DNA from: Candidatus Latescibacterota bacterium | GTDB lineage: Bacteria; Latescibacterota; CBDEFO01 | Direction: 5' to 3' | DNA: 64,000 nucleotides | Assembly: GCA_965248755.1 (NCBI GenBank) | Contig: OZ252149.1 | Span: 2,816,001-2,880,000, forward strand | In this document: piece by piece, positions 1 through 64,000 of the stretch | Layout: each line of letters starts with the position of its first letter | How positions within the stretch are numbered: position 1 is the stretch's first letter | Made by a program: the position numbers and the translations under genes | Notes under the pieces: generated by a model | The model's input: only the letters and a program-made list of their open reading frames with translations | What the model was told of the DNA's origin: nothing | The model's database searches: none

Positions 1-188
1 TTCCTCATAACGGAGGCGCAGCCTGTGATCTCTTCCACAGATTCGCCCTTCAGTCTAAGTGCCACCAGAAACGCTCCTATCTGAGCGTCGGTCGCCTCCC
101 CCGACATGATCTGATTCATCACGCCACTGGCCTCTTCTCTGGTGAGATCCTCACCGGCTATGACCTTATTTATACCATCCCTTAGCAT
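1..188 (-). CDS. trpD: Anthranilate phosphoribosyltransferase, N-terminal part (runs off window start)
   Basis: Manual translation of the minus strand gives [62 protein letters not shown], a typical TrpD N-terminus, directly downstream of trpG. Confidence 0.93.
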
Positions 189-204
189 AACTAATCTCCA
201 GGGC

Positions 205-768
205 TTAAGACTCCAAAAAGTTCTTCAACAGGTTTTTCCCCTCTTTGGTCAGGATCGACTCAGGGTGGAACTGCACTCCTTCGACTAACATATCCCTGTG
301 CCTTAATCCCATAATTAAACCGTCATCTGTCTCTGCCGACACCTCCAGACAGTCGGGAAGTGAGTCCCTTTCGACAATTAAAGAGTGATACCTTGTAGCA
401 GTGAACGGATTTTCCAAGTCCTTGAATATGGTCTTTCCGTCGTGATATATCTCAGATATCTTCCCGTGCATCAGATAGGGCGCCCTTAACACCTTCCCGC
501 CGAACGCCTGTCCCATAGTTTGATGTCCCAGACATACGCCCAAGATCGGGATCTTCACGCTAAAGTGTTTGATAAGATCGAGGGATATTCCCGCCTCGTT
601 CGGGGTGCAGGGACCAGGGGATATGACTATCTTATCTGGCCCCATATCCTCTATCTCCTCAAGGGTGATCTTATCGTTCCTGTAGACATCAAGTTCACCC
701 CCTAACTCGCCTAAATACTGAACGAGGTTATATGTGAATGAGTCGTAGTTGTCTATCATCAGTATCAT
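205..768 (-). CDS. trpG: Anthranilate synthase component II (glutamine amidotransferase)
   Basis: [30 protein letters not shown] and QFHPES motifs; lies between trpE and trpD. Confidence 0.95.
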
Positions 769-877
769 AGCTGTTACCCTTGAAGAAAGTAGACAGGTGA
801 GGTTGAATCGTCAGACAAGAATGTCTTACCCACCGGGTTTCACCCATTTGGATTACTGAAGTCCGAAGCCAAATATT

Positions 878-938
878 GTCATTGCGACCCCCCGATTGAA
901 TCTATCGGGGGCTAAATTGGGGGCAGAGAAGCAATCTC
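878..938. repeat. REP-like composite repeat (GTCATTGCG...CCCCGATTGAATCTATCGGGG...GAAGCAATCTC)
   Basis: The palindrome CCCCGAT-N7-ATCGGGG recurs near 10419, 35788, 42338, 45554, 52705 and 57885, with variants at 8053, 55053 and 56651. Confidence 0.8.
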
Positions 939-979
939 GTAGATAGCAGACAGGGCATTTGCCTCTCCCTGTATGCTGC

Positions 980-2476
980 CTAAAGGCTACTGTCGACTGT
1001 TATGTCTCCTCTTTCTGCCATCTGGATCGCGTTGATCAGTGCCTTGGCTTTGTTCACTGTCTCGGCAAATTCATTTTCCGGAACGGAATCTGCCACTATT
1101 CCGCCTCCTGCCTGAATGTAGGCAATACCGTCTTTGGCAACAAGGGTTCTTATGGAGATGCAGGTATCTAAGTTTCCTGAAAAGTCCAAATATCCCACAG
1201 CTCCCCCGTAGATGCCTCTCCTTGTCGGCTCCATCTCGTCTATTATCTCCATCGCCCTTATCTTAGGCGCTCCTGTCAGGGTCCCTGCAGGGAAACACGC
1301 AAAGAGGGCGTCCAACTCATCGAAGCCATCCCTTAATTTCCCCTTCACGTTAGACACGATGTGCATAACGTGCGAATATCTCTCCACCCTCATCTGCTCG
1401 GTCACTTCGACAGAACTGTACCTGCTGACTCGTCCGATGTCGTTCCTCCCCAGATCGAGCAACATAAGGTGCTCTGCCAACTCTTTTTCATCTGACAGGA
1501 GTTCTCTTTCGAGCTTTAGATCTTCCTCTTCGTTTTCGCCCCTTTTTCTTGTTCCAGCGATAGGTCGCGTTGTCACGATGCCGTCTTCCACTCTCACCAG
1601 AAGCTCAGGAGATGCCCCCACAATTGCCAGACCATCCATCGAAATGTGGAACATATAAGGAGACGGATTGACGATCCTCAGCATCCTGTAAATTTCAAAC
1701 GGATCAACGGATATCTCAGTCTGAAAGCGTTGAGATATGACTACCTGAACGATGTCTCCGGCCAAAATGTACTCCTTGCACCTTAATACCCTGTCTTTAT
1801 AATCCTCCTTTTTAAGGTTCGACACGACTTCACAGTGTCCTTTTCCCGCACGAGGAACACCATCCACCGATTTTGACAGCGCATTTTCCAACTTTGCAAT
1901 CACTTTTATGGCAGCATCGTATTTGTCCCTCAAATCCCCTTCGGAATCTACACGGACATTGGAGATCAAGATGATCTTATGAGCGATATTATCGAATGCA
2001 AGGATAGTATCGAAGAATAGAAAGACTATGTCATCCAAATTCAGATCGTCTATGTTGTCGTCGGGGATATCCTCTACCAACCTTATCCCATCGTAAGCCA
2101 CGTATCCCACTGCGCCGCCTGTAAACCTCGGCAGTCCCTTTAGATGAACGCCCCTGTGTCCCTCAACTAACTTTCTCAACTCTTTGATAGGGTCAGCTCT
2201 ATACTCCTCCTTTTTGCCTGAGGATAGATCTTTTATAACTACCCTTTTACCTCTTGATCGGAATATCTTAAATGGCCCCACGCCCAAAAAAGAATACCTT
2301 GCTATCTTCTCACCGCCCTCCACGCTTTCTAAAAGGAACGAATATTTACTTTGATGGCGTATCTTCAAATAGGCCGAAACCGGGGTCTCAGTGTCCGCCA
2401 GGATCTCCTTGAACACGGGGACTATATTCGCCTTGAAGGTGAGCCTTTCGAAATCCTCATAACTCGGTTCTATCAC
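980..2476 (-). CDS. trpE: Anthranilate synthase component I
   Basis: LLES, NPSPYM, GASPE, RPIAGT, AEHLMLLDLGRND and FPAGTLTGAPKIRAM motifs. Confidence 0.96.
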   Translation of the reverse strand: MIEPSYEDFERLTFKANIVPVFKEILADTETPVSAYLKIRHQSKYSFLLESVEGGEKIARYSFLGVGPFKIFRSRGKRVVIKDLSSGKKEEYRADPIKELRKLVEGHRGVHLKGLPRFTGGAVGYVAYDGIRLVEDIPDDNIDDLNLDDIVFLFFDTILAFDNIAHKIILISNVRVDSEGDLRDKYDAAIKVIAKLENALSKSVDGVPRAGKGHCEVVSNLKKEDYKDRVLRCKEYILAGDIVQVVISQRFQTEISVDPFEIYRMLRIVNPSPYMFHISMDGLAIVGASPELLVRVEDGIVTTRPIAGTRKRGENEEEDLKLERELLSDEKELAEHLMLLDLGRNDIGRVSRYSSVEVTEQMRVERYSHVMHIVSNVKGKLRDGFDELDALFACFPAGTLTGAPKIRAMEIIDEMEPTRRGIYGGAVGYLDFSGNLDTCISIRTLVAKDGIAYIQAGGGIVADSVPENEFAETVNKAKALINAIQMAERGDITVDSSL

Positions 2477-2518
2477 ATCTAAGTTCCTACTTTATGAGTG
2501 GACAGTGCATCTGGCAGA

Positions 2519-2578
2519 GGCGAACCCACGGGTAGTGGACAGGGAGATGTGGCAACAAGCCACGAAGTGGTTACGCCC
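2519..2578 (+). repeat. Dispersed intergenic repeat with core CAAGCCACGAAGTGG
   Basis: Core at 2556-2570 and 59244-59258, partial at 27792-27805 and 56704-56714, inverted at 19714-19728. Confidence 0.75.
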
Positions 2579-2667
2579 GATTTATCCGTATTTTCAGGGC
2601 AGACCTGAGTGTCTGCCGCTACTTACCGTACTTACTTTTCTCCATAGAATCGCTCTTCCGTTATAAT

Positions 2668-4041
2668 CTATCTATGCCTGACAGTATACTCCACTTTCTC
2701 CTCTCCTCCCGCTTTCACCGGAACGTTAAACTCCAGAGTCTGAGCGTCCTTCTTCTTAAAACCGTGCGACTTTTTGGGTATCTCCCAAAAACCCCATATG
2801 TGCTCTACCACTACGACCTCTATGTCTTTGTCCTTATGATTCCTTAAAGTTATCTTCACATCTTCGTCATATATCCTATCTGTGATCTTCCTTCTATATG
2901 CGACTATCCTCTCGCCTACAACGTCAAACGCATCGCCTAATATAAGCCGAACCTCCTCATCCACCGGCGTATGATCTATCTTATCCTCCCCGATGAACTC
3001 CAGCGACTCGTCCACATCCTTTTTGTAGACCCTCACTTTGCCGCCCGGAAGCGGCATCCCCATTCCTGCTTTTTTGCTATTGTTAAATTCTAACTTCACC
3101 TTCACCTTTTTATTGTTTCTAACTCCGTCGTAGTAATAGACCTTCCTGGATTTCACCTCTGTGTTGGGAAATAGAGAAAGCTGTTTGATCTGATTATCTT
3201 TGATAGTGGTCTTTCTATCCAAAGAGTAGAGATGGTATTCGAAGAAGGCCCTCTCCTCGAACTGAGGAACAGCGGCCTTTGCCATAACCTCGAAACGCCT
3301 TCTTCTGAACTCAACTTCCTCCTTGACTCTGTGTACATCCCCCGCCACAAGCTTGACCTGCGCGTCCTTGTAATCCGTCCCGGAGCGATTATCTATCGTC
3401 ACCCATCCTCCTAACTCGGTCTTCTTCTCATCTTTTCCCACAACCGTCACGTACTCAGCGTGCCATTCGATTCCCGATGTCAGGTAACTTATCTCCCCTA
3501 AATGTTCATCGGCCTTTTCCGACTCCAAGAGCCATACTAAAGTCGGCTTTGTGATCAGTTCTACACCCTCGATCTCTTGCAATTGGATATTCTTAATCGT
3601 CTCTAATTTAACTATCCTGATCTGGTCTACACCCATCAACACAATATCCCCGTCCTTGAAGCTGATCAGCGTGCCCTCGTGGAGCTTTTCTCCCTTTGCT
3701 AAAATGCTAACGTTTCTGTCCAGGTACTTCTCCAGGATCTTCATAGGACTAGATAGGTCGTATTCATAATTCTGTTCTAATATAGCCACTCCATCGGGAT
3801 CGGTAAGCGATTTAAAATGCACAGATGTGGGGTCTATGCTCGAAGCTACATCTGCAAACTTTACCAGGTTTGCCCCTTTCTCTAACTCTATCTTCCTTAC
3901 CTCTTTGACTAACGCCAAGTCCTGATTGTAAACTGTCAGCGCTGTCGTCTCGTTTTGGGACTCTCCGGTTCCACAGAAGAAGTGCAGCGATAAGAGTACC
4001 GCTGCAACGCGGAGTGGTCGCACCACTATCAAAGCACTCAT
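2668..4041 (-). CDS. Secreted DUF4139-family protein
   Basis: Signal-like N-terminus; LTVYNQDLALVKE, ILEQNYEYDL, SYLTSGIEWHAEY, LVAGDVHRV, EYHLYSL, GMPLPGGKVRVY and IDHTP motifs. Confidence 0.8.
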   Translation of the reverse strand: MSALIVVRPLRVAAVLLSLHFFCGTGESQNETTALTVYNQDLALVKEVRKIELEKGANLVKFADVASSIDPTSVHFKSLTDPDGVAILEQNYEYDLSSPMKILEKYLDRNVSILAKGEKLHEGTLISFKDGDIVLMGVDQIRIVKLETIKNIQLQEIEGVELITKPTLVWLLESEKADEHLGEISYLTSGIEWHAEYVTVVGKDEKKTELGGWVTIDNRSGTDYKDAQVKLVAGDVHRVKEEVEFRRRRFEVMAKAAVPQFEERAFFEYHLYSLDRKTTIKDNQIKQLSLFPNTEVKSRKVYYYDGVRNNKKVKVKLEFNNSKKAGMGMPLPGGKVRVYKKDVDESLEFIGEDKIDHTPVDEEVRLILGDAFDVVGERIVAYRRKITDRIYDEDVKITLRNHKDKDIEVVVVEHIWGFWEIPKKSHGFKKKDAQTLEFNVPVKAGGEEKVEYTVRHR

Positions 4042-4130
4042 AGCTATATGCCCTCTAAAACGATGTTAGTCGAAGTCTTTTATAAACTTAACATAACATT
4101 CCTGATACACAGTTGTCAAGGGAAATCAAC

Positions 4131-4170
4131 AAAAAAGCCGCAGGCATTCAAGTTATGCCCACGGCTTTTT
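4131..4170. terminator. Bidirectional intrinsic terminator
   Basis: AAAAAAGCCGCAGGCAT-TCAAGTT-ATGCCCACGGCTTTTT: GC-rich stem flanked by A and T tracts. Confidence 0.7.
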
Positions 4171-4421
4171 ATCTTCTGCGATATATACGGCTATCTTAAC
4201 TTACGAGCCATGGACATATTCCTCCCCAGTTATACCAGCGGCTGTAATAAATTCCGTAGAAAGGGAGTGAAAATTCCATCAAGCTCTCCTTTTTCTCCAA
4301 TGTCGTCCAAATTTGCTCTTGGACTGTGTGTTGAAACTACATATATAATAATCAATATCTGTCGCTTTGTCAAGGGGAAAAGTATGAAGTTATATTCACC
4401 ATAACCACATCTGATACCTTA

Positions 4422-5780
4422 TTATTTATTTTTATATAAAACTATTACCCTTCTGATATTTTCTAAATTTGTCATAGTTCCAATTAAAATAAGAGCTAAG
4501 AGGGGCTGATTCATTAAGGCACCTACAAAAATAATAAATGTTCTAACATCACGACGTATTCTGAATGAAAAATCTTCTGAACCAATTCTTCTGTTCAGCA
4601 GTCTATTCCTCAAACTATAATACTTGTCTGCAGTATAACTGTTCATAAAAGATCCCATTATTGCCAAAAAACCAATCGCAATGTACAAGAAATTATTATT
4701 CAAGACATAAACATAATAAGTTAAACTAAATAAAAGAAATCCATCAGCATATCTATCCAATACTGCATCAAACCATCCACCGAATGTCGTAGCTTGAAAT
4801 CTTAGTCTTGCTACTTCACCATCACAGCCATCAACGATTGATGAGATTTGCGCAAGAATTCCGCCAATAACTAAATTAACATACCCACCTAAAAAGAAGA
4901 AATATGCACCCAACATAGAAATGATAAAAGGAAAAAAAGAAATAAAATTTGGAGTTATGCTAGTTTTTATAAGATACTTTGAAATAATAGTTGATATAGG
5001 TCTATTTACATACCTTGAAACAGGACCATCGGAAGTTTTTTTCAGATTAGTCATAAGCTTGTCGGATGCTTTTTTTAAATCCTCCTGCGTATCTATATCT
5101 GTCCACCAAAGCTCGATGTTTTTTCTCATCTTTGAGGAGTAACTTTCGATCTTGGTAATATCAAATATCTCAGCGTCTCCATTTTTGGTGGCTTTTTTGA
5201 TACTGTCCCTAAGTTCTCCTTTTTTCTCATTTGCCGCCTCTTCAATATAAGAAAATATCTTCGGTGAACATAAAAAGATGCCCGTATCTACGCAGTTTGA
5301 CTCCCTTATGTTCTTACCTATATCGACGATCTTCCCATTTCTTTCCAGGACTTTCGTATCCTCTTTGCACGGCTCTTTTCTATCGACTGCTAAAACCACA
5401 GAACTTTTCATATCACATTTTACAAGTTCATTTAAGATACGATCATCAAAGATATGGTCTGACATCAAAAGGACGAAGTTCTCATTCAACGCCTCTCTCG
5501 CCTTTAAAACGGAGACTCCATTTTCTTCCTTTTGCCATTCCTTATTCTCAATATAATCTATTTTTACTCCGAGTCTCTCTCCGTCTCCTAACTTTTCTTT
5601 TATTTTGTCCCCACGATAACCGACAACTATCAAAAATTCGTGAATATCCGCTTGTTTTGCAGTTAACACTGTTCTTTCAATCAATGATAAACCTAAGAGT
5701 TGGATTAGCGGTTTTGGTTTATCTTTAGTTAGATCGCCTAATCTACCACCGTCTCCAGCGGCTATTATCAACGCTTCCAT
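4422..5780 (-). CDS. Bifunctional sugar/inositol-phosphate cytidylyltransferase + CDP-alcohol phosphotransferase (IPCT/DIPPS-like)
   Basis: N-terminal IIAAGDGGRL...KPKPL nucleotidyltransferase with MSDH and WTDIDT; C-terminal DGPVSRYVNRPIS, ITPN and DGCDGEVAR...GGWFDAVLDRYAD CDP-alcohol motif. Confidence 0.85.
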   Translation of the reverse strand: MEALIIAAGDGGRLGDLTKDKPKPLIQLLGLSLIERTVLTAKQADIHEFLIVVGYRGDKIKEKLGDGERLGVKIDYIENKEWQKEENGVSVLKAREALNENFVLLMSDHIFDDRILNELVKCDMKSSVVLAVDRKEPCKEDTKVLERNGKIVDIGKNIRESNCVDTGIFLCSPKIFSYIEEAANEKKGELRDSIKKATKNGDAEIFDITKIESYSSKMRKNIELWWTDIDTQEDLKKASDKLMTNLKKTSDGPVSRYVNRPISTIISKYLIKTSITPNFISFFPFIISMLGAYFFFLGGYVNLVIGGILAQISSIVDGCDGEVARLRFQATTFGGWFDAVLDRYADGFLLFSLTYYVYVLNNNFLYIAIGFLAIMGSFMNSYTADKYYSLRNRLLNRRIGSEDFSFRIRRDVRTFIIFVGALMNQPLLALILIGTMTNLENIRRVIVLYKNK

Positions 5781-6000
5781 ACATGTCCTCCTTCAAGTCT
5801 TCAAAATATTCCTTCTGATCTTATAGGAAGATACGAAGTGAGGTGTTTGATGTCAATAGAGACTGGGGGAAATAATCCGTTGGCCAATCTTTTTTACTCC
5901 TCTCAACGTCTACTCATTGCCCTCGCTGCACTTCCCATGCAACGCTCTCGACGGCGGTTCTCTGAACTCTACAAAGGGTATCGTTACAGAGTATAGGGTA

Positions 6001-6230
6001 CTAACCAATCCTCTTCAATCTCCAGGCCGACTCCCGGTCCGTCATTTCAGGCGATATAGCTGTCATGGGATGGCCGTAAGAAGCCCTTCCCAATCCCCAC
6101 ATCTCGTCTTCGACCGTCACCTTCACCCAGACATCTCCGAAGTTGGACGTCCAGCTTCGGAGGTGCCTCTTGCACGTGGGATACCTCGACATTGGGAGTT
6201 GGGACCTCGGAGTCTTCCGCTCAGAACGTA
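6001..6230 (-). pseudogene. Remnant of an enolase-superfamily (L-rhamnonate/sugar-acid dehydratase-like) N-terminus
   Basis: AEDSEVPTP joins by a frameshift to MSRYP...RSW...VWVKVTVEDEMWGLG...GHPMTAI; truncated. Confidence 0.55.
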
Positions 6231-6268
6231 CACCTCAGCTATGTCATTGGTGCTTCTCATGGAGAGCC

Positions 6269-7189
6269 TTAACGTTCACTGGCTCTATCTTCTTGATCTC
6301 CCTTATTCTCTCCTTGCCTTGTTAATGTCTGGATGAACCTCTCAGCCGGAACAGTAAGGACTTTTCCCCTTTTATGAATGATTCCAAGCGGTCGCTTGAA
6401 CCTCTTATCTTTGAAATCTATCGCCTTGAGCGTACCGTGTTCGATCTCCTGTTCCACCGTTACCGATGGGACGATGGAGACTCCTAAGTCGGCTTCAACA
6501 GCGTGCTTTAGCATCTCCACGTTGTCGATTTCCATGGAAATCTCAACTTGAACCTTATGATCTTTCAGGATCTTGTCTATTGCCCTCCTTGTGGGAGTGT
6601 CCTTCTCGAACGCCACGAATCTCTGTCCCTGCAACATCTCCACGTCTAACTTATCAAATCTTGATAGAGGATGGTCGGGATTGGATATGACCACTAACTC
6701 ATCCTCCTTAAAAGGAATTGTCTCGATCCCGCCTTTTCTGACCGGATAGACCACAATCCCCAGATCGATCTTGTTATTTATCACGTTTTCGTATATCTGA
6801 TCTGCCCGGTCGTAATCCAGGATCACGTTTACCTGCGGGTACTTACTGAAAAATGTCTTCAGATACGATGAAAGCTCGTGTATCCCAACGCTGTATATGG
6901 CCTCCACCTTTATTGTCCCTGCAACCACGCCCGATAGCTCCTGAAGCGCAGATTCCATCTCATCGTATCTTTGAACCATATCCTTACATCCCTTATAGAA
7001 TATCTCCCCCGCCGGAGTCAAATTCAGACCGCGTTTTCCCCTTTCCACAAGCTTATGACCGAAGGTCTCCTCTACCTTCTTTATCTGCTGACTGACAGCC
7101 GACTGGGAGACGAAATTGCTGCTTGCCGCCCTGGAAAAGCTTCCGCTCTCGACCAGATCGCAGAAGATCTTCAGACTCTCTATAAGCAT
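6269..7189 (-). CDS. LysR-family transcriptional regulator (CysL/CmpR-like)
   Basis: HTH motif GSFSRAA...VSQSAVSQQIKKVE...LTPAGE plus a LysR substrate-binding domain; 306 aa. Confidence 0.93.
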   Translation of the reverse strand: MLIESLKIFCDLVESGSFSRAASSNFVSQSAVSQQIKKVEETFGHKLVERGKRGLNLTPAGEIFYKGCKDMVQRYDEMESALQELSGVVAGTIKVEAIYSVGIHELSSYLKTFFSKYPQVNVILDYDRADQIYENVINNKIDLGIVVYPVRKGGIETIPFKEDELVVISNPDHPLSRFDKLDVEMLQGQRFVAFEKDTPTRRAIDKILKDHKVQVEISMEIDNVEMLKHAVEADLGVSIVPSVTVEQEIEHGTLKAIDFKDKRFKRPLGIIHKRGKVLTVPAERFIQTLTRQGENKGDQEDRASER

Positions 7190-7277
7190 AGTTAAGCACC
7201 TTTTTCTAAGCGTGTTTAAGGCGCGGTATGGCTCTACATTTGGGTTGCTACTGTCAGACTCTAATGGATCGCCTAAT

Positions 7278-7314
7278 ATTAGTTTATTTAATAATAAGCA
7301 TTAAATCAATTAAT
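7278..7314. promoter_or_regulatory. Two tandem LysR-type boxes ATTA-N7-TAAT
   Basis: ATTAGTTTATTTAAT (7278-7292) and ATTAAATCAATTAAT (7300-7314), 22 bp apart, upstream of the LysR gene. Confidence 0.65.
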
Positions 7315-7589
7315 TTGACTTATAATACCAATTATGACAACTTCATTAATAGGTAATAGAGACATCGGAAATACAAAGGAAATACAAACCTTAAATCATA
7401 ATAGAAGAGGTGAAAAACTGTGAAATCACACATGTTGATAGAGCATATAAGCCTGGTTGCACTTATATCAGCGTTTGCGCTGTATGCCTTCTACAGCGTT
7501 GCTGTCTTGTTCTAGTGCATAAGGCTTCAACGCCAATCTTACAGAAGGTGGGAAGCTCCGGCCTTTGGGTCGGAGCTTTTCCATTTTCT

Positions 7590-7756
7590 CTCCCACACCT
7601 TCCGTAGAGTATCCTCCTGCTGGCTTCAAGTTCAGACCGTGTTTCCTCTCTCCACAAGCTTATGACCGAACGTCTCCTCTACCTTCTTTATCTGCTGACT
7701 GACAACCGACTTGGAGACAGAATTGCAGCTTGCTGGCGCCGAAAAGCTTCCGCTCT
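7590..7756 (-). pseudogene. Degenerate duplicate of the LysR HTH-coding region
   Basis: Near-identical to about 6980-7150 (e.g. tccacaagcttatgaccgaa.gtctcctctaccttctttatctgctgactgaca); no intact start. Confidence 0.85.
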
Positions 7757-7910
7757 TGTAGGTTCATGCCTCCGAGGGATGATTGTAGACGCTTCTTGTT
7801 GTAGTCCTCAATCCATTGGGATATGATATGATCTGTTCGAAGGACTCCAAACGGTTAGACCAAACACACTTTTTATTCAGGTTCCAGAAAAAACGTTTCC
7901 CGTTGTCCAC
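7757..7910 (-). mobile_element. IS3-family transposase (integrase core) C-terminal remnant
   Basis: Minus-strand fragments KRFFWNLNKKCVWSNRLESFEQ and WIEDYNKKRLQSSLGGMN match the IS3 pattern ERFF.SLK.E...W...YN..R.HSSLG; frameshifted. Confidence 0.65.
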
Positions 7911-8239
7911 TCATACGCCTGCTAGTAGCCGATGCCATTTTCCCGATACATCCGCTCTTTTCAAAAGATCCAACACGACCTCTGCCTTTCTAAATGTTGT
8001 ACAACTCTAACTATCTTTCGCTACAGGGATTGACATCTTTTTGACCTCCTTTCCCCGATAGCATCACTCGGGGACAAGCCTCAAACCCCAATTTGCATAA
8101 TATGTGTGGATTTGTCAAGAGCAACAGTGTGACACATGCTTTGCTTCTGTATTGTCTTGACATTCAAAACTATCAGGTGTATTTTGGTTATGGGCCACAG
8201 ATTATGCACTGCTCTTGTGCCTCCGGGGAAAGGTCGCCT

Positions 8240-9079
8240 TTGAGAACACTTATCGCTCTCATACAACTTACAAGACCCTTAAACTGTCTGATCTGTTTTT
8301 TCTCCGTGATCGTAGGTGCAGCAGCGTCGGGGACTATAGCTTCGCCTCTTAAAGCTATAGTTGCCGCCTTTTCTGCAACTCTTATCGCCGCAGCTGGCAA
8401 TGGCTTTAACGACCTTTCTGACGTGGAAGCCGACAGGATAGATAAACCCCACCGTCCTATACCGGCCGAGGTAGTCACAAAGCGCACCGCTTCTATTCAA
8501 TCTACGTTGCTCTTCATCGGCGGTATGCTCCTGTCGTTCCTTATAAATAAAGGGGCAGTTGTCGTAGCTTTTGCAACAACTCTTCTTCTGATTCAATATA
8601 GCATTAGATTAAAATCTATTCCGCTGGTGGGTAATTTTACGGTCAGTTGCGTTGCAGCTTTAGCCTTTGTCTACGGGGGACTTTCTACCGGAAACATATA
8701 CGCATCCTTTATACCCGCACTATTTGCCATCCTTTTCCACCTTGGACGGGAGATCATCAAAGACGTAGAAGACATCCAGGGGGACATGCACTCCAATTAT
8801 TCCACTTTCCCCGTTGTCAAAGGCAAAAAAGCGGCGTTTGCAGCCGCTACCGCCGTCTACACTATTCTTATGCTTCTGACTCTTGTGCCCTACCCACTTC
8901 GCATCTACGGTTCGGCCTATTTAGTCGTTGTGCTTGTGGGGGTGCATCCTGTGCTCATATATGTTATCAGATCTATGTGGAAGGATGATTCCTCCGCCAA
9001 CCTCAAAAGACTCAACACTATCCTCAAAGCCGATATGGTTGTCGGTCTTGTTGCTGTCCTTGTTGGAGCTAACGTCTGA
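8240..9079 (+). CDS. UbiA prenyltransferase, DGGGP-synthase-like subfamily
   Basis: LTRPLN, NDLSDVEADRIDKPHRPIP, REIIKDVEDIQGD; multi-pass membrane protein. TTG start at 8240 preferred over the track start at 8093. Confidence 0.85.
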   Translation: MRTLIALIQLTRPLNCLICFFSVIVGAAASGTIASPLKAIVAAFSATLIAAAGNGFNDLSDVEADRIDKPHRPIPAEVVTKRTASIQSTLLFIGGMLLSFLINKGAVVVAFATTLLLIQYSIRLKSIPLVGNFTVSCVAALAFVYGGLSTGNIYASFIPALFAILFHLGREIIKDVEDIQGDMHSNYSTFPVVKGKKAAFAAATAVYTILMLLTLVPYPLRIYGSAYLVVVLVGVHPVLIYVIRSMWKDDSSANLKRLNTILKADMVVGLVAVLVGANV

Positions 9080-9081
9080 AG

Positions 9082-9912
9082 TTGGAGAGCCAGTTGGAGA
9101 AGGTCTCTGGATTCTGGATAGGTCTCATACTTGCTGCTTTAGTAGCCACTCTTTCATACAGAGTCCGATTTCTGACTGTCAGTGGCTCAGTCGGAGCGCT
9201 TGTTTTAGGAACTGTTATCTTCGGATTAGGAGGACTGCCATGGGTTTTTGCTCTTCTTGTCTTTTTCTTGGCATCAAGTCTCCTATCCAAACTCGGCGCA
9301 GAGAGGAAAAAGGATTTCAGGGCTGTCTTTGAAAAGGCATCGACTAGGGATCTTGCCCAGGTTCTGGCCAACGGAGGTATCCCCGGGGCTATAGTGCTAG
9401 CGAACGCTCTTTTGCCATCGCCGATCTGGTGTACAGCATATTTAGGGGCCCTTGCCACTGCCACAGCCGACACGTGGGGGACAGAGATAGGCATCCTCTC
9501 GACCTCCCGCCCTCGTCTTATAACTGACCTTAAAACAGTTGATCCCGGAACATCGGGAGCCGTTTCTTTTATTGGATTTACAGGGTCCGTTCTCGGTTCT
9601 CTCCTTATCGCCTCTACGGGATTGGCCTTTTACCCCTATTTGAATGTCCTGAACTTGACAGCTATCTGGCTTGCTGGAATTGCAGGGGCCCTCGCAGACA
9701 GTCTTTTGGGAGCGACTCTACAGCGGGAATATATGTGCTCCAAATGTCTCCAAACGACAGAGCGCCCTTTTCACTGTGAAGAGACGTCCTGTCGTTTAAC
9801 TTCTGGGATAAGCTGGCTTGGAAATGATGCTGTCAATGCCCTATCGTCCCTCTATGGAGCCGTCTTTGCCTTGATAGTAGATAGGCTATTAGACCTGTTT
9901 ATTTCCCTCTAA
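9082..9912 (+). CDS. DUF92 (TMEM19/VTE6-like) membrane protein
   Basis: RDLAQVLANG, ATADTWGTEIG, PGTSGAVS, DSLLGATLQ, a C-terminal CxxC..H-C segment and NDAVN; starts 2 nt after the UbiA stop. Confidence 0.9.
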   Translation: MESQLEKVSGFWIGLILAALVATLSYRVRFLTVSGSVGALVLGTVIFGLGGLPWVFALLVFFLASSLLSKLGAERKKDFRAVFEKASTRDLAQVLANGGIPGAIVLANALLPSPIWCTAYLGALATATADTWGTEIGILSTSRPRLITDLKTVDPGTSGAVSFIGFTGSVLGSLLIASTGLAFYPYLNVLNLTAIWLAGIAGALADSLLGATLQREYMCSKCLQTTERPFHCEETSCRLTSGISWLGNDAVNALSSLYGAVFALIVDRLLDLFISL

Positions 9913-9938
9913 AAGTTTGCGAAGGCATATCTTTTTAC

Positions 9939-9967
9939 TTGACATAAGTTTCATATTGTATTATGAT
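9939..9967 (+). promoter_or_regulatory. Sigma70-type promoter upstream of the HU/IHF gene
   Basis: TTGACA-17 nt-TATGAT. Confidence 0.65.
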
Positions 9968-10087
9968 TATGGAAGCCCTCAATAGAGGTTGAAATTACAG
10001 GTACTGAAGCAGAAGGGATGAAAAATTGAGCAGGTGATAGGAATATCAGAAAAGTTGTGGAGAGGATTAAAAAGAAAGGAACCGCTT

Positions 10088-10381
10088 GTGACAACGACTA
10101 AGAAGGATCTCGCTATAAGAGTCAGCCAGGATACAGCTTGTAAGAAGAGTTTAGCTGCCGATATGGTCCAGAGCTTATTCGATGCAATGAGAGAGAGCCT
10201 TGAAAAAGGCGAAAGAATAGAGATCAGAGGCTTCGGAGTCTTTCAGGTTAAGAACACCAGACCCAAGCCTGCTGCAAGGAATCCAAGAACAGGAGAAAGG
10301 ATCCGCGTTCCCGCACGTCGCAAGACCCACTTTAAACCCGGCAAGCTTCTCAAAGACACACTCCACCAGTCGATAGAGTAG
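10088..10381 (+). CDS. HU/IHF-family DNA-binding protein
   Basis: TKKDL...GERIEIRGFGVF...ARNPRTGE...HFKPGK; probable GTG start at 10088. Confidence 0.93.
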   Translation: MTTTKKDLAIRVSQDTACKKSLAADMVQSLFDAMRESLEKGERIEIRGFGVFQVKNTRPKPAARNPRTGERIRVPARRKTHFKPGKLLKDTLHQSIE

Positions 10382-10541
10382 CGGAGAGTCAATGTGCTTT
10401 TTTCCCAGAAAAGTTGTTCCCCGATAGAATCAATCGGGGATGGCGAGCGCCTTCGATCTTTTGGGGTCTCCTTCTCTCCAGAGGAATCTCTCCATGCACA
10501 GTAGGGTGTAATCGCCAGACTCGCTTGAGAGGGAACTGAAA

Positions 10542-10965
10542 GTGGACGACTCTGCTGTAATATTACCGCTTTTGGTATTCATCTTGTTTATTCTGCTGGT
10601 CTTCGGATTTCACACGCTTATAAGTGAATATCTCGAGTGGGCAATTGAAGGTGTCCTGCTCGCTATATTGGCATCCGAAGCGTGGCGTATCTTCAAGTAT
10701 CAGGCAGTTAAACAAATTGAAAAGGAAAGCAGAGATAGCTGCAAAAAAGAGAGAGTATAATCGGCTTATGGAGCAGTCCCAAACCTATCTGGATAAAGGA
10801 CGTATAGACGAAGCCCTTGATCTTTGCAACAGAGCCGCCCTACTGACAGAGGACGAATCTATAGTTGCAAAAAGGTATGAGGAGACGGGAGATGTGCTTA
10901 TGCTGTTAGGAGAGTTTGGGAAAGCCAAAGAATGTTTTCAAAAGGGCATTCGTCTTCTCGTTTAG
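10542..10965 (+). pseudogene. Small membrane-anchored TPR-like protein split by an apparent frameshift near 10700
   Basis: ORF 10542..10760 encodes two TM helices; the overlapping ORF ending at 10965 encodes TPR-like helices (YLDKGRIDEAL...GDVLMLLGEFGKAKECFQKG). Confidence 0.5.
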
Positions 10966-11173
10966 GGTCTTGAGTAGCACAGTAGTTTTTGCCTATAGAT
11001 CTGATAACGAAAAAGGTGGTAGACAGAATATAGGTACTAGCCGCCGTGGACGCTTTGTCAGGGAGTGGAGGCAGCAGCGCACGAAGTGCCGCCCCTACTC
11101 CCTTTTTATTGACGAACAGGAGTCAACTGCTTAGATGTGCATCGGAGCAAGCTTTGGACAGACCGGAGGAAAT

Positions 11174-12016
11174 ATGCTATTAGGAGCACACACATCGGGT
11201 CAAGGAGGATTGGATAAGGCTGTTTTAGTGGCTGAGGAGATAGGCTGTAACACGGTTCAGATATTTACCAAAAATCCAAACCAGTGGAGGGGTTTCGAGC
11301 TTACAGATGAGATCACGGATGGGTTTAAGAAAGTCTGCAGGGATACGGGGATATATCCTGTGGTGGCTCACGATTCTTATCTGATTAACTTGGCTTCTCC
11401 ACAAAAGGCCACGTACGGAAGATCAATAGGGGCCTTCCACACGGAGATAAAAAGGGCGGAAGCCCTAGGCGTTTCATTTCTGGTGACTCATCCGGGGGCT
11501 CACAAAGATTCGGGAGAGGATGAGGGGATAAAGCGTCTGTCAGAGAGTATTAACAACGTGCACCACAAGACTCCTGGATTTCAACTTAAAATCCTGTTAG
11601 AGACTACGGCGGGTCAGGGGACATATTTAGGACACAGATTTGAGCACCTAACACAGATGATAGAGCTGATTGATGAAGACGACAGAGTAGGCGTCTGTTT
11701 CGATACTTGCCACGTGTTTGCGGCCGGATACGATATAAGAACAAGCGACGGGTATTACAAGACTTTGGAGGAGTTCGATAAGATTGTAGGATTTGATAGG
11801 CTTAAGGTAATTCACGCTAACGATTCCAAGAAGGGATTGGGCAGCAGAGCGGACAGGCACGAACATATAGGAGAGGGGCAGATAGGTCTGGAGGCGTTCA
11901 GGCTGTTGCTCAACGACGAAAGGTTGAAAGGAATACCGATGATAGTAGAGACTCCGGACTCTGAGACCATGCACAAGGTAAATCTGATGAGATTAAGAGA
12001 CCTGATAGAACCGTAG
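11174..12016 (+). CDS. nfo: Endonuclease IV
   Basis: LGAHTS, QIFTKNP, HDSYLINLAS, HPG, LLETTAGQG, CFDTCHVFAAG, HANDSK, DRHEHIGEG and ETP motifs; GGAGG RBS before ATG 11174. Confidence 0.96.
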   Translation: MLLGAHTSGQGGLDKAVLVAEEIGCNTVQIFTKNPNQWRGFELTDEITDGFKKVCRDTGIYPVVAHDSYLINLASPQKATYGRSIGAFHTEIKRAEALGVSFLVTHPGAHKDSGEDEGIKRLSESINNVHHKTPGFQLKILLETTAGQGTYLGHRFEHLTQMIELIDEDDRVGVCFDTCHVFAAGYDIRTSDGYYKTLEEFDKIVGFDRLKVIHANDSKKGLGSRADRHEHIGEGQIGLEAFRLLLNDERLKGIPMIVETPDSETMHKVNLMRLRDLIEP

Positions 12017-12036
12017 AGTTCCGGCAAGAAAAATAC

Positions 12037-12065
12037 TTGACAAGTTGCGGGTTTGTCACTATACT
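12037..12065 (+). promoter_or_regulatory. Sigma70-type promoter with overlapping inverted repeat
   Basis: TTGACA-17 nt-TATACT; TGACAA-N9-TTGTCA dyad across the -35 and spacer. Confidence 0.65.
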
Positions 12066-12144
12066 AATTCCACATTAGGTAGATAGAAGTGGTAGATAAA
12101 GTCACACCTTGCGCAATTCCAGATATTATGGAGATAAGGGGATC

Positions 12145-15100
12145 ATGAAGGCAAGGGGATGCATGAAGGCTAAGGCTTTGATTTTAATGTCTCTTATGTT
12201 TGGATTGTATTCCGATACAGAGGCAGCCTATACCCCTGACATGGATTACGATGACCTTTATGAATCTGTGGATGAGGACAGGATAAGAGAAAATGTAGAG
12301 TTCCTGTCGTCTTTGGGATCGAGGGTCGTGGGTTATCCAGGTAGCGATACAGCGGCGGTGTACATACAGCGGCAGTTTGAAAGAATCGGGCTCCAGGATG
12401 TAAGGTCGGAGGAGTACACGATGGTCATTCCGGTGGACAAGGGAGGGAGTCTTAGCATCATAGGTGAAGATAAGAAGATAAGGCTCTACTCGATATGGCC
12501 CAATTTAGTTAAGACATCTACGCTGCCTGAGGGTGGAATAAGAGGGAATTTGATATACGGAGGGTCGGGAGAATTTTCAGCCTTCAACGGGAAGGATGTG
12601 GAGGGGAGTATAACTCTTATGGAGTTTAACACGTGGAACAACTGGCTGAATGCTGCGATGTTAGGGACACAGGCTGTGATTTTCATTGAGCCTGACGAGA
12701 CGGTGTACCTGGAAGCCGAGCAAAAATTTGTCCAAGTTCCTTTAAGCGTCGAAAGGTTCTGGATCTCCAAGGAGGAAGGCCGATATCTGTTAGAACGATT
12801 GAAAGAGGAGGATATTCAGGTCCACATGGAGGCGAGGATGGACTGGGAAAGGAGACCGGCGTGGAACATTATGGGAACTATACCTGGGTACGACGCAGTG
12901 TTGAAGGATGAGATAATAGCCATTCAGTCCTATTACGATGCGATGTCGGTAGTTCCTGCACTGGCTCCAGGCGCGGAGATGTCATCTGGCGTCGTTGGAC
13001 TCTTGGAGCTGGCAAGGTATTTCAGGCAGCATCCTTCCAGAAGGACATTGATATTTCTGGCGACTTCGGCTCACCATCTGGGATTAAGAGGGATAAGCGA
13101 TTTCCTTCAGAGGCACCACAGGAGGGAGGAACATTACGTCAAGATGATGGAAGAGCCTATAGACATAAAGCTGTTTATAGGACTGGATCTGTCCTCGCGG
13201 ACCGATGAGTTGGGGATATGGAACAGCAGTTCGGGCTTTTCTCACAAGCGTTTCTTCGCTCCGTTCGGCAGGACCTTTGTGAATCTTGCAGAAAGAGTAG
13301 GTAAGGCATTAGGTTTAGATCCGAAAGGCGTTTTGGCAAACGGCATCAGTCCCGTGACCGGAATCAGTTGGGAGACGTTTATCCCCGGGGGATCTATAAA
13401 TGTGGATAGTGAGGTCGTGTTCCGCACAGGGACCCCATCTTTGTCTTTTGTGACTATCAACGACGGAAGATTTCTGGCGGATACTCCCTTCGATGTGCCG
13501 GAGAAGATGAACTTTTCTAACCTTGCGACTCAGATCAGAGTACTGGCGGGGATGTTCTATATGGCGTTCGACGATCCGCGCCTCTTTCCAGACCTCAAGG
13601 AGAGGCAGAAAGATACCCTCAAAGGAGTTTTAGGTCGGGTGGCCACGCTTACCAGGGGCAGCGTAACACCGGATCATCCAGTAGCGGGGGCTGTGGCGGT
13701 TTTAAGGACGGGAGGAAAGTCGCAAAAAGGTGTCAGGGGCACGCACTACGAGATCACAGACGCAGATGGCCTCTTTCAAGTCAATAGCATCTTAGTAAGT
13801 AACCTGGCTGTTGAGGCTTACTACATCGATCCTTATACGGGGAATATCACGTACGCACCCAACAAAGGGGGACAGTCTAAGATATATGGTGCTGAGTTCA
13901 CTGCAGATTGGTGGCAGACAAAGACAGTCACCGAGCTCTTTCAGTGTGTCTCGACCGACTTTTACGATACTGTGGATCCGAGGTACTTGACCAAGCTTCA
14001 GGAAGTTGTGGTTTACGACGAGAGCAATACAGCCCCAAACGACTTCGGGTATTCGATAGGCTATGGTCCGACCGAGCCTATAGGGGTGCTCTTTACGCGA
14101 CCGGGAGAGAAAGTTAAGATCTCTATGAGTGCGGGGATGTTCGGCGTACGATACCTCTTGACCAATTCTACCATACAGGTAGAAGATACCTTAACGGTCT
14201 CCCTCGATGCCCCGGTCCTCCTGCGCACAGACCAAGCGAAGATCGAAAAAGGTTCCTTTAAGCTTATCGATTCTGGAGGAACGCTCCTTAGGGTGGGAGT
14301 TGACTACACGGTAGACTACGAAAACGGATCTATAACGGCTCTTTCCTCCGGTGGGAGACTCGTTGACGGAATTGACTATAATATCAGCTATCGCATATTC
14401 CCACAAAATGAAGAGGAAGCAACGGGGGTGGGGTTTGAGACTTTAGATCACGGGGCGCTCATCAGGACTTCCTTTTTAGCTGCCAGGGACATGTGGAATC
14501 TGGATGAAGCCAGGATCAACGAGCTTAAGAAGTACTCCATAGAGAATAAGAGGCTGGATTTACTCCACAATACCGCTGGGACGCAGTTGGATCTGGCGCA
14601 GAAGGCTATGGAGGATAAGAGATGGGACGATTTTATTAAGTATACCAGAGCTGCGATGGGCATAGAGTCAAGGGCCTATCCTGATGTCAGAGACACTCAA
14701 AATGACGTGGTAAGGGGGATAATATTCTTTATGGTTCTGGTGCTCCCATGCGCCTATTTCCTGGAGAGGCTCCTCTTTTCCTTTGCGACTATTCAGGGCA
14801 GAATATTGGGGTTCATCGGAGTATTCATAGTGATATGGTTCTTTATGTCTTTAGTTCATCCTGCATTTGAACTATCCAACCCGTTTGTGATACTGTTAGC
14901 ATTTGTAATCTTGGCTCTGGCGGTATTCGTGATGTCTATGGTATTTTCCAAATTCGACGTTCAGATGAAAAACTTAAGAAAAGAAGCGGCCATAGTGCAC
15001 GATACGGACGTTGGCAGGATGTCTGCGTCTATGACCGCTTTTTCTTTGGGTGTATCCAATATGAGGAGGAGGAAGCTTAGAACAGGGCTGACTTTGGTGA

Positions 15101-16806
15101 CTATCCTGCTTTTGACGTTTACAGTCCTGTCGTTCTCGTCTATAAAGACCAAGTTGAGGTTCAACCAGGTTCCGATGGATGATGAGGGGATATACGAGGG
15201 TGCTCTTATACGGAACAGGACGTGGGGGGGGCTGGAGCAGTCAGCTTACGACTATGCAAAGTCCGATTTCGAGGACATGGCTGTAGTGGTTCCCAGGAGT
15301 TGGTACACCTTTAGGTCCAAGAATTTCATCAAGCTTAAGTGGGAAGACAAATCGGTGAACGCCTTCGGGGTCTTAGGCGTAACTGCCGACGAGCAGGAGG
15401 TGACGGGATTGGACAGGTGTTTACTAGTTGGGAAATGGTTTGATGAGAACGACAGATATGTCTGCATCATTCCGACGGACATGGCAAGCAAATTGGAGAT
15501 AGGCTTTGAGGATGTTGGCACGGCAACGGTCAGGCTCTTCGGGGAGATGTTCACTGTGGTGGGGATTATAGATTCCAGAAAGGCGGAGCACGTAAAGGAC
15601 CTGGATGGAGAGGTCCTGACCCCGGCGGACTTCAAGGAGACAGGCGGACAGATGATTCAGATGACGGCTCAAAGGGAGCAGGAGGAAAGACAGGGTTTGA
15701 CCGACAGACCGCCTGTGATAGAGGCATTTGAGCATCTGAAGATGGATAATGTGCTGATCGTCCCATACAGGACCCTGCGGGAAGTCGGAGGTTCGCTCAG
15801 GTCTGTGGCTGTGAAGTTCAACGAGGGGGTGGACGTAGTAGGCCTGATAGAAAATTTCATCTCCAGGCTGGCTGTGACCCTTTTTGCCGGGATCAAGAAC
15901 GAGGAGACGGGGCGAATAGATGTCTCCGTTTACAGTTCTCTGGGATTGACTACATTCAGGGGGTTGACCAATCTCTTTATCCCGATGTTGATCGCCGCAT
16001 TGATAGTCCTAAATACGATGATGGGGGCCGTCCATGAGCGATTCAGGGAGATAAGTATATATTCTTCCGTAGGGCTGGCCCCTGTGCACATCTCTCTTCT
16101 TTTCATCGCAGAGGCGTGCGTCTATGCGGTCTTAGGGGTGGTATCCGGGTATCTGGTGGGACAAGGTGTGGCAAAGGTGTTGATATTGGGAGGGTGGCTT
16201 TCCGGTTTCACGCTGAACTATTCCTCAATGTCGACCGTTATGTCGGCACTTTTGGTGATGATCGTGGTCATGCTTTCGACTCTGTATCCTGCAAAGAAGG
16301 CCGCAAGTATAGCTGTGCCCGACGTGATGAGGAGGTGGAAGATCCCCGAGCCAGATGGGGACGACTGGACATTCGATTTTCCCTTTACCGTAGGCGGAGC
16401 GGATGTACTGGGAATATGCACCTTCTTGATGGACTATTTCGACGCCTACAGCGAGGAGTCTGTGGGGATATTCTACACTCAAAATGCGAGGCTCTCAGAT
16501 CGTGAGACGCCAAAGGGGATAGGTTACAGCATAGATATGGATATATGGCTGGCTCCTTACGATCAGGGGGTAAGTCAACACATAGAGTTCAGCGCGAATC
16601 CGACAGGCGCGCATAATGTGTATGATATAGAGTTGAACATAAGGCGGGTCAGCGGTCAGGATGTGTCCTGGAAGAGGGCAAATCAGAGGCTTATGAACGT
16701 GATAAGGAAACAGTTCTTAATCTGGAGGACTATCCCTGCTGATGCAAAGGACGAATACAGACACAAGGGAACAAATCTGCTTGAGGAACAGGCTGTTGTG
16801 GCATAA
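12145..16806 (+). CDS. Large secreted M28-peptidase-like/PA-domain protein fused to a MacB/FtsX-type permease
   Basis: Signal peptide; SRVVGYPG, PA insert (GNLIYGGSG), NIMGTIPG and RRTLIFLATS (M28 fold); TM cluster; NMRRRKLRTGLTL and ERFREISIYSSVGL...LFIAEA FtsX motifs. Start uncertain (12109/12145/12163). Confidence 0.8.
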   Translation: MKARGCMKAKALILMSLMFGLYSDTEAAYTPDMDYDDLYESVDEDRIRENVEFLSSLGSRVVGYPGSDTAAVYIQRQFERIGLQDVRSEEYTMVIPVDKGGSLSIIGEDKKIRLYSIWPNLVKTSTLPEGGIRGNLIYGGSGEFSAFNGKDVEGSITLMEFNTWNNWLNAAMLGTQAVIFIEPDETVYLEAEQKFVQVPLSVERFWISKEEGRYLLERLKEEDIQVHMEARMDWERRPAWNIMGTIPGYDAVLKDEIIAIQSYYDAMSVVPALAPGAEMSSGVVGLLELARYFRQHPSRRTLIFLATSAHHLGLRGISDFLQRHHRREEHYVKMMEEPIDIKLFIGLDLSSRTDELGIWNSSSGFSHKRFFAPFGRTFVNLAERVGKALGLDPKGVLANGISPVTGISWETFIPGGSINVDSEVVFRTGTPSLSFVTINDGRFLADTPFDVPEKMNFSNLATQIRVLAGMFYMAFDDPRLFPDLKERQKDTLKGVLGRVATLTRGSVTPDHPVAGAVAVLRTGGKSQKGVRGTHYEITDADGLFQVNSILVSNLAVEAYYIDPYTGNITYAPNKGGQSKIYGAEFTADWWQTKTVTELFQCVSTDFYDTVDPRYLTKLQEVVVYDESNTAPNDFGYSIGYGPTEPIGVLFTRPGEKVKISMSAGMFGVRYLLTNSTIQVEDTLTVSLDAPVLLRTDQAKIEKGSFKLIDSGGTLLRVGVDYTVDYENGSITALSSGGRLVDGIDYNISYRIFPQNEEEATGVGFETLDHGALIRTSFLAARDMWNLDEARINELKKYSIENKRLDLLHNTAGTQLDLAQKAMEDKRWDDFIKYTRAAMGIESRAYPDVRDTQNDVVRGIIFFMVLVLPCAYFLERLLFSFATIQGRILGFIGVFIVIWFFMSLVHPAFELSNPFVILLAFVILALAVFVMSMVFSKFDVQMKNLRKEAAIVHDTDVGRMSASMTAFSLGVSNMRRRKLRTGLTLVTILLLTFTVLSFSSIKTKLRFNQVPMDDEGIYEGALIRNRTWGGLEQSAYDYAKSDFEDMAVVVPRSWYTFRSKNFIKLKWEDKSVNAFGVLGVTADEQEVTGLDRCLLVGKWFDENDRYVCIIPTDMASKLEIGFEDVGTATVRLFGEMFTVVGIIDSRKAEHVKDLDGEVLTPADFKETGGQMIQMTAQREQEERQGLTDRPPVIEAFEHLKMDNVLIVPYRTLREVGGSLRSVAVKFNEGVDVVGLIENFISRLAVTLFAGIKNEETGRIDVSVYSSLGLTTFRGLTNLFIPMLIAALIVLNTMMGAVHERFREISIYSSVGLAPVHISLLFIAEACVYAVLGVVSGYLVGQGVAKVLILGGWLSGFTLNYSSMSTVMSALLVMIVVMLSTLYPAKKAASIAVPDVMRRWKIPEPDGDDWTFDFPFTVGGADVLGICTFLMDYFDAYSEESVGIFYTQNARLSDRETPKGIGYSIDMDIWLAPYDQGVSQHIEFSANPTGAHNVYDIELNIRRVSGQDVSWKRANQRLMNVIRKQFLIWRTIPADAKDEYRHKGTNLLEEQAVVA

Positions 16807-17033
16807 AGCAGACAGGGAAAGACAGTAGACGTATGTAGGGGCGAACCGGTGCGGCAGTGACAGGTCTGCCCCTGCACTTTCTATTGCTGGATTTGGGTGA
16901 CATTTCTTGAAATGGCAGCTATACTTTTCTGCATGGTGGTTCTAACATTCCTGTCTGACATTAGATCAGTCAGAACAGAGGTACATGTCTGTTGGCCCGA
17001 TATTTGTGAGGCCAAAATGGAAAGGGCAATTCT

Positions 17034-19658
17034 TTGTTAGGGCGCAAGGGCGGCTCTCAATTTGAGGAGATCGAAGAGTACAGGGATCTTCTGCACCCTC
17101 CCGAGCAGTTCGAGGAGGGTTTCACTATAAGGACTATTATAGGGGCGCTGTTCATCTCTGTAATTATGGTCCCCGGCAATATGTATTTGGACTTGATGAT
17201 CGGAGGAGGAATAGGTGCTGCGGCTCAGTGGGTGACGATCATCCTCTTTATGGAGATCGCTAAGAGGTCGTTTGTGACGATGAAAAAGCAGGAGATTTAC
17301 CTGCTTTTATATGTGTCCAGCGCTTTAGTGGCGGCAGAGACAGGGATGTTTGAAGGTCTTATATGGAGCCAGTATTTCGTGCAATCTCCTGCGGCACAAC
17401 AGTTCGGCATAGCCGAACTTATCCCCCATTGGGTGTCTCCTCAACCTGAATCTGAGGCGATAATAAACAGGACGTTTCTCCATAAGGATTGGCTGTATGC
17501 TATTATACTTTTGGTTTTAGGTACTGTGTTTGGAAAGTTAGCGTGGTTTACGGGGGGCTATGTGCTCTTTAGAGTTACGTCCGATTACGAAAGATTACCC
17601 TATCCCTTCGCTCCGATTGCAGCCCACGGGGCGATGGCTCTGGCGGAGGAGAGCAGCGGCCAGGAGACCTGGAGATGGAGACTCTTTTCGGTCGGAGCCG
17701 TAATAGGGATGGTATGGGGCGTCTTATATGTAGGGGTTCCCACTATCACGGGCGCACTGGCGGCCGAGCCTATTCAGCTGATTCCGATTCCGTTCTGGGA
17801 TGTCACGCAGTACACGGGATATTTTCTCCCTGCGGCGCCTATGGGAATTACGCTCCATCTGGGGCCTATCTTCGCGGGATTGGTGGCTCCTTACTGGGGC
17901 ATAATAGGATCGGTCATAGGGGCGGTATTTTATACAGTGGCGAACCCTATTTTGTATCACAACGGCTATCTGCCGAGCTGGTTTTTAGGGATGGATACGA
18001 TTCAGACCCAGATGGTTATTACGATAGATTTTTGGATGAGCTTTTCTATCGGAATAACCTTGACGCTTGCGGTTATAGGTTTCTACCAGCTATTTGTAGG
18101 GGTGAAGACGAAAAAGGAGGAGGAAACCAAGTCCCCAGAGGCCAAAAGGACGATGGCACCACCCCCAGGGAGAGGAGATTTCAGGATTTGGGTATGCCTC
18201 TTGGTCTTCGGGATAGCCAGCCTTTACGGGATTGTCCTTGCCAAGGTCTTATTTCCGGATCTCGTCGATACGAGGCTCCTTATGTTCTTGATCTTCTTCG
18301 GTTTCGTCTATACTCCGGTGATGTCGTGGATAAACGCTCGCCTGATCGGCATGGTGGGTCAGACTGTGTCCTTGCCTTACGTGAGGGAGGCGACCATATT
18401 TTTGAGCGGCTTCAGGGGCATAGAAATATGGTACGTGCCGTTTCCACTGGGAGATTACGGAAGTCAGGCGTCCAAGTTCAGGGAGATCGAACTTACGGGA
18501 TTGAAATTTACAAGCATAGTAAAGGCTGAGATTTTTATGGTGCCTCTTGTGTTCATCATGAGCTTTCTGTACTGGTCTTATATATGGAAGTTATCCCCGA
18601 TCCCCTCAGCGACGTATCCTTACGCTCAGAAGATGTGGCCCTTGAGGGCATTTCAGTCGTGCATATTTCTTACAAGCACTATAAGGGGTGAACCTAACGT
18701 CGAAGAGGACCAGAATGACAAGGGCTCGTGGAGCACTCCCAATCTGATTGACGGCTATTGGTGGTTCTGGAGAGTTAGGGCAACGTACGACGTGGATGTT
18801 GAGGATCCTGACCAAAGAAGATATGGGGAGTGGTCAGAAGTTGGCCATTTCTACACGGATTTCGAAGGCCTGGGTCTGCCGTCTATTCCGCTTCCGAGGA
18901 TTCCGGAGAAAGTTCGCGGTGAGGAACCAGAAGAAGGAACGCCTCCTGCGCCTGTGATAGTAAGTCCCCAAGACGGTGTGATGGTGAACTCGCCGACGGT
19001 CAATTTGACCATTCTTCCACCAGAAGGGTATGAAGGAGAGGTGACCTACGACGTTGAAGATTTCGGTCCAGGAATTTCATCCAAGTTAAAGGGGGTTTTG
19101 AAAGGCCGAAACCTGATGATGGTCTTTGCTTCTTCAGATCCAGAAGAGTCGCACGAGAAAGTTCCTGTTGAAACACCAGATATGGAGGATCTTATAGCTC
19201 AGATGGATGAGGAGTTAAAAGAGGCATCAGTTGTAGAGGGCGGACGACTTATAGCTTACCTCCAGTTTGAAGTGGACCAGGTACCGACATTCGATGGCAC
19301 TGACCATCAGACTTCGGACGACAAACCCCTCTTTTTCAAAGCGATAAAGCCAGAGGTGATAGGAGTCGGGTTTTTAACCTCGCTATTATCCTTTGTCACA
19401 CTGTCCGTCTTAGGCCTTCCGATCCTTCTGATCTTCGGCTTTGTGCATGGTATGATTTCTCTTCCGCATTTCATACTACCGTCAATAATCGGAGCGTTGC
19501 TGGCGAAGTACTATTTCTGGCCGAAGTATGGGAAAAAGCAGTGGAGGCTATACGCCACTGTGCTGACTGTGGGCTTTGGCGTGGGGATGTCTTTGATGGG
19601 TATGGCGTCGGTGGCGATTTCGATAATTCAAAAGTCCGTCACGACGATACTCTTTTGA
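17034..19658 (+). CDS. OPT/YSL-superfamily-like membrane transporter with a large soluble insert
   Basis: EEGFTIRTIIG, many TM helices, ERLPYPFAP and PIPSATYPYAQKMW motifs, and an approximately 220-aa hydrophilic insert before the last TM group. Confidence 0.7.
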   Translation: MLGRKGGSQFEEIEEYRDLLHPPEQFEEGFTIRTIIGALFISVIMVPGNMYLDLMIGGGIGAAAQWVTIILFMEIAKRSFVTMKKQEIYLLLYVSSALVAAETGMFEGLIWSQYFVQSPAAQQFGIAELIPHWVSPQPESEAIINRTFLHKDWLYAIILLVLGTVFGKLAWFTGGYVLFRVTSDYERLPYPFAPIAAHGAMALAEESSGQETWRWRLFSVGAVIGMVWGVLYVGVPTITGALAAEPIQLIPIPFWDVTQYTGYFLPAAPMGITLHLGPIFAGLVAPYWGIIGSVIGAVFYTVANPILYHNGYLPSWFLGMDTIQTQMVITIDFWMSFSIGITLTLAVIGFYQLFVGVKTKKEEETKSPEAKRTMAPPPGRGDFRIWVCLLVFGIASLYGIVLAKVLFPDLVDTRLLMFLIFFGFVYTPVMSWINARLIGMVGQTVSLPYVREATIFLSGFRGIEIWYVPFPLGDYGSQASKFREIELTGLKFTSIVKAEIFMVPLVFIMSFLYWSYIWKLSPIPSATYPYAQKMWPLRAFQSCIFLTSTIRGEPNVEEDQNDKGSWSTPNLIDGYWWFWRVRATYDVDVEDPDQRRYGEWSEVGHFYTDFEGLGLPSIPLPRIPEKVRGEEPEEGTPPAPVIVSPQDGVMVNSPTVNLTILPPEGYEGEVTYDVEDFGPGISSKLKGVLKGRNLMMVFASSDPEESHEKVPVETPDMEDLIAQMDEELKEASVVEGGRLIAYLQFEVDQVPTFDGTDHQTSDDKPLFFKAIKPEVIGVGFLTSLLSFVTLSVLGLPILLIFGFVHGMISLPHFILPSIIGALLAKYYFWPKYGKKQWRLYATVLTVGFGVGMSLMGMASVAISIIQKSVTTILF

Positions 19659-19825
19659 TTAAGTAAAGAGCTGTTGACATCATCCACAAGACAACGAAAA
19701 GCAGTAGAGGCGACCACTTCGTGGCTTGTTACCTCCATTCCCTGACAATGCACGGAGTGCCGGGTTTCCTCGCCTAATCGCTCGATTTCCGCTCTCCTTT
19801 AGAGTATCAAAGATATGGCGAAAGA

Positions 19826-20090
19826 CTACTTGAATCTGCGTTTGACGACCTCTCTGAAGTCCTCATAAGGTCTTACCGGAAGTATTTCATCAAATCCGAG
19901 ATAGTGCGCCTGAGGCAATGCTGCCATCAGTACCTGATCCAATTAGTCGTGAGAATCTGCGTTTACGACTTCGCTGACGACTCTCTGTCATTAGACCTTG
20001 TAGATCCTATCTGCCTTGACTGCTACGTTCGTACCTAATGCTGCTTCCTTTCCCTATCTGATTTTGAGAAAGTAGCGGGATATTTCATAT
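19826..20090 (-). pseudogene. Muconolactone delta-isomerase-like pseudogene
   Basis: One frame reads YFLKIR*GKEAALG...IYKV**QRVV..V.ADSHD*LDQVLMAALPQAHYLGFDEILPVRPYEDF...KRRFK*, with four internal stops. Confidence 0.5.
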
Positions 20091-20325
20091 CTCTCTGCCT
20101 CGGTTATCCGATTCGGACAAATGTTTGGCAATATAGGCAGAATCTGTCTCTTGTCGAGTAAAATCTGCTCTGATTGGGCTTTCAGTTCACCAAGAGTAAC
20201 CTCGAGTTACCACAGTCGATACTAAGAGTGCTTCGCTTTGCTCGCAATGACGTTGCCCACTTTTAGTTATTTCGATCTGTCAGAGCCCCAAGCAAACTGA
20301 AACTACTTGAGTATACCAAGGAACA

Positions 20326-21606
20326 ATGGATTTAAGGAGAATAATAATAGTTCTGGGTGCTTTGATGCAGCTCGGCTTCTCCTATATCGCTCTTGCAGGA
20401 GATCTCAGGACTAATATACCCAATTTCTGGGCCGCAATTTTCCCCCTATTTATCGTCTATCTTGTCGCTATATGGGTTGTCAAGCGCAGTGAACATGAGG
20501 AGAAAGCTCTCTTTTCTATAGTGATCTTTGCCGTGATTTTCAGACTTACTTTGATCTTTACGACTCCGTCGCTGTCGGACGATATATACCGATATTTGTG
20601 GGACGGAAGGACCCAACTAAACGGGATAAATCCTTATAAATATCCGCCAGGCGCTCAAGAAGTAGCTCATCTAAGAGATGAGTACTATCCCTATATCAAT
20701 CAAAAACATATCTCCACAATATATCCGCCCCTTTCACAGGCACTCTTCCTTGTGTCCTATTATGTAAGTCCTACGATAACGGGGATGAAGTTTGTATTTG
20801 TCCTCTTCGATCTTTTAACAATAGGGATTCTTCTGCTTTTGCTAAGAAGACTCGGACTTAATCTCAACTATTCTATCGTCTATGCGTGGAGCCCACTTGT
20901 GATAGTGGAGACGGCGTCGAGCGGGCACAATGAGGCATTGGCAGTATTTCTTTTACTTCTTGCTATCTATCTTATAGACAAAAAGAGTGATATGTGGTCA
21001 TTTGGAGTTTTGTCTTTATCCTTTCTGTCCAAGTTTTTAGCTTTTATATTGTTGCCGTTTTTTGTAGTCAAGGTTAGGAAGAAATGGGCTCTCTTTCTTT
21101 TCCCTCTGATGGCTGTGATAGGGTATTTGCCTTACGCAGATGCGGGAAAGCGGCTCCTTTACGGACTCGGCGTCTACACTTTGAAGTGGAGGTTTAACGA
21201 TTCCCTCTTTTCGATCATATATCATTACGCAGGTTCGTTAGATTTGTCGAAAGGAATCGTAGCTGGGGTCTTCATAGTGTACATGGCATATCTGGTGCTA
21301 AGGCAGGTCGATCCTCTAAAGGCTGGGTTTCATCTTGTGGGGCTCACGCTGGTGTTGACTACTACTCTTCATCCCTGGTATTTGATCTGGATGGTACCGT
21401 TCTTATGTTTCTATCACAGCGGGGCGTGGATACTCCTATCAGGTAGTATTCTTCTATCGTATCAGGTTCATACTAATTATGCAAACAGGGGCGTCTGGGA
21501 TACTTCCGATTGGGTCGTATGGGCCGAGTACGTTCCGTTCTACAGTCTGCTTGTGTCTTCTATAATTAACTCGATATACACAAGATATAAGTACAAGCTA
21601 AGGTAA
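20326..21606 (+). CDS. GT-C fold polytopic glycosyltransferase (GT87/DUF2029-like)
   Basis: LSDDIYRYLWDG, GINPY, TIYPP, YAWSPL..E...GHNE and HPWY motifs; many TM helices. Confidence 0.8.
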   Translation: MDLRRIIIVLGALMQLGFSYIALAGDLRTNIPNFWAAIFPLFIVYLVAIWVVKRSEHEEKALFSIVIFAVIFRLTLIFTTPSLSDDIYRYLWDGRTQLNGINPYKYPPGAQEVAHLRDEYYPYINQKHISTIYPPLSQALFLVSYYVSPTITGMKFVFVLFDLLTIGILLLLLRRLGLNLNYSIVYAWSPLVIVETASSGHNEALAVFLLLLAIYLIDKKSDMWSFGVLSLSFLSKFLAFILLPFFVVKVRKKWALFLFPLMAVIGYLPYADAGKRLLYGLGVYTLKWRFNDSLFSIIYHYAGSLDLSKGIVAGVFIVYMAYLVLRQVDPLKAGFHLVGLTLVLTTTLHPWYLIWMVPFLCFYHSGAWILLSGSILLSYQVHTNYANRGVWDTSDWVVWAEYVPFYSLLVSSIINSIYTRYKYKLR

Positions 21607-21623
21607 ATGCCTATACACTGCTA

Positions 21624-21674
21624 TTTGTGAACATAATCTTTTTGTGAGCATAATCTTTTTGTGAGCATAATCTT
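21624..21674. repeat. Three tandem 17-bp repeats TTTGTGA(A/G)CATAATCTT
   Basis: Read directly from the sequence, between convergent genes. Confidence 0.9.
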
Positions 21675-21788
21675 TTCCTGCTGCTGAACGAAACCTACCC
21701 CAAGCCCAGCTTGGTCGCTTACAGATACCATTCTTAAGCCAATTCCCTGACCAGCTCTTTAAATGATCCATAAAATGTCTCGTCTCCA

Positions 21789-23006
21789 TTACTGTCCGGC
21801 CACAAAGGGAGTGCGGGGGAAAGACATCAGCAGTTCTGGGCCTCCCTCGGTCACATGACACACATCTCCGAGCGGAACGAACATCTTTCCCGAGTCGGGC
21901 AAGGAGAAGATGGCGTGAACGACGGCGGTTGCACCAGCCTTGAGGACTGTCTGGTTACTTTCAGTCATGTTCTGAAGTTCACTGTAGTCCAATCCGATGC
22001 CGTGTCCTATGCGACCTCCTTGGATTTCCCAACCATGTTCTGCCGCCTTTTCTCTGATCGCCGCGGCGATGTGACCCACCGGCCAACCAGGTTTCATTAC
22101 TGTAAGACCTGCTTCCTGGGCCTCTCGCGTAATCTTGCAGATGTGTTCTAACTCTGTACAGGGCCTCTGAAGCACCCCCGTGCGTTGGCCGTGACACCAA
22201 TAGCCCTTGTAAACAACGTAGGAACAGGCCGCCATCAGGTCTCCTTCCTCCAACACGCGCATATGGGGTTTCAGTTCAAGCTTTACATTCGACCAGTCGG
22301 GTGGTGGACCTGAAGCCAACCAATACTTGGCGTGATCGGCACCCTCTCTCCGGATTACTCTTTCCATTTCTGCAACTATCTCAATGCCTTGAAGACCCGG
22401 CTCGGCTATCTTGAGCATCGTCTCGAAACCCAGGTCGCTCAGACGTGCTGCGTGCCTCATCATTTCGACTTCATCGGGGCTCTTGGCGTATCGCAGTTCC
22501 GCAACAATATCCTTTACGGATTTGAACCTTTCGCCCAGACCTTCGCATAGGCTTTGATGGAAAAAGAAGGACATGTTTTCAATACCAACGACCCCAATAT
22601 TCTTTCCTCCAAGTCCGTTATCTTGAAGAATTGCCAGTGCTTCCTCGGCAAAACTGCCAAGAGCGTCGCCTTTTTTCGGATCAACAGCTACGGCACCGGG
22701 GTCAACAGCTCGCACCAGGCGCACATCATCAAGCGGCGAGACCTCTAAGGCTAATTCACGCATGTAGGGCATCCCTGAAAAAAGCAGGGCTGGAGCACCC
22801 TGGAGAGGGACGACAACCGCCGAATCCACAATGCGGTCATGATCCGCCCATCCGGAAAGATAAGACACATGGCTTGTCTGTCCCCACTTGTGCTCCATTG
22901 GCGGCGAATATACAAATAGAGCACCTAGATCTTCTTCCTCTAAGAATTCTTGAATCTTTCCAAATCGAAGCTGACAAGTCTCATTTGAAATTCTCTCAGT
23001 CGTCAT
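21789..23006 (-). CDS. M24 (Xaa-Pro aminopeptidase/creatinase-fold) family protein
   Basis: Creatinase-N-like domain (YLSGW), LRYAKSPDEVEMMRHAA, RVLEEGD, YKGYW..QRT and GHGIGL; several canonical metal ligands appear substituted. Confidence 0.8.
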   Translation of the reverse strand: MTTERISNETCQLRFGKIQEFLEEEDLGALFVYSPPMEHKWGQTSHVSYLSGWADHDRIVDSAVVVPLQGAPALLFSGMPYMRELALEVSPLDDVRLVRAVDPGAVAVDPKKGDALGSFAEEALAILQDNGLGGKNIGVVGIENMSFFFHQSLCEGLGERFKSVKDIVAELRYAKSPDEVEMMRHAARLSDLGFETMLKIAEPGLQGIEIVAEMERVIRREGADHAKYWLASGPPPDWSNVKLELKPHMRVLEEGDLMAACSYVVYKGYWCHGQRTGVLQRPCTELEHICKITREAQEAGLTVMKPGWPVGHIAAAIREKAAEHGWEIQGGRIGHGIGLDYSELQNMTESNQTVLKAGATAVVHAIFSLPDSGKMFVPLGDVCHVTEGGPELLMSFPRTPFVAGQ

Positions 23007-23329
23007 GAAACCTCCTCCTCGCTATTAGATGTTCTATGTCCTTCTGCGTCAAATTAAATGCATTCGTGGTGGTTAGGTCAAACCGTTTTCAGCCAGGTTG
23101 TGGCGATTCCCATAATGTGCTCACCGCTTGGAGTTAGATCTTGTCAACTGTCGATACTTCAAAGTTGATCTTGAGCCGCAGGTTCTTATGAGCCGTTGCA
23201 AGGTGGGTTGTCGGGCATTATAGAGGCCTTTCTCTACTCTACGAACTGCCGATGCCGCCAGAGGTGGTCTGGTCGACGCGCCTAAGTAACGAAGCCGCAA
23301 GCCGGGTATTGATTAGCGAGGGGGAGCAT

Positions 23330-24049
23330 TTATTCTTCGAGAATTTCCGAAAGGTTTCTGATGATTCGGTCAGGGTGCACTTGGGTCGCATCAGGCAAGC
23401 CTTTGCCCGCAAAGTCTACCCAAATAGCGAAAATCCCCAGGCGCTGGGGACCCTTCACATCCCAGTCCAGATTATCCCCGATCATCCACGTATCCTCTGG
23501 TTCTACGTTGAGTCGATCCAGACTATGCACGTAAACCCGTTCATCGGGTTTGCCGACACCAAATTCATCTTCGACAAGGATGTAATCAAAGAGGTTGGCC
23601 AGTCCGAACTTCTCTATCTTTCTCCGCTGTCCCTCGGCGTTTCCATTTGTGATAAGCGCCAGGTGGATACCTTTTCCCCGGAGTCGGTGTAGGGCTTCGA
23701 TGGCTCCGGGAAATGGCTGGACTGTTTCCTCTCTTTTGGAGGTGTACGAGTCTGCTATTTCGTTCGCCAAAGTTCCGTAATTTATCTTCAAACGATGAAA
23801 GCCACCAGCGACGATTTCTCGCCGCGCCATCCCTAAGTTCAGGCGCCCCCTACGATGACGTTCGGGATTCTGCCAGAACCAGGTACGGCTTTGCCTGATG
23901 GCTTCGAATAGAGCTTCGGCCTTAAGTCCTTCTACTCTAAACGCAAATTTCTCACAGATTTTTCGCCAAGTCGGCTCTGCGCTCTCGGAGAACGCCAAAA
24001 TTGTATCGTCCAGATCAAATAGAATGGCTTTTGGTAGACTATTTTTCAC
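23330..24049 (-). CDS. HAD-superfamily hydrolase (subfamily IA)
   Basis: FDLDDT, LITNG, GKPD and MIGDNLDWDV motifs. Confidence 0.92.
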   Translation of the reverse strand: MKNSLPKAILFDLDDTILAFSESAEPTWRKICEKFAFRVEGLKAEALFEAIRQSRTWFWQNPERHRRGRLNLGMARREIVAGGFHRLKINYGTLANEIADSYTSKREETVQPFPGAIEALHRLRGKGIHLALITNGNAEGQRRKIEKFGLANLFDYILVEDEFGVGKPDERVYVHSLDRLNVEPEDTWMIGDNLDWDVKGPQRLGIFAIWVDFAGKGLPDATQVHPDRIIRNLSEILEE

Positions 24050-24333
24050 TGATTATCTCGACTTCAAAGAAATGTCCGAAGGATATCCTGGCTCCACCCA
24101 TTATATCTAACGTCTTAGTATGTGCTAACCCAGTGCTGTTGATTGGGCTTAGGAAGGCACGCGCCGTGTTGTTTGTAATCAGAGCAGCCGAATGGGAGCG
24201 GACACAGGCCTTTCTGTTCTTGTGATTGCTCCCATCCCCAAGAAGAAGACAGCTATCTAGATCCGAAAGACTCCAAGCCTTTCGAGGTATGAGTGATCCA
24301 CCAAGTCATTTATATCCCCTAAATTGCATGAGG

Positions 24334-25077
24334 CTATGAGCTTTTCTTATCCTTCTCGGCGGCGTATGCATGTCCGCCGAAGATCGCTCTGATCTCTGCC
24401 GCCGTTTTAGCATTTTTCAATGCATTAATTCGGGGTTCTTCTTCTTCTTTCAGCGCTCGAACATTGGTAAGAACAGCCTCGAGCTTGTCGGCTGGAAACT
24501 TGCAGGCGCCATTTTCGTCCATGTGGATAATCTCACCGGGAGCAACATCCATGCCTGCCACTGTGACTGGAACATTTACCGCATGGACGCCCATGTCTCC
24601 GTGTCCTGCCGTGACACCGCTCAGCATATACTGAAACTTCATGGGACGTATCTCATCTATGTCCCGTGAAGGACCGTTGGATATGGCACCAACACAGCTT
24701 ATGGCTTTCAAAGCAGCCGTCATATTCCCACCAGACAGTCCCACCTTATCTGCGATCTCCGGTGGAAACTTCTGCTGAAAGACCAGAATGGATGGTCTCT
24801 TTGATGCTTCCAATCCGTCGATCACATCCATAAAGGACAGGCGTGAGTAATTTGGATCGGGCAATCCATATACACATGTTACGGCATATCCAACGGTTCT
24901 ACCCAATTCGGGATAAATACAGCGGATGGATTGGTCAGTGTACCAGTTCTCTGTCCAGGGATTGTAAAGTCCAAGACAAAGAGGGTTATTGGGATAGGTG
25001 GCGACGACGTTGGTAATTGACGGTGTATCGTGGTTTCGCAATTCCTCTAACATTTCCTGTTCGGTTAGTTTTGCCAT
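24334..25077 (-). CDS. RraA-like / HMG-aldolase family protein
   Basis: DTPSITN, VGYAVT, GGNM, NGPSRDIDE and VAPGEIIHMDENG; AGGAGGAG RBS before ATG 25077. Confidence 0.85.
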   Translation of the reverse strand: MAKLTEQEMLEELRNHDTPSITNVVATYPNNPLCLGLYNPWTENWYTDQSIRCIYPELGRTVGYAVTCVYGLPDPNYSRLSFMDVIDGLEASKRPSILVFQQKFPPEIADKVGLSGGNMTAALKAISCVGAISNGPSRDIDEIRPMKFQYMLSGVTAGHGDMGVHAVNVPVTVAGMDVAPGEIIHMDENGACKFPADKLEAVLTNVRALKEEEEPRINALKNAKTAAEIRAIFGGHAYAAEKDKKSS

Positions 25078-25631
25078 TGGTCTCCTCCTTATATAAGATT
25101 CCAGAATCAAAGCCATATCCTACCCAATGGGTACAGAAATCAGGTGGATGAACCAAGCTGCTTCCATGGTCCCCTTTGTTTTGTCTGTTTGCCAATTCCC
25201 AGATCACTGCCCGCCATCTGTTCTGCTCCTTCGACAGGGAGAGCAGGTCCCTCATTTTTCAGGAGGAACAGTCTCCTTTCTGCTGCCCTGGGGCGACTTC
25301 TGTATCTTCACATCACGCAGTAGGCTAAGATATGAAAGGAAATAGTGGATGTCAATAGGAATTATGGCTGACCGCAAGAAGCTCAGAATTCAGATGCGTC
25401 TGACGTTAGTTATCTTTATTACATGTGTGTCTGAGGAACTTCTTACACATAATTGTCCTTCTCTTAAGGGCAATTCGTGTTCATATTAAAAGAGAGCGGG
25501 GGAGAAAGTCTGTTCTGCATTAGATATCTCTGTAGGTGAGCTGTTTGACACGATAAAGGCAGAATAGATCAGGGGAGAATACGAGGGTATGGAGGCGATT
25601 CGGAAAGTTTCGGAGAGTTCACCACATCCTC

Positions 25632-26399
25632 CTATACTTTTTCGGCTACCATCCATTGCATGGCGCGATGTGGCACGATTCTCTTGAAGGGGAGCTTGCC
25701 TGGTTCTGCCAAGTAGCAGACTATCTCACCCGAAGTTGATGGCCGCATCATCGCCAGGTGAAGACCGTCATTCCAGGTAAATGGCCACTTGGGTGCCCCC
25801 ACCAGTACCAGGTCGCAATTAGATAGCACGTGGCCTTGCTGGATGATCGGCTGCATCGTCGTCAAAAAAGATATGTGATTTGGACCCAGGGCATGGTCGT
25901 CTGCCAGACCGAAAAGTTGTCTGATGCCGACCCGAATAGTGCGTCCCTGCCTCACAAGTTCTTTGAGTGCCTCCAGGTCTCCGAAAATAGGCTGGCCCTC
26001 GGCATCGTTTTCGTAAACCAGACTGAAGCGATCACAGACGAACCACCGATAGATGCCGTAGGGATAGGTATTGCTTTCATCAAGTACCTTATCACCGAGC
26101 ATCCACTTGATATGTGAAAAGGTTCCCGAGCTGTCGTACTTGAACAGACTGATATAGGGTTGTTGCGCAATCTCGCCTCGGTGGGTGTAGGAGTGGTGGT
26201 GACTCATCAGGCCGGCAAAGTCATCGCCCTCTCCGGCATAGGTCTGTTGAAAATACAGCGTCTCCTCATAAGTTTTTGTCGTCATATAGAGACGAAGGTC
26301 AGAGCCACGCCGTACGGCGCTGGCGACTTCTATGGTACTCCCACGAGTAACAGAGAGATCGGTCTGCTGTTCCAGTGCAAGAATCCAATCATTTCCCAT
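25632..26399 (-). CDS. Hypothetical protein, no recognised family
   Basis: 255-aa ORF with GGAGAGG RBS before ATG 26399; protein-like composition. Confidence 0.7.
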   Translation of the reverse strand: MGNDWILALEQQTDLSVTRGSTIEVASAVRRGSDLRLYMTTKTYEETLYFQQTYAGEGDDFAGLMSHHHSYTHRGEIAQQPYISLFKYDSSGTFSHIKWMLGDKVLDESNTYPYGIYRWFVCDRFSLVYENDAEGQPIFGDLEALKELVRQGRTIRVGIRQLFGLADDHALGPNHISFLTTMQPIIQQGHVLSNCDLVLVGAPKWPFTWNDGLHLAMMRPSTSGEIVCYLAEPGKLPFKRIVPHRAMQWMVAEKV

Positions 26400-26881
26400 T
26401 GTGCCTCTCCAGAATATGTAGACGTAGTGGTATCTCCTGAGGTTGCTTCTGCACGCTGTGAGCGCTTTCCTGTGGAGGTGGAAGCAGCACAGCACGAGGC
26501 GCCGCCCTTCGTGCTGTGCTGTTAGGGAGGGAAGGTAGATGCAGCAAAGTACGAATTGTCTGCTTTACTGAGGTGGCAGCAAGGCACGAACTGGGCAAGG
26601 AATCACACTTGTGTTGCCTCTCCCTGTGTGCTCCATGCTAAATCTAACTCTATAGTCTTGTAAAGACTATTTTGACCTGATTTGTGACTACCTTTGGACA
26701 AAATCACTTGCTTTATTATCTTTCCTTTTGTATATTGATCTTGACAAAAGTCCAAACCACTTCACGGTTTCTTGCCGAAGCCGGCCCATTCCGCCCCTGA
26801 AGGACGGTAGTGAGCAACTTGAGAGGTTTCTTTGTTGTATGTTTGGATGCAAAGTCATCTTTTTAGTTTTAGGAGAAAGAA

Positions 26882-27691
26882 ATGAAGACCATCCACTCCG
26901 TGGTCTCTTGCCGACGCCCTGTCCATTTTCCCACGCTCTTTTTCGTAGCTATCCTGCTTATCGGGTCATGCTTAGTCCGTCCGTCCTACGGATTTGATGA
27001 TAAGGCATTGCAAGAAGTGGACGGTAATATTCTCAGGTACAGCTCCGCCTGGACCTCGTCCTTTTCTCAGTGGCCTGGTTCCATTAACAAAATAGGGGAA
27101 ATGGACGAGCCTATGCTCTTCTCCTTGTCATCCTTATCGTCAGAAGGCAGGATTCGGGTAGCGCTTGCTCAGAGTGAGGCGACTTCTGTGTTTACACCAG
27201 AAATAGAACTGGACCCCGATGAAAAGACGCACGACTTTGGGAATATCCCCATAGGAAGGTCTCAAAGGTGGACTCTCTGGGTCAGAAACAAGGGAAATAT
27301 CAATCTTGAAGTTGTGTGTCGGCTTGATGAAAAGATTACAGACTACACAATTGTTCAGGGGGAAGGCGAATCCGTTATCAGACCCTCCGAAGACATGAAG
27401 GTGGTGGCCAAATTCACTCCTGGAACCGAGGGCAACATAGAAGATAGATTGGTGATCCTGTCCAACGACCCGAAGCGAGAATCGATCCAGATCGCACTCA
27501 TAGGCAAAGGCTTGAATCTTGAAAGACAACGGGCAACCTATCTTGGCGACTATGGGTTAAAGACTGATCGCTATAGACCCAATTACGGTGACCACTACTG
27601 GCAGTCTAAGAAGGAGATAGTCTTTAAGGCGATCTTTGTCACAGTAAGCACAGCCGCGGTAGTTTCAGCTATAGCCTTGATCGCGCAGTAA
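26882..27691 (+). CDS. Exported protein with an Ig-like (choice-of-anchor D / ASH-type) domain and C-terminal TM helix
   Basis: AGGAGA RBS, signal-like N-terminus, HDFGNI...VRNKGNINL...FTP...LVILSNDP pattern, hydrophobic C-terminus. Confidence 0.65.
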   Translation: MKTIHSVVSCRRPVHFPTLFFVAILLIGSCLVRPSYGFDDKALQEVDGNILRYSSAWTSSFSQWPGSINKIGEMDEPMLFSLSSLSSEGRIRVALAQSEATSVFTPEIELDPDEKTHDFGNIPIGRSQRWTLWVRNKGNINLEVVCRLDEKITDYTIVQGEGESVIRPSEDMKVVAKFTPGTEGNIEDRLVILSNDPKRESIQIALIGKGLNLERQRATYLGDYGLKTDRYRPNYGDHYWQSKKEIVFKAIFVTVSTAAVVSAIALIAQ

Positions 27692-27823
27692 TTATGAATT
27701 GTCTCTAGGGTTGCGCTAAGAACTCGTTATGGGCAGCGTGGCCACTGCGTGCGCTGTGGCTACCCGTTTTTCCAGGGGACACGAATGTCAGCAAGCCACG
27801 AAGTGTTCTGTGGTAGACGATAC

Positions 27824-29188
27824 TTAGATTTCTGTGTGCTCCTCCGGGTCTTCTGAAGTGGTTGTTTCCTCCTTTATCTGATCTTTGTCGATTTTAGTGA
27901 TTTTCACTTTCGATATTCTTTGACCTTCCAACTCCTCGATCCACATTTTGAGCCCGTTGAACTCGAAACTTTCACTTTCATCGGGGATGTGTCCAAGATA
28001 ATCGTAGATGAACCCTCCCAGTGTTCCAAAGCTGTCTGACGGTATATCAGAGTTTAAAGTCTCATTCAGGTTGTGTATGTTTATCTTAGCATCCACTATC
28101 CAGGACGATCTTTTCTCATCCCAAAAAATTAAGCCCTTCTCCTCATCGTATTCGTCTTCTATCTCCCCAACTATCTCCTCCAGGAGGTCCTCCAGAGTCA
28201 CCAATCCCGCCACACCGCCGTACTCGTCCACTACGATAGCCATATGCCTCTTTTCCCGCTTGAAATCTCTCAAAAGCTCATCTATCTTCTTATTTTCTGG
28301 TACATAATAGGCCTCCCGGATCAAACTGCTCTTTCCCTTCTCCTTAATGAACTCTTCTAAAGTGTCATCAGTACTCCAATCCTTCGAACTTCCCAAAGCG
28401 TACAAGAGGTCCTTAGCGTACACCACTCCTTCTACATTATCCACCCTCTCTCTGTAGACAGGAACTCTGGAATGTCCACCCTCCTTGATCATCACCAATA
28501 GCTCTCCCAAGCTTAAAGAGCGCTCCGCAGCGACCATATCTACCCTCGGCACCATTACCCCCTTGACCGTAGTGTCGTAGAACTCAAATACGCCCTCAAT
28601 CATCTCCTTTTCATCCTCCTCGATCACACCCTCTTCACTTTCTGTCTCCACTATAGTCCTTAACTCTTCCTCCTTTGCGGCCTTATAGTCCACTTCATCC
28701 GACAGCAAACCTAACAACCTGCTCAGAGCACGCGCAAAAGGCGAAAAGGCAAAGTGAAATAGATAAAAATAGGACCGAAACTTGGGAGCATCTCGGTTTT
28801 CGTTATCGTCCTTCCTGAAGCGATAGGGGATGTTCTCACACAGGACCAGAAAAACTCCCGCCAGAACTATTCCCCAGATAATACCGTAATTTCCGGAAAA
28901 ATTCATAGCCAGAAGGACTGTTGAAGTCACAGCCACAGTACCGAGCAAAGTCCGGGCTATCCTTACTGTAAGTCCGAGCTTGTCCCTTGGCTGATAAACT
29001 CTTAACATCCTTCGAGCTCCCACCAAGCCTTCCTCATCCATCCTTAACAAGGAAGATCGCGATACAGAAGAAATAGCGGTTTCCATCTTAGATAACAGTA
29101 TGGTCATTAGAAACGAAATGACCGCCACAATCGCTTTTAATACGATCCATCCCTGTGTGTTGTTTGCTCCAAACGACGACTCGTCCAA
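27824..29188 (-). CDS. Hemolysin/CNNM-family protein (DUF21 + CBS pair + CorC domain)
   Basis: METAI, CENIP, VMVPRVDM, HSRVPVY, HMAIVVDEYGGVAGLVTLEDLLEEIVGEIEDEYD and TLGGF. Confidence 0.92.
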   Translation of the reverse strand: MDESSFGANNTQGWIVLKAIVAVISFLMTILLSKMETAISSVSRSSLLRMDEEGLVGARRMLRVYQPRDKLGLTVRIARTLLGTVAVTSTVLLAMNFSGNYGIIWGIVLAGVFLVLCENIPYRFRKDDNENRDAPKFRSYFYLFHFAFSPFARALSRLLGLLSDEVDYKAAKEEELRTIVETESEEGVIEEDEKEMIEGVFEFYDTTVKGVMVPRVDMVAAERSLSLGELLVMIKEGGHSRVPVYRERVDNVEGVVYAKDLLYALGSSKDWSTDDTLEEFIKEKGKSSLIREAYYVPENKKIDELLRDFKREKRHMAIVVDEYGGVAGLVTLEDLLEEIVGEIEDEYDEEKGLIFWDEKRSSWIVDAKINIHNLNETLNSDIPSDSFGTLGGFIYDYLGHIPDESESFEFNGLKMWIEELEGQRISKVKITKIDKDQIKEETTTSEDPEEHTEI

Positions 29189-29253
29189 AGATAAAAACCC
29201 CTTTCGAGTTTAAAGGAAAAAGATCAGATCTCCTGATTCCTTATTTCCCGATC

Positions 29254-29724
29254 TTAACTACTTACCTTCCGGGAACTTGACACAGATGAAAACTGCTTTA
29301 GGTACCTTTCCACGCTCTCCGTCATTATCTTCTCCTCCTCCTCGTCTTTGTGATCCATTCCTGTAAGGTGCAAAATGCCGTGAGCCAAGAGTCGCATCAC
29401 CTCCTCCTCTAAAGGCACTCCGGCCTTGGAAGCTTGTTCCATTGCTCTTTCTATCGATATGTAGACCTCCCCTTGGACATCGTCGGAAAAATCCGAGGCG
29501 TCGAAGTCGTCTTCGAGGTGGAAGGACAATACATCAGTCGGGGAATCTATCGAGCGATACCGACGATTTAAGTGGTGAATAAACTTATCGTTGGAGATCA
29601 CGACACTGATTGTCCCCTTTTCTTTGCCTTTGTCCTTTATGATCCGCTCCGAAAGTAGCCTAAACTTATACTCATCCCACCATGTGGGTGTGTCTGTTTC
29701 TTCAAAAAAAAACTTCACACTCAT
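29254..29724 (-). CDS. ybeY: rRNA maturation endoribonuclease YbeY
   Basis: LNRRYR..DSPTDVLSF, GEVYIS and HGILHLTGMDH. Confidence 0.95.
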   Translation of the reverse strand: MSVKFFFEETDTPTWWDEYKFRLLSERIIKDKGKEKGTISVVISNDKFIHHLNRRYRSIDSPTDVLSFHLEDDFDASDFSDDVQGEVYISIERAMEQASKAGVPLEEEVMRLLAHGILHLTGMDHKDEEEEKIMTESVERYLKQFSSVSSSRKVSS

Positions 29725-29727
29725 CTC

Positions 29728-32004
29728 TTAGACCCTTTCAGGGGCTATTTCAGGCGCCTCAGCCTTTTTGGGATACTCCACCCTCTGGTGCAGGGCTCCT
29801 GCAAGAACGCGCATAAAGCTCCCCTCGATCGCCGTCAGATCTTTTAGCGTCAGATCACACTCATCCAATTCGGATTCTGAGAATCTCTCCTTTATAGTAT
29901 CTCTGAGCACTCCCTTGACTCTGCCCGGTGCTTTGTCCTTTAATACCCTCGTAGTCGCCTCGATTGCATCTGCCAACATGATGATACCCGCCACTTTTGT
30001 CTGCGGTCTTGGTCCTTCGTACCTGAAATCTTGGGCACTTACGTCATCTTTACCTTCTCTTTGGATCGCCCGGTCGTAAAAATAAACCGCAAGGGTCATC
30101 CCGTGATGCTGTAAGATTATGTCTATTATCGCTTTGGGCAGGCCATTTTCCTCGGCCATCTCCTGACCGTCCTTCACGTGAGAGACTATGATAAGAGCGC
30201 TCATCGAAGGAGACAGTTTATCGTGAGGGTTCCTCATTCCCACCTGATTCTCTATAAAGTACTCAGGGTTCTTCATCTTTCCTATATCGTGATAGTAACA
30301 GCCTACCCTGGCCAAGAGAGGATTTTCCCCTATTGCCTCCGACGCTGCCTCGGAGAGATTGGCCATAATTACACTGTGAGTGTAAGTCCCCGGAGCCCTC
30401 AAGGCCAACTCTCTTAGAAGGGGTCGGTTCAGATCCGAAAGTTCCAAAAGCGTAATATCCGTCGTTATGTTGAATATGCTCTCAAAGATAGGCAGTAGAC
30501 CCATAGCCAAAACAGGTGAAAAGAACCCCACCAGTGCCCCCGGCAGAATATCTTCTAAGATCCTCTCTGAGGGCCCAAACCTTAAAACATCCGTCGCGGC
30601 TATCGTCGCCCCATAGATCAGCACCAGATAGATTATAGACCGATAGAAACTCTGCCTGTGTCTGACGTTCCTCACCGAATAGGCAGCTACTCCCCCAGAA
30701 AGCGTAAATACGAACGTCGCCTGAAGGTCGAAATTTAAGATGATCCCCGATAGAAGAGAGATCGCAAACGTAAAGACCAGTCCCACTTCCGCATCGAACA
30801 AAATAGTGGCCAGCATAGCAGAAAGAGCCACCGGCACTAAAAACTGCGCATTTATCTGAATTGGGCCATAAAACGGCAAACTCCATGTAATCTGTGCAGT
30901 CGACGCTGCCCACGAAGCTATAAGCACCGGAAACACAAGCACTATGGTCAAAAGGAGAAGATGCGAGACTTTATTGTATATAGATCTTCTAAACATGTAA
31001 AGATAGATCAAAAACAAAAATATAATGAGCGAGCATACAATCCCTTTTGCTCCGATTGTCAGCGTCCTTTTCCAGGGGTACTTCTCCTGCGTCTCTGATA
31101 GCTTCTTTTGCATGGAGTTCAAAACGTCCACGTGATCAGATGTAACTTTTTCGTTGGCATCTATTATCACCTGTTTTTTTATGTACTGATCCTTTACGGG
31201 AGCCACACCACCCGCAGCTTCGTTTCTTCTTCTTTCTGTTTCATTTTTGTTGAACTTAATATTTTCAGTAATCAATGAGCTTGTCAGTACCACACACATA
31301 TTTGCTGTTTCCTTATTTTCTATCCTGTTTTCCACGATCTCCTTTATGTCCTCTCGCACCTTTGTTATATCCTTAAGCTCATCGGCCGGAAGCATCTGCT
31401 CTTTTCCGCCCTTGAAGAGAGAAATCCTCCTTTTTGACTCGGGGAAGACCTGACTTTCCACAACTCTCTTATCGCGCACAATGCCCACACTGTAGTTATC
31501 CTTTAAGACCTCCCTGCACACCTTTTTAATCGCATCCGTCTCTCTTGAGCTTAACAAAAAGCCTATCACATCCTTTGGAATTATCGGATGTTTGTTCCAG
31601 AGCTGATCTATCTTCTCTGCGAAAATAGTCTCTTCTTCTTTTATCCTTTGCACATCTTTAAACAGAGAATCCAAAGCCCCGATTTGCCTTTTTCCTATCT
31701 CCTCATCAAAAAAGAAGACAGGGGCCACAGCCCTTTGCTCCTTTCTTTTGTCCTCCTCGTATTTCTTATCGTTCTTAAACACGCGAAAATCGAAGGGAGC
31801 TACGATCTTTTCCGCAGCTATCCTCCCCTCCTCCAACTCGTGAGTCTTCCTCTGAGGAAAGGATGCCGTCAAAACCACGATCTGAGCCCCTATCAAAAGC
31901 CATCTCAAGATCCTGCTTCTGGCTTTGTGTTCCCTGCTCTGATGCCTCAATACACCCGAGGGACTTTTCCGAAATATCCTTGAGAGTTTTCTTGTGAGGT
32001 CCAC
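29728..32004 (-). CDS. 7TM-HD (HDIG) phosphohydrolase, PgpH/YqfF-like
   Basis: Extracellular 7TMR-HDED domain, 7 TM helices, LLELSDLNRPLL, APGTYTHS, YYHDIGK, QHHG and MLAD; in the conserved phoH-HDIG-ybeY context. Confidence 0.92.
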   Translation of the reverse strand: MDLTRKLSRIFRKSPSGVLRHQSREHKARSRILRWLLIGAQIVVLTASFPQRKTHELEEGRIAAEKIVAPFDFRVFKNDKKYEEDKRKEQRAVAPVFFFDEEIGKRQIGALDSLFKDVQRIKEEETIFAEKIDQLWNKHPIIPKDVIGFLLSSRETDAIKKVCREVLKDNYSVGIVRDKRVVESQVFPESKRRISLFKGGKEQMLPADELKDITKVREDIKEIVENRIENKETANMCVVLTSSLITENIKFNKNETERRRNEAAGGVAPVKDQYIKKQVIIDANEKVTSDHVDVLNSMQKKLSETQEKYPWKRTLTIGAKGIVCSLIIFLFLIYLYMFRRSIYNKVSHLLLLTIVLVFPVLIASWAASTAQITWSLPFYGPIQINAQFLVPVALSAMLATILFDAEVGLVFTFAISLLSGIILNFDLQATFVFTLSGGVAAYSVRNVRHRQSFYRSIIYLVLIYGATIAATDVLRFGPSERILEDILPGALVGFFSPVLAMGLLPIFESIFNITTDITLLELSDLNRPLLRELALRAPGTYTHSVIMANLSEAASEAIGENPLLARVGCYYHDIGKMKNPEYFIENQVGMRNPHDKLSPSMSALIIVSHVKDGQEMAEENGLPKAIIDIILQHHGMTLAVYFYDRAIQREGKDDVSAQDFRYEGPRPQTKVAGIIMLADAIEATTRVLKDKAPGRVKGVLRDTIKERFSESELDECDLTLKDLTAIEGSFMRVLAGALHQRVEYPKKAEAPEIAPERV

Positions 32005-32010
32005 GTCTTT

Positions 32011-32976
32011 TTATTCCCCGCTTTCTCGCTCGTAAAGATCGTATGCCTTTATTATTTCCCCAACCAGGCGATGCCGCACAACGTCCCTTTCTGTCAGGAA
32101 CACGAATTTGATCCGCTCTATGCCCTTGAGGACATCTTTTGTCTGCACAAGTCCCGAAGTGCTCTCAAAAGGCAGATCCACCTGAGTTATATCTCCTGTC
32201 ACCACAGCTTTGGAGTTTACGCCCAATCTGGTCAGAAACATTTTCATCTGCAAAGGTGTGGTGTTTTGAGCCTCGTCCAGGATTACATAGGCTCCGCTTA
32301 GAGTCCTTCCCCTCATATAAGCAAGTGGGACTATCTCTATTACTCTCGTATCCTGAAGTCGTCTGAGCTTATCAGGTTCTATCATATCGTGAAGAGCGTC
32401 ATAAAGGGGCCTCAAATAAGGGTCTACCTTCTTCTGCATATCCCCGGGAAGAAAACCCAGCCTTTCTCCAGCTTCGACTGCGGGTCTAGCCAGTATAATC
32501 CGTGAGACATCTTTCCTTTTGAAAGCGGCAACAGCCATAGCCACCGCAAGATATGTCTTTCCCGTTCCCGCAGGCCCAATCCCGAACACTATGTCGTACT
32601 CCTCTATAGCCGACACGTAAAGATACTGTCCCAAAGTCTTAGGACGGACCTGGATCCTCTTAGCTGAGAGAATCACCTTCTGCGACAGAACGTCAGAGAC
32701 GTCCTTTCCCTTATCCTTTATCTGGTCCAATACCTCCACCAATTCCCTTCCCCCGTCGTCACTTCCGGCTCTTACAAGTTCAGCCAGATCTTTCAAGAGC
32801 CGAACCGCACCCTTAACGTCTTCTTCGTCCCCCTGAATCGTAACGTCTTGGCCCCTTGCCACTATCTTGACGTTATATTTACTCTCTACAGAAAGAAGAT
32901 TCGAATCGTTGTGACCGTAAAAAAGGAGAGGGTCCACGCCTTCCACTGATATTTTCTTCGAAACGCTGTCGCTCAA
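32011..32976 (-). CDS. phoH: PhoH-family ATPase (PhoL/YbeZ-like)
   Basis: GPAGTGKTYLA, RPAVEAGERLGFLPGD, LAYMRGRTL, DEAQN and GDITQ. Confidence 0.95.
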   Translation of the reverse strand: MSDSVSKKISVEGVDPLLFYGHNDSNLLSVESKYNVKIVARGQDVTIQGDEEDVKGAVRLLKDLAELVRAGSDDGGRELVEVLDQIKDKGKDVSDVLSQKVILSAKRIQVRPKTLGQYLYVSAIEEYDIVFGIGPAGTGKTYLAVAMAVAAFKRKDVSRIILARPAVEAGERLGFLPGDMQKKVDPYLRPLYDALHDMIEPDKLRRLQDTRVIEIVPLAYMRGRTLSGAYVILDEAQNTTPLQMKMFLTRLGVNSKAVVTGDITQVDLPFESTSGLVQTKDVLKGIERIKFVFLTERDVVRHRLVGEIIKAYDLYERESGE

Positions 32977-33000
32977 TCTTTAGAACCTTCCTCCATCAAA

Positions 33001-33048
33001 CAAGAAAAGCCCTCACTTTCGGGCAGTAGCCGGAGACGAGAGCTTTTA
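33001..33048 (-). terminator. Terminator-like hairpin in the phoH operon leader
   Basis: Minus strand AAAGCTCTCG...GGC-TACT-GCC...GTGAGGGCTTT followed by TCTTGTTT, just upstream of the GGAGG RBS. Confidence 0.45.
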
Positions 33049-33309
33049 GCAACCAAACTGTTCAGATCCGAAAAATTTTAATCTTGTCGAGGAAACGGAT
33101 ATCGTCCATCCAGGGACGAAAGCAAAGATTTAAAGATAAACGTAAGATAAAATCACGCCGTCCTTTAAAATTAAAAAAGAATCCATGTTTCAGCCATAAT
33201 ATTAACATATATATAAGGCAATGTCAAGAGAAAAATAGACTAAGCTGTGTGATAGGGCGTATTGGCGAGCTTTTCGGGGTAATATCGTCCGCGTCACCGA
33301 TTTAGGTAA

Positions 33310-33535
33310 TTTCATACCGCTCCCATGTCACCGTCAGCGGATTCATGCCCGTCCATCTACCCTACGACCCATGCGTCTTGGGGCTCACCCGCTAAGAGGT
33401 GAACCATGTTCAGGCTGTGACGGCCGCCTCCCGATATGTGGTTGGTCATATCATAATTGCTAGTGGTCAGCTTCTTTCAGAATTCCCCATCATTTATCAT
33501 TTCCCTTGCCTTCCACATGTTAGGAAGATCCTCAC
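33310..33535 (-). pseudogene. Gfo/Idh/MocA-like oxidoreductase remnant
   Basis: Frame reads LPNMWKAREMINDGEF*...MTNHISGGGRHSLNMVHLLAG...WVVG*, resembling the central Gfo/Idh/MocA region; internal stops. Confidence 0.4.
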
Positions 33536-33674
33536 ACAGCTTCTCCAAGTCAATACATTACTGGTCAAAATTATGTTGACTTGCGCACGATCTTAGGGTA
33601 ATTTTAATCGTTGCGCTGTACAGCTCATCTCTACGTTATAGTAGGCAGGAATGCGATTATGATGCCTAAAAGGT

Positions 33675-34058
33675 ATGATGCCTAAAAGGACAGATAAGGA
33701 CATGGGACGTTTCTTTCTGATGATCGCCCTGGTTTTGCTTGCGGTGAACGCTGGTTGCTCAAAGGGGGAAGATGGACGAACAGGAGAGCACATCGGCGAA
33801 GAGGAGCTTGCCGACATAATCGTGGACATGGCGAAAGCTAAAGACGAATATCGCTCAGATGAGGAGGCTCTCAAAGAGAGAGAAGAAGCTCTCAAAGAGA
33901 GACTGGAAGCTATACTAAAGGAGCGAAGTATTTCTTGGGCTGACATAGAAAAGATCATGGGGGATTTGAGGAAGGATCCTAAAAGGTGGGAAAGGGTGCT
34001 GATAACTGTCCAGACAAAATTGCAGATGGAGTCTAAAACAGTGAACAGCAAACAGTAG
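33675..34058 (+). CDS. Small helical lipoprotein
   Basis: Signal peptide ending in lipobox NAGC; internal EEALKER duplication; 16-bp tandem duplication (tatgatgcctaaaagg) across the start. Confidence 0.7.
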   Translation: MMPKRTDKDMGRFFLMIALVLLAVNAGCSKGEDGRTGEHIGEEELADIIVDMAKAKDEYRSDEEALKEREEALKERLEAILKERSISWADIEKIMGDLRKDPKRWERVLITVQTKLQMESKTVNSKQ

Positions 34059-34280
34059 ACAGTAGATGGGGAAAGGCAAATGCAAGTAGATAGCATACGG
34101 AAGAGGTGTCAGACAAACGTATCGGCCTCAAGATTACCTACCATAGTTTTTCTCTTGCTCTGAGTAGAGGCATCGGATATATTAGTTATAAGGTTTGGCC
34201 GGTGACAAAGTTCAAAGATCATGAACTGAATTCCTTCGAGATAAGCTGCAAAATTAAGAAAGTTTTGAGAGGGGACTATT

Positions 34281-35020
34281 GTGGCTGAAGAAAGAGAAAT
34301 TCGTCATTTAAATATCGGCGCTGCCGAGCGCGTCCGCCGATATAAGGAATTTTACGGAGGTTGTGTCTCAGACGCGCTTTCACGCTGTGGCGTGCAGGAT
34401 ACTGTGCTGTCACCGAAGTTTTATGCGTTGCGACAGGACATGATCCTTGCAGGCGAGGCTCTAACCGTCAAGCTCCATTCCCACCCCGGAGAGATCATGA
34501 CGGATGAGGAGAAGAAGGCTCGCGATGAGGAGTGGGACCGGATCGGTTCACCCCAAAAGCGTATGATGAGGTCGGTCTATGCGGGCGCTGTCATCTGCTT
34601 CGACACCGGTAGCGTTTCAGCCAGCGCACTTTGGGGAGATGAGTTGCACGCTGGCCCAGGCACACGGTTGTACAGGGATGCTAATTGCCGGGAAGATCCG
34701 GCATACTCGATACGTTTTGAAGATGGAGAATTTTCCTGTATATACTAATGGGCACGCGGCCAAACGCCTTTGGCAGCTGGGGGGTTACGCACGTCCAGCA
34801 CCCGATATTTCTCCCCGGTCACCTTGTGCACTACGTGCGGGTGAATCCCGGAGATTTCATCTTTGGGGACACAGACGGTGTCCAGATCATCCCTGGGGAG
34901 TTCACAGATGAGGTTATGCTGATCTGCGAGGAAATAGTTGAAAAGGAGAATGAGGAGCGCTGCCTCATCAGGGAAGGTATGCCCATAGATGAGGTGTATG
35001 CCACCTATGGAGACCTATAG
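34281..35020 (+). pseudogene. RraA-like family gene interrupted by two frameshifts (about 34610 and 34747)
   Basis: Three consecutive frames give ...VSDAL...GEALTV / AHFGEMSCTLAQAHGCTG..IAGKIRHT / VNPGDFIFGDTDGV..IP, i.e. one RraA domain. Confidence 0.75.
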
Positions 35021-35022
35021 GT

Positions 35023-35727
35023 GTGCATGCCAAGTTCTCTGTTAAAGGAAGTGCAATCGTGGTTCTTATCTTGGTAGCTATTCTAACAATGGCAAGCTCT
35101 CAAGATACTTGGGGGCAACTGGCCGAGCCGTCGCCTAAGTTTACTATAGCTCGGTTGAAATACGAGGGCGGAGGGGATTGGTACAACGATCCTGATATAA
35201 TTGGGAATCTCTTGCGATTCATCGGAGAAAATACGAACATCAAAACGGTAAACGATGAGGCGAGGGTCGAGATAGGGGACAAAGAGTTCTTTTCCTATCC
35301 GTTCCTGTTTATGACAGGGCACGGAAATATACTTCTGACACGGGAGGAGGTACCGAGGCTCAGGGAATATCTGGAAAGAGGGGGGTTCTTATATGCGGAC
35401 GATGACTACGGGATGGATGAGTCGTTTCGAAGGGAGATAAAACGTGCACTCCCGGATAAGGAGCTTGTAGAGCTTCCGCCGTCATACGGACTCTTTGACT
35501 GTCACTTCAGCTTTCCGGGGGGACTGCCTAAAATACACGAACATGACGGAAAGCGTCCCCAGGCGTTTGGAATATTTCATGAAGACAGGTTAGTTGTTCT
35601 CTACACTTACGAGACGAACATCAGCGACGGATGGGCGTCTCCTGATGTACACAAAGATTCTGAAGAAAAGCGGAACGCGGCTTTGAAAATGGGAACTAAT
35701 ATAGTAGTATGGGCGCTCACACATTAA
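35023..35727 (+). CDS. DUF4159-domain protein
   Basis: ARLKYEGGGDWY, YPFLFMTGHG, GGFLYADDDYG, PKIHEHD, DGW and ALKMGTNI. Confidence 0.9.
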   Translation: MHAKFSVKGSAIVVLILVAILTMASSQDTWGQLAEPSPKFTIARLKYEGGGDWYNDPDIIGNLLRFIGENTNIKTVNDEARVEIGDKEFFSYPFLFMTGHGNILLTREEVPRLREYLERGGFLYADDDYGMDESFRREIKRALPDKELVELPPSYGLFDCHFSFPGGLPKIHEHDGKRPQAFGIFHEDRLVVLYTYETNISDGWASPDVHKDSEEKRNAALKMGTNIVVWALTH

Positions 35728-35887
35728 AGAAAGTAGATAGTAGACAGGGGCACCGCCTCTCCTCCTTGAGATTGCTTCGGGCGAATGCCCCCGATCGAAT
35801 CTATCGGGCGGAAGCAATCTCGTAGACAGTGTAGTCAAGAAGGAGCAGAGGGAATCCATGTATGCTGTCTACTAATATAGGAGATCC

Positions 35888-36277
35888 ATGATGTCCTTCA
35901 AGCATCTTTTATTCTTTTTCCTTTCTCTTTTGCTTGCGGACAATACACAGGCACAGACTCAGCTCACGTTAGATCGCGATCGGCTTGAAGTCACAGAGGA
36001 ACAGACGGAGTCCCTGGCGAACCGACTTCTGGAACTATCCATAGCGACTCGCCAAAAAGATCTCGATCAGACCGCAGATTTCTTTGCAGATTCATTATCA
36101 GCTACCCCTCTTCCGACTGAACCCGAGGAACTTGTGCATCAAGTCAAGTGGATCCACAAGCACGGCTGGAAGATTCAAAAGGAGGCTTTGAGGTTGTCTT
36201 TGAGCGCTTTTTTGAAGGATTGGGGGGTGTTTTTGAACACTTCTCTGAGATTGATGACGCTCGGTTCAAGGTGGTGA
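35888..36277 (+). CDS. N-terminal segment (signal peptide) of a secreted FG-GAP/ASPIC protein; frameshifts into the next ORF near 36232
   Basis: Signal peptide MMSFKHLLFFFLSLLLADNTQA; the reading frame switches at the GGGGGGTGTTTTTG run. Confidence 0.6.
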   Translation: MMSFKHLLFFFLSLLLADNTQAQTQLTLDRDRLEVTEEQTESLANRLLELSIATRQKDLDQTADFFADSLSATPLPTEPEELVHQVKWIHKHGWKIQKEALRLSLSAFLKDWGVFLNTSLRLMTLGSRW

Positions 36278-37542
36278 AAGCTAAGTTTGACGACAGGGGC
36301 GCTCAGGCCCGCGTCTATTTCTATCTGGTGGGCAGGGACGCTGAGGGCCTAAGAGAGTGGGCAAGGGGATATGCCTCTGTACATGCACAGGCTTCGGAGG
36401 AGGGCAACTGGAAAATCAGCCAGTTCGTACTCGAGAGTCTTGAATCCCTGGTGTCCACCATTGAGCTCTTTTCCGAAGTGGGTGGTCCGGCAGGTGTTGC
36501 GGCCTTCTTCCCGGCCTATGGATCGAGCCAAAACCGGGGTTTCGTCTGGCACGGGGCAGCGGTAGCGGACGTGGACCTGGATGGGTTGATGGACATCTTT
36601 GCGACCGGTATCTTCGAGAACTATCTCTATTTAAACGAGGGCAACGGGCGCTTCCGCGACGCTTCTGCTCAAACGCAGACCAAGATTTTGCCCAAAGCCA
36701 CGACCCCGCTCTTTTTGGATTATGACAACGATGGGGATCAGGACCTGTTCCTCTCCTCGCCACAAAATCAGATGTTGCTTGAAAACCGGCTCATACCGGA
36801 AGGGAAGCTCGAATTTTTCGACGTGTCGTTGCAGTCAGGGATCGGGCTTGTTCCGGCAATAGGGTTCAGCGCCATCGCCGGTGACGTCAATGGGGACGGC
36901 CGTCCGGACATCTACGTTTCGTCTTACAACAGGTACGGCCAGGTGATGCCGAATTCGTGGCATCGCGCCACCAACGGGACTCCAAATCTGTTGTTCATAA
37001 ATAAGGGCAAGGGCGAATTTGTGGAGTCTGCAAAGGAATGGGCTGTAGATGACGGCCGTTGGAGTTACGCCGCTGGATTTGTGGACATAGACGAAGACGG
37101 GGATATGGACATCTACGTTGCCAACGATTTCGGCGAAAATGGTCTCTACTTAAACCAAGGTGATCGCTTTGTCGATGTGGCGGCTTCTTGGGGAGTGCTG
37201 GACCCGGGAAATGGCATGGGGGTCTCTTTCGGTGACTACGACAACGATGGGGACCTGGACCTCCACGTGACCAATATGTCCTCGACGGCGGGAAATCGGA
37301 TTCTCGGGAGACTCTTTCCCAGTGTGAGCCGGGAGATTGGCGTCCTGGGTAAGCTGGCTTCGGGAAACAGCCTCTATGAAAATCTGGGGAACGGCCAGTT
37401 CAAGGACGTTACATCGGCCGTTGGGGGATTTTCATCGGGCTGGGCGTGGGGCGGTGGATTCATCGACTTCGACAACGACGGATGGGAGGACATCTATACC
37501 CCCAACGGGTTCATTTCGGGAAAGTCGATGAAGGACACGTGA
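36148..37542 (+). CDS. FG-GAP/VCBS repeat beta-propeller segment (CRTAC1-like), ending at an in-frame TGA that is probably read through
   Basis: Repeated DxDxDGxxD motifs (DVDLDGLMD, DYDNDGDQD, DVNGDGRPD, DIDEDGDMD, DYDNDGDLD, DFDNDGWED); GMGV and WAWG. Confidence 0.85.
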   Translation: MDPQARLEDSKGGFEVVFERFFEGLGGVFEHFSEIDDARFKVVKAKFDDRGAQARVYFYLVGRDAEGLREWARGYASVHAQASEEGNWKISQFVLESLESLVSTIELFSEVGGPAGVAAFFPAYGSSQNRGFVWHGAAVADVDLDGLMDIFATGIFENYLYLNEGNGRFRDASAQTQTKILPKATTPLFLDYDNDGDQDLFLSSPQNQMLLENRLIPEGKLEFFDVSLQSGIGLVPAIGFSAIAGDVNGDGRPDIYVSSYNRYGQVMPNSWHRATNGTPNLLFINKGKGEFVESAKEWAVDDGRWSYAAGFVDIDEDGDMDIYVANDFGENGLYLNQGDRFVDVAASWGVLDPGNGMGVSFGDYDNDGDLDLHVTNMSSTAGNRILGRLFPSVSREIGVLGKLASGNSLYENLGNGQFKDVTSAVGGFSSGWAWGGGFIDFDNDGWEDIYTPNGFISGKSMKDT

Positions 37543-37577
37543 AGCCTCTTCTGGCGCCACGTGGTGGCGTCTAAGGC
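37540..37577 (+). promoter_or_regulatory. Candidate Sec codon (TGA) and bacterial SECIS-like hairpin
   Basis: TGA, 10 nt, then GGCGCCAC-GTG-GTGGCGTC, with a lower GCCT/AGGC pairing; the apical loop starts with G 19 nt after the UGA. Confidence 0.6.
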
Positions 37578-38661
37578 AGGAGTTGAGCAGGCGGGCAGCG
37601 ACACTTTCACAGAGCGGCAAAACAAATTGTTCGGACAGGGGTTTTCATTCAGCGGCTTCGAGAGAGATGCACTCTACCTCAACCTGGGCAGCAAGAAATA
37701 CTTGAATATCTCCGGCGTCTCAGGCATAGATTCGATCACCGATGGAAGGGGAGCTGTCTTCGCCGATTTCGACAACGATGGCGACACAGACATCTTTTTG
37801 ACCACTATCCAGGGAGAGGCTCACCTGCTCTTTAGAAATAATCTTTCCGAAGATGACTCCTTCATTCGTGTCACCTTGGAGGGCGTAAAGAGCGGGAAAG
37901 ACGCCTTCGGAAGCCTGGTGAGAGTCAAGACCTCCGCCGGCGTCCTCACCAAAGTCAAATCCGGTGGAGCCGCGTACCTCTCCCAGAGCGACCCGCGACT
38001 TACCTTCGGTCTCGGCTCAGATGCTAAAGCCGAGTGGGTCGAGGTTGTGTGGGCTTCAGGCCTGGTGCAGAAATTTGAGAATATCCCACAAGGCTCTTCC
38101 ATGAAGATTACCGAAGGAGATGAGCAGGTGCGATGGGTTGAGGAGAAACGATTCCAGCTGCCCGAGCCTATCAGGCCACAAGAGACCCGCCTGATGTCCT
38201 TGAGGATCAAAAAGGGGGGACAGTTTCCGAATCTTGCGCTGTCTTTATTGGATGGCGAAAGGACTTCCCTGCAAAGTTCTTCGATACTTTTGGATGATCC
38301 CATACCCGGACGAAAATACCTTGTGAATCTGTGGGCAACGTGGTGCCTGCCATGCGCCAAAGAGATGCCGGAGTTGCAGAAACTCTATGCTCGCAACATC
38401 GATAGTCTTGAGATTATGGGTATCAGCCTGGACCACGAACGGGCACAAGACAAGGTCAAGAGCTTTTTGAGCGATCACGGTATCCAATACCCGATCTATC
38501 TAAGCGATAAGAACATAATCGAGCAAATCTATGCCACAGACGAGGTCTTCGTCCCCCTCTCTTTTCTCCTCGACCAGAGCGGCAAAGTAATGGAGATCTT
38601 CTCAGGATGGTCTGAGGAGGTCAGGGAGAGATTGATTGAACAAGTAGACAGCAAACAGTAG
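37561..38661 (+). CDS. FG-GAP + ASPIC/UnbV + TlpA-like thioredoxin segment, in frame with the upstream ORF
   Basis: SFSGFERD, DFDNDGDTD, GAAYLSQSDPRLTFGLG...VVWASG (ASPIC/UnbV), NLWATWCLPC..EMPEL (TlpA). Confidence 0.88.
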   Translation: MVASKAGVEQAGSDTFTERQNKLFGQGFSFSGFERDALYLNLGSKKYLNISGVSGIDSITDGRGAVFADFDNDGDTDIFLTTIQGEAHLLFRNNLSEDDSFIRVTLEGVKSGKDAFGSLVRVKTSAGVLTKVKSGGAAYLSQSDPRLTFGLGSDAKAEWVEVVWASGLVQKFENIPQGSSMKITEGDEQVRWVEEKRFQLPEPIRPQETRLMSLRIKKGGQFPNLALSLLDGERTSLQSSSILLDDPIPGRKYLVNLWATWCLPCAKEMPELQKLYARNIDSLEIMGISLDHERAQDKVKSFLSDHGIQYPIYLSDKNIIEQIYATDEVFVPLSFLLDQSGKVMEIFSGWSEEVRERLIEQVDSKQ

Positions 38662-38750
38662 ACAGGGGCACCCATCTCCGCTCCCTATGTGCTCTTTATT
38701 AGGGGAGATAGGTATGCCCTGTATCCTGTCAATGTTTTGAGGTGTCGGTA

Positions 38751-41700
38751 ATGTCAGACTCGGCGGAAAAGACATATCGGGAGCTTTTGGAGAGGCTCAG
38801 GAGGTTAAGAATCAGGGAGATGAATCTCGGGGTCTCCTTCGGGACAGCTTTGTGTCTTCTGGTTGCCCTTTGTATCGGGTCGCTCTGGATGGCCGTAGAG
38901 ATCTTGTTCTATCTGCATCCAGTGGCAAAGATGCTTATGCTGTCTCTTACTGCCGGGACTGCGGGCTCTGCCTTTGTGTACTTCTCCATCTTCCAAGTCT
39001 TCAGGAAGAAGTCGCCTCAGGACATGGCTCTGAAGGTGGAATCTGTGTTCCCGAAGTTCAAGCAGACCTTGATAGGTGCACTTCAACTCTGGGACAAAAA
39101 GATAGAGAATCCAGAGGGCTATTCAATGGATATGATCGACCGGACTGTGATAAAGGCGGGAGACTTATCAAAGGATGTGGAATTTGAGAGCATCGAAAGT
39201 ACCGCAAAGATATGGAAGACAGTTGCCATCCTATCTGCTATTATAGGTTTCGTCGCCCTCTTTGTAATTCTGTTTCCGTCTCAGTTTAAGGGAGCGCTGT
39301 CCAGGACTTTTCACATCACCACCGCCTTTGCAAAGCCTCCAGAGACGTTTCTGTACGTGGAACCCGGAGATATGGAGGTTGTGAAGGGTGCGGACGCCTC
39401 TATACTCATACAGTTGGAAGGCAGACTTCCCGACCAGATCAGCGTGCTCTCCAAAGAGCCTCTGGCAAAGAGATGGAAAGAGGCAGACGTAGAGATTTCA
39501 ATGGAGGACAGCTTGTTCCAGTTGCAGCTGAAGCTGGGCTTTGTATATGCTTTTAAGGAAGTAAGCCGGACTATCGACTACTATGTCAAAGCCGGCGACG
39601 GAGAGAGTCCTGGTTTTCGAATCAATGTGATCGACCGTCCGATGGTCAACAAGATCACGGCGCAATACGAGTATCCCGCATATACGGGTGTTCCCGCCAA
39701 AGTGACAGAGGGTGGGGATCTATCGGCCCTTATCGGGACTGAAGTTGAGCTTTCTATCTGGGCGAGCAAACCCTTAAGGGGGGCCTTCCTGATCTTGGGA
39801 GATGGAACAAAGATCGAGGCTACCCTGGAAAACAGGACCGCGAGACTGGGCTTCGAGATAAAAAAGGACGACACTTATCACATCCGATTGGTGGATTTGG
39901 AGGGTCTTGATAACTCTGAGCCCATAGAATACAGTATATATGCCCTGAAGGACGAATCGCCCATAGTCAGAGTCGCCTATCCAGGGAGCGATACGGACCT
40001 TGGAGATAATATGTTACAGCCGCTTACAATAGAGGCGTCCGACGACTTCGGGATATCGAAGATGAATATCATCTGGAGACTGAACGAGGATCCGAGGCTA
40101 AGACGTTGGGAAGTACCTCTTCTCTCTGGAGGAAGGAAAGAGGTTAAAGAAGACTATGTGTGGGATCTATCGGCAATGAATCTGCTGCCTGAAGATAGGA
40201 TATACTACCGCGTTGAGGTCTATGACAACGATGAAGTCTCAGGGCCCAAAAGAGCCCAAAGCGAAGAGTTTGTCGTGAGACTTCCCTCTGTCCATGAGAT
40301 ATTGGAGGAGGTCGAAAGGACGCAGGAAGAGCAGACAATGCAGATGGAGGGGATAGCAAAGGAAAGCCGTGCAATCAAGGAGAAGTTAGAGGAGATAAAA
40401 CGTGAGCTTTTGAAGGGTGTGCAGTTAGATTGGGAGGAAAGGAAGGACATCGAGTCTCTTGTGAATAGACAGATGAGAATGGCTGAGGAGATGAACAAGC
40501 TTTCCGAGAAGATGGACGAAGTGACGGAGCAATTAGAAAAGAGCGGGTTGTCTGCGGCGGAGACTCTGCAGAAGATGGCTCAAATAAGGAAGCTTATGTC
40601 GGATGTAGCGACCCCTGAACTAATAGAGGCTATGGAAAATTTGAGGGAGTCTGTGAAAGACCTGGATCAACGGCAGATAGAGCAGGCCATGAAGGATTTT
40701 TCGATTACACAGGAGGAATTTGGCAGGAGGCTCGACCGCACTATCGCTATCTTGAAGAGACTTCAGGTGGAGCAGAAGATAGATGCCGCTATCAAGGCTG
40801 CAGAGGAGCTGACAGAAAGACAGGAAGGCGTAAACAATCAGATCAAAGAAAACAAAAAAGAAGAGTTGGCAAAGGAGGAGGAGGCGATTGCCCAAGATAC
40901 GCGAAAGCTCCAGAAGGACATAGAAGATCTGGCGGATGCCATAAGGGAAATCTCCGAGCAGAGTCAGGTCGCAGGTTTGGCTGATTCGATTTCTAAAGAG
41001 ATGGCAAGGCAGAAAATACCCTCTCATATGCTCCAGATGGCAGAGTCTTTAAGGTCGAGTGATGGCAAATCGGCTGAATTGCAGGGAGAGTGGATAGTTC
41101 AAAACCTGGTGGATCTATCCTTTGGCCTAAGAAAAATGCAGGAGTCCTTTCTGAAAAGCCAGAAAGCCGAGCTTTTCGGCGAGATCAGGAAGTCCATGCG
41201 GGACCTTCTGTATCTATCTTATCGCCAGGAGGACGTGATTGCAGACGGCAAAGATACAAAGATACAACGAGAGCTTGCAGAAGTTCAGCAGTCCCTCTTT
41301 TCGGGGACTTCCAAAATCGCTGACAGGCTCTTTGAAACATCTCAAAAGACGTTCTTCATTACCCCTTCCATAGGAAGAGCTTTAGGAGAGTCTCTGGAAG
41401 GGATGAAAGAGGCCACCTCTCTCCTTGAAAGAGGGAACGGAAAATTGGCGTCGAGCCATCAAAGGAAGGCCATGTCCTCCTTAAATGAGACGGTAAATCT
41501 CCTAAGAGGGGCGATGGGGGACATATCGTCGTCTGAATCGGGAACGGGCTTTCAGGAGATGTTAGAGAAGATGAAGGCTCTGTCGCAACAACAGCAGGGC
41601 GTAAATCAGAGGACAGAGAGCCTGTTCGGTGGGGGACAGATGGGACTTTCTCCAGAGCAGCAAGGAGCCAACAGTGCTACCATGATGGCTCAACTTCTGG

Positions 41701-42122
41701 CGGAGCAGGAGGCTATAAGAAGGGCAATCGAGGGGCTTCAAAGGGCGATGGAGCAGAAAGGGGGTCTCCTGGGAAGACTCGACAAGATGGGCAGGGAGAT
41801 CGAGGAGGTCACCAGGGACCTTGCAAGCGGAAGGATAAGCAGAAGGACTATCGAAAGGCAAAGAGACATACTCTCCAGAATGCTGGACGCCCAAAGGTCG
41901 ATATACGAGAGGAGCTACAGCAGGAAGAGACAATCTAAAGAGGGAAAGGACCCAGATTATCAGGGCTCTGGCAGTCTGCCGGAGGATCTGGGACAGAGGA
42001 GAAATCTTTTGAGAGAATATCTCCTCCAGGCCTTAAAGGAGGGCTATTCTCAAGAGTACATCAATTTAATACGAAAGTATTTTGAGTCACTATCTATAGA
42101 TCAAGTAGACGGCATACAGTAG
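38751..42122 (+). CDS. DUF4175-like large membrane-anchored protein (Ig-like domains + long coiled coil)
   Basis: N-terminal TM helices, YPAYTG, ASDDFGIS, VYDNDEVSGPK, Q/E-rich coiled coil, RQRDILSRMLDA and YFESL C-terminus. Confidence 0.8.
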   Translation: MSDSAEKTYRELLERLRRLRIREMNLGVSFGTALCLLVALCIGSLWMAVEILFYLHPVAKMLMLSLTAGTAGSAFVYFSIFQVFRKKSPQDMALKVESVFPKFKQTLIGALQLWDKKIENPEGYSMDMIDRTVIKAGDLSKDVEFESIESTAKIWKTVAILSAIIGFVALFVILFPSQFKGALSRTFHITTAFAKPPETFLYVEPGDMEVVKGADASILIQLEGRLPDQISVLSKEPLAKRWKEADVEISMEDSLFQLQLKLGFVYAFKEVSRTIDYYVKAGDGESPGFRINVIDRPMVNKITAQYEYPAYTGVPAKVTEGGDLSALIGTEVELSIWASKPLRGAFLILGDGTKIEATLENRTARLGFEIKKDDTYHIRLVDLEGLDNSEPIEYSIYALKDESPIVRVAYPGSDTDLGDNMLQPLTIEASDDFGISKMNIIWRLNEDPRLRRWEVPLLSGGRKEVKEDYVWDLSAMNLLPEDRIYYRVEVYDNDEVSGPKRAQSEEFVVRLPSVHEILEEVERTQEEQTMQMEGIAKESRAIKEKLEEIKRELLKGVQLDWEERKDIESLVNRQMRMAEEMNKLSEKMDEVTEQLEKSGLSAAETLQKMAQIRKLMSDVATPELIEAMENLRESVKDLDQRQIEQAMKDFSITQEEFGRRLDRTIAILKRLQVEQKIDAAIKAAEELTERQEGVNNQIKENKKEELAKEEEAIAQDTRKLQKDIEDLADAIREISEQSQVAGLADSISKEMARQKIPSHMLQMAESLRSSDGKSAELQGEWIVQNLVDLSFGLRKMQESFLKSQKAELFGEIRKSMRDLLYLSYRQEDVIADGKDTKIQRELAEVQQSLFSGTSKIADRLFETSQKTFFITPSIGRALGESLEGMKEATSLLERGNGKLASSHQRKAMSSLNETVNLLRGAMGDISSSESGTGFQEMLEKMKALSQQQQGVNQRTESLFGGGQMGLSPEQQGANSATMMAQLLAEQEAIRRAIEGLQRAMEQKGGLLGRLDKMGREIEEVTRDLASGRISRRTIERQRDILSRMLDAQRSIYERSYSRKRQSKEGKDPDYQGSGSLPEDLGQRRNLLREYLLQALKEGYSQEYINLIRKYFESLSIDQVDGIQ

Positions 42123-42218
42123 ACAGTGTAGCCCCGCCCATCCTCGTATCAAGTTGACAGCATGCAGACAGCGGGAGGATGTCCTACCTACTGACATTTC
42201 TGACGTTTTTCAAGGCGT

Positions 42219-44075
42219 ATGTCCTTTTTCGCTCCCTATTTTATCCCAAGAATTGCAAAGGAAACTGGAAAACATATGCAATCAGATAGCAGACAGCAAA
42301 GAGCAGATAGGTATCGAGAAGGAGCGTTCCCCTGCCTCCGATTGAATCTATCGGGGGTCTGTCTACTGGCTATTGTTTACTGTCTACTGATCTTTATGGG
42401 ATATACCAGCCTTTCCGCTGACTCCGGGGTGGACAGGCTAAACTACGCCATCTCGCTGGAGGCCCGGGGAGATCTCCAAGGGGCTTTATCTATTTATGAG
42501 GAAGGAATCAAAAAAAGGCCCAAAGATATAGGCATCAAAATCAGGCTGGCAAATGTATTATATAAGTTGGGTCGGAGGGAAGACGCTATTAAGGAATGGA
42601 ACGAGATATTGAAGATCGCTCCCGAATCCATACACACCTATTCTATGGTCGCAGAGCAGTACAGAATACGAGGGATGGCAGAGGAGGCGATAGAGGTCTA
42701 CACAAAATTGAGAGAAAAGTTCAATATGGAGAACGAATTTTCACTCCAGGTGGGAGATCTCTGGGCATCTTTGGGAAAGTACGATAGAGCCGTTCAAGAA
42801 TATATAGCCTACCTCGGCGAAGGCTCAAATTCGATGGTCTATCAGATTGTGGAGCTGAAGATATTGAATCTGGCCAGGAATCGTCAGACTGTGGACTCGG
42901 TTATGCCGGTTCTGAAAGAGGCATTGTCTACCCGGCCTGATAACGCCTCTCATCTTCGGCTCTTTGCGGTCTGGTGCGTTGCAGCGGCAAAGGCAAGGGA
43001 AGCTCTTCCCTTTTTGATCTTGAAGGAGGTAAAGGACAAACAGTGGGAGGAGATTATCTACAGGTTCGCATCGGATTGTGAAAGAAATGGCTTCAAAAAA
43101 GAGGCCATGCAGGCCTACAGCGAGCTTGCCAAAGAAGCGCCGAATTCCAAGTACTGGTCACAAGCCGAGCTTGCCGTAGGACGAATTCACGAGGCACTTG
43201 GCCTCTACGGGCAGGCGGCTGTCTCGTACACGGAACTGATAAGGAGGTATCCTCTGACCTATCAAAGCTTTGAGGCGCTCTACAGAGTTAGCGATATGCA
43301 GCTTAATGTAGAAAAAGATGTAGAAGCGGCACTTTCGTCCTTCCATCTCTTATCACAGAAATCCTATGCAGGAGCATGGAAAGAAAAAGCGCTTTTAAAG
43401 GTGGCCGAGTGTCTTATCATTCAGGATAAGATTGAAAGCTCAAAGAAAACTTATCAGCAGATTGAAACCTCGACAAAAGATGCGTCCACCAGGGAAAAGG
43501 CCCTCTTTAAGTTAGCCTATCTTGAGTATCTTTCAGGAAACTTTGAAAGGGCTCTCCAACTTTTGGAGAAGATATCTCTGGATTATCCCGGCGGGGAGAT
43601 GGTCAACGACGCCTTAGAACTGATCGTGCTTATAGAGGAGAACGCAGGAATTGAGGAGGAAAACCTGAAGGCCTTCGCCCGTGCGGAGCTTCTAAGGCTC
43701 CAGTGGAAAGAGGACGGGGCAATTGGAGTCCACCAAAAACTTATTCAGAAACATCCTACATCTAACCTTGCAGACGACGCTTTTTTGATGGTAGGGGACA
43801 TAAAGTCCGATGCAAGAGATTACTTCTCCGCTGTTGAGACTTACAGAAAGCTCTCCCTTGAGTATCCCGAGAGCAGGCTTTCCGAACATGCCCGCGTGAG
43901 GATAGGGCGCATCTTTGAGGAGAAGTTAGACGACATCCAGAGGGCGGCAAGGGAATACGAAATGTTCCTTGTAGATTACCCCGACAGTCTGCTTTCAGAT
44001 GAGGTGAGAATTAGGCTCAGATCGCTAAAGGAGAGGCTGAAGGCTCTGGAGGGGCTTAGAAAGGAGACAGGATAG
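42219..44075 (+). CDS. Exported tetratricopeptide-repeat protein
   Basis: Many TPR units, including repeated YP.S motifs (VNDALEL, LADDAF, FLVDYPDSLL); start uncertain (may be downstream). Confidence 0.85.
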   Translation: MSFFAPYFIPRIAKETGKHMQSDSRQQRADRYREGAFPCLRLNLSGVCLLAIVYCLLIFMGYTSLSADSGVDRLNYAISLEARGDLQGALSIYEEGIKKRPKDIGIKIRLANVLYKLGRREDAIKEWNEILKIAPESIHTYSMVAEQYRIRGMAEEAIEVYTKLREKFNMENEFSLQVGDLWASLGKYDRAVQEYIAYLGEGSNSMVYQIVELKILNLARNRQTVDSVMPVLKEALSTRPDNASHLRLFAVWCVAAAKAREALPFLILKEVKDKQWEEIIYRFASDCERNGFKKEAMQAYSELAKEAPNSKYWSQAELAVGRIHEALGLYGQAAVSYTELIRRYPLTYQSFEALYRVSDMQLNVEKDVEAALSSFHLLSQKSYAGAWKEKALLKVAECLIIQDKIESSKKTYQQIETSTKDASTREKALFKLAYLEYLSGNFERALQLLEKISLDYPGGEMVNDALELIVLIEENAGIEEENLKAFARAELLRLQWKEDGAIGVHQKLIQKHPTSNLADDAFLMVGDIKSDARDYFSAVETYRKLSLEYPESRLSEHARVRIGRIFEEKLDDIQRAAREYEMFLVDYPDSLLSDEVRIRLRSLKERLKALEGLRKETG

Positions 44076-44146
44076 TAGATAAGTAGATAGTAGGTAGGGG
44101 TATATCCTCTTCTCCCTGTCTACTTGTTTGAGATAAAAAATATAGT

Positions 44147-45493
44147 GTGGAAAAGAGGGTATACACCTTGAAAAAAACATCAGAAACACCAGTATCAAGT
44201 AGGCAGTGTCAAGTAGGTAGGGGATACCTCCTCCCTGTCTACTGTCTACTGTCTACTGTCTACTTGTTTATGGCTTCAGAGCTCTGGGCCCAAAAGATGC
44301 TGATATACATGGACCTGAATCAGACTGATCATCTCAAGGCGTATGGCGTCGCGTACCGGGCTTTAGAGCAGGGGATAGATGTGGAGTGGCTGTTGAACTA
44401 CCGGGGAGGATCATTTATGATAGACAGTGCAGATGAGTTGATAGCAGAGGCGAGGATAAGAGGGGTCTCCTTTTCTATGATAGGCGGAGCCGAAGCTGCC
44501 CTTGTATACGCTCAGATAGAAAGGGAGAACATGGACGTAGTGCACCTTACAAAGACTCCCAGAATAGCGGTCTATACTCCTCCCAACACTCAGCCCTGGG
44601 ACGACGCTGTGACCCTGGCTCTCACCTACGCACAGATACCGTACGATAGGGTCTGGGACGCGGAGGTGCTTACTGGAGAGCTTGAGAAATACGACTGGCT
44701 GCACCTGCACCACGAGGATTTTACAGGACAATATGGCAAGTTCTACAGCACGTACGGGAATCAGCCTTGGTACAGACAACAGCAGATCCAATACGAGGCT
44801 GTGGCCCGCCGTCTGGGATTTACTAAGGTCTCCGAGGAAAAAAAGACTGTGGCAGGGGCGATCAAAAATTACGTCATAAATGGAGGTTTCATCTTTGCAA
44901 TGTGCTCGGCGACAGATACCTTTGATATAGCTTTAGCCGCCCAAAATGCCGACATCGCCGTGGCTGTGTTCGACGGCGACCCGGCCGATCCAGACGCCCA
45001 GGAGAAGCTCGACTACTCCAGGACGGTGGCGTTTGAGAACTTCAAAATAGAGATGAATCCTTTAGTATACGAGTTCTCGGATATAGACACCACGCCCAAA
45101 AGGATGTCACAGATACGGGGCGCCGAGGCAGATTATTTCACTCTGTTTGAGTTTTCTGCAAAATACGATCCTGTCCCCACGATGCTGACTCAAAATCACA
45201 CACCTGTTGTGGACGGCTTTCTGGGACAGACTACCGCGTTTAGAAAGTCCCTCATAAAGGATTCTGTCGTGATATTGGGGGAATCTGCAGCAACAGATGA
45301 GGCTAAATATATACACGTAAATGTGGGGAAAGGGACATTTACTTTCTACGGGGGGCACGACCCGGAGGACTATCAGCACCTGGTCTATGATCCGCCCACT
45401 CAGTTGTCCTTGCACAATAATTCTCCCGGATACCGGTTGATCTTAAACAACGTACTCTTCCCGGCAGCCAAGAAGAAGGAGAGGAAGACCTAG
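44147..45493 (+). CDS. Conserved exported protein of unknown function (family often mislabelled 'asparagine synthetase B')
   Basis: QTDHLKAYG, WLLNYRGGSF, QPWDDAVTLALTYA, DWLHLHHEDFTGQYGKF, FAMCSATD, GGHDPEDYQH and SPGYRLILNNVLFPAA; start uncertain. Confidence 0.8.
   Translation: MEKRVYTLKKTSETPVSSRQCQVGRGYLLPVYCLLSTVYLFMASELWAQKMLIYMDLNQTDHLKAYGVAYRALEQGIDVEWLLNYRGGSFMIDSADELIAEARIRGVSFSMIGGAEAALVYAQIERENMDVVHLTKTPRIAVYTPPNTQPWDDAVTLALTYAQIPYDRVWDAEVLTGELEKYDWLHLHHEDFTGQYGKFYSTYGNQPWYRQQQIQYEAVARRLGFTKVSEEKKTVAGAIKNYVINGGFIFAMCSATDTFDIALAAQNADIAVAVFDGDPADPDAQEKLDYSRTVAFENFKIEMNPLVYEFSDIDTTPKRMSQIRGAEADYFTLFEFSAKYDPVPTMLTQNHTPVVDGFLGQTTAFRKSLIKDSVVILGESAATDEAKYIHVNVGKGTFTFYGGHDPEDYQHLVYDPPTQLSLHNNSPGYRLILNNVLFPAAKKKERKT
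44237..44264. repeat. Heptamer tandem repeat (CTACTGT/ACAGTAG family)
   Basis: tgtctactgtctactgtctactgtctac; related units at about 34040-34095, 38640-38665, 42100-42130, 42360-42390 and 44073-44097. Confidence 0.75.
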
Positions 45494-45515
45494 CGCTTTT
45501 TAAGTGGATAGAATA

Positions 45516-45663
45516 GAGATTGCTTCGCAGACCCTTCGCTTCGCTCTGGGCTTCCCCGATACATTCAATCGGGGACTCGCAATGACGTTGAAGTGTGCTC
45601 GTAACGATATTGCTTAGCTTCGTCCTTTGGTCATTGCGAGGGCCAAAGTCTCGAAGCAATCTC
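45516..45663. repeat. Inverted pair of REP-like GAGATTGCTTCG...CTCGCAATGAC elements with CCCCGAT palindrome
   Basis: GAGATTGCTTCG...CCCCGATACATTCAATCGGGG.CTCGCAATGAC, then GTCATTGCGAG...CGAAGCAATCTC. Confidence 0.8.
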
Positions 45664-45704
45664 CCCGTTTACTGACTGCTGTCTACTTTGAAAGGAAGGA
45701 GTCG

Positions 45705-46709
45705 ATGCAGGAAATTAGGGAAAGTCACGACTTAGAGGCTATCGAAAGATTGGAAGAGGCAAAGGACGCAATCTGTTCTGAGATCGAAAAGGTGATCGTT
45801 GGACAAAGGCAGATAATAGATCAATTGCTGATTGCTCTTTTTTCAGGCGGGCATTGCCTCATCATCGGCGTGCCCGGCCTTGCCAAGACACTGCTTATAA
45901 ATACGCTTTCTGAGATTCTGGATCTTTCGTTTAGCAGGATACAGTTCACGCCAGATATTATGCCGTCCGATATTACGGGGACGGAGGTGATTGAGGAGGA
46001 TCTGTCCCTGGGGAAAAAGACCTTCCGATTCGTAAAGGGACCTGTCTTTGCAAATGTGATATTAGCAGACGAGATAAACAGGGCGCCTCCCAAGACTCAG
46101 TCGGCTCTTCTGGAGGCTATGCAGGAGCACAAGGTTACGGCTTCGGGAAAGACAATGAAACTTTCCGAGCCGTTCTTTGTGCTTGCCACTCAAAACCCTA
46201 TAGAGCAGGAGGGCACCTATCCACTGCCCGAGGCTCAGCTGGACAGGTTCTTCTTCAGCCTCTGGATAGACTATCCTACCTTTGAGGAAGAAGAACAGGT
46301 AGTTCACAGGACCACGAGCGCATACACCTGGAATGTAAGGAAGGTAGTGAGCGGAGATGACATTATAGACATGCAAAATCTAATAAGGAGGGTTCCAGTT
46401 TCAGATCATGTGGTCAGATACGCTGTGGATTTGGTCAGAAAGACGCGACCATTTGAAAAAGACGCTCCGCCTTACGTTAAGGACATGATCAGTTGGGGGG
46501 CAGGTCCAAGGGCGTCTCAGTATCTCATACTGGGAGCAAAGGCAAAGGCTGCTCTGAACGGACGATGTTCTGTGTCCATCGAGGATGTCAAATCCATTGT
46601 GGTGCCTGTACTAAGACACAGGATAATCACCAACTTCAACGCCGAAGCAGAAGGCGTTGATACAAAAGGGATAGTAACCAGACTGTTGGAGGAGGTCCCC
46701 GATAAATAG
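45705..46709 (+). CDS. MoxR-family AAA+ ATPase
   Basis: GVPGLAKT, RIQFTPD, DEINRAPPKTQSALLEAMQE, ATQNPIEQEGTYPLPEAQLDRF and WGAGPRA; AAGGAG RBS before ATG 45705. Confidence 0.95.
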   Translation: MQEIRESHDLEAIERLEEAKDAICSEIEKVIVGQRQIIDQLLIALFSGGHCLIIGVPGLAKTLLINTLSEILDLSFSRIQFTPDIMPSDITGTEVIEEDLSLGKKTFRFVKGPVFANVILADEINRAPPKTQSALLEAMQEHKVTASGKTMKLSEPFFVLATQNPIEQEGTYPLPEAQLDRFFFSLWIDYPTFEEEEQVVHRTTSAYTWNVRKVVSGDDIIDMQNLIRRVPVSDHVVRYAVDLVRKTRPFEKDAPPYVKDMISWGAGPRASQYLILGAKAKAALNGRCSVSIEDVKSIVVPVLRHRIITNFNAEAEGVDTKGIVTRLLEEVPDK

Positions 46710-46719
46710 AAAGGTCTAT

Positions 46720-47601
46720 TTGGATTATCTGGACCCCGAGGTCGTATCCAGGCTCAGAAGTCTCGACCTTGTGGCGCGGCTGGTCGTGGAGGGATTCATA
46801 ACTGGACTTCATAAGAGCCCGTATCACGGTTTTTCGGTGGAGTTTGCCGAACACAGACAGTATATGCCGGGCGATCCTGTGAGGGACATAGACTGGAGGG
46901 CTTACGGAAAGACGGGACGCCTTTACGTAAAGAAATACGAGGAGGAGACGAACCTAAAGGCGTATATCCTTCTGGACGCAAGCGGTTCTATGGAGTTTAC
47001 CTCAGGGGGCATAACCAAGTTTAAGTACGGATGCTATCTTGCGGCCTCTTTAAGTTATCTTATGCTCAAGCAGAGGGACGCTGTGGGATTGTGCATCTTT
47101 GACAGTCGAATACGCCGCTATGTGCCTCCGCGATCTGTCGGGAGCCATCTTCACACCATACTTAAAGAGATTGACGGCGCAAAAACGGCTCATGAGACGG
47201 ATCTGGCAGGTACTCTCCACACCCTGGCTGAGAGGATAAAAAGGAGAGGCCTAGTGATAGTGATCTCCGATCTTTTGGACGATCCATCTAAGGTGTTGTC
47301 AGGATTTAAGCACTTCCGCCACAGAAAGCACGAACTGGTAATATTCCACATCCTGGACCCCAAGGAACGGGATCTGTCGTTTCCCAGGGAAGCCAGATTC
47401 GTGGATCTTGAAGGCGAAGAACAGCTAGTTACTGAGCCGTGGCACATTCAGAAGGACTACACTTCTTTGATGGACGACCTTGTGAATCGCTATCGCAGGG
47501 AATGCCGCGAAAGTCTCATAGATTATGTCCTGATAAATACGTCAGACAGGTTCGACACCGCGCTTCTGGGATATTTATCCAAAAGGAAAAGGTTAGGGTG
47601 A
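46720..47601 (+). CDS. DUF58-domain protein (MoxR partner)
   Basis: GLHKSPYHGFSVEFAEHRQYMPGD, IDW, EEETN, DASGSM and ISD. Confidence 0.93.
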   Translation: MDYLDPEVVSRLRSLDLVARLVVEGFITGLHKSPYHGFSVEFAEHRQYMPGDPVRDIDWRAYGKTGRLYVKKYEEETNLKAYILLDASGSMEFTSGGITKFKYGCYLAASLSYLMLKQRDAVGLCIFDSRIRRYVPPRSVGSHLHTILKEIDGAKTAHETDLAGTLHTLAERIKRRGLVIVISDLLDDPSKVLSGFKHFRHRKHELVIFHILDPKERDLSFPREARFVDLEGEEQLVTEPWHIQKDYTSLMDDLVNRYRRECRESLIDYVLINTSDRFDTALLGYLSKRKRLG

Positions 47602-48339
47602 TTATTCAGATTGGCTCTCGATAATAGCTCGCATAGTATCTGCCACCCACTCCACGGCGACGTCTATCATCTCCTCTCCCTTCTCTGCCGTTGCGAACTT
47701 GGCTTCCTGGTGTAAGGCTCTGTCGTGTTTTGCCTTTTCTGGATCGGAGATCGTCAGCTTGGCGTTATCGTAGTCCACTCCCTCCCAGTGGACCTGATCC
47801 GGGAAGGCCGCCAGTGCAAACGATGTCTCGAACTCACTGGCATGTCCTGGACAGTTGCCGGACTCCATCAGCCTTTCTACAAGCTCTGGGGAGTACGCTT
47901 CCCAGTATGAACAGAACTTAACATCGACCCCCAGCTTCTGGCTGAACCCATCCACCTGGTCGGCAAGTCCACTATTTCCCGCGTGACCGTTCACTATAAA
48001 TATGCTCTTTATGCCGGCCCTCTGAAGACTCTCACAGACTTCGTAAACCACGGCGAAAAACGTCTCCCTTTTCAGCGTCAAAGTACCTTTGTGATCCATC
48101 CAGTGCTCAGAGATGCCTAAAGGCACCGGGGTGGTGACTATCACATTCGGATATAATTTCTCCGCCGCCTTTACAGATACAAGGCGTGCGCTTGCAGTAT
48201 CGTGTATCATTGCCAGATGCTCGTTGTGTTGCTCGGTGCTGCCCACCGGGACTATAGCGCCCTTGATTATTCCGGCGTCAATGCCCTCTCTTGCATTCCT
48301 GCGGGTTAACTTCCACAGACGAACCTCTCCGATATCCAT
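47602..48339 (-). CDS. Creatininase/mycofactocin-peptidase family amidohydrolase
   Basis: PVGSTEQHNEHL...D, GISEHW, NGHAGN and GHASEFETS. Confidence 0.9.
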   Translation of the reverse strand: MDIGEVRLWKLTRRNAREGIDAGIIKGAIVPVGSTEQHNEHLAMIHDTASARLVSVKAAEKLYPNVIVTTPVPLGISEHWMDHKGTLTLKRETFFAVVYEVCESLQRAGIKSIFIVNGHAGNSGLADQVDGFSQKLGVDVKFCSYWEAYSPELVERLMESGNCPGHASEFETSFALAAFPDQVHWEGVDYDNAKLTISDPEKAKHDRALHQEAKFATAEKGEEMIDVAVEWVADTMRAIIESQSE

Positions 48340-48603
48340 CTTATCTCCTTTGGCTAAAACCGTAACTTTAAGCTTCCACCCGATGATCGGGTGACGGTCA
48401 TATCAGGTAAGAATATATCTAGCTCTGTTCTTAAAGTCAAGATGTTTTTGTTACTATTAGGTAGTTGGATGCAATCAAAAAAATCTTGACAGAGTGCGTT
48501 GATTTGCTTATATATCACTCTGTTATCCCTTACGGAAGAGAGTAAAAAAACCTCTAAGTTCGCTGTGACAGCTTCACAATTTCACAACAGTCTTACAAAA
48601 AGC

Positions 48604-48657
48604 TTGACAAATATACGTTAAATTGATATATTTGACTCTGTTGTGATCTCGATCACC
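48604..48657 (+). promoter_or_regulatory. Sigma70-type promoter followed by a CRP/FNR/Rex-type dyad
   Basis: TTGACA-17 nt-TATATT (48604-48632); TGTGATCTCGATCACC (48642-48657) fits TGTGA-N6-TCACA with one mismatch. Confidence 0.6.
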
Positions 48658-48659
48658 AA

Positions 48660-49070
48660 AAGTTGAGGAGAAGCGGGGTAACGTCAACTGTTAGAATCTG
48701 CGTGTCCTGCGTGGTGACTATCGTGTTTTGGGCGTTGAACTTAAGAGGTGAAATCGGGCGTACACGGGTGTTAGTGTTCACATTAAGTCGTTGCGCTCAT
48801 TGCAGCGATAGTTAGGGAAGTAAAGCGTAAAATAAAAAGCTGTAGTCTTCTGATATTAACTAGAATGGAAGGGGGTGATTGTACAGGCAGTCTCAGTTTA
48901 CTCATCGCTAAACAGCAGTGGCAAAGACATTCTCACAGATGACGGATTCTCCCAGAAAATAGCTGGATTTCACTTTAAGAATCCTGGGGGGTTTTGGGTC
49001 TGTAGAGAAATAAAGTAAATTTTCAACTTCACTTTTTCGTAAATTGTGGAGTTAAAAGAGGGAGGAACAG
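48660..49070 (+). other. Long structured 5' leader of the outer-membrane protein gene
   Basis: No substantial ORF; several hairpins, including a long stem at 48930-49009 and AACTTCAC/GTGGAGTT before the RBS. Confidence 0.45.
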
Positions 49071-50354
49071 ATGTTCAAAGATGTTTCAGTCAAATGTGCG
49101 TTGGTTTTCGGAGTCCTTCTCCTGGTTCTGGTGGCCGCCGGTAGCTCTGATGCGAGCAATGCAAGGCTTAGGGCATTGGGTAATGAGCCGATCCTTGTGA
49201 AGGACAGTAGCAATATCTTCGACTTTGTATCCACCGTCAACGATTATACGAACAATGTCTACGTCGAGAACGCCTCGGATAACGCAGGTGTTGGAGACGG
49301 ACAGAACTGGGGCACAGTCGTCTGGGGTATTAGTGAGAACAACATCCTGGGTATCTCTCTGGACAGGCCCTCAGGTCTTACTTTTCCCGCTCGTGGCGAG
49401 CCGGTTCCCATCTGGGTAGTACATTTTTTCAATCTCCTGGGGAGTATCCCTCTGGACGATATCCCTGCGGACGGTATGCCTGCGGACGGTACGCCTCCGG
49501 ACGGTATCCCTCTGGAGGACTTGCTCCAAGCTTTTGGCGAGCTGGCTCCCAGCTCGGCTCCCAGCTCGGCTCCCAGCTCGATAGTAGATCTTATCTATGG
49601 AAGAAAGTTCGATGATACCGACTTCGGCGTGGGACTTGCAATCCTGTTCGATACTGATGACAACGGTGTGGATGTTGAGAACAGCCAGCTCGGCATCGAT
49701 CTTAACGTTGGCGTCGGTTTGGACGTAGGAGAAGCATCAGAGCTCGACATCAACCTCGGCATAGGTTTTACAAGTGTTGAGGAAACTTTACCTGCTAGTC
49801 AGGATTACGACAGCGGAATTAACTTTGGCATGGATATCAGGCTATTCCGTCCGAAAAATGAGAAAACAACCGGTATCCTCGGTGTACGTTTTGGCTTTGA
49901 TACAGCTGCCAAGCAGGCGAACGCGGACGATTTGAATTTGATCACGTTCAAGGCCCTGATCGGCTGTGATCACCAATTGTCTGAAGATGCCAATTTGATC
50001 TTGGGCTTAGCGTTGGAGTTAGAAAATAGAGATAGGCCTGACATGGGCAAAAATGTATCGGAGACCAACATAAGTATCCCTGTTATAACTGCCGCAGTAG
50101 AGATGGGGCTGACAGATTGGTTGGATGTCCGTGCTGGAGCTCACAGAGCCTCAACGTTTGAATTCACAAGCAACGGAGTAGATACCAGTGGTTTCGACAC
50201 GGATTATAACCTCGATTTCGGCGTGGGTCTCAGCCTTGGGGGCTTAACATTGGACGGTGTTATCACCAAGAAATTCCTCGAGACAGGACCGGATATTATC
50301 AGCAATAACCCCGAAGACGTCTTCAGTCAGGTAGCTGTGACCTACAGCTTCTAA
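49071..50354 (+). CDS. Outer-membrane beta-barrel (porin-like) protein
   Basis: GGAGGA RBS, signal peptide, ARLRALG N-terminus, alternating amphipathic strands, C-terminal VAVTYSF (BAM signal). Confidence 0.8.
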   Translation: MFKDVSVKCALVFGVLLLVLVAAGSSDASNARLRALGNEPILVKDSSNIFDFVSTVNDYTNNVYVENASDNAGVGDGQNWGTVVWGISENNILGISLDRPSGLTFPARGEPVPIWVVHFFNLLGSIPLDDIPADGMPADGTPPDGIPLEDLLQAFGELAPSSAPSSAPSSIVDLIYGRKFDDTDFGVGLAILFDTDDNGVDVENSQLGIDLNVGVGLDVGEASELDINLGIGFTSVEETLPASQDYDSGINFGMDIRLFRPKNEKTTGILGVRFGFDTAAKQANADDLNLITFKALIGCDHQLSEDANLILGLALELENRDRPDMGKNVSETNISIPVITAAVEMGLTDWLDVRAGAHRASTFEFTSNGVDTSGFDTDYNLDFGVGLSLGGLTLDGVITKKFLETGPDIISNNPEDVFSQVAVTYSF

Positions 50355-50448
50355 CAGGCACTACAGGTGACAAAAGCAATTCAGCTATTCACAGAAGTTC
50401 ACCTTTCTGGCCTGAAGTAGATCGTCTCAGTATAGTTAAGCATTCCAT

Positions 50449-50489
50449 AAGACACGCTATCACTTTTGATCGTGATAGCGTGTCTTTTT
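50449..50489 (+). terminator. Intrinsic terminator
   Basis: AAGACACGCTATCAC-loop-GTGATAGCGTGTCTT followed by TTT. Confidence 0.9.
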
Positions 50490-50889
50490 GCTATCACGTG
50501 AGATGAAGGTGAGAATTGTGTTTTAGGATAGGGTCTTTCGGATAATCACTTAAAGTTTGCCGAGCAGCTTGGGGAAGATCTCTTAACAATACCACGCGTT
50601 TTCTATACAAACGGTACAGAGAATCGCTGTAGATACCGTAAAGGACGGTAGAGCACATACCGACCTGTATGGTTGACACCAAATTAAGAGTTAAGGTGGT
50701 CTTTGGAGTCGGCTATATAAAGACGCTGCTGGCAGCGCTGTCCTCCTGATTCAACGTATTGTTCCATTCTCAAGCGGGTCAAAATTTTTGTTGACTTTGA
50801 AGGGAAGCGTTATTAAGTTTTACATTAAAGTTGCTTATGGTTTTCTATACACAGAACAGCTTAAGTAATAGAAAGAGGTAATTTAGCAT

Positions 50890-50966
50890 GGCGAACGTAG
50901 CTCAAAGGATAGAGTGCCTGACTGTGGCTCAGGATGTTGCGGGTTCGAGTCCCGTCGTTCGCCCCA
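50890..50966 (+). tRNA. tRNA-His (GUG)
   Basis: G-1, acceptor stem GCGAACG/CGTTCGC, C73, encoded CCA, anticodon arm CCTGA-CTGTGGC-TCAGG, T loop TTCGAGT. Confidence 0.97.
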
Positions 50967-50982
50967 TATATATCTTAGTGAC

Positions 50983-51169
50983 AGGCTCTTTTGGCGTCTG
51001 CGAGATACAGGTGTGGTTTGTCCCTGGTGAATTTGACTGTGCCCACATTCGTCGTACTTTCTGCCGTCACCATTCCTGAATTGAAGGCGGGTCGGCAGTT
51101 CATACAGGGCTAACGGCAAGATACCGAAAGTGACTACCGCCTCGCAAATTTCAAAAGGGCTTCTTTTTT
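50983..51169 (+). ncRNA. Candidate structured RNA/attenuator between tRNA-His and the hisS-like gene
   Basis: Nested long-range pairings AGGCTCTTTTG/CAAAAGGGCTT, TGCGAG/CTCGCA, CCCTG/CAGGG and GTGAATT/AGTTCAT, followed by a T6 tract. Confidence 0.45.
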
Positions 51170-51218
51170 ATCTGTGCAGGATTCTATTATCATTAGTTAC
51201 GCTACAAGGAGCGTGGAA

Positions 51219-52733
51219 ATGCCTTCGTTCAGAAGACCAAGGGGTACTGAAGACTTTCTCCCAGATGAGATGATCATAAGAAGTTACGTCGAGGGTATTA
51301 TGAGGGAGACGTTTGAATCTTACGGTTTTCAGCAGGTGCAAACGCCTATCTTTGAGGAATTTGCGTTGCTTGCAGCGCGTTCAGGCGAGGAGATTCGGGA
51401 AGGTATGTTCACCTTCGTAAGCGACGACACTGAATATGCCCTGCGACCAGAACTAACGGCGCCTGTATGCCGCCTTGTGGCTACGGGAGAGTTAGAGCCT
51501 TTCCCAAGACCGTATAAGGTCTACTGTATCGGACAATGTTTCAGATACGAGCGGCCGCAGGCGGGACGATACAGGGAGTTCAGGCATGCCAGTTTGGAGC
51601 TTATAGGATCCTCATCACCGATGGCAGACGCCGAGGTGATCAGCGTCGCTTCCAGTATACTTGACAAGTTGGGAATTTCCGACTACACCTTGAAAGTCGG
51701 CAACATCGGCATCTTTCGTTATGTTCTGGCGAGCAAGGGTTTCGACTATAACTTCCAAAGTAAGATTATAAGTGATATAGATAATGTCATCAGCCTGCGA
51801 GAAAAATGCGAAACTATTAGAGGGCGATCCAACTTTGAACGCGATGACATCGAATACGTCAAAGGAAAAATCAGAGACCTTTACACCTTTCAGGATGAGG
51901 TGGACTACGAGGGAGAACATGAGATCGTACCTCAGCGGGTCCTCGATGAGGCTTCTATAAGAAGATGGCTTGATGAGCTTCCACTCGTCGCTGAGGACAC
52001 ATACCGTAGCATCTGGGTAAAAAAGGACGTTATAGGTGAAGAGCTGGCAGATCTCTTAATCAATATATCGAAAGTCAGAGGAAGCAAAGATGAAACCCTC
52101 CAAGCTGCAAAAGACCTCATCTGGAATACAGATGCAAAGGGTGCTTTCAAAGAGCTTCAGGAGGTGCTCAACTGGCTGGAACACTATGGAGTGAGTAATT
52201 ACCAGGTGGTCCTGGGAGTAGCACGCGGCCTGGACTACTATACGGGAACTGTATTTGAGATTGATTGCCCGTTGCTCGGCGCTCAAAAGCAGATATGTGG
52301 TGGGGGGAGATACGACAAACTGGTAAGCGAATTTGGGGGGCCGGAGATACAGGCGACAGGATTTGCTTTCGGCTTCGACAGAGTCACAGAGGCGTTTAAA
52401 AAGAGTGACGGGATCGTCCCCCCCCCAAAGGTCCATATCTTTGTCGCTGCTGTTTCAGAAGATATGAAGGCAAAGGCGGTCGAAATAGCAGGTATGTTAA
52501 GAGGTCGCGGTAAGAGGGTGGAAGTCGATATGCTGAAACGGGGCCTGCAGGACCAACTCGGTTATGCCTCCGGCATAAACTGCGATTATGCTGTGATCGT
52601 GGGTCCGGACGAGCTTGAGAAGGAGTCCGTGATTCTAAGAAATATGAGGACTCGAGAGCAAGAATTAGTTGCTATCTGTTCGCTTGCCGATTCGGTAAAC
52701 CAGTCCCCGATTGAATCTATCGGGGGTAGCTGA
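51219..52733 (+). CDS. hisS: Histidyl-tRNA synthetase (divergent, archaeal-like, enlarged insertion domain)
   Basis: RPRGTEDF, TPIFE, LRPELTA, FRYERPQAGRYREF, ARGLDYYTG and GGGRYD...GFAFGFDR, plus a C-terminal anticodon-binding domain; AAGGAG RBS before ATG 51219. Confidence 0.85.
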   Translation: MPSFRRPRGTEDFLPDEMIIRSYVEGIMRETFESYGFQQVQTPIFEEFALLAARSGEEIREGMFTFVSDDTEYALRPELTAPVCRLVATGELEPFPRPYKVYCIGQCFRYERPQAGRYREFRHASLELIGSSSPMADAEVISVASSILDKLGISDYTLKVGNIGIFRYVLASKGFDYNFQSKIISDIDNVISLREKCETIRGRSNFERDDIEYVKGKIRDLYTFQDEVDYEGEHEIVPQRVLDEASIRRWLDELPLVAEDTYRSIWVKKDVIGEELADLLINISKVRGSKDETLQAAKDLIWNTDAKGAFKELQEVLNWLEHYGVSNYQVVLGVARGLDYYTGTVFEIDCPLLGAQKQICGGGRYDKLVSEFGGPEIQATGFAFGFDRVTEAFKKSDGIVPPPKVHIFVAAVSEDMKAKAVEIAGMLRGRGKRVEVDMLKRGLQDQLGYASGINCDYAVIVGPDELEKESVILRNMRTREQELVAICSLADSVNQSPIESIGGS

Positions 52734-52735
52734 CC

Positions 52736-54046
52736 ATGGAGGAAAAGCCATTAATCAACCTTGTCTTCGCCGGCCATCTGGATGGCGGAAAATCGACTCT
52801 GGTCGGGAGAATGCTCTACGAACTCGGTCGCTTACCAGAGCAGACGATCTCCAGGTTAAGAAGACACGCTAAGGCGGCTGGAAAAGAGACATTTTTCTAC
52901 GCCTTCAACTCAGACCGAAGTCTCGAGGAACGTGAAAGAGGCATAAGCATAGAAGCACACTTTGATGACTTTGAGACGGAGCAGAGAAGGTTCAATATCA
53001 TCGACGCTCCCGGGCACCAAGACTTTGTAAAGAATATGATCATGGGGGCGGCAAAGGCAGATGTCGGGGTCTTGGTACTGGATGCTCAAGAGACCTCTCA
53101 AGAAGAGCTACAGCCTCAGACGAGGGAGCATCTTATTCTGCTCCACTCCCTCGGAGTCGAAAAGCTTATTGTAGTCGCTAATAAAATGGATCTGGTGGAC
53201 TACTCCAGGGAGATCTATGAATCCTTAAAGATCAAAATAGAAGATTTTCTCAAGCAAGTCCTGTGTAAGTTCCAGGATGAGGTTGTATATGTTCCTGCCT
53301 CAGCATACTGTGGAGAAAACGTCATTGAATCATCCGATAGGTTGCTGTGGTATTCTGGCCCTACGTTTCTGGAGGCTCTGGAAGGCATAGAACAGCCTCA
53401 CAGACTTGTGGATGCGCCTCTTCGAATGCCGATTGTCAGGACGTTCAACGTCCAGTTTGGCGCTACGGCCACCGGAAAGATAGAGACGGGAAGAGTTCGA
53501 CCGGGTGATACGGTCGTAATCGTTCCGTATCCTGGAATAGGTTCTATAACGGGACGTGTCAGTTCGATAAAATGTAAGGATGAAGATAAAAAGGAGGCAA
53601 CTGCCGGAGATGATGTCGGTCTCCTCTTGGAACAGTTAGAGCAGGGGTTCGTAATACGGAAGATTAAAAAGGGATTTATGCTTGCCGGCCCTGAGCATCC
53701 TCCGGTCGAGGCAGAAAGGTTCAAGGCCCGGATTGTAGTGTTAGACCATCCGTCCGAAATCAGAGCTGGTTATACGCCGTACCTGCATTGCCATCAAGCG
53801 TCCCTCCCATGCCGAATTACAGAAATTGAAGATGTACGGGACTCAAAGAGTAACGAGCCAAAAGAGTCGAATAGTGGAAGTCTTGTAAATGGCGATACGG
53901 CAACAGTGTGGATCGAACCTCAAAAGCCTCTCGTAATAGAAAAGGCACAGGATTTTCCTCGGTTAGGGAGATTTGCATTACGAGACGGAAGAACTATAGG
54001 AAGCGGCACGTGCCTAGAGATTGTCCCAAAAGAAAATAGACAGTAG
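52736..54046 (+). CDS. Translational GTPase most similar in motifs to archaeal/eukaryotic EF-1alpha (divergent paralogue)
   Basis: INLVFAGHLDGGKSTLVGRMLY, ERERGISI, DAPGHQDFVKNMIMGA, QTREH, NKMD, PASAYCGENV, HPSEIRAGYTP and FPRLGRFALRD; three domains, 436 aa. Confidence 0.88.
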   Translation: MEEKPLINLVFAGHLDGGKSTLVGRMLYELGRLPEQTISRLRRHAKAAGKETFFYAFNSDRSLEERERGISIEAHFDDFETEQRRFNIIDAPGHQDFVKNMIMGAAKADVGVLVLDAQETSQEELQPQTREHLILLHSLGVEKLIVVANKMDLVDYSREIYESLKIKIEDFLKQVLCKFQDEVVYVPASAYCGENVIESSDRLLWYSGPTFLEALEGIEQPHRLVDAPLRMPIVRTFNVQFGATATGKIETGRVRPGDTVVIVPYPGIGSITGRVSSIKCKDEDKKEATAGDDVGLLLEQLEQGFVIRKIKKGFMLAGPEHPPVEAERFKARIVVLDHPSEIRAGYTPYLHCHQASLPCRITEIEDVRDSKSNEPKESNSGSLVNGDTATVWIEPQKPLVIEKAQDFPRLGRFALRDGRTIGSGTCLEIVPKENRQ

Positions 54047-54165
54047 AGAGGGGCACATGCACCCATTACCCATCTCAAGAGGTCGGTGGAACAGACATTC
54101 TTTTCTGTTCTTTAGAAGTAGACAGTAAGTTAGGCGGTGTTCCTACCTGCTACGTAAACTAAACA

Positions 54166-54924
54166 ATGGATACCAAGAAATCTACAAAGAAGCTGAAGAT
54201 AGCCCTTCCCAAGGGAACCCTGCAATCAGATACGTTAGCTCTGTTTACGAAGGCGGGCTACACGATAGGAGGCTACAACACAGAGAACCGGAACTACAGG
54301 CCCACGATCCACGACCAAGAGATAGAACTCAAGGTCTTGCGACCGCAGGAGATCCCACTTTTTGTATCCGATACGGCATATGATTTGGGTATTGCCGGCA
54401 TAGACTGGGTGCTGGAAAACGGCATTCAGCAGCGCGATCAGACCCAACAGATAGAGGAGATTCTGGATCTGGAATATGGGCCGGTGCAATTGGTGCTTGC
54501 TGTGCCTGAGGATTGGTCGGATGTGGATTCGTTCGGGGACCTTATGGAATTTCACTGGGGAAACGTAAGGATCGCCACAGAGTATCTCAATCTGGCCTCG
54601 AAATATGTCCTTGAACGCACCGATTCAGAGCCCAGCATCAGATCGCCCTGGAGCCAGAGGTATCGTCAGCATACGTCGAGGGTGGAGCTTCTGCACTCGT
54701 TTGGAGCAAGTGAAGGTAAGCCTCCGGAAGATAGCGAGGCTATAATAGATATTGCAAGTCCAAAGGCGACAACAATAAAGGAAAATGGGTTGAAGATAGT
54801 AGATGTCATATTAACATCTACGGCTCGACTTTTGGCTTCATCCAAAGCCCTTGCTGATCCTTGGAAAGCTGTGAAGATAAACGAAGTCAAAGAGAAGCTG
54901 GCAAAAGCCATCTCGTCCGATTGA
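54166..54924 (+). CDS. hisG: ATP phosphoribosyltransferase, short form lacking the C-terminal regulatory domain
   Basis: LKIALPKG, LRPQEIP, DLGIAGIDW, RIATEY, SFGASE and STARL; 252 aa. Confidence 0.88.
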   Translation: MDTKKSTKKLKIALPKGTLQSDTLALFTKAGYTIGGYNTENRNYRPTIHDQEIELKVLRPQEIPLFVSDTAYDLGIAGIDWVLENGIQQRDQTQQIEEILDLEYGPVQLVLAVPEDWSDVDSFGDLMEFHWGNVRIATEYLNLASKYVLERTDSEPSIRSPWSQRYRQHTSRVELLHSFGASEGKPPEDSEAIIDIASPKATTIKENGLKIVDVILTSTARLLASSKALADPWKAVKINEVKEKLAKAISSD

Positions 54925-55135
54925 TCCGAAGGAGAATTCCGCTTCGAGATTGCTTCGTCAGACAGGAATGTCTGACCCACCTTTTTATATATGTTGGTAG
55001 GACAGACATTTTTGTCTGTCCTGAAGGCCTGGGCAAGCAACGTCATTGCGACCCCCGATTTAATCGGGGGCAGCGAAGCAATCTCAAAGATTGTCCATCC
55101 CCAGGTTTGATTGCTCTGCTTACGAGAGTGAACCT

Positions 55136-56407
55136 ATGCAAGTCTATAGATTAAATGACCTGTCCGAAGCCCAAAGGGATAAAATACTCAAAAGGTCAGA
55201 AGCCGAGTTTGAGAACCTCATTCCCTACGTGCAAGAGATTATGGATGACGTCAGACAAAATGGAGATGAGGCTCTCTTGAGGCTGACCGAACTACATGAC
55301 CGCGTAAGAATATCGGACATTGCCGTCGCGGATGAAGAGTTCGACAGAGCCTACGAGGAAGTGGGGGATCCTGGAGTCTCTGCCCTTAAACACGCGATGC
55401 GAAATCTGGAGGTCTTCCACAGGACCCAACTCGTCGAAGAGGAGATAGTTCAGGTGGACGAAGGCATCCGAATCGGTCGCCTTAATCGACCCGTTGAGAA
55501 AGTCGGCATCTATATTATCAGCGGTTACACCTCCGAGGTGCTGATGAACGGGGTGCCCTCTGGGATTGCGGGCTGTAAAGAGCGTGTCATCTGCACTCCC
55601 CCGCAAGAGGGTGGAAGCGTCCCCGCATCGATTTTAGTTGCGGCGGATCTTGTCGGCGTACGGAGGATATTTAAGGTAGGAGGTGCGCAGGCAATTGCAG
55701 CCATGACCTACGGTACGGAGACGATTCCAAAGGTTTACAAGATCTTTGGAGCGGGGAATAACTACGTGACAGTGGCTAAGATGCTGGCCTTTGGCCACGT
55801 GAACATAGATCTTCCAGCCGGCCCAAGCGAGATTTTCATCATCGCCGACGAGAGCGCCGATGCAAGATTTGTCGCCGCCGATCTGATCTCTCAGGCGGAA
55901 CACCCAAACTCAGCGTGTATACTTATCACAACATCTCAAGCTTTAGCTGCTGACGTCAAAAGGCAAATTGATCAGCAACTTGCCCTCCTCCCCACAAAGG
56001 AGTGTGTGCAGGGAGCAATCGAAAAGAACGGCGCGATCGTAATTGCGGACGATCTTGCCGAGTCCATAGACTTTGCCAACGCATATGCGCCCGAACATCT
56101 GGAGATTATGACCACAGACGATCAGGCGATCCTCGAAAAGATCACGAACGTCGGCTCCGTATTTCTGGGTCCGTACTCGACGGTACCGGCGGGGGATTAT
56201 GCCTCAGGCAGCAATCACGTGCTGCCCACAGGTGGTTTTGCAAAGATGTTCTCCTCTCTTTCGGTTGACTCGTTTATCCGTAAGGTGGAGGTGCAACAAT
56301 TAAGCAAAGAAGGGCTTTCTTCAATCCGAAAAGCTGTGGGATATTTGGCTGATGTTGAGGGATTTGCCGCCCACAAAAGGGCAGTGGAAATCCGTCTTGA
56401 GAATTGA
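55136..56407 (+). CDS. hisD: Histidinol dehydrogenase (divergent)
   Basis: GGAQAIAA, DLPAGPSE, SQAEH, APEHLE, GDYASGSNHVLPT and EGFAAH; probable ATG at 55136. Confidence 0.92.
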   Translation: MQVYRLNDLSEAQRDKILKRSEAEFENLIPYVQEIMDDVRQNGDEALLRLTELHDRVRISDIAVADEEFDRAYEEVGDPGVSALKHAMRNLEVFHRTQLVEEEIVQVDEGIRIGRLNRPVEKVGIYIISGYTSEVLMNGVPSGIAGCKERVICTPPQEGGSVPASILVAADLVGVRRIFKVGGAQAIAAMTYGTETIPKVYKIFGAGNNYVTVAKMLAFGHVNIDLPAGPSEIFIIADESADARFVAADLISQAEHPNSACILITTSQALAADVKRQIDQQLALLPTKECVQGAIEKNGAIVIADDLAESIDFANAYAPEHLEIMTTDDQAILEKITNVGSVFLGPYSTVPAGDYASGSNHVLPTGGFAKMFSSLSVDSFIRKVEVQQLSKEGLSSIRKAVGYLADVEGFAAHKRAVEIRLEN

Positions 56408-56425
56408 CTAAGGGGTAGACGAAAA

Positions 56426-56629
56426 ATGAGGCGTGAAGAGCACAGATGGCTCTTTGACCATCTTGATATAGTTAGACAGTTTACGGGAGAATGGATCGCC
56501 GTATTGGATGATGAGATCATAGCTCACAGCAAGGACTTTCAAAACGTGATGGACGAAGGGAGAAAGATACACCCTAACCCTCTACTTATCTGGGTGCGTG
56601 AGGATATAGGGACCGGTGGGACAGTATAA
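56426..56629 (+). CDS. Small DUF5678-like protein
   Basis: EHRWL...FTGEWIAV....IIAHSKD pattern; AAGGGG RBS. Confidence 0.6.
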   Translation: MRREEHRWLFDHLDIVRQFTGEWIAVLDDEIIAHSKDFQNVMDEGRKIHPNPLLIWVREDIGTGGTV

Positions 56630-56797
56630 TCCCAAATGAGTATCGAGTAGTCCCCGATTCCCGACAGGTTCGATCGGGGGTAGTGGATAGGTCAATGTGG
56701 CAGCAAGCCACGAACCGGTTTTCCCTACGTAGCTGTCTACTATGTTGGATCTCTATGATCGTGTCCAGTTGTCAATTTTGCCCATAATCTCTACTGA

Positions 56798-57811
56798 TCA
56801 GGGCTTTTGTGCACGAGAGGTCAAGTCGTTGCGCGTCTGCCCTGCTATGTTATGGTGCTTCTCGCCCGACGCATCCACGGGGTCAACGTGTATGGTGGCA
56901 TTGGAGAGGTAGCCCAGGTGATTCAAAAGTTGGCTCTGTACCTTATTGGCTATCTCATGCCCTTGTGCCACGGTTAGCTCGGATTCCACAGCGATGTTCA
57001 CTTCGGCGTGCAGTCGATGTCCTATCCATCTTACTCTAACTTCGGTGACCTCGCGGACCTCTGAAACTTGATTCGCAGCTCCTCTTGCCTCCTGGATGAT
57101 CTCAGGATCTACTCCGTCTAAAAGGCGGCTGAATACGGATTTTCCAGCTTTCCACACTATCCAGAGAATCGCAGCGGTGATAAGGAGTCCTACAATGGGG
57201 TCTGACAGCGGATAGCCGAGCCAGATGCCCAGCGCTCCGAACAACACAGCAAGACTGGTCCAGCCGTCTACGCGCGCGTGGTAACCGTCCGCAACAAGAG
57301 CCGCACTGCCTATCTCCTTGCCTACCTTAATGCGGAAAAGTGCAACAGCTTCATTGCCCCCAAACCCAACTATCGAAGCGGTGATCACCGCCCACAGATG
57401 CTCTACATTCTGCGGATGTATTAACCGATTGATCGATTCGTACCCCGCGATAACAGCGCTGAACAGAATAATAAACACGATAACTACTCCGGCAAGATCT
57501 TCAACCCTGCCGTAGCCGTAAGAGAATCTCCTGTTGGGCTTTATGCTCACAAGCTTGAAAGCGATCCACAGTGGGAGAGCTGTGGCAGCATCGCCGAAGT
57601 TGTGAATCGTATCTGCCAAAAGAGCAACGCTTCCAGAGAGCCAGACGACCAGGACCTGGAGCAGTGCAGTAAGCATCAGTACGGAAAATGACCATTTAAT
57701 AGCCCAGATTCCCCGATCACTACTCATCACTGCAGGGTCCACAACTCCGTGGGTATGGCTGTGTGAACCGGGATGATCGCCCTTGTGCGAATGCCTGTGT
57801 CCTGACACCAT
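56798..57811 (-). CDS. Cation diffusion facilitator (CDF) transporter
   Basis: His-rich N-terminus, ALLADTIHNFGD, FSYGYGRVEDL, ADGYHARVD and a C-terminal dimerisation domain (IHVDP). Confidence 0.93.
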   Translation of the reverse strand: MVSGHRHSHKGDHPGSHSHTHGVVDPAVMSSDRGIWAIKWSFSVLMLTALLQVLVVWLSGSVALLADTIHNFGDAATALPLWIAFKLVSIKPNRRFSYGYGRVEDLAGVVIVFIILFSAVIAGYESINRLIHPQNVEHLWAVITASIVGFGGNEAVALFRIKVGKEIGSAALVADGYHARVDGWTSLAVLFGALGIWLGYPLSDPIVGLLITAAILWIVWKAGKSVFSRLLDGVDPEIIQEARGAANQVSEVREVTEVRVRWIGHRLHAEVNIAVESELTVAQGHEIANKVQSQLLNHLGYLSNATIHVDPVDASGEKHHNIAGQTRNDLTSRAQKP

Positions 57812-58380
57812 ATGCCCTGTCTCTACAGATTCTGAAAGACCTTACTTAATGTTCTTGCAGGCTCCTTCAAAGCTTCGGATATACCCGATTGATTCTATCG
57901 GGATCGGTAAGCTTAGTAGTTACACACTTGGTATTTCTAACAGATAGATCTATCCACGAATAGCGTATTCAGTTGCCGTAGAAAATGACACGACACTTCT
58001 CTCCTACAAAGTGGATATAATATCTCTTGATTGTCCATATCGTAGGACAATAATAATGGAGTCGGCATAGTTTGTCAAGGTCTCATTTTGCAAGAATTCC
58101 AGAAGGCTTCCTAGTACGATTAAGACTCTGAATATGCAAAGATTACATCATCACAATCAGGACTCCTCCTCCAGGGCAGCACGTCAACTCCCTGTAAGCC
58201 ATTGAGGCGCTTAGAAATATTCACCCAACGGAGCCCCTATCCACAAAATGTCCAGATAAGAAGGTAAAATCGTGCCCTTTCCTCTCCCAAGAAACTTGTA
58301 GTTGACATTGGATCGGTAATTTCATAATATTATAGAGAAACTGTGTCTTTATGTGTAACTTCAGCACAGAGGACAGAGGG

Positions 58381-59159
58381 ATGTACAGGATAACCAGATA
58401 GACAAAAGACATCCCCCCGTCTTGGAGATAGACCCTGGTGAGATTGTGGTCTTGGAGACGTACGACGCCCGCACAGGTACGATACAGTCTGAGGAGGACA
58501 TTCTGGATCGTCCGCACCCTGTGGGTTGCAACCCTTCTACAGGATCTATCTACGTAAGAGGGGCAGAGCCCGGCAACAGTCTCGTCGTGGAAATAGAGAA
58601 GATAGAACTTTGTGACCGGGGTTTCGTCGCAGTAAAAGCCGGTGAGGGGTTTTTAGCGCATGGCTCTTAGCACATATGGCTCCCAGATTCGGTACCAGCA
58701 TGGTCTCTGTTGAGGGCATGGAACTCATCTTCAGCGACAAGACAAGATTTCCCGCAAAGCCGATGGTCGGTGTCATCGGAACTGCTCCCGAGGGAGAGGG
58801 GGTAAGGACAGGACTTCCCGGATCTCACGGCGGAAACATGGACAACACCGAAGCAAAAGAAGGCTCCAAAATCCATCTCCCTGTCTTAGTTCCAGGTGTT
58901 CTCCTTTTGATCGGAGACGTACACGCCTCTATGGGAGATGGAGAGATATCCAATCTCGGTTTAGAGAGATATGCACCGAAGTCACGGTCAAAGTAGATCT
59001 CCTCAAAGGAGAGACCATATAGAGGCCATGGATAGAGACTCTCCCGACGCCTGGGTCAGCATAGGCGATGCTTATGACCTTTCTGAAGCGCAAGGGGAGA
59101 CCTCAAAATATCTCAGTGCTGTGATCCGGGAGAATTCCCCGCAACCACGAGGGTCGTAA
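58381..59159 (+). pseudogene. Acetamidase/formamidase family pseudogene
   Basis: HPPVLEIDPGE..LETYDA, NPSTGSIYVRGAEPG, PMVGVIGTAP, HGGNMD and GDVHASMGDGE; frameshift near the start, internal TAG at 58668-58670 and further frameshifts. Confidence 0.85.
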
Positions 59160-59353
59160 TGCCTAAACTCTCAAGCTAATATGTTCTATTACAAAGATGA
59201 GTGTAGCGCGAACCCCTGTGTGGTGGAGGAAGAGATCTGGCGACAAGCCACGAAGTGGTTCGCCCAAATTTCGGGCGGATGCACTGGGAAAGCCCCTACA
59301 GATCTGTCTGGCATATCCCAGAACTTTCTGGGGAAAAGGATCAGGAGACATAA

Positions 59354-61198
59354 ATGCCCAGCAGGATAAAGATACTCCCACTGAGCCTGTCCAACAAGAT
59401 AGCAGCAGGAGAAGTTGTCGAACGCCCCGCATCTGTCGTCAAGGAACTGATCGAAAACTCAATAGATGCAGGCGCCTTGAGGATAAGTGTAGAGGTCGCC
59501 GCTGGCGGCAAGCAGGCAATAAGGGTCTCCGACGACGGAACTGGAATGTCCAAAGACGAGGTTGCCCTGGCGTTAGAACGCCACGCCACAAGCAAGATTT
59601 CATCTGAGTCCGATCTGGAGTCTATAGTCTCACTCGGATTCAGGGGCGAAGCCCTGCCCAGCATAGCCTCCGTCTCCAAGATGGCAGTCGAATCGCGCTC
59701 TTCCGAAGACCCTACAGGGACAAAGGTGGTCGCAGAAGGGGGAAAGATCAAAGCTATAGAGGACATGGGCAGAGATACGGGAACCACTGTAACTGTAAGC
59801 CGACTCTTTTACAACACTCCTGCAAGGAGAAAATTTCTGAAAGGCACTGACACTGAGATGAGGCACATCACCCGCACTGTAGCCGATCATGCTCTGGCCT
59901 ATCCGGAAATAGGTTTTACGCTTATGCACAGCCGCAGAGAGATATTCCGCCTTCTCAGAGGCTCAAACGTCAACAAGAGAGTCGAAGATATCTTCGGGAG
60001 TTCAGTAATGAAGCGAACGGTGCCCCTGTGCCTTGACGGAAAAGGCATCGCCATCGAGGGCTTCATCGGCGATCCGGAGATAGCGAGGAAATCCAGACTG
60101 CATCAGGCTATATTTGTGAACAGGCGTCCCATAACCAGTAAGATCCTCAACCACGCTATCTATGCCGCCTACGAGGGCCTCCTTCCCAAAGACAGCCACC
60201 CATTCTTTGCCGTCTTTTTCCAGATAGACCCCAGATACGTGGACGTCAACGTTCATCCCGCAAAAAGAGAGGTGCGCTTCTCAGATGATCAAAAAGTCCA
60301 CGATGCTCTATACGAATGTGTAAGGTCAGCCCTCTCTACCGGAGGGTTGATCCCCCAGATGGACATTCCTCAAGTCCAGGAACCCCGTGCTTCCAGCCCA
60401 ACTGTGCGTGACACGCAGACAGAGTCGTCCCCCGTATACGAAAAGCAGAACCGAGAGCTCTTTGGGTCGAAGATGGACGAGGCACCCCAGGAATACCTAC
60501 AATCTGATCTCTCCCCCAAGAAGGATCTGAGCTCTCAGTTCTCTCTACCCCTATCCAGCACAGAAAAGGTCCTCAGGTCTTCGGTTTCGAAACCTCAAGA
60601 AGAGGAGATACACCACACAGCATCGGAGCACGCTGATGTCTCTTTATGGCAGCTCCACGAGAAATACATCTTCGCCCGCATCAAAAACGGACTCATAATA
60701 GTCGATCAGCATGTCGCCCACGAGCGCATCATCTATGAGGAGACCTTGAAGAACTTAAGCGAAGCCCCCGCATCGGCACAGCAGCTGCTTTTGCCTGTCA
60801 CAATGGAGTTAGGGGTAAAGGAGATCGAAGTTTTGATGGAGATCATCCCCCTCTTAGAGCAGATGGGATTCGGCATGAGAGACTTCGGAGGGAGAACCGT
60901 AGTTATCGATGCTGTCCCCGCAGATATTATGAGCAGTTGGGGCGATGGAGAGGTGTTGAAGGCCATTATAGACGATATAATTCAAGAGGGTCACCCCAAA
61001 TCAGAGTACAAGGAAGAGCTAGCGGCGTCGTACGCCTGCCACACCTCCATAAAGGCTGGACAGGGTCTATCCACCGCGGAGATGCAGACCCTCATAGACC
61101 GGCTCTTCGCCACGGAAAATCCCTTCGTATGTCCGCACGGACGCCCCATTGTGGTCAGAATGCCCATCGAAGAACTCGATAAGAGATTCGGAAGGTGA
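59354..61198 (+). CDS. mutL: DNA mismatch repair endonuclease MutL
   Basis: IAAGEVVERPASVVKELIENSIDAG, GFRGEAL, DVNVHPAKREV, DQHVAHERI, ACH and CPHGRP. Confidence 0.98.
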   Translation: MPSRIKILPLSLSNKIAAGEVVERPASVVKELIENSIDAGALRISVEVAAGGKQAIRVSDDGTGMSKDEVALALERHATSKISSESDLESIVSLGFRGEALPSIASVSKMAVESRSSEDPTGTKVVAEGGKIKAIEDMGRDTGTTVTVSRLFYNTPARRKFLKGTDTEMRHITRTVADHALAYPEIGFTLMHSRREIFRLLRGSNVNKRVEDIFGSSVMKRTVPLCLDGKGIAIEGFIGDPEIARKSRLHQAIFVNRRPITSKILNHAIYAAYEGLLPKDSHPFFAVFFQIDPRYVDVNVHPAKREVRFSDDQKVHDALYECVRSALSTGGLIPQMDIPQVQEPRASSPTVRDTQTESSPVYEKQNRELFGSKMDEAPQEYLQSDLSPKKDLSSQFSLPLSSTEKVLRSSVSKPQEEEIHHTASEHADVSLWQLHEKYIFARIKNGLIIVDQHVAHERIIYEETLKNLSEAPASAQQLLLPVTMELGVKEIEVLMEIIPLLEQMGFGMRDFGGRTVVIDAVPADIMSSWGDGEVLKAIIDDIIQEGHPKSEYKEELAASYACHTSIKAGQGLSTAEMQTLIDRLFATENPFVCPHGRPIVVRMPIEELDKRFGR

Positions 61199-61259
61199 AC
61201 CGAGAGTTGTAGACAGGGAAACTCCTCTCCCGCCTGTCTACTCATTTGATGACCCCTGT

Positions 61260-62177
61260 ATGAGAAAACTGCCCCTGATAGTCGGACCCACAGGAATAGG
61301 CAAGACCGAACTTTCCCACCAAATCGCAGATAGGCTCAAAGACGTTGAAATTGTCTGTGCCGATTCGCGACAGGTCTACAGGTACCTCAACGTAGGCACG
61401 GCAAAACCTACGCAAACCCAAATGTCTCAAGTGCCGCATCACTTCATAGATATAGTCGATCCCGACTGTACATACACTGCCGGGGTCTATGGGAAAGAGG
61501 CAAGAAGGGTCATAGACGACATCTTCAAAAGACGTAAACACCCCATAGTCGTGGGCGGCTCCGGTCTCTACATCCGCGCCCTCTTAGACGGGCTCTTCGA
61601 GGAGGAACTCACAGACCCCGAAGTAAAAAGACAGCTCCAGAAAGAAATAGAGTCGAAAGGTCCGCAAGACCTCCATTATGAACTATCCCGCGTCGATCCT
61701 GCCTCAGCTCAAAGGTTACATCCAAACGATAGACAGAGGATAGTCCGAGCTCTTTTGGTCTTCCGATCCAGCGGATATCCTCTTTCCTATCTCCACGAAA
61801 CTTCTCCCCCGCAAGAGTTGGGCGCAGAGCCCTTAATCTTCGGCATCACCACGGAAAGAGGAAAACTATACCGGAAGATAGAAGAAAGAGTGGATAAGAT
61901 GATACGAGATGGTCTTATAGATGAGGTGAGATCGATCCTTGAAATGGGTTATTCAAAGGACCTCAACTCGCTCCAGACAGTGGGATACAGAGAGGTATTC
62001 CCCCTTTTGGACGGACAGGCAACGCTCCAGGAGACTACGGACGCCATCAAGAGGAACTCCAGAAGATACGCCAAGAGACAGTTCACGTGGTTCAGAGGCG
62101 ATAGCAGAATAAGATGGGTGGAAAAGAGAGAGAAAGAGTCTATTATAGAGGAACTTGAGGCGTGCCTGGGGTCTTGA
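61260..62177 (+). CDS. miaA: tRNA (adenosine(37)-N6)-dimethylallyltransferase
   Basis: GPTGIGKT, DSRQVY, GTAKP, VGGSGLY, HPND.QR and RRYAKRQFTWF; probable ATG at 61260. Confidence 0.97.
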   Translation: MRKLPLIVGPTGIGKTELSHQIADRLKDVEIVCADSRQVYRYLNVGTAKPTQTQMSQVPHHFIDIVDPDCTYTAGVYGKEARRVIDDIFKRRKHPIVVGGSGLYIRALLDGLFEEELTDPEVKRQLQKEIESKGPQDLHYELSRVDPASAQRLHPNDRQRIVRALLVFRSSGYPLSYLHETSPPQELGAEPLIFGITTERGKLYRKIEERVDKMIRDGLIDEVRSILEMGYSKDLNSLQTVGYREVFPLLDGQATLQETTDAIKRNSRRYAKRQFTWFRGDSRIRWVEKREKESIIEELEACLGS

Positions 62178-62278
62178 ATGTTTTTGATAAGTTGTTGAAA
62201 AATCTGTGCTTCTATTTTCTAATGTCAAGAATAGATCAGTTGATTACAACTTTGATTTAGAACCCTCTGCGCAAAGTC

Positions 62279-62307
62279 TTGACTACTGATCGTAAACACT
62301 GTATATT
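62279..62307 (+). promoter_or_regulatory. Sigma70-type promoter upstream of dxs
   Basis: TTGACT-17 nt-TATATT. Confidence 0.55.
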
Positions 62308-62389
62308 TATAGAATAACATTAATCTGAAAAAAGTGGGGATGCTGATGGGGGACGCTTTTGAAAATGGAACCTCTTGAGGAGAAATATC

Positions 62390-64000
62390 ATGAAATACCT
62401 ATGGGGGGTCAATTACCCGGAGGATTTGAAAAAGCTCTCTTTAGATGAGTTGGAGATATTGGCAGGAGAGATCAGAGAGTATGTCATCTCTGTGGTCACC
62501 GAGATTGGTGGCCATCTGGGCGGAAGCTTAGGTGCTGTGGAGTTGACTATAGCTCTGCACTACGCCTTCGAGGCGCCGGTGGACAAGTTAGTCTGGGATG
62601 TGGGTCATCAGGCGTACGTGCATAAGGTACTGACGGGAAGACGAGAGTCCCTAAAAAACATACGCCGCAAAGGGGGGATCAGCGGCTTTTTGAGGAGGAT
62701 TGAAAGCCAGTATGATGTGTTCGGCGCGGGACACGCGGGCACTTCGATCTCGGCTGCTCTGGGTTTTGCGGCAATGAGAGACCTTAAGGGGGAGGACTTT
62801 AAGGTTGTGGCGATAATAGGAGACGGCGGGCTGACCAGTGGAATGTCGTACGAGGCCCTGAATAACGCCGGAGCATCAGAAAGAGATATGATCGTTGTCC
62901 TGAACGACAACAGCATGTCTATCTCTCCGAACGTGGGGGCTATATCGAGCTATCTGACGAAGATAATAACTGACCCCCTCTACAACAAGATTAAGGCGGA
63001 TATATGGAAGCTGACGGGCAAGATCCCGTCTGTGGGCCAGGGAGTGAGGGCTTTGGTCAGTAGAATAGATGAGGGTTTGAAGAATCTGTTAGTCCCGGGG
63101 ATGTTGTTCGAGGAATTGGGGTTCAGGTATATAGGGCCAATTGATGGTCATAACTTGGAGGAAGTGATAACGACCCTGGGGAACATAAAGGAACTTAAAA
63201 GGCCAATTTTGCTGCACGTTGTGACTCAAAAGGGGAAGGGGATGAACGATGTGGAGGGTGACCCGCAGAGGTATCACAGCGTGAGTCCCGCCAGTCCCAA
63301 AAAGAAGGGGAAGAGCGTTCCTAAATACATGGACGTTTTCGGAGAGACGTTGGTGGATATCGCCCGAAAGGACGATAGAGTGACGGCTATCACTGCGGCT
63401 ATGTGCGATGGGACAGGTTTGACTTCGTTCTGCCAGAGGTTTCCCGACAGGTTTTTCGACGTAGGCATCGCAGAGCAGCACGCTGTGACCTTTGCTGCGG
63501 GATTAGCGGCTGAGGGAGGAAGACCTGTGGCGGCCATCTATTCGACTTTTCTTCAGAGGTCGTTCGATCAGATCATCCACGACGTGGCGCTTCAGTCGCT
63601 TCCGGTCGTATTTGCGCTGGATAGAGCCGGATTGGTCGGCGAGGACGGCCCGACGCACCACGGTGCCTTTGACCTCTCGTATATGAACCTCATCCCGAAT
63701 ATGATCGTCTCGGCTCCTAAGGATGGAGATGAACTTAAGGACCTCCTTCATACAGCTATCTGCCAGACCGAGAGGCCTTTCGCCTTGAGGTATCCCAGAG
63801 ACTCGGTGAAAGGGGAGTTTGAGGACAGAGATCCCAGGATTCTAAAGATAGGGAGCTGGGAGGAGCTTGAAGGGGGGGAGGATCTGGCGATCTTGGCTGT
63901 AGGGACGATGGTGCAGCCTGCTCTGGAGGTAAGTGAGGTCCTGGCCCTGGAGGGTTACAGCGTAGGAGTAATCAACTGCCGGTTTGTAAAACCTATGGAT
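62390..64000 (+). CDS. dxs: 1-deoxy-D-xylulose-5-phosphate synthase (runs off window end; not in the ORF track)
   Basis: Manual translation gives MKYLWGVNYPEDLKKL...GGHLGGSLGAVELT...WDVGHQAY.HK...GAGHAGTSIS...GDGG...LNDN...DVGIAEQHA...YSTFLQR...GEDGPTHHG. Confidence 0.96.
   Translation, partial: MKYLWGVNYPEDLKKLSLDELEILAGEIREYVISVVTEIGGHLGGSLGAVELTIALHYAFEAPVDKLVWDVGHQAYVHKVLTGRRESLKNIRRKGGISGFLRRIESQYDVFGAGHAGTSISAALGFAAMRDLKGEDFKVVAIIGDGGLTSGMSYEALNNAGASERDMIVVLNDNSMSISPNVGAISSYLTKIITDPLYNKIKADIWKLTGKIPSVGQGVRALVSRIDEGLKNLLVPGMLFEELGFRYIGPIDGHNLEEVITTLGNIKELKRPILLHVVTQKGKGMNDVEGDPQRYHSVSPASPKKKGKSVPKYMDVFGETLVDIARKDDRVTAITAAMCDGTGLTSFCQRFPDRFFDVGIAEQHAVTFAAGLAAEGGRPVAAIYSTFLQRSFDQIIHDVALQSLPVVFALDRAGLVGEDGPTHHGAFDLSYMNLIPNMIVSAPKDGDELKDLLHTAICQTERPFALRYPRDSVKGEFEDRDPRILKIGSWEELEGGEDLAILAVGTMVQPALEVSEVLALEGYSVGVINCRFVKPMD

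Follow-up and report, generated by a model that had tools for sequence, protein, structure and literature searches.

The question raised by this locus is whether a TGA codon within a propeller gene ends translation or is read as an amino acid. The window analysed here is a stretch of 64,000 nucleotides from Candidatus Latescibacterota bacterium (contig OZ252149.1, positions 2,816,001 to 2,880,000). In it, as a sequence-only reading had described, the open reading frame 36148–37542 closes with TGA (37540–37542) and the same frame then runs on, with no further stop, to TAG (38659–38661). All features given below lie on the forward strand. That reading had proposed that selenocysteine (Sec) is inserted at this codon into a beta-propeller protein; the proposal is supported, and none of the results named beforehand as speaking against it appeared. 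Judged from sequence comparisons, the TGA almost certainly encodes Sec, and the best explanation of the locus is very probably a single exported selenoprotein of 924 amino acids, made by read-through of the UGA.

The gene had been taken to begin at 36148. Its true start is the ATG at 35888 or 35891, downstream of a Shine-Dalgarno-like AGGAG (35879–35883) that lies 4 nt before the first ATG and 7 nt before the second. The window lacks a C between 36237 and 36238, and this absence is an assembly error: the base is present in the sister genome and, at full depth, in contigs of three of the four public runs (X1 and X3, which represent one sample, and X8, which comes from another study; X12 has no coverage of the site). 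The missing base splits off the N-terminus as a separate frame (35888–36277). With the error allowed for and the UGA read as Sec, the gene spans 35888–38661 and specifies 924 residues, of which Sec is number 552. The sister locus (L053), 96.8% identical to the window at the DNA level with one gap, is a single frame of 924 amino acids with one TGA. The public contigs that mend the frameshift also match the TGA at 37540–37542, with no other letter in the X1 records, which speaks against a sequencing error at the codon. In addition, the earlier description of the protein as secreted now has a foundation, because a signal-peptide-like N-terminus (35888–35953) lies at the real start, upstream of the assembly frameshift; it was predicted by eye from the translation, which shows a basic start, a hydrophobic core and a small-residue cleavage-type site.

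The read-through chain yields one confident predicted model (pLDDT 94.6, pTM 0.93). It opens with an alpha/beta domain of no named family (35954–36468), modelled with helices and long strands, which is kept in both Sec and non-Sec homologues; it has no Pfam match, and its Atlas look-alikes are only unnamed hypothetical clusters. This is followed by a CRTAC1-like FG-GAP, or calcium-blade, beta-propeller (36469–37842), identified by Pfam FG-GAP_3 in six stretches that flank the TGA on both sides, as had been noted. DxDxDG motifs are present, from which calcium binding is predicted (calcium blades are described in PMC3123361). The best match of the propeller is murine CRTAC1 (9etn; sequence E 3.4e-50; fold E 4.6e-27, TM 0.73 by target), and beyond unnamed clusters the Atlas searches returned only FG-GAP clusters. 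Next come an ASPIC/UnbV domain (37903–38097; PF07593, E 8.9e-15; residues 586–650 of the read-through) and a TlpA/ResA-type thioredoxin domain (38215–38613), which carries its CxxC as WATWCLPC (38344–38355). The fusion of this last domain to the propeller, claimed previously, is confirmed by Redoxin (residues 690–822 of the read-through) and AhpC-TSA matches and by fold matches. No NCBIfam model exceeds its cut-off for the whole protein (ResA 68.9 against 170, TlpA 63.2 against 230), and it is therefore classed as containing a TlpA-like domain only, albeit one with a thioredoxin fold and WCxxC. FG-GAP repeats followed by ASPIC/UnbV in a single propeller-bearing chain, the arrangement of CRTAC1, are obtained only when the UGA is read through. 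The Sec (context ..MKDT-U-SLFWRHVV..) is predicted to be the first residue of a helix (526–537 of the model) within a helical insert that separates two strands of a single blade. It lies 268 residues upstream of the CxxC and has no neighbouring Cys, that is, no CxxU or UxxC.

The TGA is shared by more than 150 loci in several phyla. Of 80 genome loci, 79 have it at this column and one has TCG; of 80 metagenome loci, 68 carry the motif and all of these have it. An even draw of 131 Acidobacteriota genomes contains 15 carriers, every one of them with TGA. TAA and TAG never occur at the column, and the expectation of a conserved TGA followed by the same hairpin was borne out in genomes and metagenomes. 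Downstream, the frame stays open for 363–402 codons in 76 genome loci (about 370 in this gene) and runs off the contig end in three; one metagenome locus (L159) closes after 139 codons. Coding conservation is found on either side of the UGA. Directly after it the residues are kept while the codons vary among 92 distinct sequences (Ser as AGC, AGT or TCG; Arg as CGT, CGC or CGG; Val as GTC, GTT or GTG), and these residues match those of the uninterrupted Cys homologues P0002, P0006 and P0007. Such Cys forms are thinly represented, with Cys at the column in 3 of 36 uninterrupted homologues and Ser, Arg and Asp commoner, and two of the three lack the thioredoxin domain. Going by the homologues compared, this scarcity is a departure from the textbook selenoprotein family. 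In a quick tree with many open forks, which gives no fixed number of Sec losses, the non-Sec forms make up several separate groups, frequently with long branches, and one of these groups sits within the Sec forms. Within its own phylum an orthologue was found in only 1 of 40 genomes, the same-genus one. The genome itself has 39 frames with at least three DxDxDG motifs, among which this is the only one with a TGA in the conserved blade context.

A hairpin, GGCGCCAC-GUG-GUGGCGUC, is seen at 37553–37571, beginning 10 nt after the UGA and with G as first loop base, just as had been pointed out. Its putative SECIS upper stem-loop (37554–37570, 11 nt after the UGA) comprises 6 bp (37554–37559 with 37565–37570) and a 5-nt loop, in which alignment of homologues identifies a conserved G-U (37561–37562). 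A lower GCCU/AGGC stem had also been proposed. This part did not hold, as the minimum-energy lower stem differs and no conserved lower stem was found among homologues; the conserved element is, by alignment, the 6-bp upper stem with its 5-nt loop. With an energy of -12 kcal/mol, the hairpin falls within the limits applied to bacterial SECIS elements (a loop of 3–9 nt with G among its first two positions, a stem of 4–16 bp, a distance of 16–37 nt from the UGA and an energy at or below -7.5 kcal/mol). Shuffling does not weaken the predicted fold of the 61-nt stretch from the UGA (z 0.05; 97 of 200 shuffles equal it), so that stability alone is no evidence, and the case is carried by conservation and covariation. 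In 74 of the 79 TGA loci all six pairs form, and every one of the 79 has the loop G-U, while the TCG form retains two pairs; paired cells amount to 96.7%, against 90.7 +/- 0.7 in shuffles. One pair covaries (C-G 19, U-A 13, G-U 3); the independent changes behind it are few, and one double-changed pair turns up in 472 of 500 shuffles as well. The wobble base of the Arg codon varies together with the first base of the codon four places further on, and the amino acid there changes with it: the 92 distinct sequences pair CGT with Thr 51 times, CGC with Ala 36 times, CGG with Ser four times and CGT with Met once. As for chance, a loose SECIS-like hairpin follows 34 of the 1055 TGA-ended frames of at least 200 amino acids in this genome, and the exact geometry follows two.

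The genome possesses selA, selB, selD and tRNA-Sec (selC), the complete set that the sequence-only reading had called for, all above family cut-offs. Other selenoproteins are also encoded; the hairpins of known selenoprotein families in this genome stand at similar spacing, and selD itself has a TGA. Two other frames of this genome with a candidate TGA (L156 and L157) had no family match and appear to be chance occurrences. Among 63 TGA genomes searched, selB was found in 59; the other four, in which neither selB nor the SelB wing domain was matched, all have selA and three of them have tRNA-Sec; the missing matches are presumably assembly gaps. Because 103 of the 131 Acidobacteriota have selB, a high background, its co-occurrence with the TGA is weak evidence. 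One genome (G079) has selB, yet its single copy of the gene has Ser at the column. RNA was represented by one metatranscriptome with a small share, in short contigs mostly from relatives that carry nothing on expression.

In the proposed mechanism, SelB, bound to the hairpin shortly downstream of the UGA, would deliver Sec-tRNA and so let the ribosome read through. After export, the chain would fold into the N-terminal alpha/beta domain, the calcium-blade propeller, ASPIC/UnbV and the TlpA-type domain. From the secondary structure of the model and the topology of integrin propellers, the helix of Sec552 is predicted to lie on the propeller face opposite the calcium loops. The loops assigned to this face (YN..G..P.SW..ATNG, RWSYAA, NDFGE, NMSSTAG.RIL, GWAWGG and DGR) hardly vary among Sec forms and are less strictly kept in non-Sec forms. 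Here, Sec may act as the redox-active nucleophile of a propeller pocket and attack an extracytoplasmic substrate, which could be a disulfide, a peroxide or an oxidised sulfur group carried by a glycan, peptide or protein that the pocket has bound. The fused CxxC domain would then re-reduce Sec, itself being fed, as in other TlpA/ResA proteins, by a membrane carrier of the DsbD/CcdA type. Such a relay between Sec and the CxxC is on balance favoured from the sequences, and it is suggested because the CxxC is present in 78 of 79 TGA genome loci (the other is cut by a contig end) but in only 4 of 33 homologues that lack both Sec and Cys. It is also present in all 15 Acidobacteriota carriers. The gene neighbourhood, surveyed at 80 loci and the window, offers no neighbour common to different phyla and no substrate clue, and most of the recurring clusters are shadow frames or neighbours confined to a single lineage.

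Insertion of Sec could also serve a purpose other than redox catalysis. Sec might be a metal or metalloid ligand or the sensing residue of a binding pocket, with the TlpA domain serving other substrates or merely keeping Sec reduced during export. This account is less probable than the relay and still deserves consideration, as no Cys partner lies near Sec; homologues with Ser, Arg, Asp, Thr or another residue at the column fold on the same scaffold; a sister subfamily (L224–L227, L233) has Asp in the same insert; and the related propellers that a fold search returned, namely lectins, integrins and lyases, are binding rather than reducing proteins. Against it, the CxxC domain is kept in nearly all TGA forms and usually lost along with Sec or Cys, and no conserved His/Cys cluster is evident near Sec in the consensus of the Sec forms.

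Explanations that dispense with Sec are far less credible. If the TGA were a true stop, a second protein would have to restart at the GTG eight codons on (37564). That codon is GTG in 90 of the 92 distinct sequences, with no synonymous change, and TTG in the other two (L097, L104); both codons can start genes, and gene callers have annotated 75 truncated entries accordingly. The T and G of the GTG belong to the 3′ arm of the hairpin, however, and pairing alone therefore explains the constraint. Moreover, the amino acids of the seven codons that separate stop and restart are conserved while the codons themselves vary and draw on both serine boxes, the stop is never TAA or TAG, the break would fall inside a blade, the second piece would have no export signal, and uninterrupted homologues form one chain. 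The restart also has no Shine-Dalgarno at a usable spacing, in keeping with the earlier remark that the downstream frame has no obvious ribosome-binding site. Two genes are thus highly improbable, and the same can be said of a selenium-free read-through by a near-cognate Trp or Cys tRNA, or of a regulated switch between short and long products. The tolerance of Cys and other residues at the column in some homologues and the four TGA genomes without a selB match would suit such decoding, but the hairpin has the spacing and loop of a SECIS, selB or selA is present in all 63 TGA genomes searched, Trp occurs at the column in no uninterrupted homologue, and TGA is an ordinary stop in many other genes of this genome. 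Least probable of all, to the point of being negligible, is a sequencing error or a recent nonsense mutation in a pseudogene. The frameshift after 36237 in this same gene might invite it; the TGA, matched by the frameshift-correcting contigs, the sister genome and loci across phyla, refutes it by its conservation.

Read as Sec, the codon places the locus beside SelB/SECIS recoding, whose archetype, E. coli fdhF, also has an in-frame UGA, a hairpin inside the reading frame and selABCD. The fdhF element has an 11-nt spacer and a 17-nt upper stem-loop, the same as here. The loop opening with G then U within 3–9 nt, its distance of 17–18 nt from the UGA and a stem of 6–8 bp are likewise shared with the consensus bacterial SECIS as given in the Fig. 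2A legend of PMC13188914. Unlike the archetype, the host is an exported propeller rather than a molybdoenzyme or a thioredoxin-fold active site, and the hairpin visibly constrains the protein through the swap of Thr, Ala and Ser with the Arg codon. With CRTAC1 (PDB 9etn; NCBI 'CRTAC1 family protein') the protein shares calcium-blade DxDxDG repeats followed by ASPIC/UnbV at 21% identity, and it adds the N-terminal domain, helical inserts, one with the Sec, and the C-terminal TlpA domain. The extracytoplasmic thiol-disulfide oxidoreductases TlpA, ResA and StoA share the WATWCxxC motif and fold; here, the domain is fused behind a propeller instead of being membrane-anchored alone. Catalogued selenoproteins with a TlpA/Redoxin-type fold (Redoxin UxxC, UGC-containing TlpA and ResA-like WAxxUGC, NF041054) carry Sec within the thioredoxin motif, whereas this protein has a plain CxxC there and Sec in the propeller; it scores 24 bits with NF041054 against a cut-off of 300. 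As had been stated, no classical selenoprotein family accommodates it: besides the lack of an NCBIfam model, the table of a 2026 catalogue of 119 families has no FG-GAP, CRTAC1, ASPIC or VCBS entry. Within the literature covered, no report of Sec in CRTAC1 or the FG-GAP plus ASPIC-UnbV family was found.

Most catalogued prokaryotic selenoproteins have Sec in a thioredoxin-type or metal-binding motif, whereas here it would sit in a predicted secreted propeller. It is tentatively proposed, with somewhat less confidence than the relay itself, that this is the first selenoenzyme with Sec in an integrin/CRTAC1-type beta-propeller, a redox enzyme that is exported and contains its own thioredoxin relay, and in which Sec marks the active face of the large and functionally still unassigned FG-GAP/ASPIC-UnbV family, including animal CRTAC1. 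If the selenoprotein is real, one residue and one pocket would be singled out in that family, and a major selenium-using protein would be added for abundant bacteria of soils and sediments. The rarity of its Cys orthologues may explain why Cys/Sec pair searches missed it. Carriers are found in roughly 1 in 9 Acidobacteriota genomes and in some Planctomycetota and Latescibacterota, and of 120 database homologues 75 stop precisely at the TGA column; public databases hold the protein cut in two.

The UGA at 37540-37542 is real and very probably encodes selenocysteine (Sec). The sequence-only reading had placed it in frame behind an FG-GAP ORF, with ASPIC/UnbV and a CxxC thioredoxin domain following in the same chain, and this holds: the frame continues open up to 38661, and Pfam recovers on the read-through product FG-GAP_3 in six stretches, ASPIC/UnbV and a Redoxin domain bearing WATWCLPC. 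The start of that ORF at 36148 proved to be an artefact. Sister locus L053, from a genome of the same genus and 96.8% identical to the window gene, has one additional C after 36237. This C also appears in contigs from three public sequencing runs: X1 and X3, which share a single sample that may be the one the assembly came from, and X8, from a separate study; X12 has no coverage there. With this C, the gene starts at ATG 35888/35891, behind AGGAG. The corrected product has 924 aa with Sec as residue 552, and its N-terminus, judged by eye, is signal-peptide-like. The single-base assembly error at 36237-36238 thus cuts off the 5' end of the gene, and further frameshifts may exist in the same assembly. 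At the contig level, the frameshift-correcting X1 contigs agree with the TGA with zero other letters, each extending fewer than 31 bases beyond it on one side. The TGA is also crossed by one X8 contig and, among the rows listed, no change occurs there.

The codon is conserved among homologues, as that reading would predict. TGA occupies the Sec column in 79 and TCG in one of the best 80 of 318 genome loci, while the motif was present in 68 of the best 80 of 301 metagenome loci, with TGA in 68/68 (the other 12, more distant, were left out of the codon count); TAA or TAG was never found. The frame after the TGA is open for 363–402 codons in 76 genome loci and reaches the contig end in three, and 75 of 120 listed homologues terminate exactly at ...DT. 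Carriers are mostly Acidobacteriota (15 of 131 evenly drawn genomes, one TGA in each), with one each from Planctomycetota and Aminicenantes besides the Latescibacterota sister; of 40 relatives belonging to the phylum of the window, only 1 has the gene. It is single-copy in each of five genomes examined. Locus L074 (genome G055) and genome G113 are unpublished and raise the TGA, selB and background counts by one; no conclusion rests on them, and L074 supplied one row of the protein alignment. The TCG locus, L111 (genome G079), encodes Ser and lacks both hairpin and TlpA domain; its genome has selB and no other copy. Locus L159 has the TGA and full hairpin with a frame shut after 139 codons, reflecting assembly error or decay. 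A distant subfamily (L224-L227, L229, L230, L233) shares the blade insert (..FFWRQ) with Asp or Glu at the Sec position, and might serve as an outgroup for tracing how the Sec site arose.

The SECIS-like hairpin proposed just 3' of the UGA is present. Its folding energy alone is unremarkable against shuffles (z 0.05), and a loose SECIS-like hairpin follows 34 of the 1055 TGA-ended frames of at least 200 aa in the genome, two with the exact geometry. The 6-bp stem, whose first base lies 11 nt past the UGA, is intact in 74 of 79 TGA loci and the loop G-U in 79/79, and the stem of the TCG form is reduced to 2 pairs. Across 35 aligned sequences (the window and 34 of the 80 loci, hand-picked for diversity), 96.7% of cells are paired versus 90.7% when shuffled and 19–70% in slid controls. 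One stem pair occurs in three forms; its 3' member is also the first position of a codon, so the Arg codon tracks the downstream amino acid (CGT with Thr 51, CGC with Ala 36, CGG with Ser 4, CGT with Met 1); this covariation represents few independent events. The spacing is presumably like that of E. coli fdhF. All four features of the consensus bacterial SECIS in section 5 of the 2026 review PMC13188914 were found. A short palindromic repeat of the CCCCGAT...ATCGGGG type occurs genome-wide (G000:C1:239916, 2609, 623700, 1923739, 2535784, 4438300, 4536137) and yields false SECIS-like matches.

On paper, the UGA could instead be a true stop, with translation restarting at an invariant GTG eight codons 3'. 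However, the bases of this GTG belong to the downstream arm of the stem, the intervening codons are conserved at the protein level, and the stop is never one of the other two. Read-through without selenium and sequencing error both fit worse than this restart.

Recoding to Sec further calls for its machinery, and selA, selB, selD and tRNA-Sec were all found in the genome, selD itself carrying a TGA. The search for selB covered 63 TGA genomes, 49 of them representing 50 of the 80 loci and 14 taken from the Acidobacteriota sample, and 59 have it; the other four have selA in 4/4 and tRNA-Sec in 3/4, and no SelB wing domain was found in them. As the background is 103 of 131 Acidobacteriota genomes, this co-occurrence is consistent with Sec use and not decisive. 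Other in-frame TGA genes of the genome (G000:C1:2659847 (-), 1695149 (-), 4363037 (+) and 3726182 (+); loci L153-L155 and L011) comprise a CUAEP-tail radical SAM (NF040546) and a UshA-like PCGU (NF041198) selenoprotein, both scoring above their NCBIfam thresholds and having hairpins spaced much as here, SelD, and a UxxC-motif frame without an NCBIfam match, which may be of the DUF3179 kind.

Modelled with AlphaFold2 from 93 sequences, the sister protein minus its signal peptide reaches pLDDT 94.6 and pTM 0.93, so its four domains are predicted to hold a fixed arrangement. Murine CRTAC1 is closest by both sequence and fold, followed by ResA/TlpA proteins; no named family was assigned to the N-terminal domain. 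In the model, Sec is the first residue of helix 526-537, inside an insert between the strand following a calcium loop and the next strand, presumably on the ligand-binding face, as in the usual FG-GAP propeller topology. The equivalent loops of other blades hardly vary among Sec forms but are less constrained in non-Sec forms.

The CxxC domain accompanies Sec in 78 of 79 TGA genome loci, 15/15 Acidobacteriota-sample carriers and 57 of 68 metagenome loci; of the remaining metagenome loci, 10 are truncated and 1 has a frame that closes early. The uninterrupted homologues gave 37 rows, one of which aligned to a different blade and was dropped. Of the 36 left, three have Cys at the column, one of which retains CxxC, and 33 have other residues, four retaining it. 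A second search for uninterrupted forms added four of family length (one not alignable by pattern), none with column Cys or CxxC. A quick tree splits the non-Sec forms into several groups, with one Ser group that lacks TlpA nested among Sec forms. The simplest reading, slightly favoured from these sequence patterns, is that both cooperate as a Sec-CxxC relay: Sec would react with a substrate within the propeller pocket and the CxxC of the thioredoxin domain would re-reduce it. A binding or sensing role of Sec is the main rival to this relay and is considered rather less probable.

The mechanism of UGA recoding is already known; what is new is the propeller scaffold for Sec. The host is a widespread exported protein uncatalogued in the lists and models compared. 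No FG-GAP, CRTAC1, ASPIC, VCBS or propeller entry appears in the 119-family table of PMC13188914, which is not exhaustive: the CUAEP family, modelled in NCBIfam, is missing from it. Such terms are likewise absent from the BSepDB (PMC13326102) main text and the supplement portion with the genome list, from the deep-Sep (PMC12013277) text and four supplements, and from the Haft and Gwadz preprint; passages of PMC3123361 and 10.64898/2026.03.03.709296 were also covered. The June 2026 release of NCBIfam contains no model of this family, and no description was found in the full-text literature searched.

The gene neighbourhood is not conserved across loci. In the window, the gene lies within a same-strand run (35023-47601) of DUF4159, DUF4175, TPR, MoxR AAA ATPase and DUF58/VWA genes, a context shared by fewer than four of the other loci. 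A DUF6851/vanadium-haloperoxidase-like gene is close by on the same strand in eight Pyrinomonadaceae-type loci (L056:6337-8037 and seven more), immediately downstream in L056 and L062, and L084 has a TPR, FG-GAP and ASPIC gene downstream. Elsewhere in the window, 52736-54046 encodes a GTPase of the translation-factor type that carries a GTP-eEF1A C-terminal-like domain; it is flanked by a histidyl-tRNA synthetase-like gene and hisG/hisD.

Follow-up and report, generated by a model that had tools for sequence, protein, structure and literature searches.

Five co-oriented genes in a bacterium of the Latescibacterota, encoding tRNA-His, HisS, a GTPase resembling EF-1alpha, a short HisG and HisD, lie within a 64,000-nucleotide stretch of DNA, here called the window. 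The genes for the histidine functions are single-copy. The GTPase belongs to a clade separate from canonical elongation factors, is strictly associated and co-inherited with a long form of histidyl-tRNA synthetase (HisRS) in both bacteria and archaea, and is rare in the host phylum. The function we infer, at about even confidence, is that of a mobile histidine-decoding cassette, in which the GTPase would partner HisRS and bind His-tRNA(His). The GTPase might be a helper of histidine-charged tRNA that has so far gone undescribed; no published description of a HisRS-linked GTPase cassette was found in the literature.

The locus and its genome

Table 1. Features of the histidine locus, in window coordinates.
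Feature	Position	Strand	Evidence
tRNA-His(GUG)	50890..50966	+	ARAGORN (window and genome), Rfam tRNA 65.1 bits
Spacer/leader between tRNA and hisS, 252 nt	50967..51218	+	Rfam scan, sequence
hisS, long-form HisRS, 504 aa	51219..52733	+	TIGR00442, genome tblastn
EF-1alpha-like GTPase, 436 aa	52736..54046	+	family scores, clade split, pocket table, synteny
Hairpin repeat, GTPase-hisG spacer	54085..54111	.	repeat search, sequence
hisG, short-form ATP phosphoribosyltransferase, 252 aa	54166..54924	+	TIGR00070, Pfam HisG
Cluster of hairpin repeats, hisG-hisD spacer	54942..55089	.	repeat search, sequence
hisD, histidinol dehydrogenase ORF	55091..56407	+	TIGR00069, genome tblastn

A preliminary description of this DNA saw the five genes in one direction, with the GTPase ATG 2 nt past the synthetase stop. 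Both points are confirmed: all five are on the + strand, the TGA of hisS ends at 52733, and two bases separate it from the ATG at 52736. The hisS ORF (51174-52733; Table 1 gives the other three) opens at GTG 51174. The true start is likely ATG 51219, which yields the same length as a 99% identical protein (P0125). Similarly, hisD probably starts at ATG 55136.

ARAGORN and Rfam both place the tRNA at 50891-50966, with G-1 encoded at 50890, discriminator C73 and an encoded CCA. It is one of 47 tRNAs that ARAGORN finds genome-wide, and it is as canonical (G-1:C73, GUG) as it had been said to look. An Rfam E-value scan of 50300-56900 returned only the tRNA and one chance-level match, and no known RNA family in the spacer before hisS.

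The repeat between GTPase and hisG is a member of a dispersed hairpin family (repeat families D1/I1), and many short joints occur there in the runs. The cluster between hisG and hisD contains repeats D1, I1 and I4; runs X2, X6 and X7 have raised depth and many joints over it.

The preliminary description allowed for a chimeric join with archaeal DNA, and the named proteins closest to the GTPase are indeed archaeal. That the locus arose in assembly, or by the joining of contaminating archaeal DNA to bacterial sequence, is nevertheless hardly credible. The complete genome is a single contig of 4,540,735 bp (4.54 Mb) without N, the GC fraction of the locus (0.47-0.50) brackets the genome value of 0.489, and a sister species repeats the arrangement at 98% identity. 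Single contigs from other runs, X2 (50800-54975, 0 differences) and X7 (50800-54927), span tRNA to hisG with no break at the hisS/GTPase boundary. The flanks of the locus are bacterial as well, with genes for a porin-like OMP, a CDF transporter and mutL.

HisRS, HisG and HisD each return only themselves when searched with tblastn against the complete genome. There is no hisZ in it: the hisZ model matches HisRS alone, at 241.4 bits against a cut-off of 271.65. A genome-wide look for separate canonical copies, as proposed earlier, thus gave no second hisS, hisG, hisD or tRNA-His; it did turn up a separate normal tuf (C1:528544-529704), whose EF-Tu has an ordinary amino-acid pocket. A separate SelB-like ORF and a tRNA-Sec are also present. 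hisH, hisA, hisF and hisI are found elsewhere, at C1:2351100-2357700. In the rest of the window, a Pfam scan that missed several ORFs detected no further his genes, in agreement with their reported absence.

One of the two explanations first offered was a paralogous pathway that makes, charges and delivers a modified histidine or histidine analogue. This fails because the locus holds the genome's only tRNA-His, hisS, hisG and hisD, and the tRNA is canonical.

The enzymes

All three enzymes score above their family cut-offs: hisS with 368.3 bits on TIGR00442 (cut-off 286.75), hisG with 146.4 on TIGR00070 (75.75), where Pfam reports HisG only, and hisD with 483.8 on TIGR00069 (243.8). hisD is ordinary.

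HisRS is a complete synthetase, including the anticodon-binding domain, and its catalytic motifs are invariant (alignment A3). Its insertion domain is roughly 80 aa larger than usual, and residues ~217-329 are unmatched in the PDB alignment. In the predicted fold the insertion consists of 7 helices (pLDDT 92). Its best fold matches are the insertion regions of HisRS and HisZ, with Z scores of 7.9 and 7.8 and 105 and 101 of 170 residues aligned; among HisZ structures these scores are 7.8 for 3od1_B and 5.4 for 1z7m_A.

HisG has no C-terminal regulatory domain and carries an insert of ~18 aa. Aligned with module-type HisG and that of relatives, the window protein is divergent at the PRPP loop. 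A short hisG without this domain, in a genome without hisZ, is contrary to the expectation in PMC8305728. Each of the four proteins had been said to deviate from its family consensus in substrate-binding motifs. That is true of this loop and of the GTPase pocket described below, but not of HisRS, given its invariant motifs.

The GTPase

The GTPase has the full-length three-domain architecture of an elongation factor (GTP_EFTU, D2 and D3/eEF1A_C), with intact G motifs and an invariant switch-II His (H94). It falls below both curated EF-1alpha cut-offs (NF008969, 450.4 against 502; TIGR00483, 418.1 against 540.1), and also below those of the CysN models (233.2 against 336.1; 218.6 against 590) and the selB model (131.9 against 242.25). 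In a tree, 60 EF1A-like rows split from 22 canonical aEF1A rows on a branch with 100 SH-aLRT.

PMC6386890 lists six amino-acid-pocket positions in EF-Tu: H67, E216, D217, F219, T229 and N274. The corresponding residues in the window GTPase are F76, V234, R235, F237, T246 and D293. In the same order, the clade (n=60) has F/Y in 58, L in 54, R in 60, F in 57, A in 50 and D in 57, against H in 56, Q in 63, D in 58, Y in 56, V in 62 and N in 68 for canonical aEF1A (n=69). By homology to EF-Tu, on which this argument is built, four of the six positions are re-specified, and Arg stands in for Asp217 in 60/60 members. A SelB-derived EF-Tu design in the same source carries H67Y, E216D, D217R and N274R; these are the positions changed here, to F/Y, L, R and D. 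A pocket with Arg and Asp is no obvious fit for imidazole.

Residues E260 and R263 of EF-Tu we take to be contacts to A76 of the tRNA. Their equivalents are kept in the clade, as E in 53/60 and H in 55/60. The window GTPase reads IKCKD where the clade reads IEWQH, with K279 and D282 at these two places, so that judging by its sequence its binding of the tRNA 3' end may be different or absent.

It is improbable that the GTPase is a ribosomal factor dedicated to histidine ('EF-His'), delivering His-tRNA(His) to the A site instead of EF-Tu or aEF1A. Its architecture, intact G motifs, H94, a pocket altered where SelB-based designs alter it, and a layout of tRNA, synthetase and factor would all suit such a role. 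The sole tRNA-His is canonical, however, the host EF-Tu pocket is ordinary, and a general factor of its own is retained in every host tested (this bacterium, the sister species and three archaeal genomes). Bacterial and archaeal ribosomes differ in their factor-binding stalks, yet a single GTPase family is found in both domains. To our knowledge, bacteria also lack an aEF1B-type exchange factor.

The predicted complex of HisRS and GTPase scored 0.43 (runs 0.42, 0.43 and 0.46), while the best of 3 controls scored 0.00. The mark for this score is met by 116/157 solved complexes and 2/215 mismatched pairs, counts that are rough here since our own alignments were used; scores at 0.60 or under are reached by only 18/157 solved complexes and by both passing mismatches. 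At least 83% of contacts are shared between the runs, and partner pLDDT is at least 79. This model lends weak support to a HisRS-GTPase complex.

Distribution and gene order

Among 133 genomes of an archaeal phylum, the GTPase is present in exactly three (G075-G077), on top of canonical aEF1A. Exactly these three also have the long HisRS, as their only HisRS above cut-off, which makes 3/3 genomes against 0/130. In the host phylum the GTPase occurs in 2/168 genomes and 1/49 genera. Both counts represent one lineage each, as kin are not independent. Five host-phylum relatives have a hisS of normal length, and hisG ORFs of 294-405 aa.

Of the top GTPase matches, 24 pair with long-HisRS matches from an apparent shared source, judged by equal length of the longest contig. 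Over 25 paired proteins the pairwise distances correlate with r = 0.955, which 0/2000 permutations reach, though such a correlation is expected for adjoining co-inherited genes whether or not their products bind. A weak search of longer proteins gave no HisRS-GTPase fusion.

A clade-specific DNA pattern retrieved 23 metagenome loci, and the GTPase is present in 20. Four of those 20 have no upstream DNA, leaving 16 informative loci. In 14 of the 20, tblastn finds a long hisS directly upstream of the GTPase, with hisG in between in 4/14; in a 15th (L115), a C-terminal HisRS fragment upstream was spotted by eye. The GTPase therefore follows a long HisRS in 15/16 informative loci. The counter-case is L120, where 187 nt of non-coding DNA lie upstream of the GTPase and no hisS is directly there. 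The surrounding genes are of archaeal (L7Ae, S28e, thermosome, TrmB) as well as bacterial (L25/TL5) type. tRNA-His adjoins in 5/20 loci, as it does in the sister species.

Module-type hisG with the same ~18-aa insert is inside or beside the pair in 5/20 loci. The order is hisS-hisG-GTPase in L106, L113, L119 and L121, with ORFs that overlap or nearly abut. In L110 the hisG is divergent, and in L103 hisI/hisE/hisA-F are beside the pair. All hisG-bearing loci fall with the window in one 28-row subclade. HisD was matched in 0/23 loci, so it is outside the conserved module elsewhere. Of the four-gene order that the preliminary description proposed to look for, hisS-GTPase shows strong conservation across other bacteria and archaea, hisG recurs in some loci, and hisD does not take part.

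Could the GTPase be a hitch-hiker, an archaeal EF-1alpha paralogue carried along with hisS, without a tie to histidine, as a spare factor or decaying relic? The window copy does depart from its clade in an otherwise conserved stretch, and it shares a rather long branch (0.47) with P0005. We consider this very unlikely in view of the adjacency across two domains, the perfect co-occurrence with long HisRS in the archaeal genomes, and the invariant residues that the clade has of its own. Comparison with the sister species indicates purifying selection, with a dN/dS of 0.19 in hisS (5 differences), 0.26 in the GTPase (21) and 0.16 in hisG (14), and both species of the genus have an intact GTPase ORF.

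A metabolic role with HisG

The other explanation first offered was a co-option in the manner of CysN and HisZ. Here the GTPase and HisRS would regulate or energise the short, HisZ-less ATP phosphoribosyltransferase; HisRS would replace HisZ, and GTP hydrolysis or sensing of His-tRNA would control the first step of histidine synthesis. As a general account this is unlikely, although the short hisG, the lack of hisZ and the recurrence of his genes at the pair within one subclade are in keeping with it.

There is a precedent in CysN, described in PMC4342817 as a metabolic GTPase derived from aEF1A. CysN, which with CysD forms a sulfate adenylyltransferase, reached bacteria by archaea-to-bacteria transfer and works with a metabolic enzyme; the GTPase here is also beside an ATP-using, nucleotide-activating enzyme (HisRS, HisG). 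Unlike CysN, it scores below the CysN cut-offs, neighbours hisS and hisG instead of cysD, keeps as a clade the tRNA-end residues, and has archaeal clade members too. Those residues and the re-specified pocket would be needless in a pure enzyme-activating GTPase.

In the HisZ-HisG(S) system, too, a HisG of the short form, without regulatory domain, is paired with a HisRS-family protein whose gene is close by, and our insertion model matches HisZ structures. But here HisRS is catalytically intact, complete and the only HisRS, there is no HisZ, and a GTPase is added. HisG is moreover not a core partner, because the three archaeal genomes keep long hisS and GTPase without hisG (0/3, genome completeness being uncertain) or real hisA/F, His_biosynth giving only partial matches of 29.5-34.7 bits. 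No hisG lies between hisS and GTPase in 10/14 of the tblastn loci. The co-option is thus possible for the bacterial subclade, and not as the core role.

Other known systems

SelB belongs to the EF1 family and serves a single aminoacyl-tRNA, as this GTPase would, and both are encoded alongside a general factor. The GTPase here differs in having no C-terminal mRNA-binding extension, and in its link with the gene of a synthetase. Recoding plays no part here, since the genome's one tRNA-His is of the ordinary kind and has a sense anticodon.

In archaea and eukaryotes, LeuRS-EF1A and ValRS-eEF1H physically pair a synthetase with an EF-1alpha-type factor for hand-over of charged tRNA. Those pairs use the general factor, whereas here a dedicated paralogue, co-inherited with one synthetase, would do so, and prediction lends weak support to binding.

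The likeness to pylTSBCD and selABCD that had been pointed out is apt: these too join a tRNA, its charging enzyme and accessory or biosynthetic genes, and are mobile between lineages. They add a 21st or 22nd amino acid, however, while the system here is that of a standard one, and the cassette holds its genus's only hisS and hisG, unlike in the five relatives tested.

Interpretation

The cassette would have been acquired horizontally, and would now be this bacterium's housekeeping system for decoding histidine. We know of nothing in the biochemistry of HisRS catalysis that would require a GTPase. In the reading we prefer, the GTPase would be translationally coupled to hisS and act as obligate partner to the long HisRS. 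In the GTP-bound state it would bind His-tRNA(His) through the re-specified amino-acid pocket, taking the charged tRNA from HisRS to channel or protect it.

A role independent of the ribosome, or upstream of EF-Tu/aEF1A, is more likely than replacement of the general factor, because the family serves hosts with bacterial and archaeal ribosomes and the hosts tested keep their own factor. In histidine prototrophs, the short HisG would have joined the cluster, and the HisRS-GTPase pair may therefore report the charging of His-tRNA to the first enzyme of the pathway.

The locus and its genes

The preliminary description placed five co-oriented genes in a row here, and this observation is correct: tRNA-His, hisS, an EF-1alpha-like GTPase, hisG and hisD all lie on the plus strand. 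The hisS reading frame closes with a stop codon ending at 52733; the ATG of the GTPase follows at 52736. There is no GC step at the locus.

Genes of the locus, in window coordinates
Feature	Coordinates	Strand	Remarks
tRNA-His(GUG)	50891-50966	+	G-1 encoded at 50890; discriminator C73; CCA end encoded
hisS	51174-52733 (ORF)	+	likely start ATG 51219, giving 504 aa; above curated NCBIfam cut-off
EF-1alpha-like GTPase	52736-54046	+	436 aa; full EF architecture
hisG	54166-54924	+	252 aa; above curated NCBIfam cut-off
hisD	55091-56407	+	likely start ATG 55136; above curated NCBIfam cut-off

Five short contigs from the metatranscriptome run X1 match the locus at 95-99% identity, and one (52570-52910) spans the hisS/GTPase junction. 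These are not counted as support: DNA may be present in an RNA library, and its assembly proves neither transcription nor a single transcript.

The GTPase-hisG and hisG-hisD spacers are occupied by hairpin repeats of the GGACAGACA...TGTCTGTCC type (54085-54111, 54957-54981 and 54993-55022). In the contigs of three sequencing runs these repeats have raised depth and many short joints, as is expected of a dispersed REP-like family. A second hairpin family (CCCGAT...ATCGGGGG) is found at 52706-52729, 55053-55071 and 56660-56683. Its copy within the hisS 3' end is coding: it specifies the C-terminal tail of HisRS, directly ahead of the stop codon next to the GTPase start.

The flanks are ordinary housekeeping genes, with anthranilate synthase components at the window start (205-2476) and, near its end (59354-62177), mutL and then an IPP transferase of the miaA type. 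Further features are a 1565-aa protein with M28 peptidase, MacB-like periplasmic and FtsX permease domains (12109-16806), and a run of DUF4159, FG-GAP/ASPIC-redoxin, DUF4175, TPR, MoxR AAA and DUF58/vWA genes (35023-47601), which resembles a Bat-type cluster.

Copy number in the host genome

The host genome is a single contig of 4,540,735 bp and is 98% complete. Searched as a whole with tblastn, it has matches to HisRS, HisG and HisD at the cassette locus only. The same search with the GTPase also returns an ordinary EF-Tu (28.5% identity, C1:528544-529704 on the complete-genome contig), whose gene adjoins an EF-G-like match, and some weaker GTPase relatives. ARAGORN finds 47 tRNAs, including one tRNA-His and one tRNA-Sec. 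The genes hisH, hisA, hisF and hisI are located elsewhere, at C1:2351100-2357700, each above its cut-off.

One earlier suggestion was that the cassette is a second, paralogous pathway specific to a histidine analogue. This fails, because tRNA-His, HisRS, HisG and HisD occur nowhere else in the genome: the cassette holds the only ones that the cell has.

The tRNA-Sec lies at C1:2906382-2906479, and a 674-aa SelB-like frame is present at about C1:1710770. Besides EF-Tu and the GTPase linked to HisRS, the host therefore already has one dedicated factor of the EF family in use.

Placement of the GTPase

The GTPase has the GTP_EFTU, D2 and D3/eEF1A_C domains, with intact G1-G5 motifs (GHLDGGKS, DAPGH, NKMD, SAY). 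It nevertheless scores below the cut-offs of the EF-1alpha models (TIGR00483, 418.1 vs 540.1; NF008969, 450.4 vs 502), and below those for SelB (TIGR00475, 131.9 vs 242.25) and CysN (TIGR02034, 233.2 vs 336.1). CysN is similar in being a GTPase derived from archaeal EF-1alpha (aEF1A) in bacteria, but apart from the failed model scores its partner is a different one: the neighbours here are hisS and hisG, with no cysD.

The best database relatives are metagenome proteins (46-59% identity), followed by an NCBI 'GTP-binding protein' of Theionarchaea, of a Chloroflexota bacterium and of an unclassified bacterium. Canonical aEF1A ranks after these at 41-46%. An ESM Atlas search with the GTPase yielded generic EF-1alpha, EF-Tu and CysN clusters only.

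In a quick maximum-likelihood tree, a branch of length 0.48 with an SH-aLRT of 100 parts 60 EF1A-like rows from 22 canonical aEF1A rows. The groups were preset by hit rank and by loci, and therefore the clean split is the result of this tree, not the grouping. The CysN-like row is a stop-to-stop frame cut to its initial 470 residues, and it sits on a 2.61 branch; its placement is meaningless. The 60 sequences also share two 4-residue inserts (at VPYPG and before IKKG) and fixed differences from canonical aEF1A. The GTPase thus belongs to a separate clade, set apart from canonical aEF1A. It is also not the general elongation factor of its host, given that an ordinary EF-Tu is present; archaeal carriers likewise keep their canonical aEF1A.

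Conservation of the neighbourhood

Among the matches listed by a first search over species-genome contigs with two patterns, all 80 loci were canonical archaeal EF-1alpha (37-44% identity), with no clade member; the pattern GH[VL]DHGKST is common to all aEF1A. A second search, with a degenerate DNA pattern specific to the clade, led to 23 metagenome loci, 20 of which encode the GTPase.

In 14 of these 20, the GTPase has directly upstream a HisRS with a length of about 500 aa and 48-60% identity to the window protein. In four of the 14 (L106, L113, L119 and L121) a short hisG is sandwiched between the two genes; at L102 hisG follows the GTPase, as in the window. At L115 the last 26 codons of a long-type HisRS, judged by eye, are found upstream. 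L120 is the sole locus to break synteny: hisS is missing from its place directly upstream, and the 187 nt before the GTPase (L120:1-187) are non-coding and AT-rich, with stops in all frames. The other four loci have no upstream DNA.

This means that hisS and the GTPase adjoin in 15 of 16 informative metagenome loci, which bears out the conservation of the neighbourhood on which the preliminary description had depended. Of the hisS-EF1A-hisG-hisD order proposed there, the first two genes hold up and hisG is present in some loci, but hisD is absent from all 23 metagenome loci searched.

The surroundings are archaeal for L103, L110 and L115 (L7Ae, S28e, TrmB, thermosome), and L106 carries the bacterial ribosomal protein L25/TL5. 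A tRNA-His adjoins the module in L102, L106, L110, L113, L121 and in the other species of the host genus that has the same arrangement (the sister species). All of these tRNAs have G-1 and C73 encoded.

Some of these contigs have further features. L113, which carries tRNA-His and hisG, also has a gene for a pyruvoyl-type histidine decarboxylase (PF02329, L113:3649-4617) about 2 kb from the GTPase. The archaeal module contig L103 encodes a GyrB with an intein (L103:9467-11803). At L108:1935-3415, the hisS beside the GTPase matches as two overlapping pieces in different frames, from a frameshift or a sequencing error.

Co-inheritance and distribution

Among the top GTPase matches, 24 have counterparts among the long HisRS proteins, those with the enlarged insertion domain, whose longest contig is of identical size. 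Pairwise distances within 25 paired GTPase and HisRS proteins correlate at r = 0.955, a value matched by none of 2000 permutations. From these shared sources and correlated distances it follows that the pair is inherited as a unit. Linkage to the long HisRS is strict, and it extends across two domains of life.

The locus L040 led to an archaeal phylum, of which 133 genomes were surveyed. Two EF-1alpha-type genes occur in exactly three of the 133 (G075-G077), and in the host phylum the GTPase is found in 2 of 168 genomes and 1 of 49 genera; the three and the two are each essentially one lineage, so these counts should not be read as statistics. In G075-G077 one gene resembles the Theionarchaea 'GTP-binding protein' (83-92% identity), and its companion (about 45%) is a canonical aEF1A. 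A full-length long HisRS (78-90% identity) is present in exactly these three genomes, where it adjoins the GTPase and is the sole HisRS above the cut-off. In the 55 other archaeal genomes with a HisRS match, this match is interrupted where the insertion is missing, and most of the listed frames have 427-464 aa.

Neither hisG nor a real hisA or hisF was found in G075-G077, genomes for which completeness is not given. There the GTPase is independent of hisG, and therefore goes with the synthetase and not with histidine synthesis.

In the host phylum, the hisS match spans 1197-1257 nt in five relatives vs 1440 nt in the host, and the hisG frames of these relatives are 294-405 aa. Three relatives have an alignable HisG with a C-terminal extension, which the window HisG lacks. 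The HisG rows of two more relatives (L148, L149) came from the wrong strand and were disregarded, as were HisRS rows of relatives picked by longest ORF, which represented other genes. Because of this distribution, we infer that the host genus acquired the cassette and that it replaced the native hisS and hisG. The host genus has only the hisS and hisG of the cassette; the five relatives tested have a hisS of normal length and a longer hisG frame.

The amino-acid pocket and the tRNA end

Six positions form the amino-acid pocket of EF-Tu, in the available text of PMC6386890: H67, E216, D217, F219, T229 and N274. They were mapped by sequence alignment to the EF-Tu of the host genome itself, and counted over 60 clade and 69 canonical aEF1A sequences.

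Residues at the equivalents of the EF-Tu pocket positions
EF-Tu position	Clade	Canonical aEF1A
H67	F/Y 58/60	H 56/69
E216	L 54/60	Q 63/69
D217	R 60/60	D 58/69
F219	F 57/60	Y 56/69
T229	A 50/60	V 62/69
N274	D 57/60	N 68/69

The window GTPase has F76, V234, R235, F237, T246 and D293, which is not the general-purpose set (H, Q/E, D, Y/F, V/T, N). Four of the six positions are switched throughout the clade, which by the standard of SelB points to a re-specified aminoacyl pocket. According to the same available text (PMC6386890), the substitutions H67Y, E216D, D217R and N274R are those of an EF-Tu variant whose design was based on SelB. Nature altered these very positions when a dedicated factor arose.

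Two other EF-Tu residues, E260 and R263, are ones that we take to contact the 3' end of the tRNA. The residues at both equivalents are kept in the clade, with E in 53/60 at the first and H in 55/60 at the second. Judged from the alignment, the clade combines a re-specified pocket with retained 3'-end-contacting residues. The window GTPase is the exception at these two positions, with K279 and D282. Its residues 279-283 (53570-53584) read IKCKD vs IEWQH in the clade, and the Glu aligned to E260 is lost.

SelB is the textbook dedicated EF-Tu/EF1A paralogue for a single aminoacyl-tRNA, and to our knowledge such paralogues are very rare. The likeness to SelB is in the pocket; the mRNA-binding extension and the recoding tRNA of SelB are lacking here. 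The 436-aa GTPase stops at domain 3.

The long HisRS and its predicted complex with the GTPase

The HisRS scores 368.3 vs a cut-off of 286.75 on TIGR00442 and has an HGTP_anticodon domain at residues 422-508. The RPE, FRYERPQAGRYREF region, GGGRYD and GFAFGFDR motifs are invariant or nearly so in the HisRS alignment (A3). With class II motifs, HisA/HisB motifs and an anticodon-binding domain, it has what defines a histidine--tRNA ligase. It was also considered as a HisZ and rejected: TIGR00443 gives 240.8 vs a cut-off of 271.65, and the protein has both an anticodon-binding domain and intact catalytic motifs.

In the best PDB sequence match, 1wu7, residues 20-216 and 330-511 are aligned and the stretch between them is passed over. 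A model of this insertion segment (170 residues, folded with 10 homologues) is confident, with seven helices, a pLDDT of 92 and a pTM of 0.85. Its best structural matches are insertion regions from human HisRS (Z 7.9 over 105 aligned residues), a HisZ (Z 7.8) and the HisRS-like domain of Gcn2 (Z 6.2); in the wide VIA-align search, where such matches have Z 5.0-7.9, helical proteins that are unrelated score about as high. Foldseek against the PDB returned nothing at E <= 0.001.

Because the best structural matches are insertion regions of HisRS, HisZ and Gcn2, the modelled extra length is best described as an enlarged HisRS insertion domain and nothing more specific, with conserved positions of its own. 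An exchange-factor mimic or other known domain was rejected on the same matches, which leaves room for a family not listed. The insertion (about residues 162-331 of the 504-aa form) would be the obvious candidate for a surface on which the GTPase docks.

A prediction of the HisRS-GTPase complex (one job, with self-made paired alignments) scores 0.43 (runs 0.42, 0.43 and 0.46), and the best of three controls scores 0.00. The contact agreement between runs is at least 83% and the partner pLDDT at least 79. In a benchmark, 116 of 157 solved complexes attained the mark, as did 2 of 215 mismatched pairs; the range of 0.60 or under holds only 18 of the 157 and both passing mismatches. The outcome is graded as weak support, and given the strong prior from synteny it lends no more than mild support to binding between HisRS and the GTPase. 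As weak evidence, a search for fusions of the two among proteins of 764-2180 aa found only four eukaryotic HBS1-like proteins (34-36% identity).

The short HisG

With 252 aa the HisG is of the short form: it scores 146.4 vs a cut-off of 75.75 on TIGR00070, matches PF01634 only and has no C-terminal regulatory domain. The HisG proteins of the module loci (window, L102, L106, L113, L119 and L121) have in common an insert of about 18 aa and the lack of this domain. Organisms with a short hisG are expected to harbour hisZ, as put in the accessible part of PMC8305728. A model search of the host genome for hisZ returned the HisRS itself, below the cut-off, and one match of 17.7 bits, so no HisZ. The single-copy HisRS and the absence of HisZ were checked in the host genus and the three archaeal genomes only.

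The PRPP loop of the window HisG (residues about 195-205) reads DIASPKATTI; in five module-type relatives it is DNT(E/S)(T/S)G.TL, and the canonical form is D-x-T-E/S-T/S-G-x-T/S-L. Still, this is the sole hisG of the genome, where the other pathway genes searched for (hisD, hisH, hisA, hisF and hisI) are all present. Compared with the sister species, dN/dS is 0.19 for hisS, 0.26 for the GTPase and 0.16 for hisG, from few differences. Despite its divergent loop, hisG is under purifying selection in this comparison.

The short HisG may work alone, or HisRS, the GTPase or both may take the place of HisZ. The pairing resembles HisZ-HisG in that a short HisG goes with a protein of the HisRS family, but HisZ is catalytically dead and has no anticodon-binding domain, unlike this HisRS. 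The other earlier suggestion was a CysN-like co-option, in which the GTPase and a HisZ-like HisRS serve the short HisG. A short HisG without HisZ is indeed what the genome has, and HisRS or the GTPase as substitute is what survives of this idea; against it, G075-G077 keep hisS and the GTPase without hisG.

Proposed role

Our reading is that the GTPase, present alongside the general factor of its host, is a specialist of the EF-1alpha family that would be bound to HisRS and would bind His-tRNA(His). It would receive the charged tRNA from the long HisRS in a GTP-dependent way. Binding to HisRS, binding to His-tRNA, the direction of the hand-over and any signalling to HisG are all putative steps. 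Complexes of synthetases with EF1A are known, and are among the closest systems.

Such a factor could deliver His-tRNA to the ribosome. This is less likely, because members of this one family work in bacterial as well as archaeal hosts, whose factor-binding stalks differ. A protein partner that mimics tRNA (Pelota or aRF1), as for aEF1A, is unlikely here because the host genome lacks an eRF1/Pelota-type domain: the eRF1_2 model has 0 matches in it, and the control was positive in the four archaea.

The available text of a 2015 survey of translational GTPases has no subfamily linked to histidine, and names CysN as the only clear subfamily born of horizontal transfer (PMC4342817). No paper that connects HisRS to an EF-1alpha-type GTPase came up in a literature search, and the subfamily tables of PMC4342817 could hold unclassified bacterial EF1A-like sequences. 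NCBI models label the clade proteins 'GTP-binding protein' only.

The association between HisRS and the GTPase is robust. A wider proposal, which we regard as possible but rather doubtful, is 'EF-His': a natural amino-acid-specific member of the EF-Tu/EF-1alpha family that has not been described before, co-evolved with the long HisRS and travelling with tRNA-His between archaea and bacteria as a self-contained cassette for decoding histidine. In prototrophs it would be connected to a short HisG that lacks HisZ, and the pathway would be gated by the charging of His-tRNA, read by the GTPase, and not by free histidine.

The presence of a short HisG in a complete genome that lacks HisZ bears on the long-standing question of how HisZ originated from HisRS. 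The finding also poses the question of why a GTPase would be needed by HisRS or by His-tRNA(His), which has an additional base pair at G-1. If the proposal is true, the decoding system of a standard amino acid can be modular, and transferable as a unit of tRNA, synthetase and factor. It would then also be a natural template for engineering orthogonal sets of factor, synthetase and tRNA.
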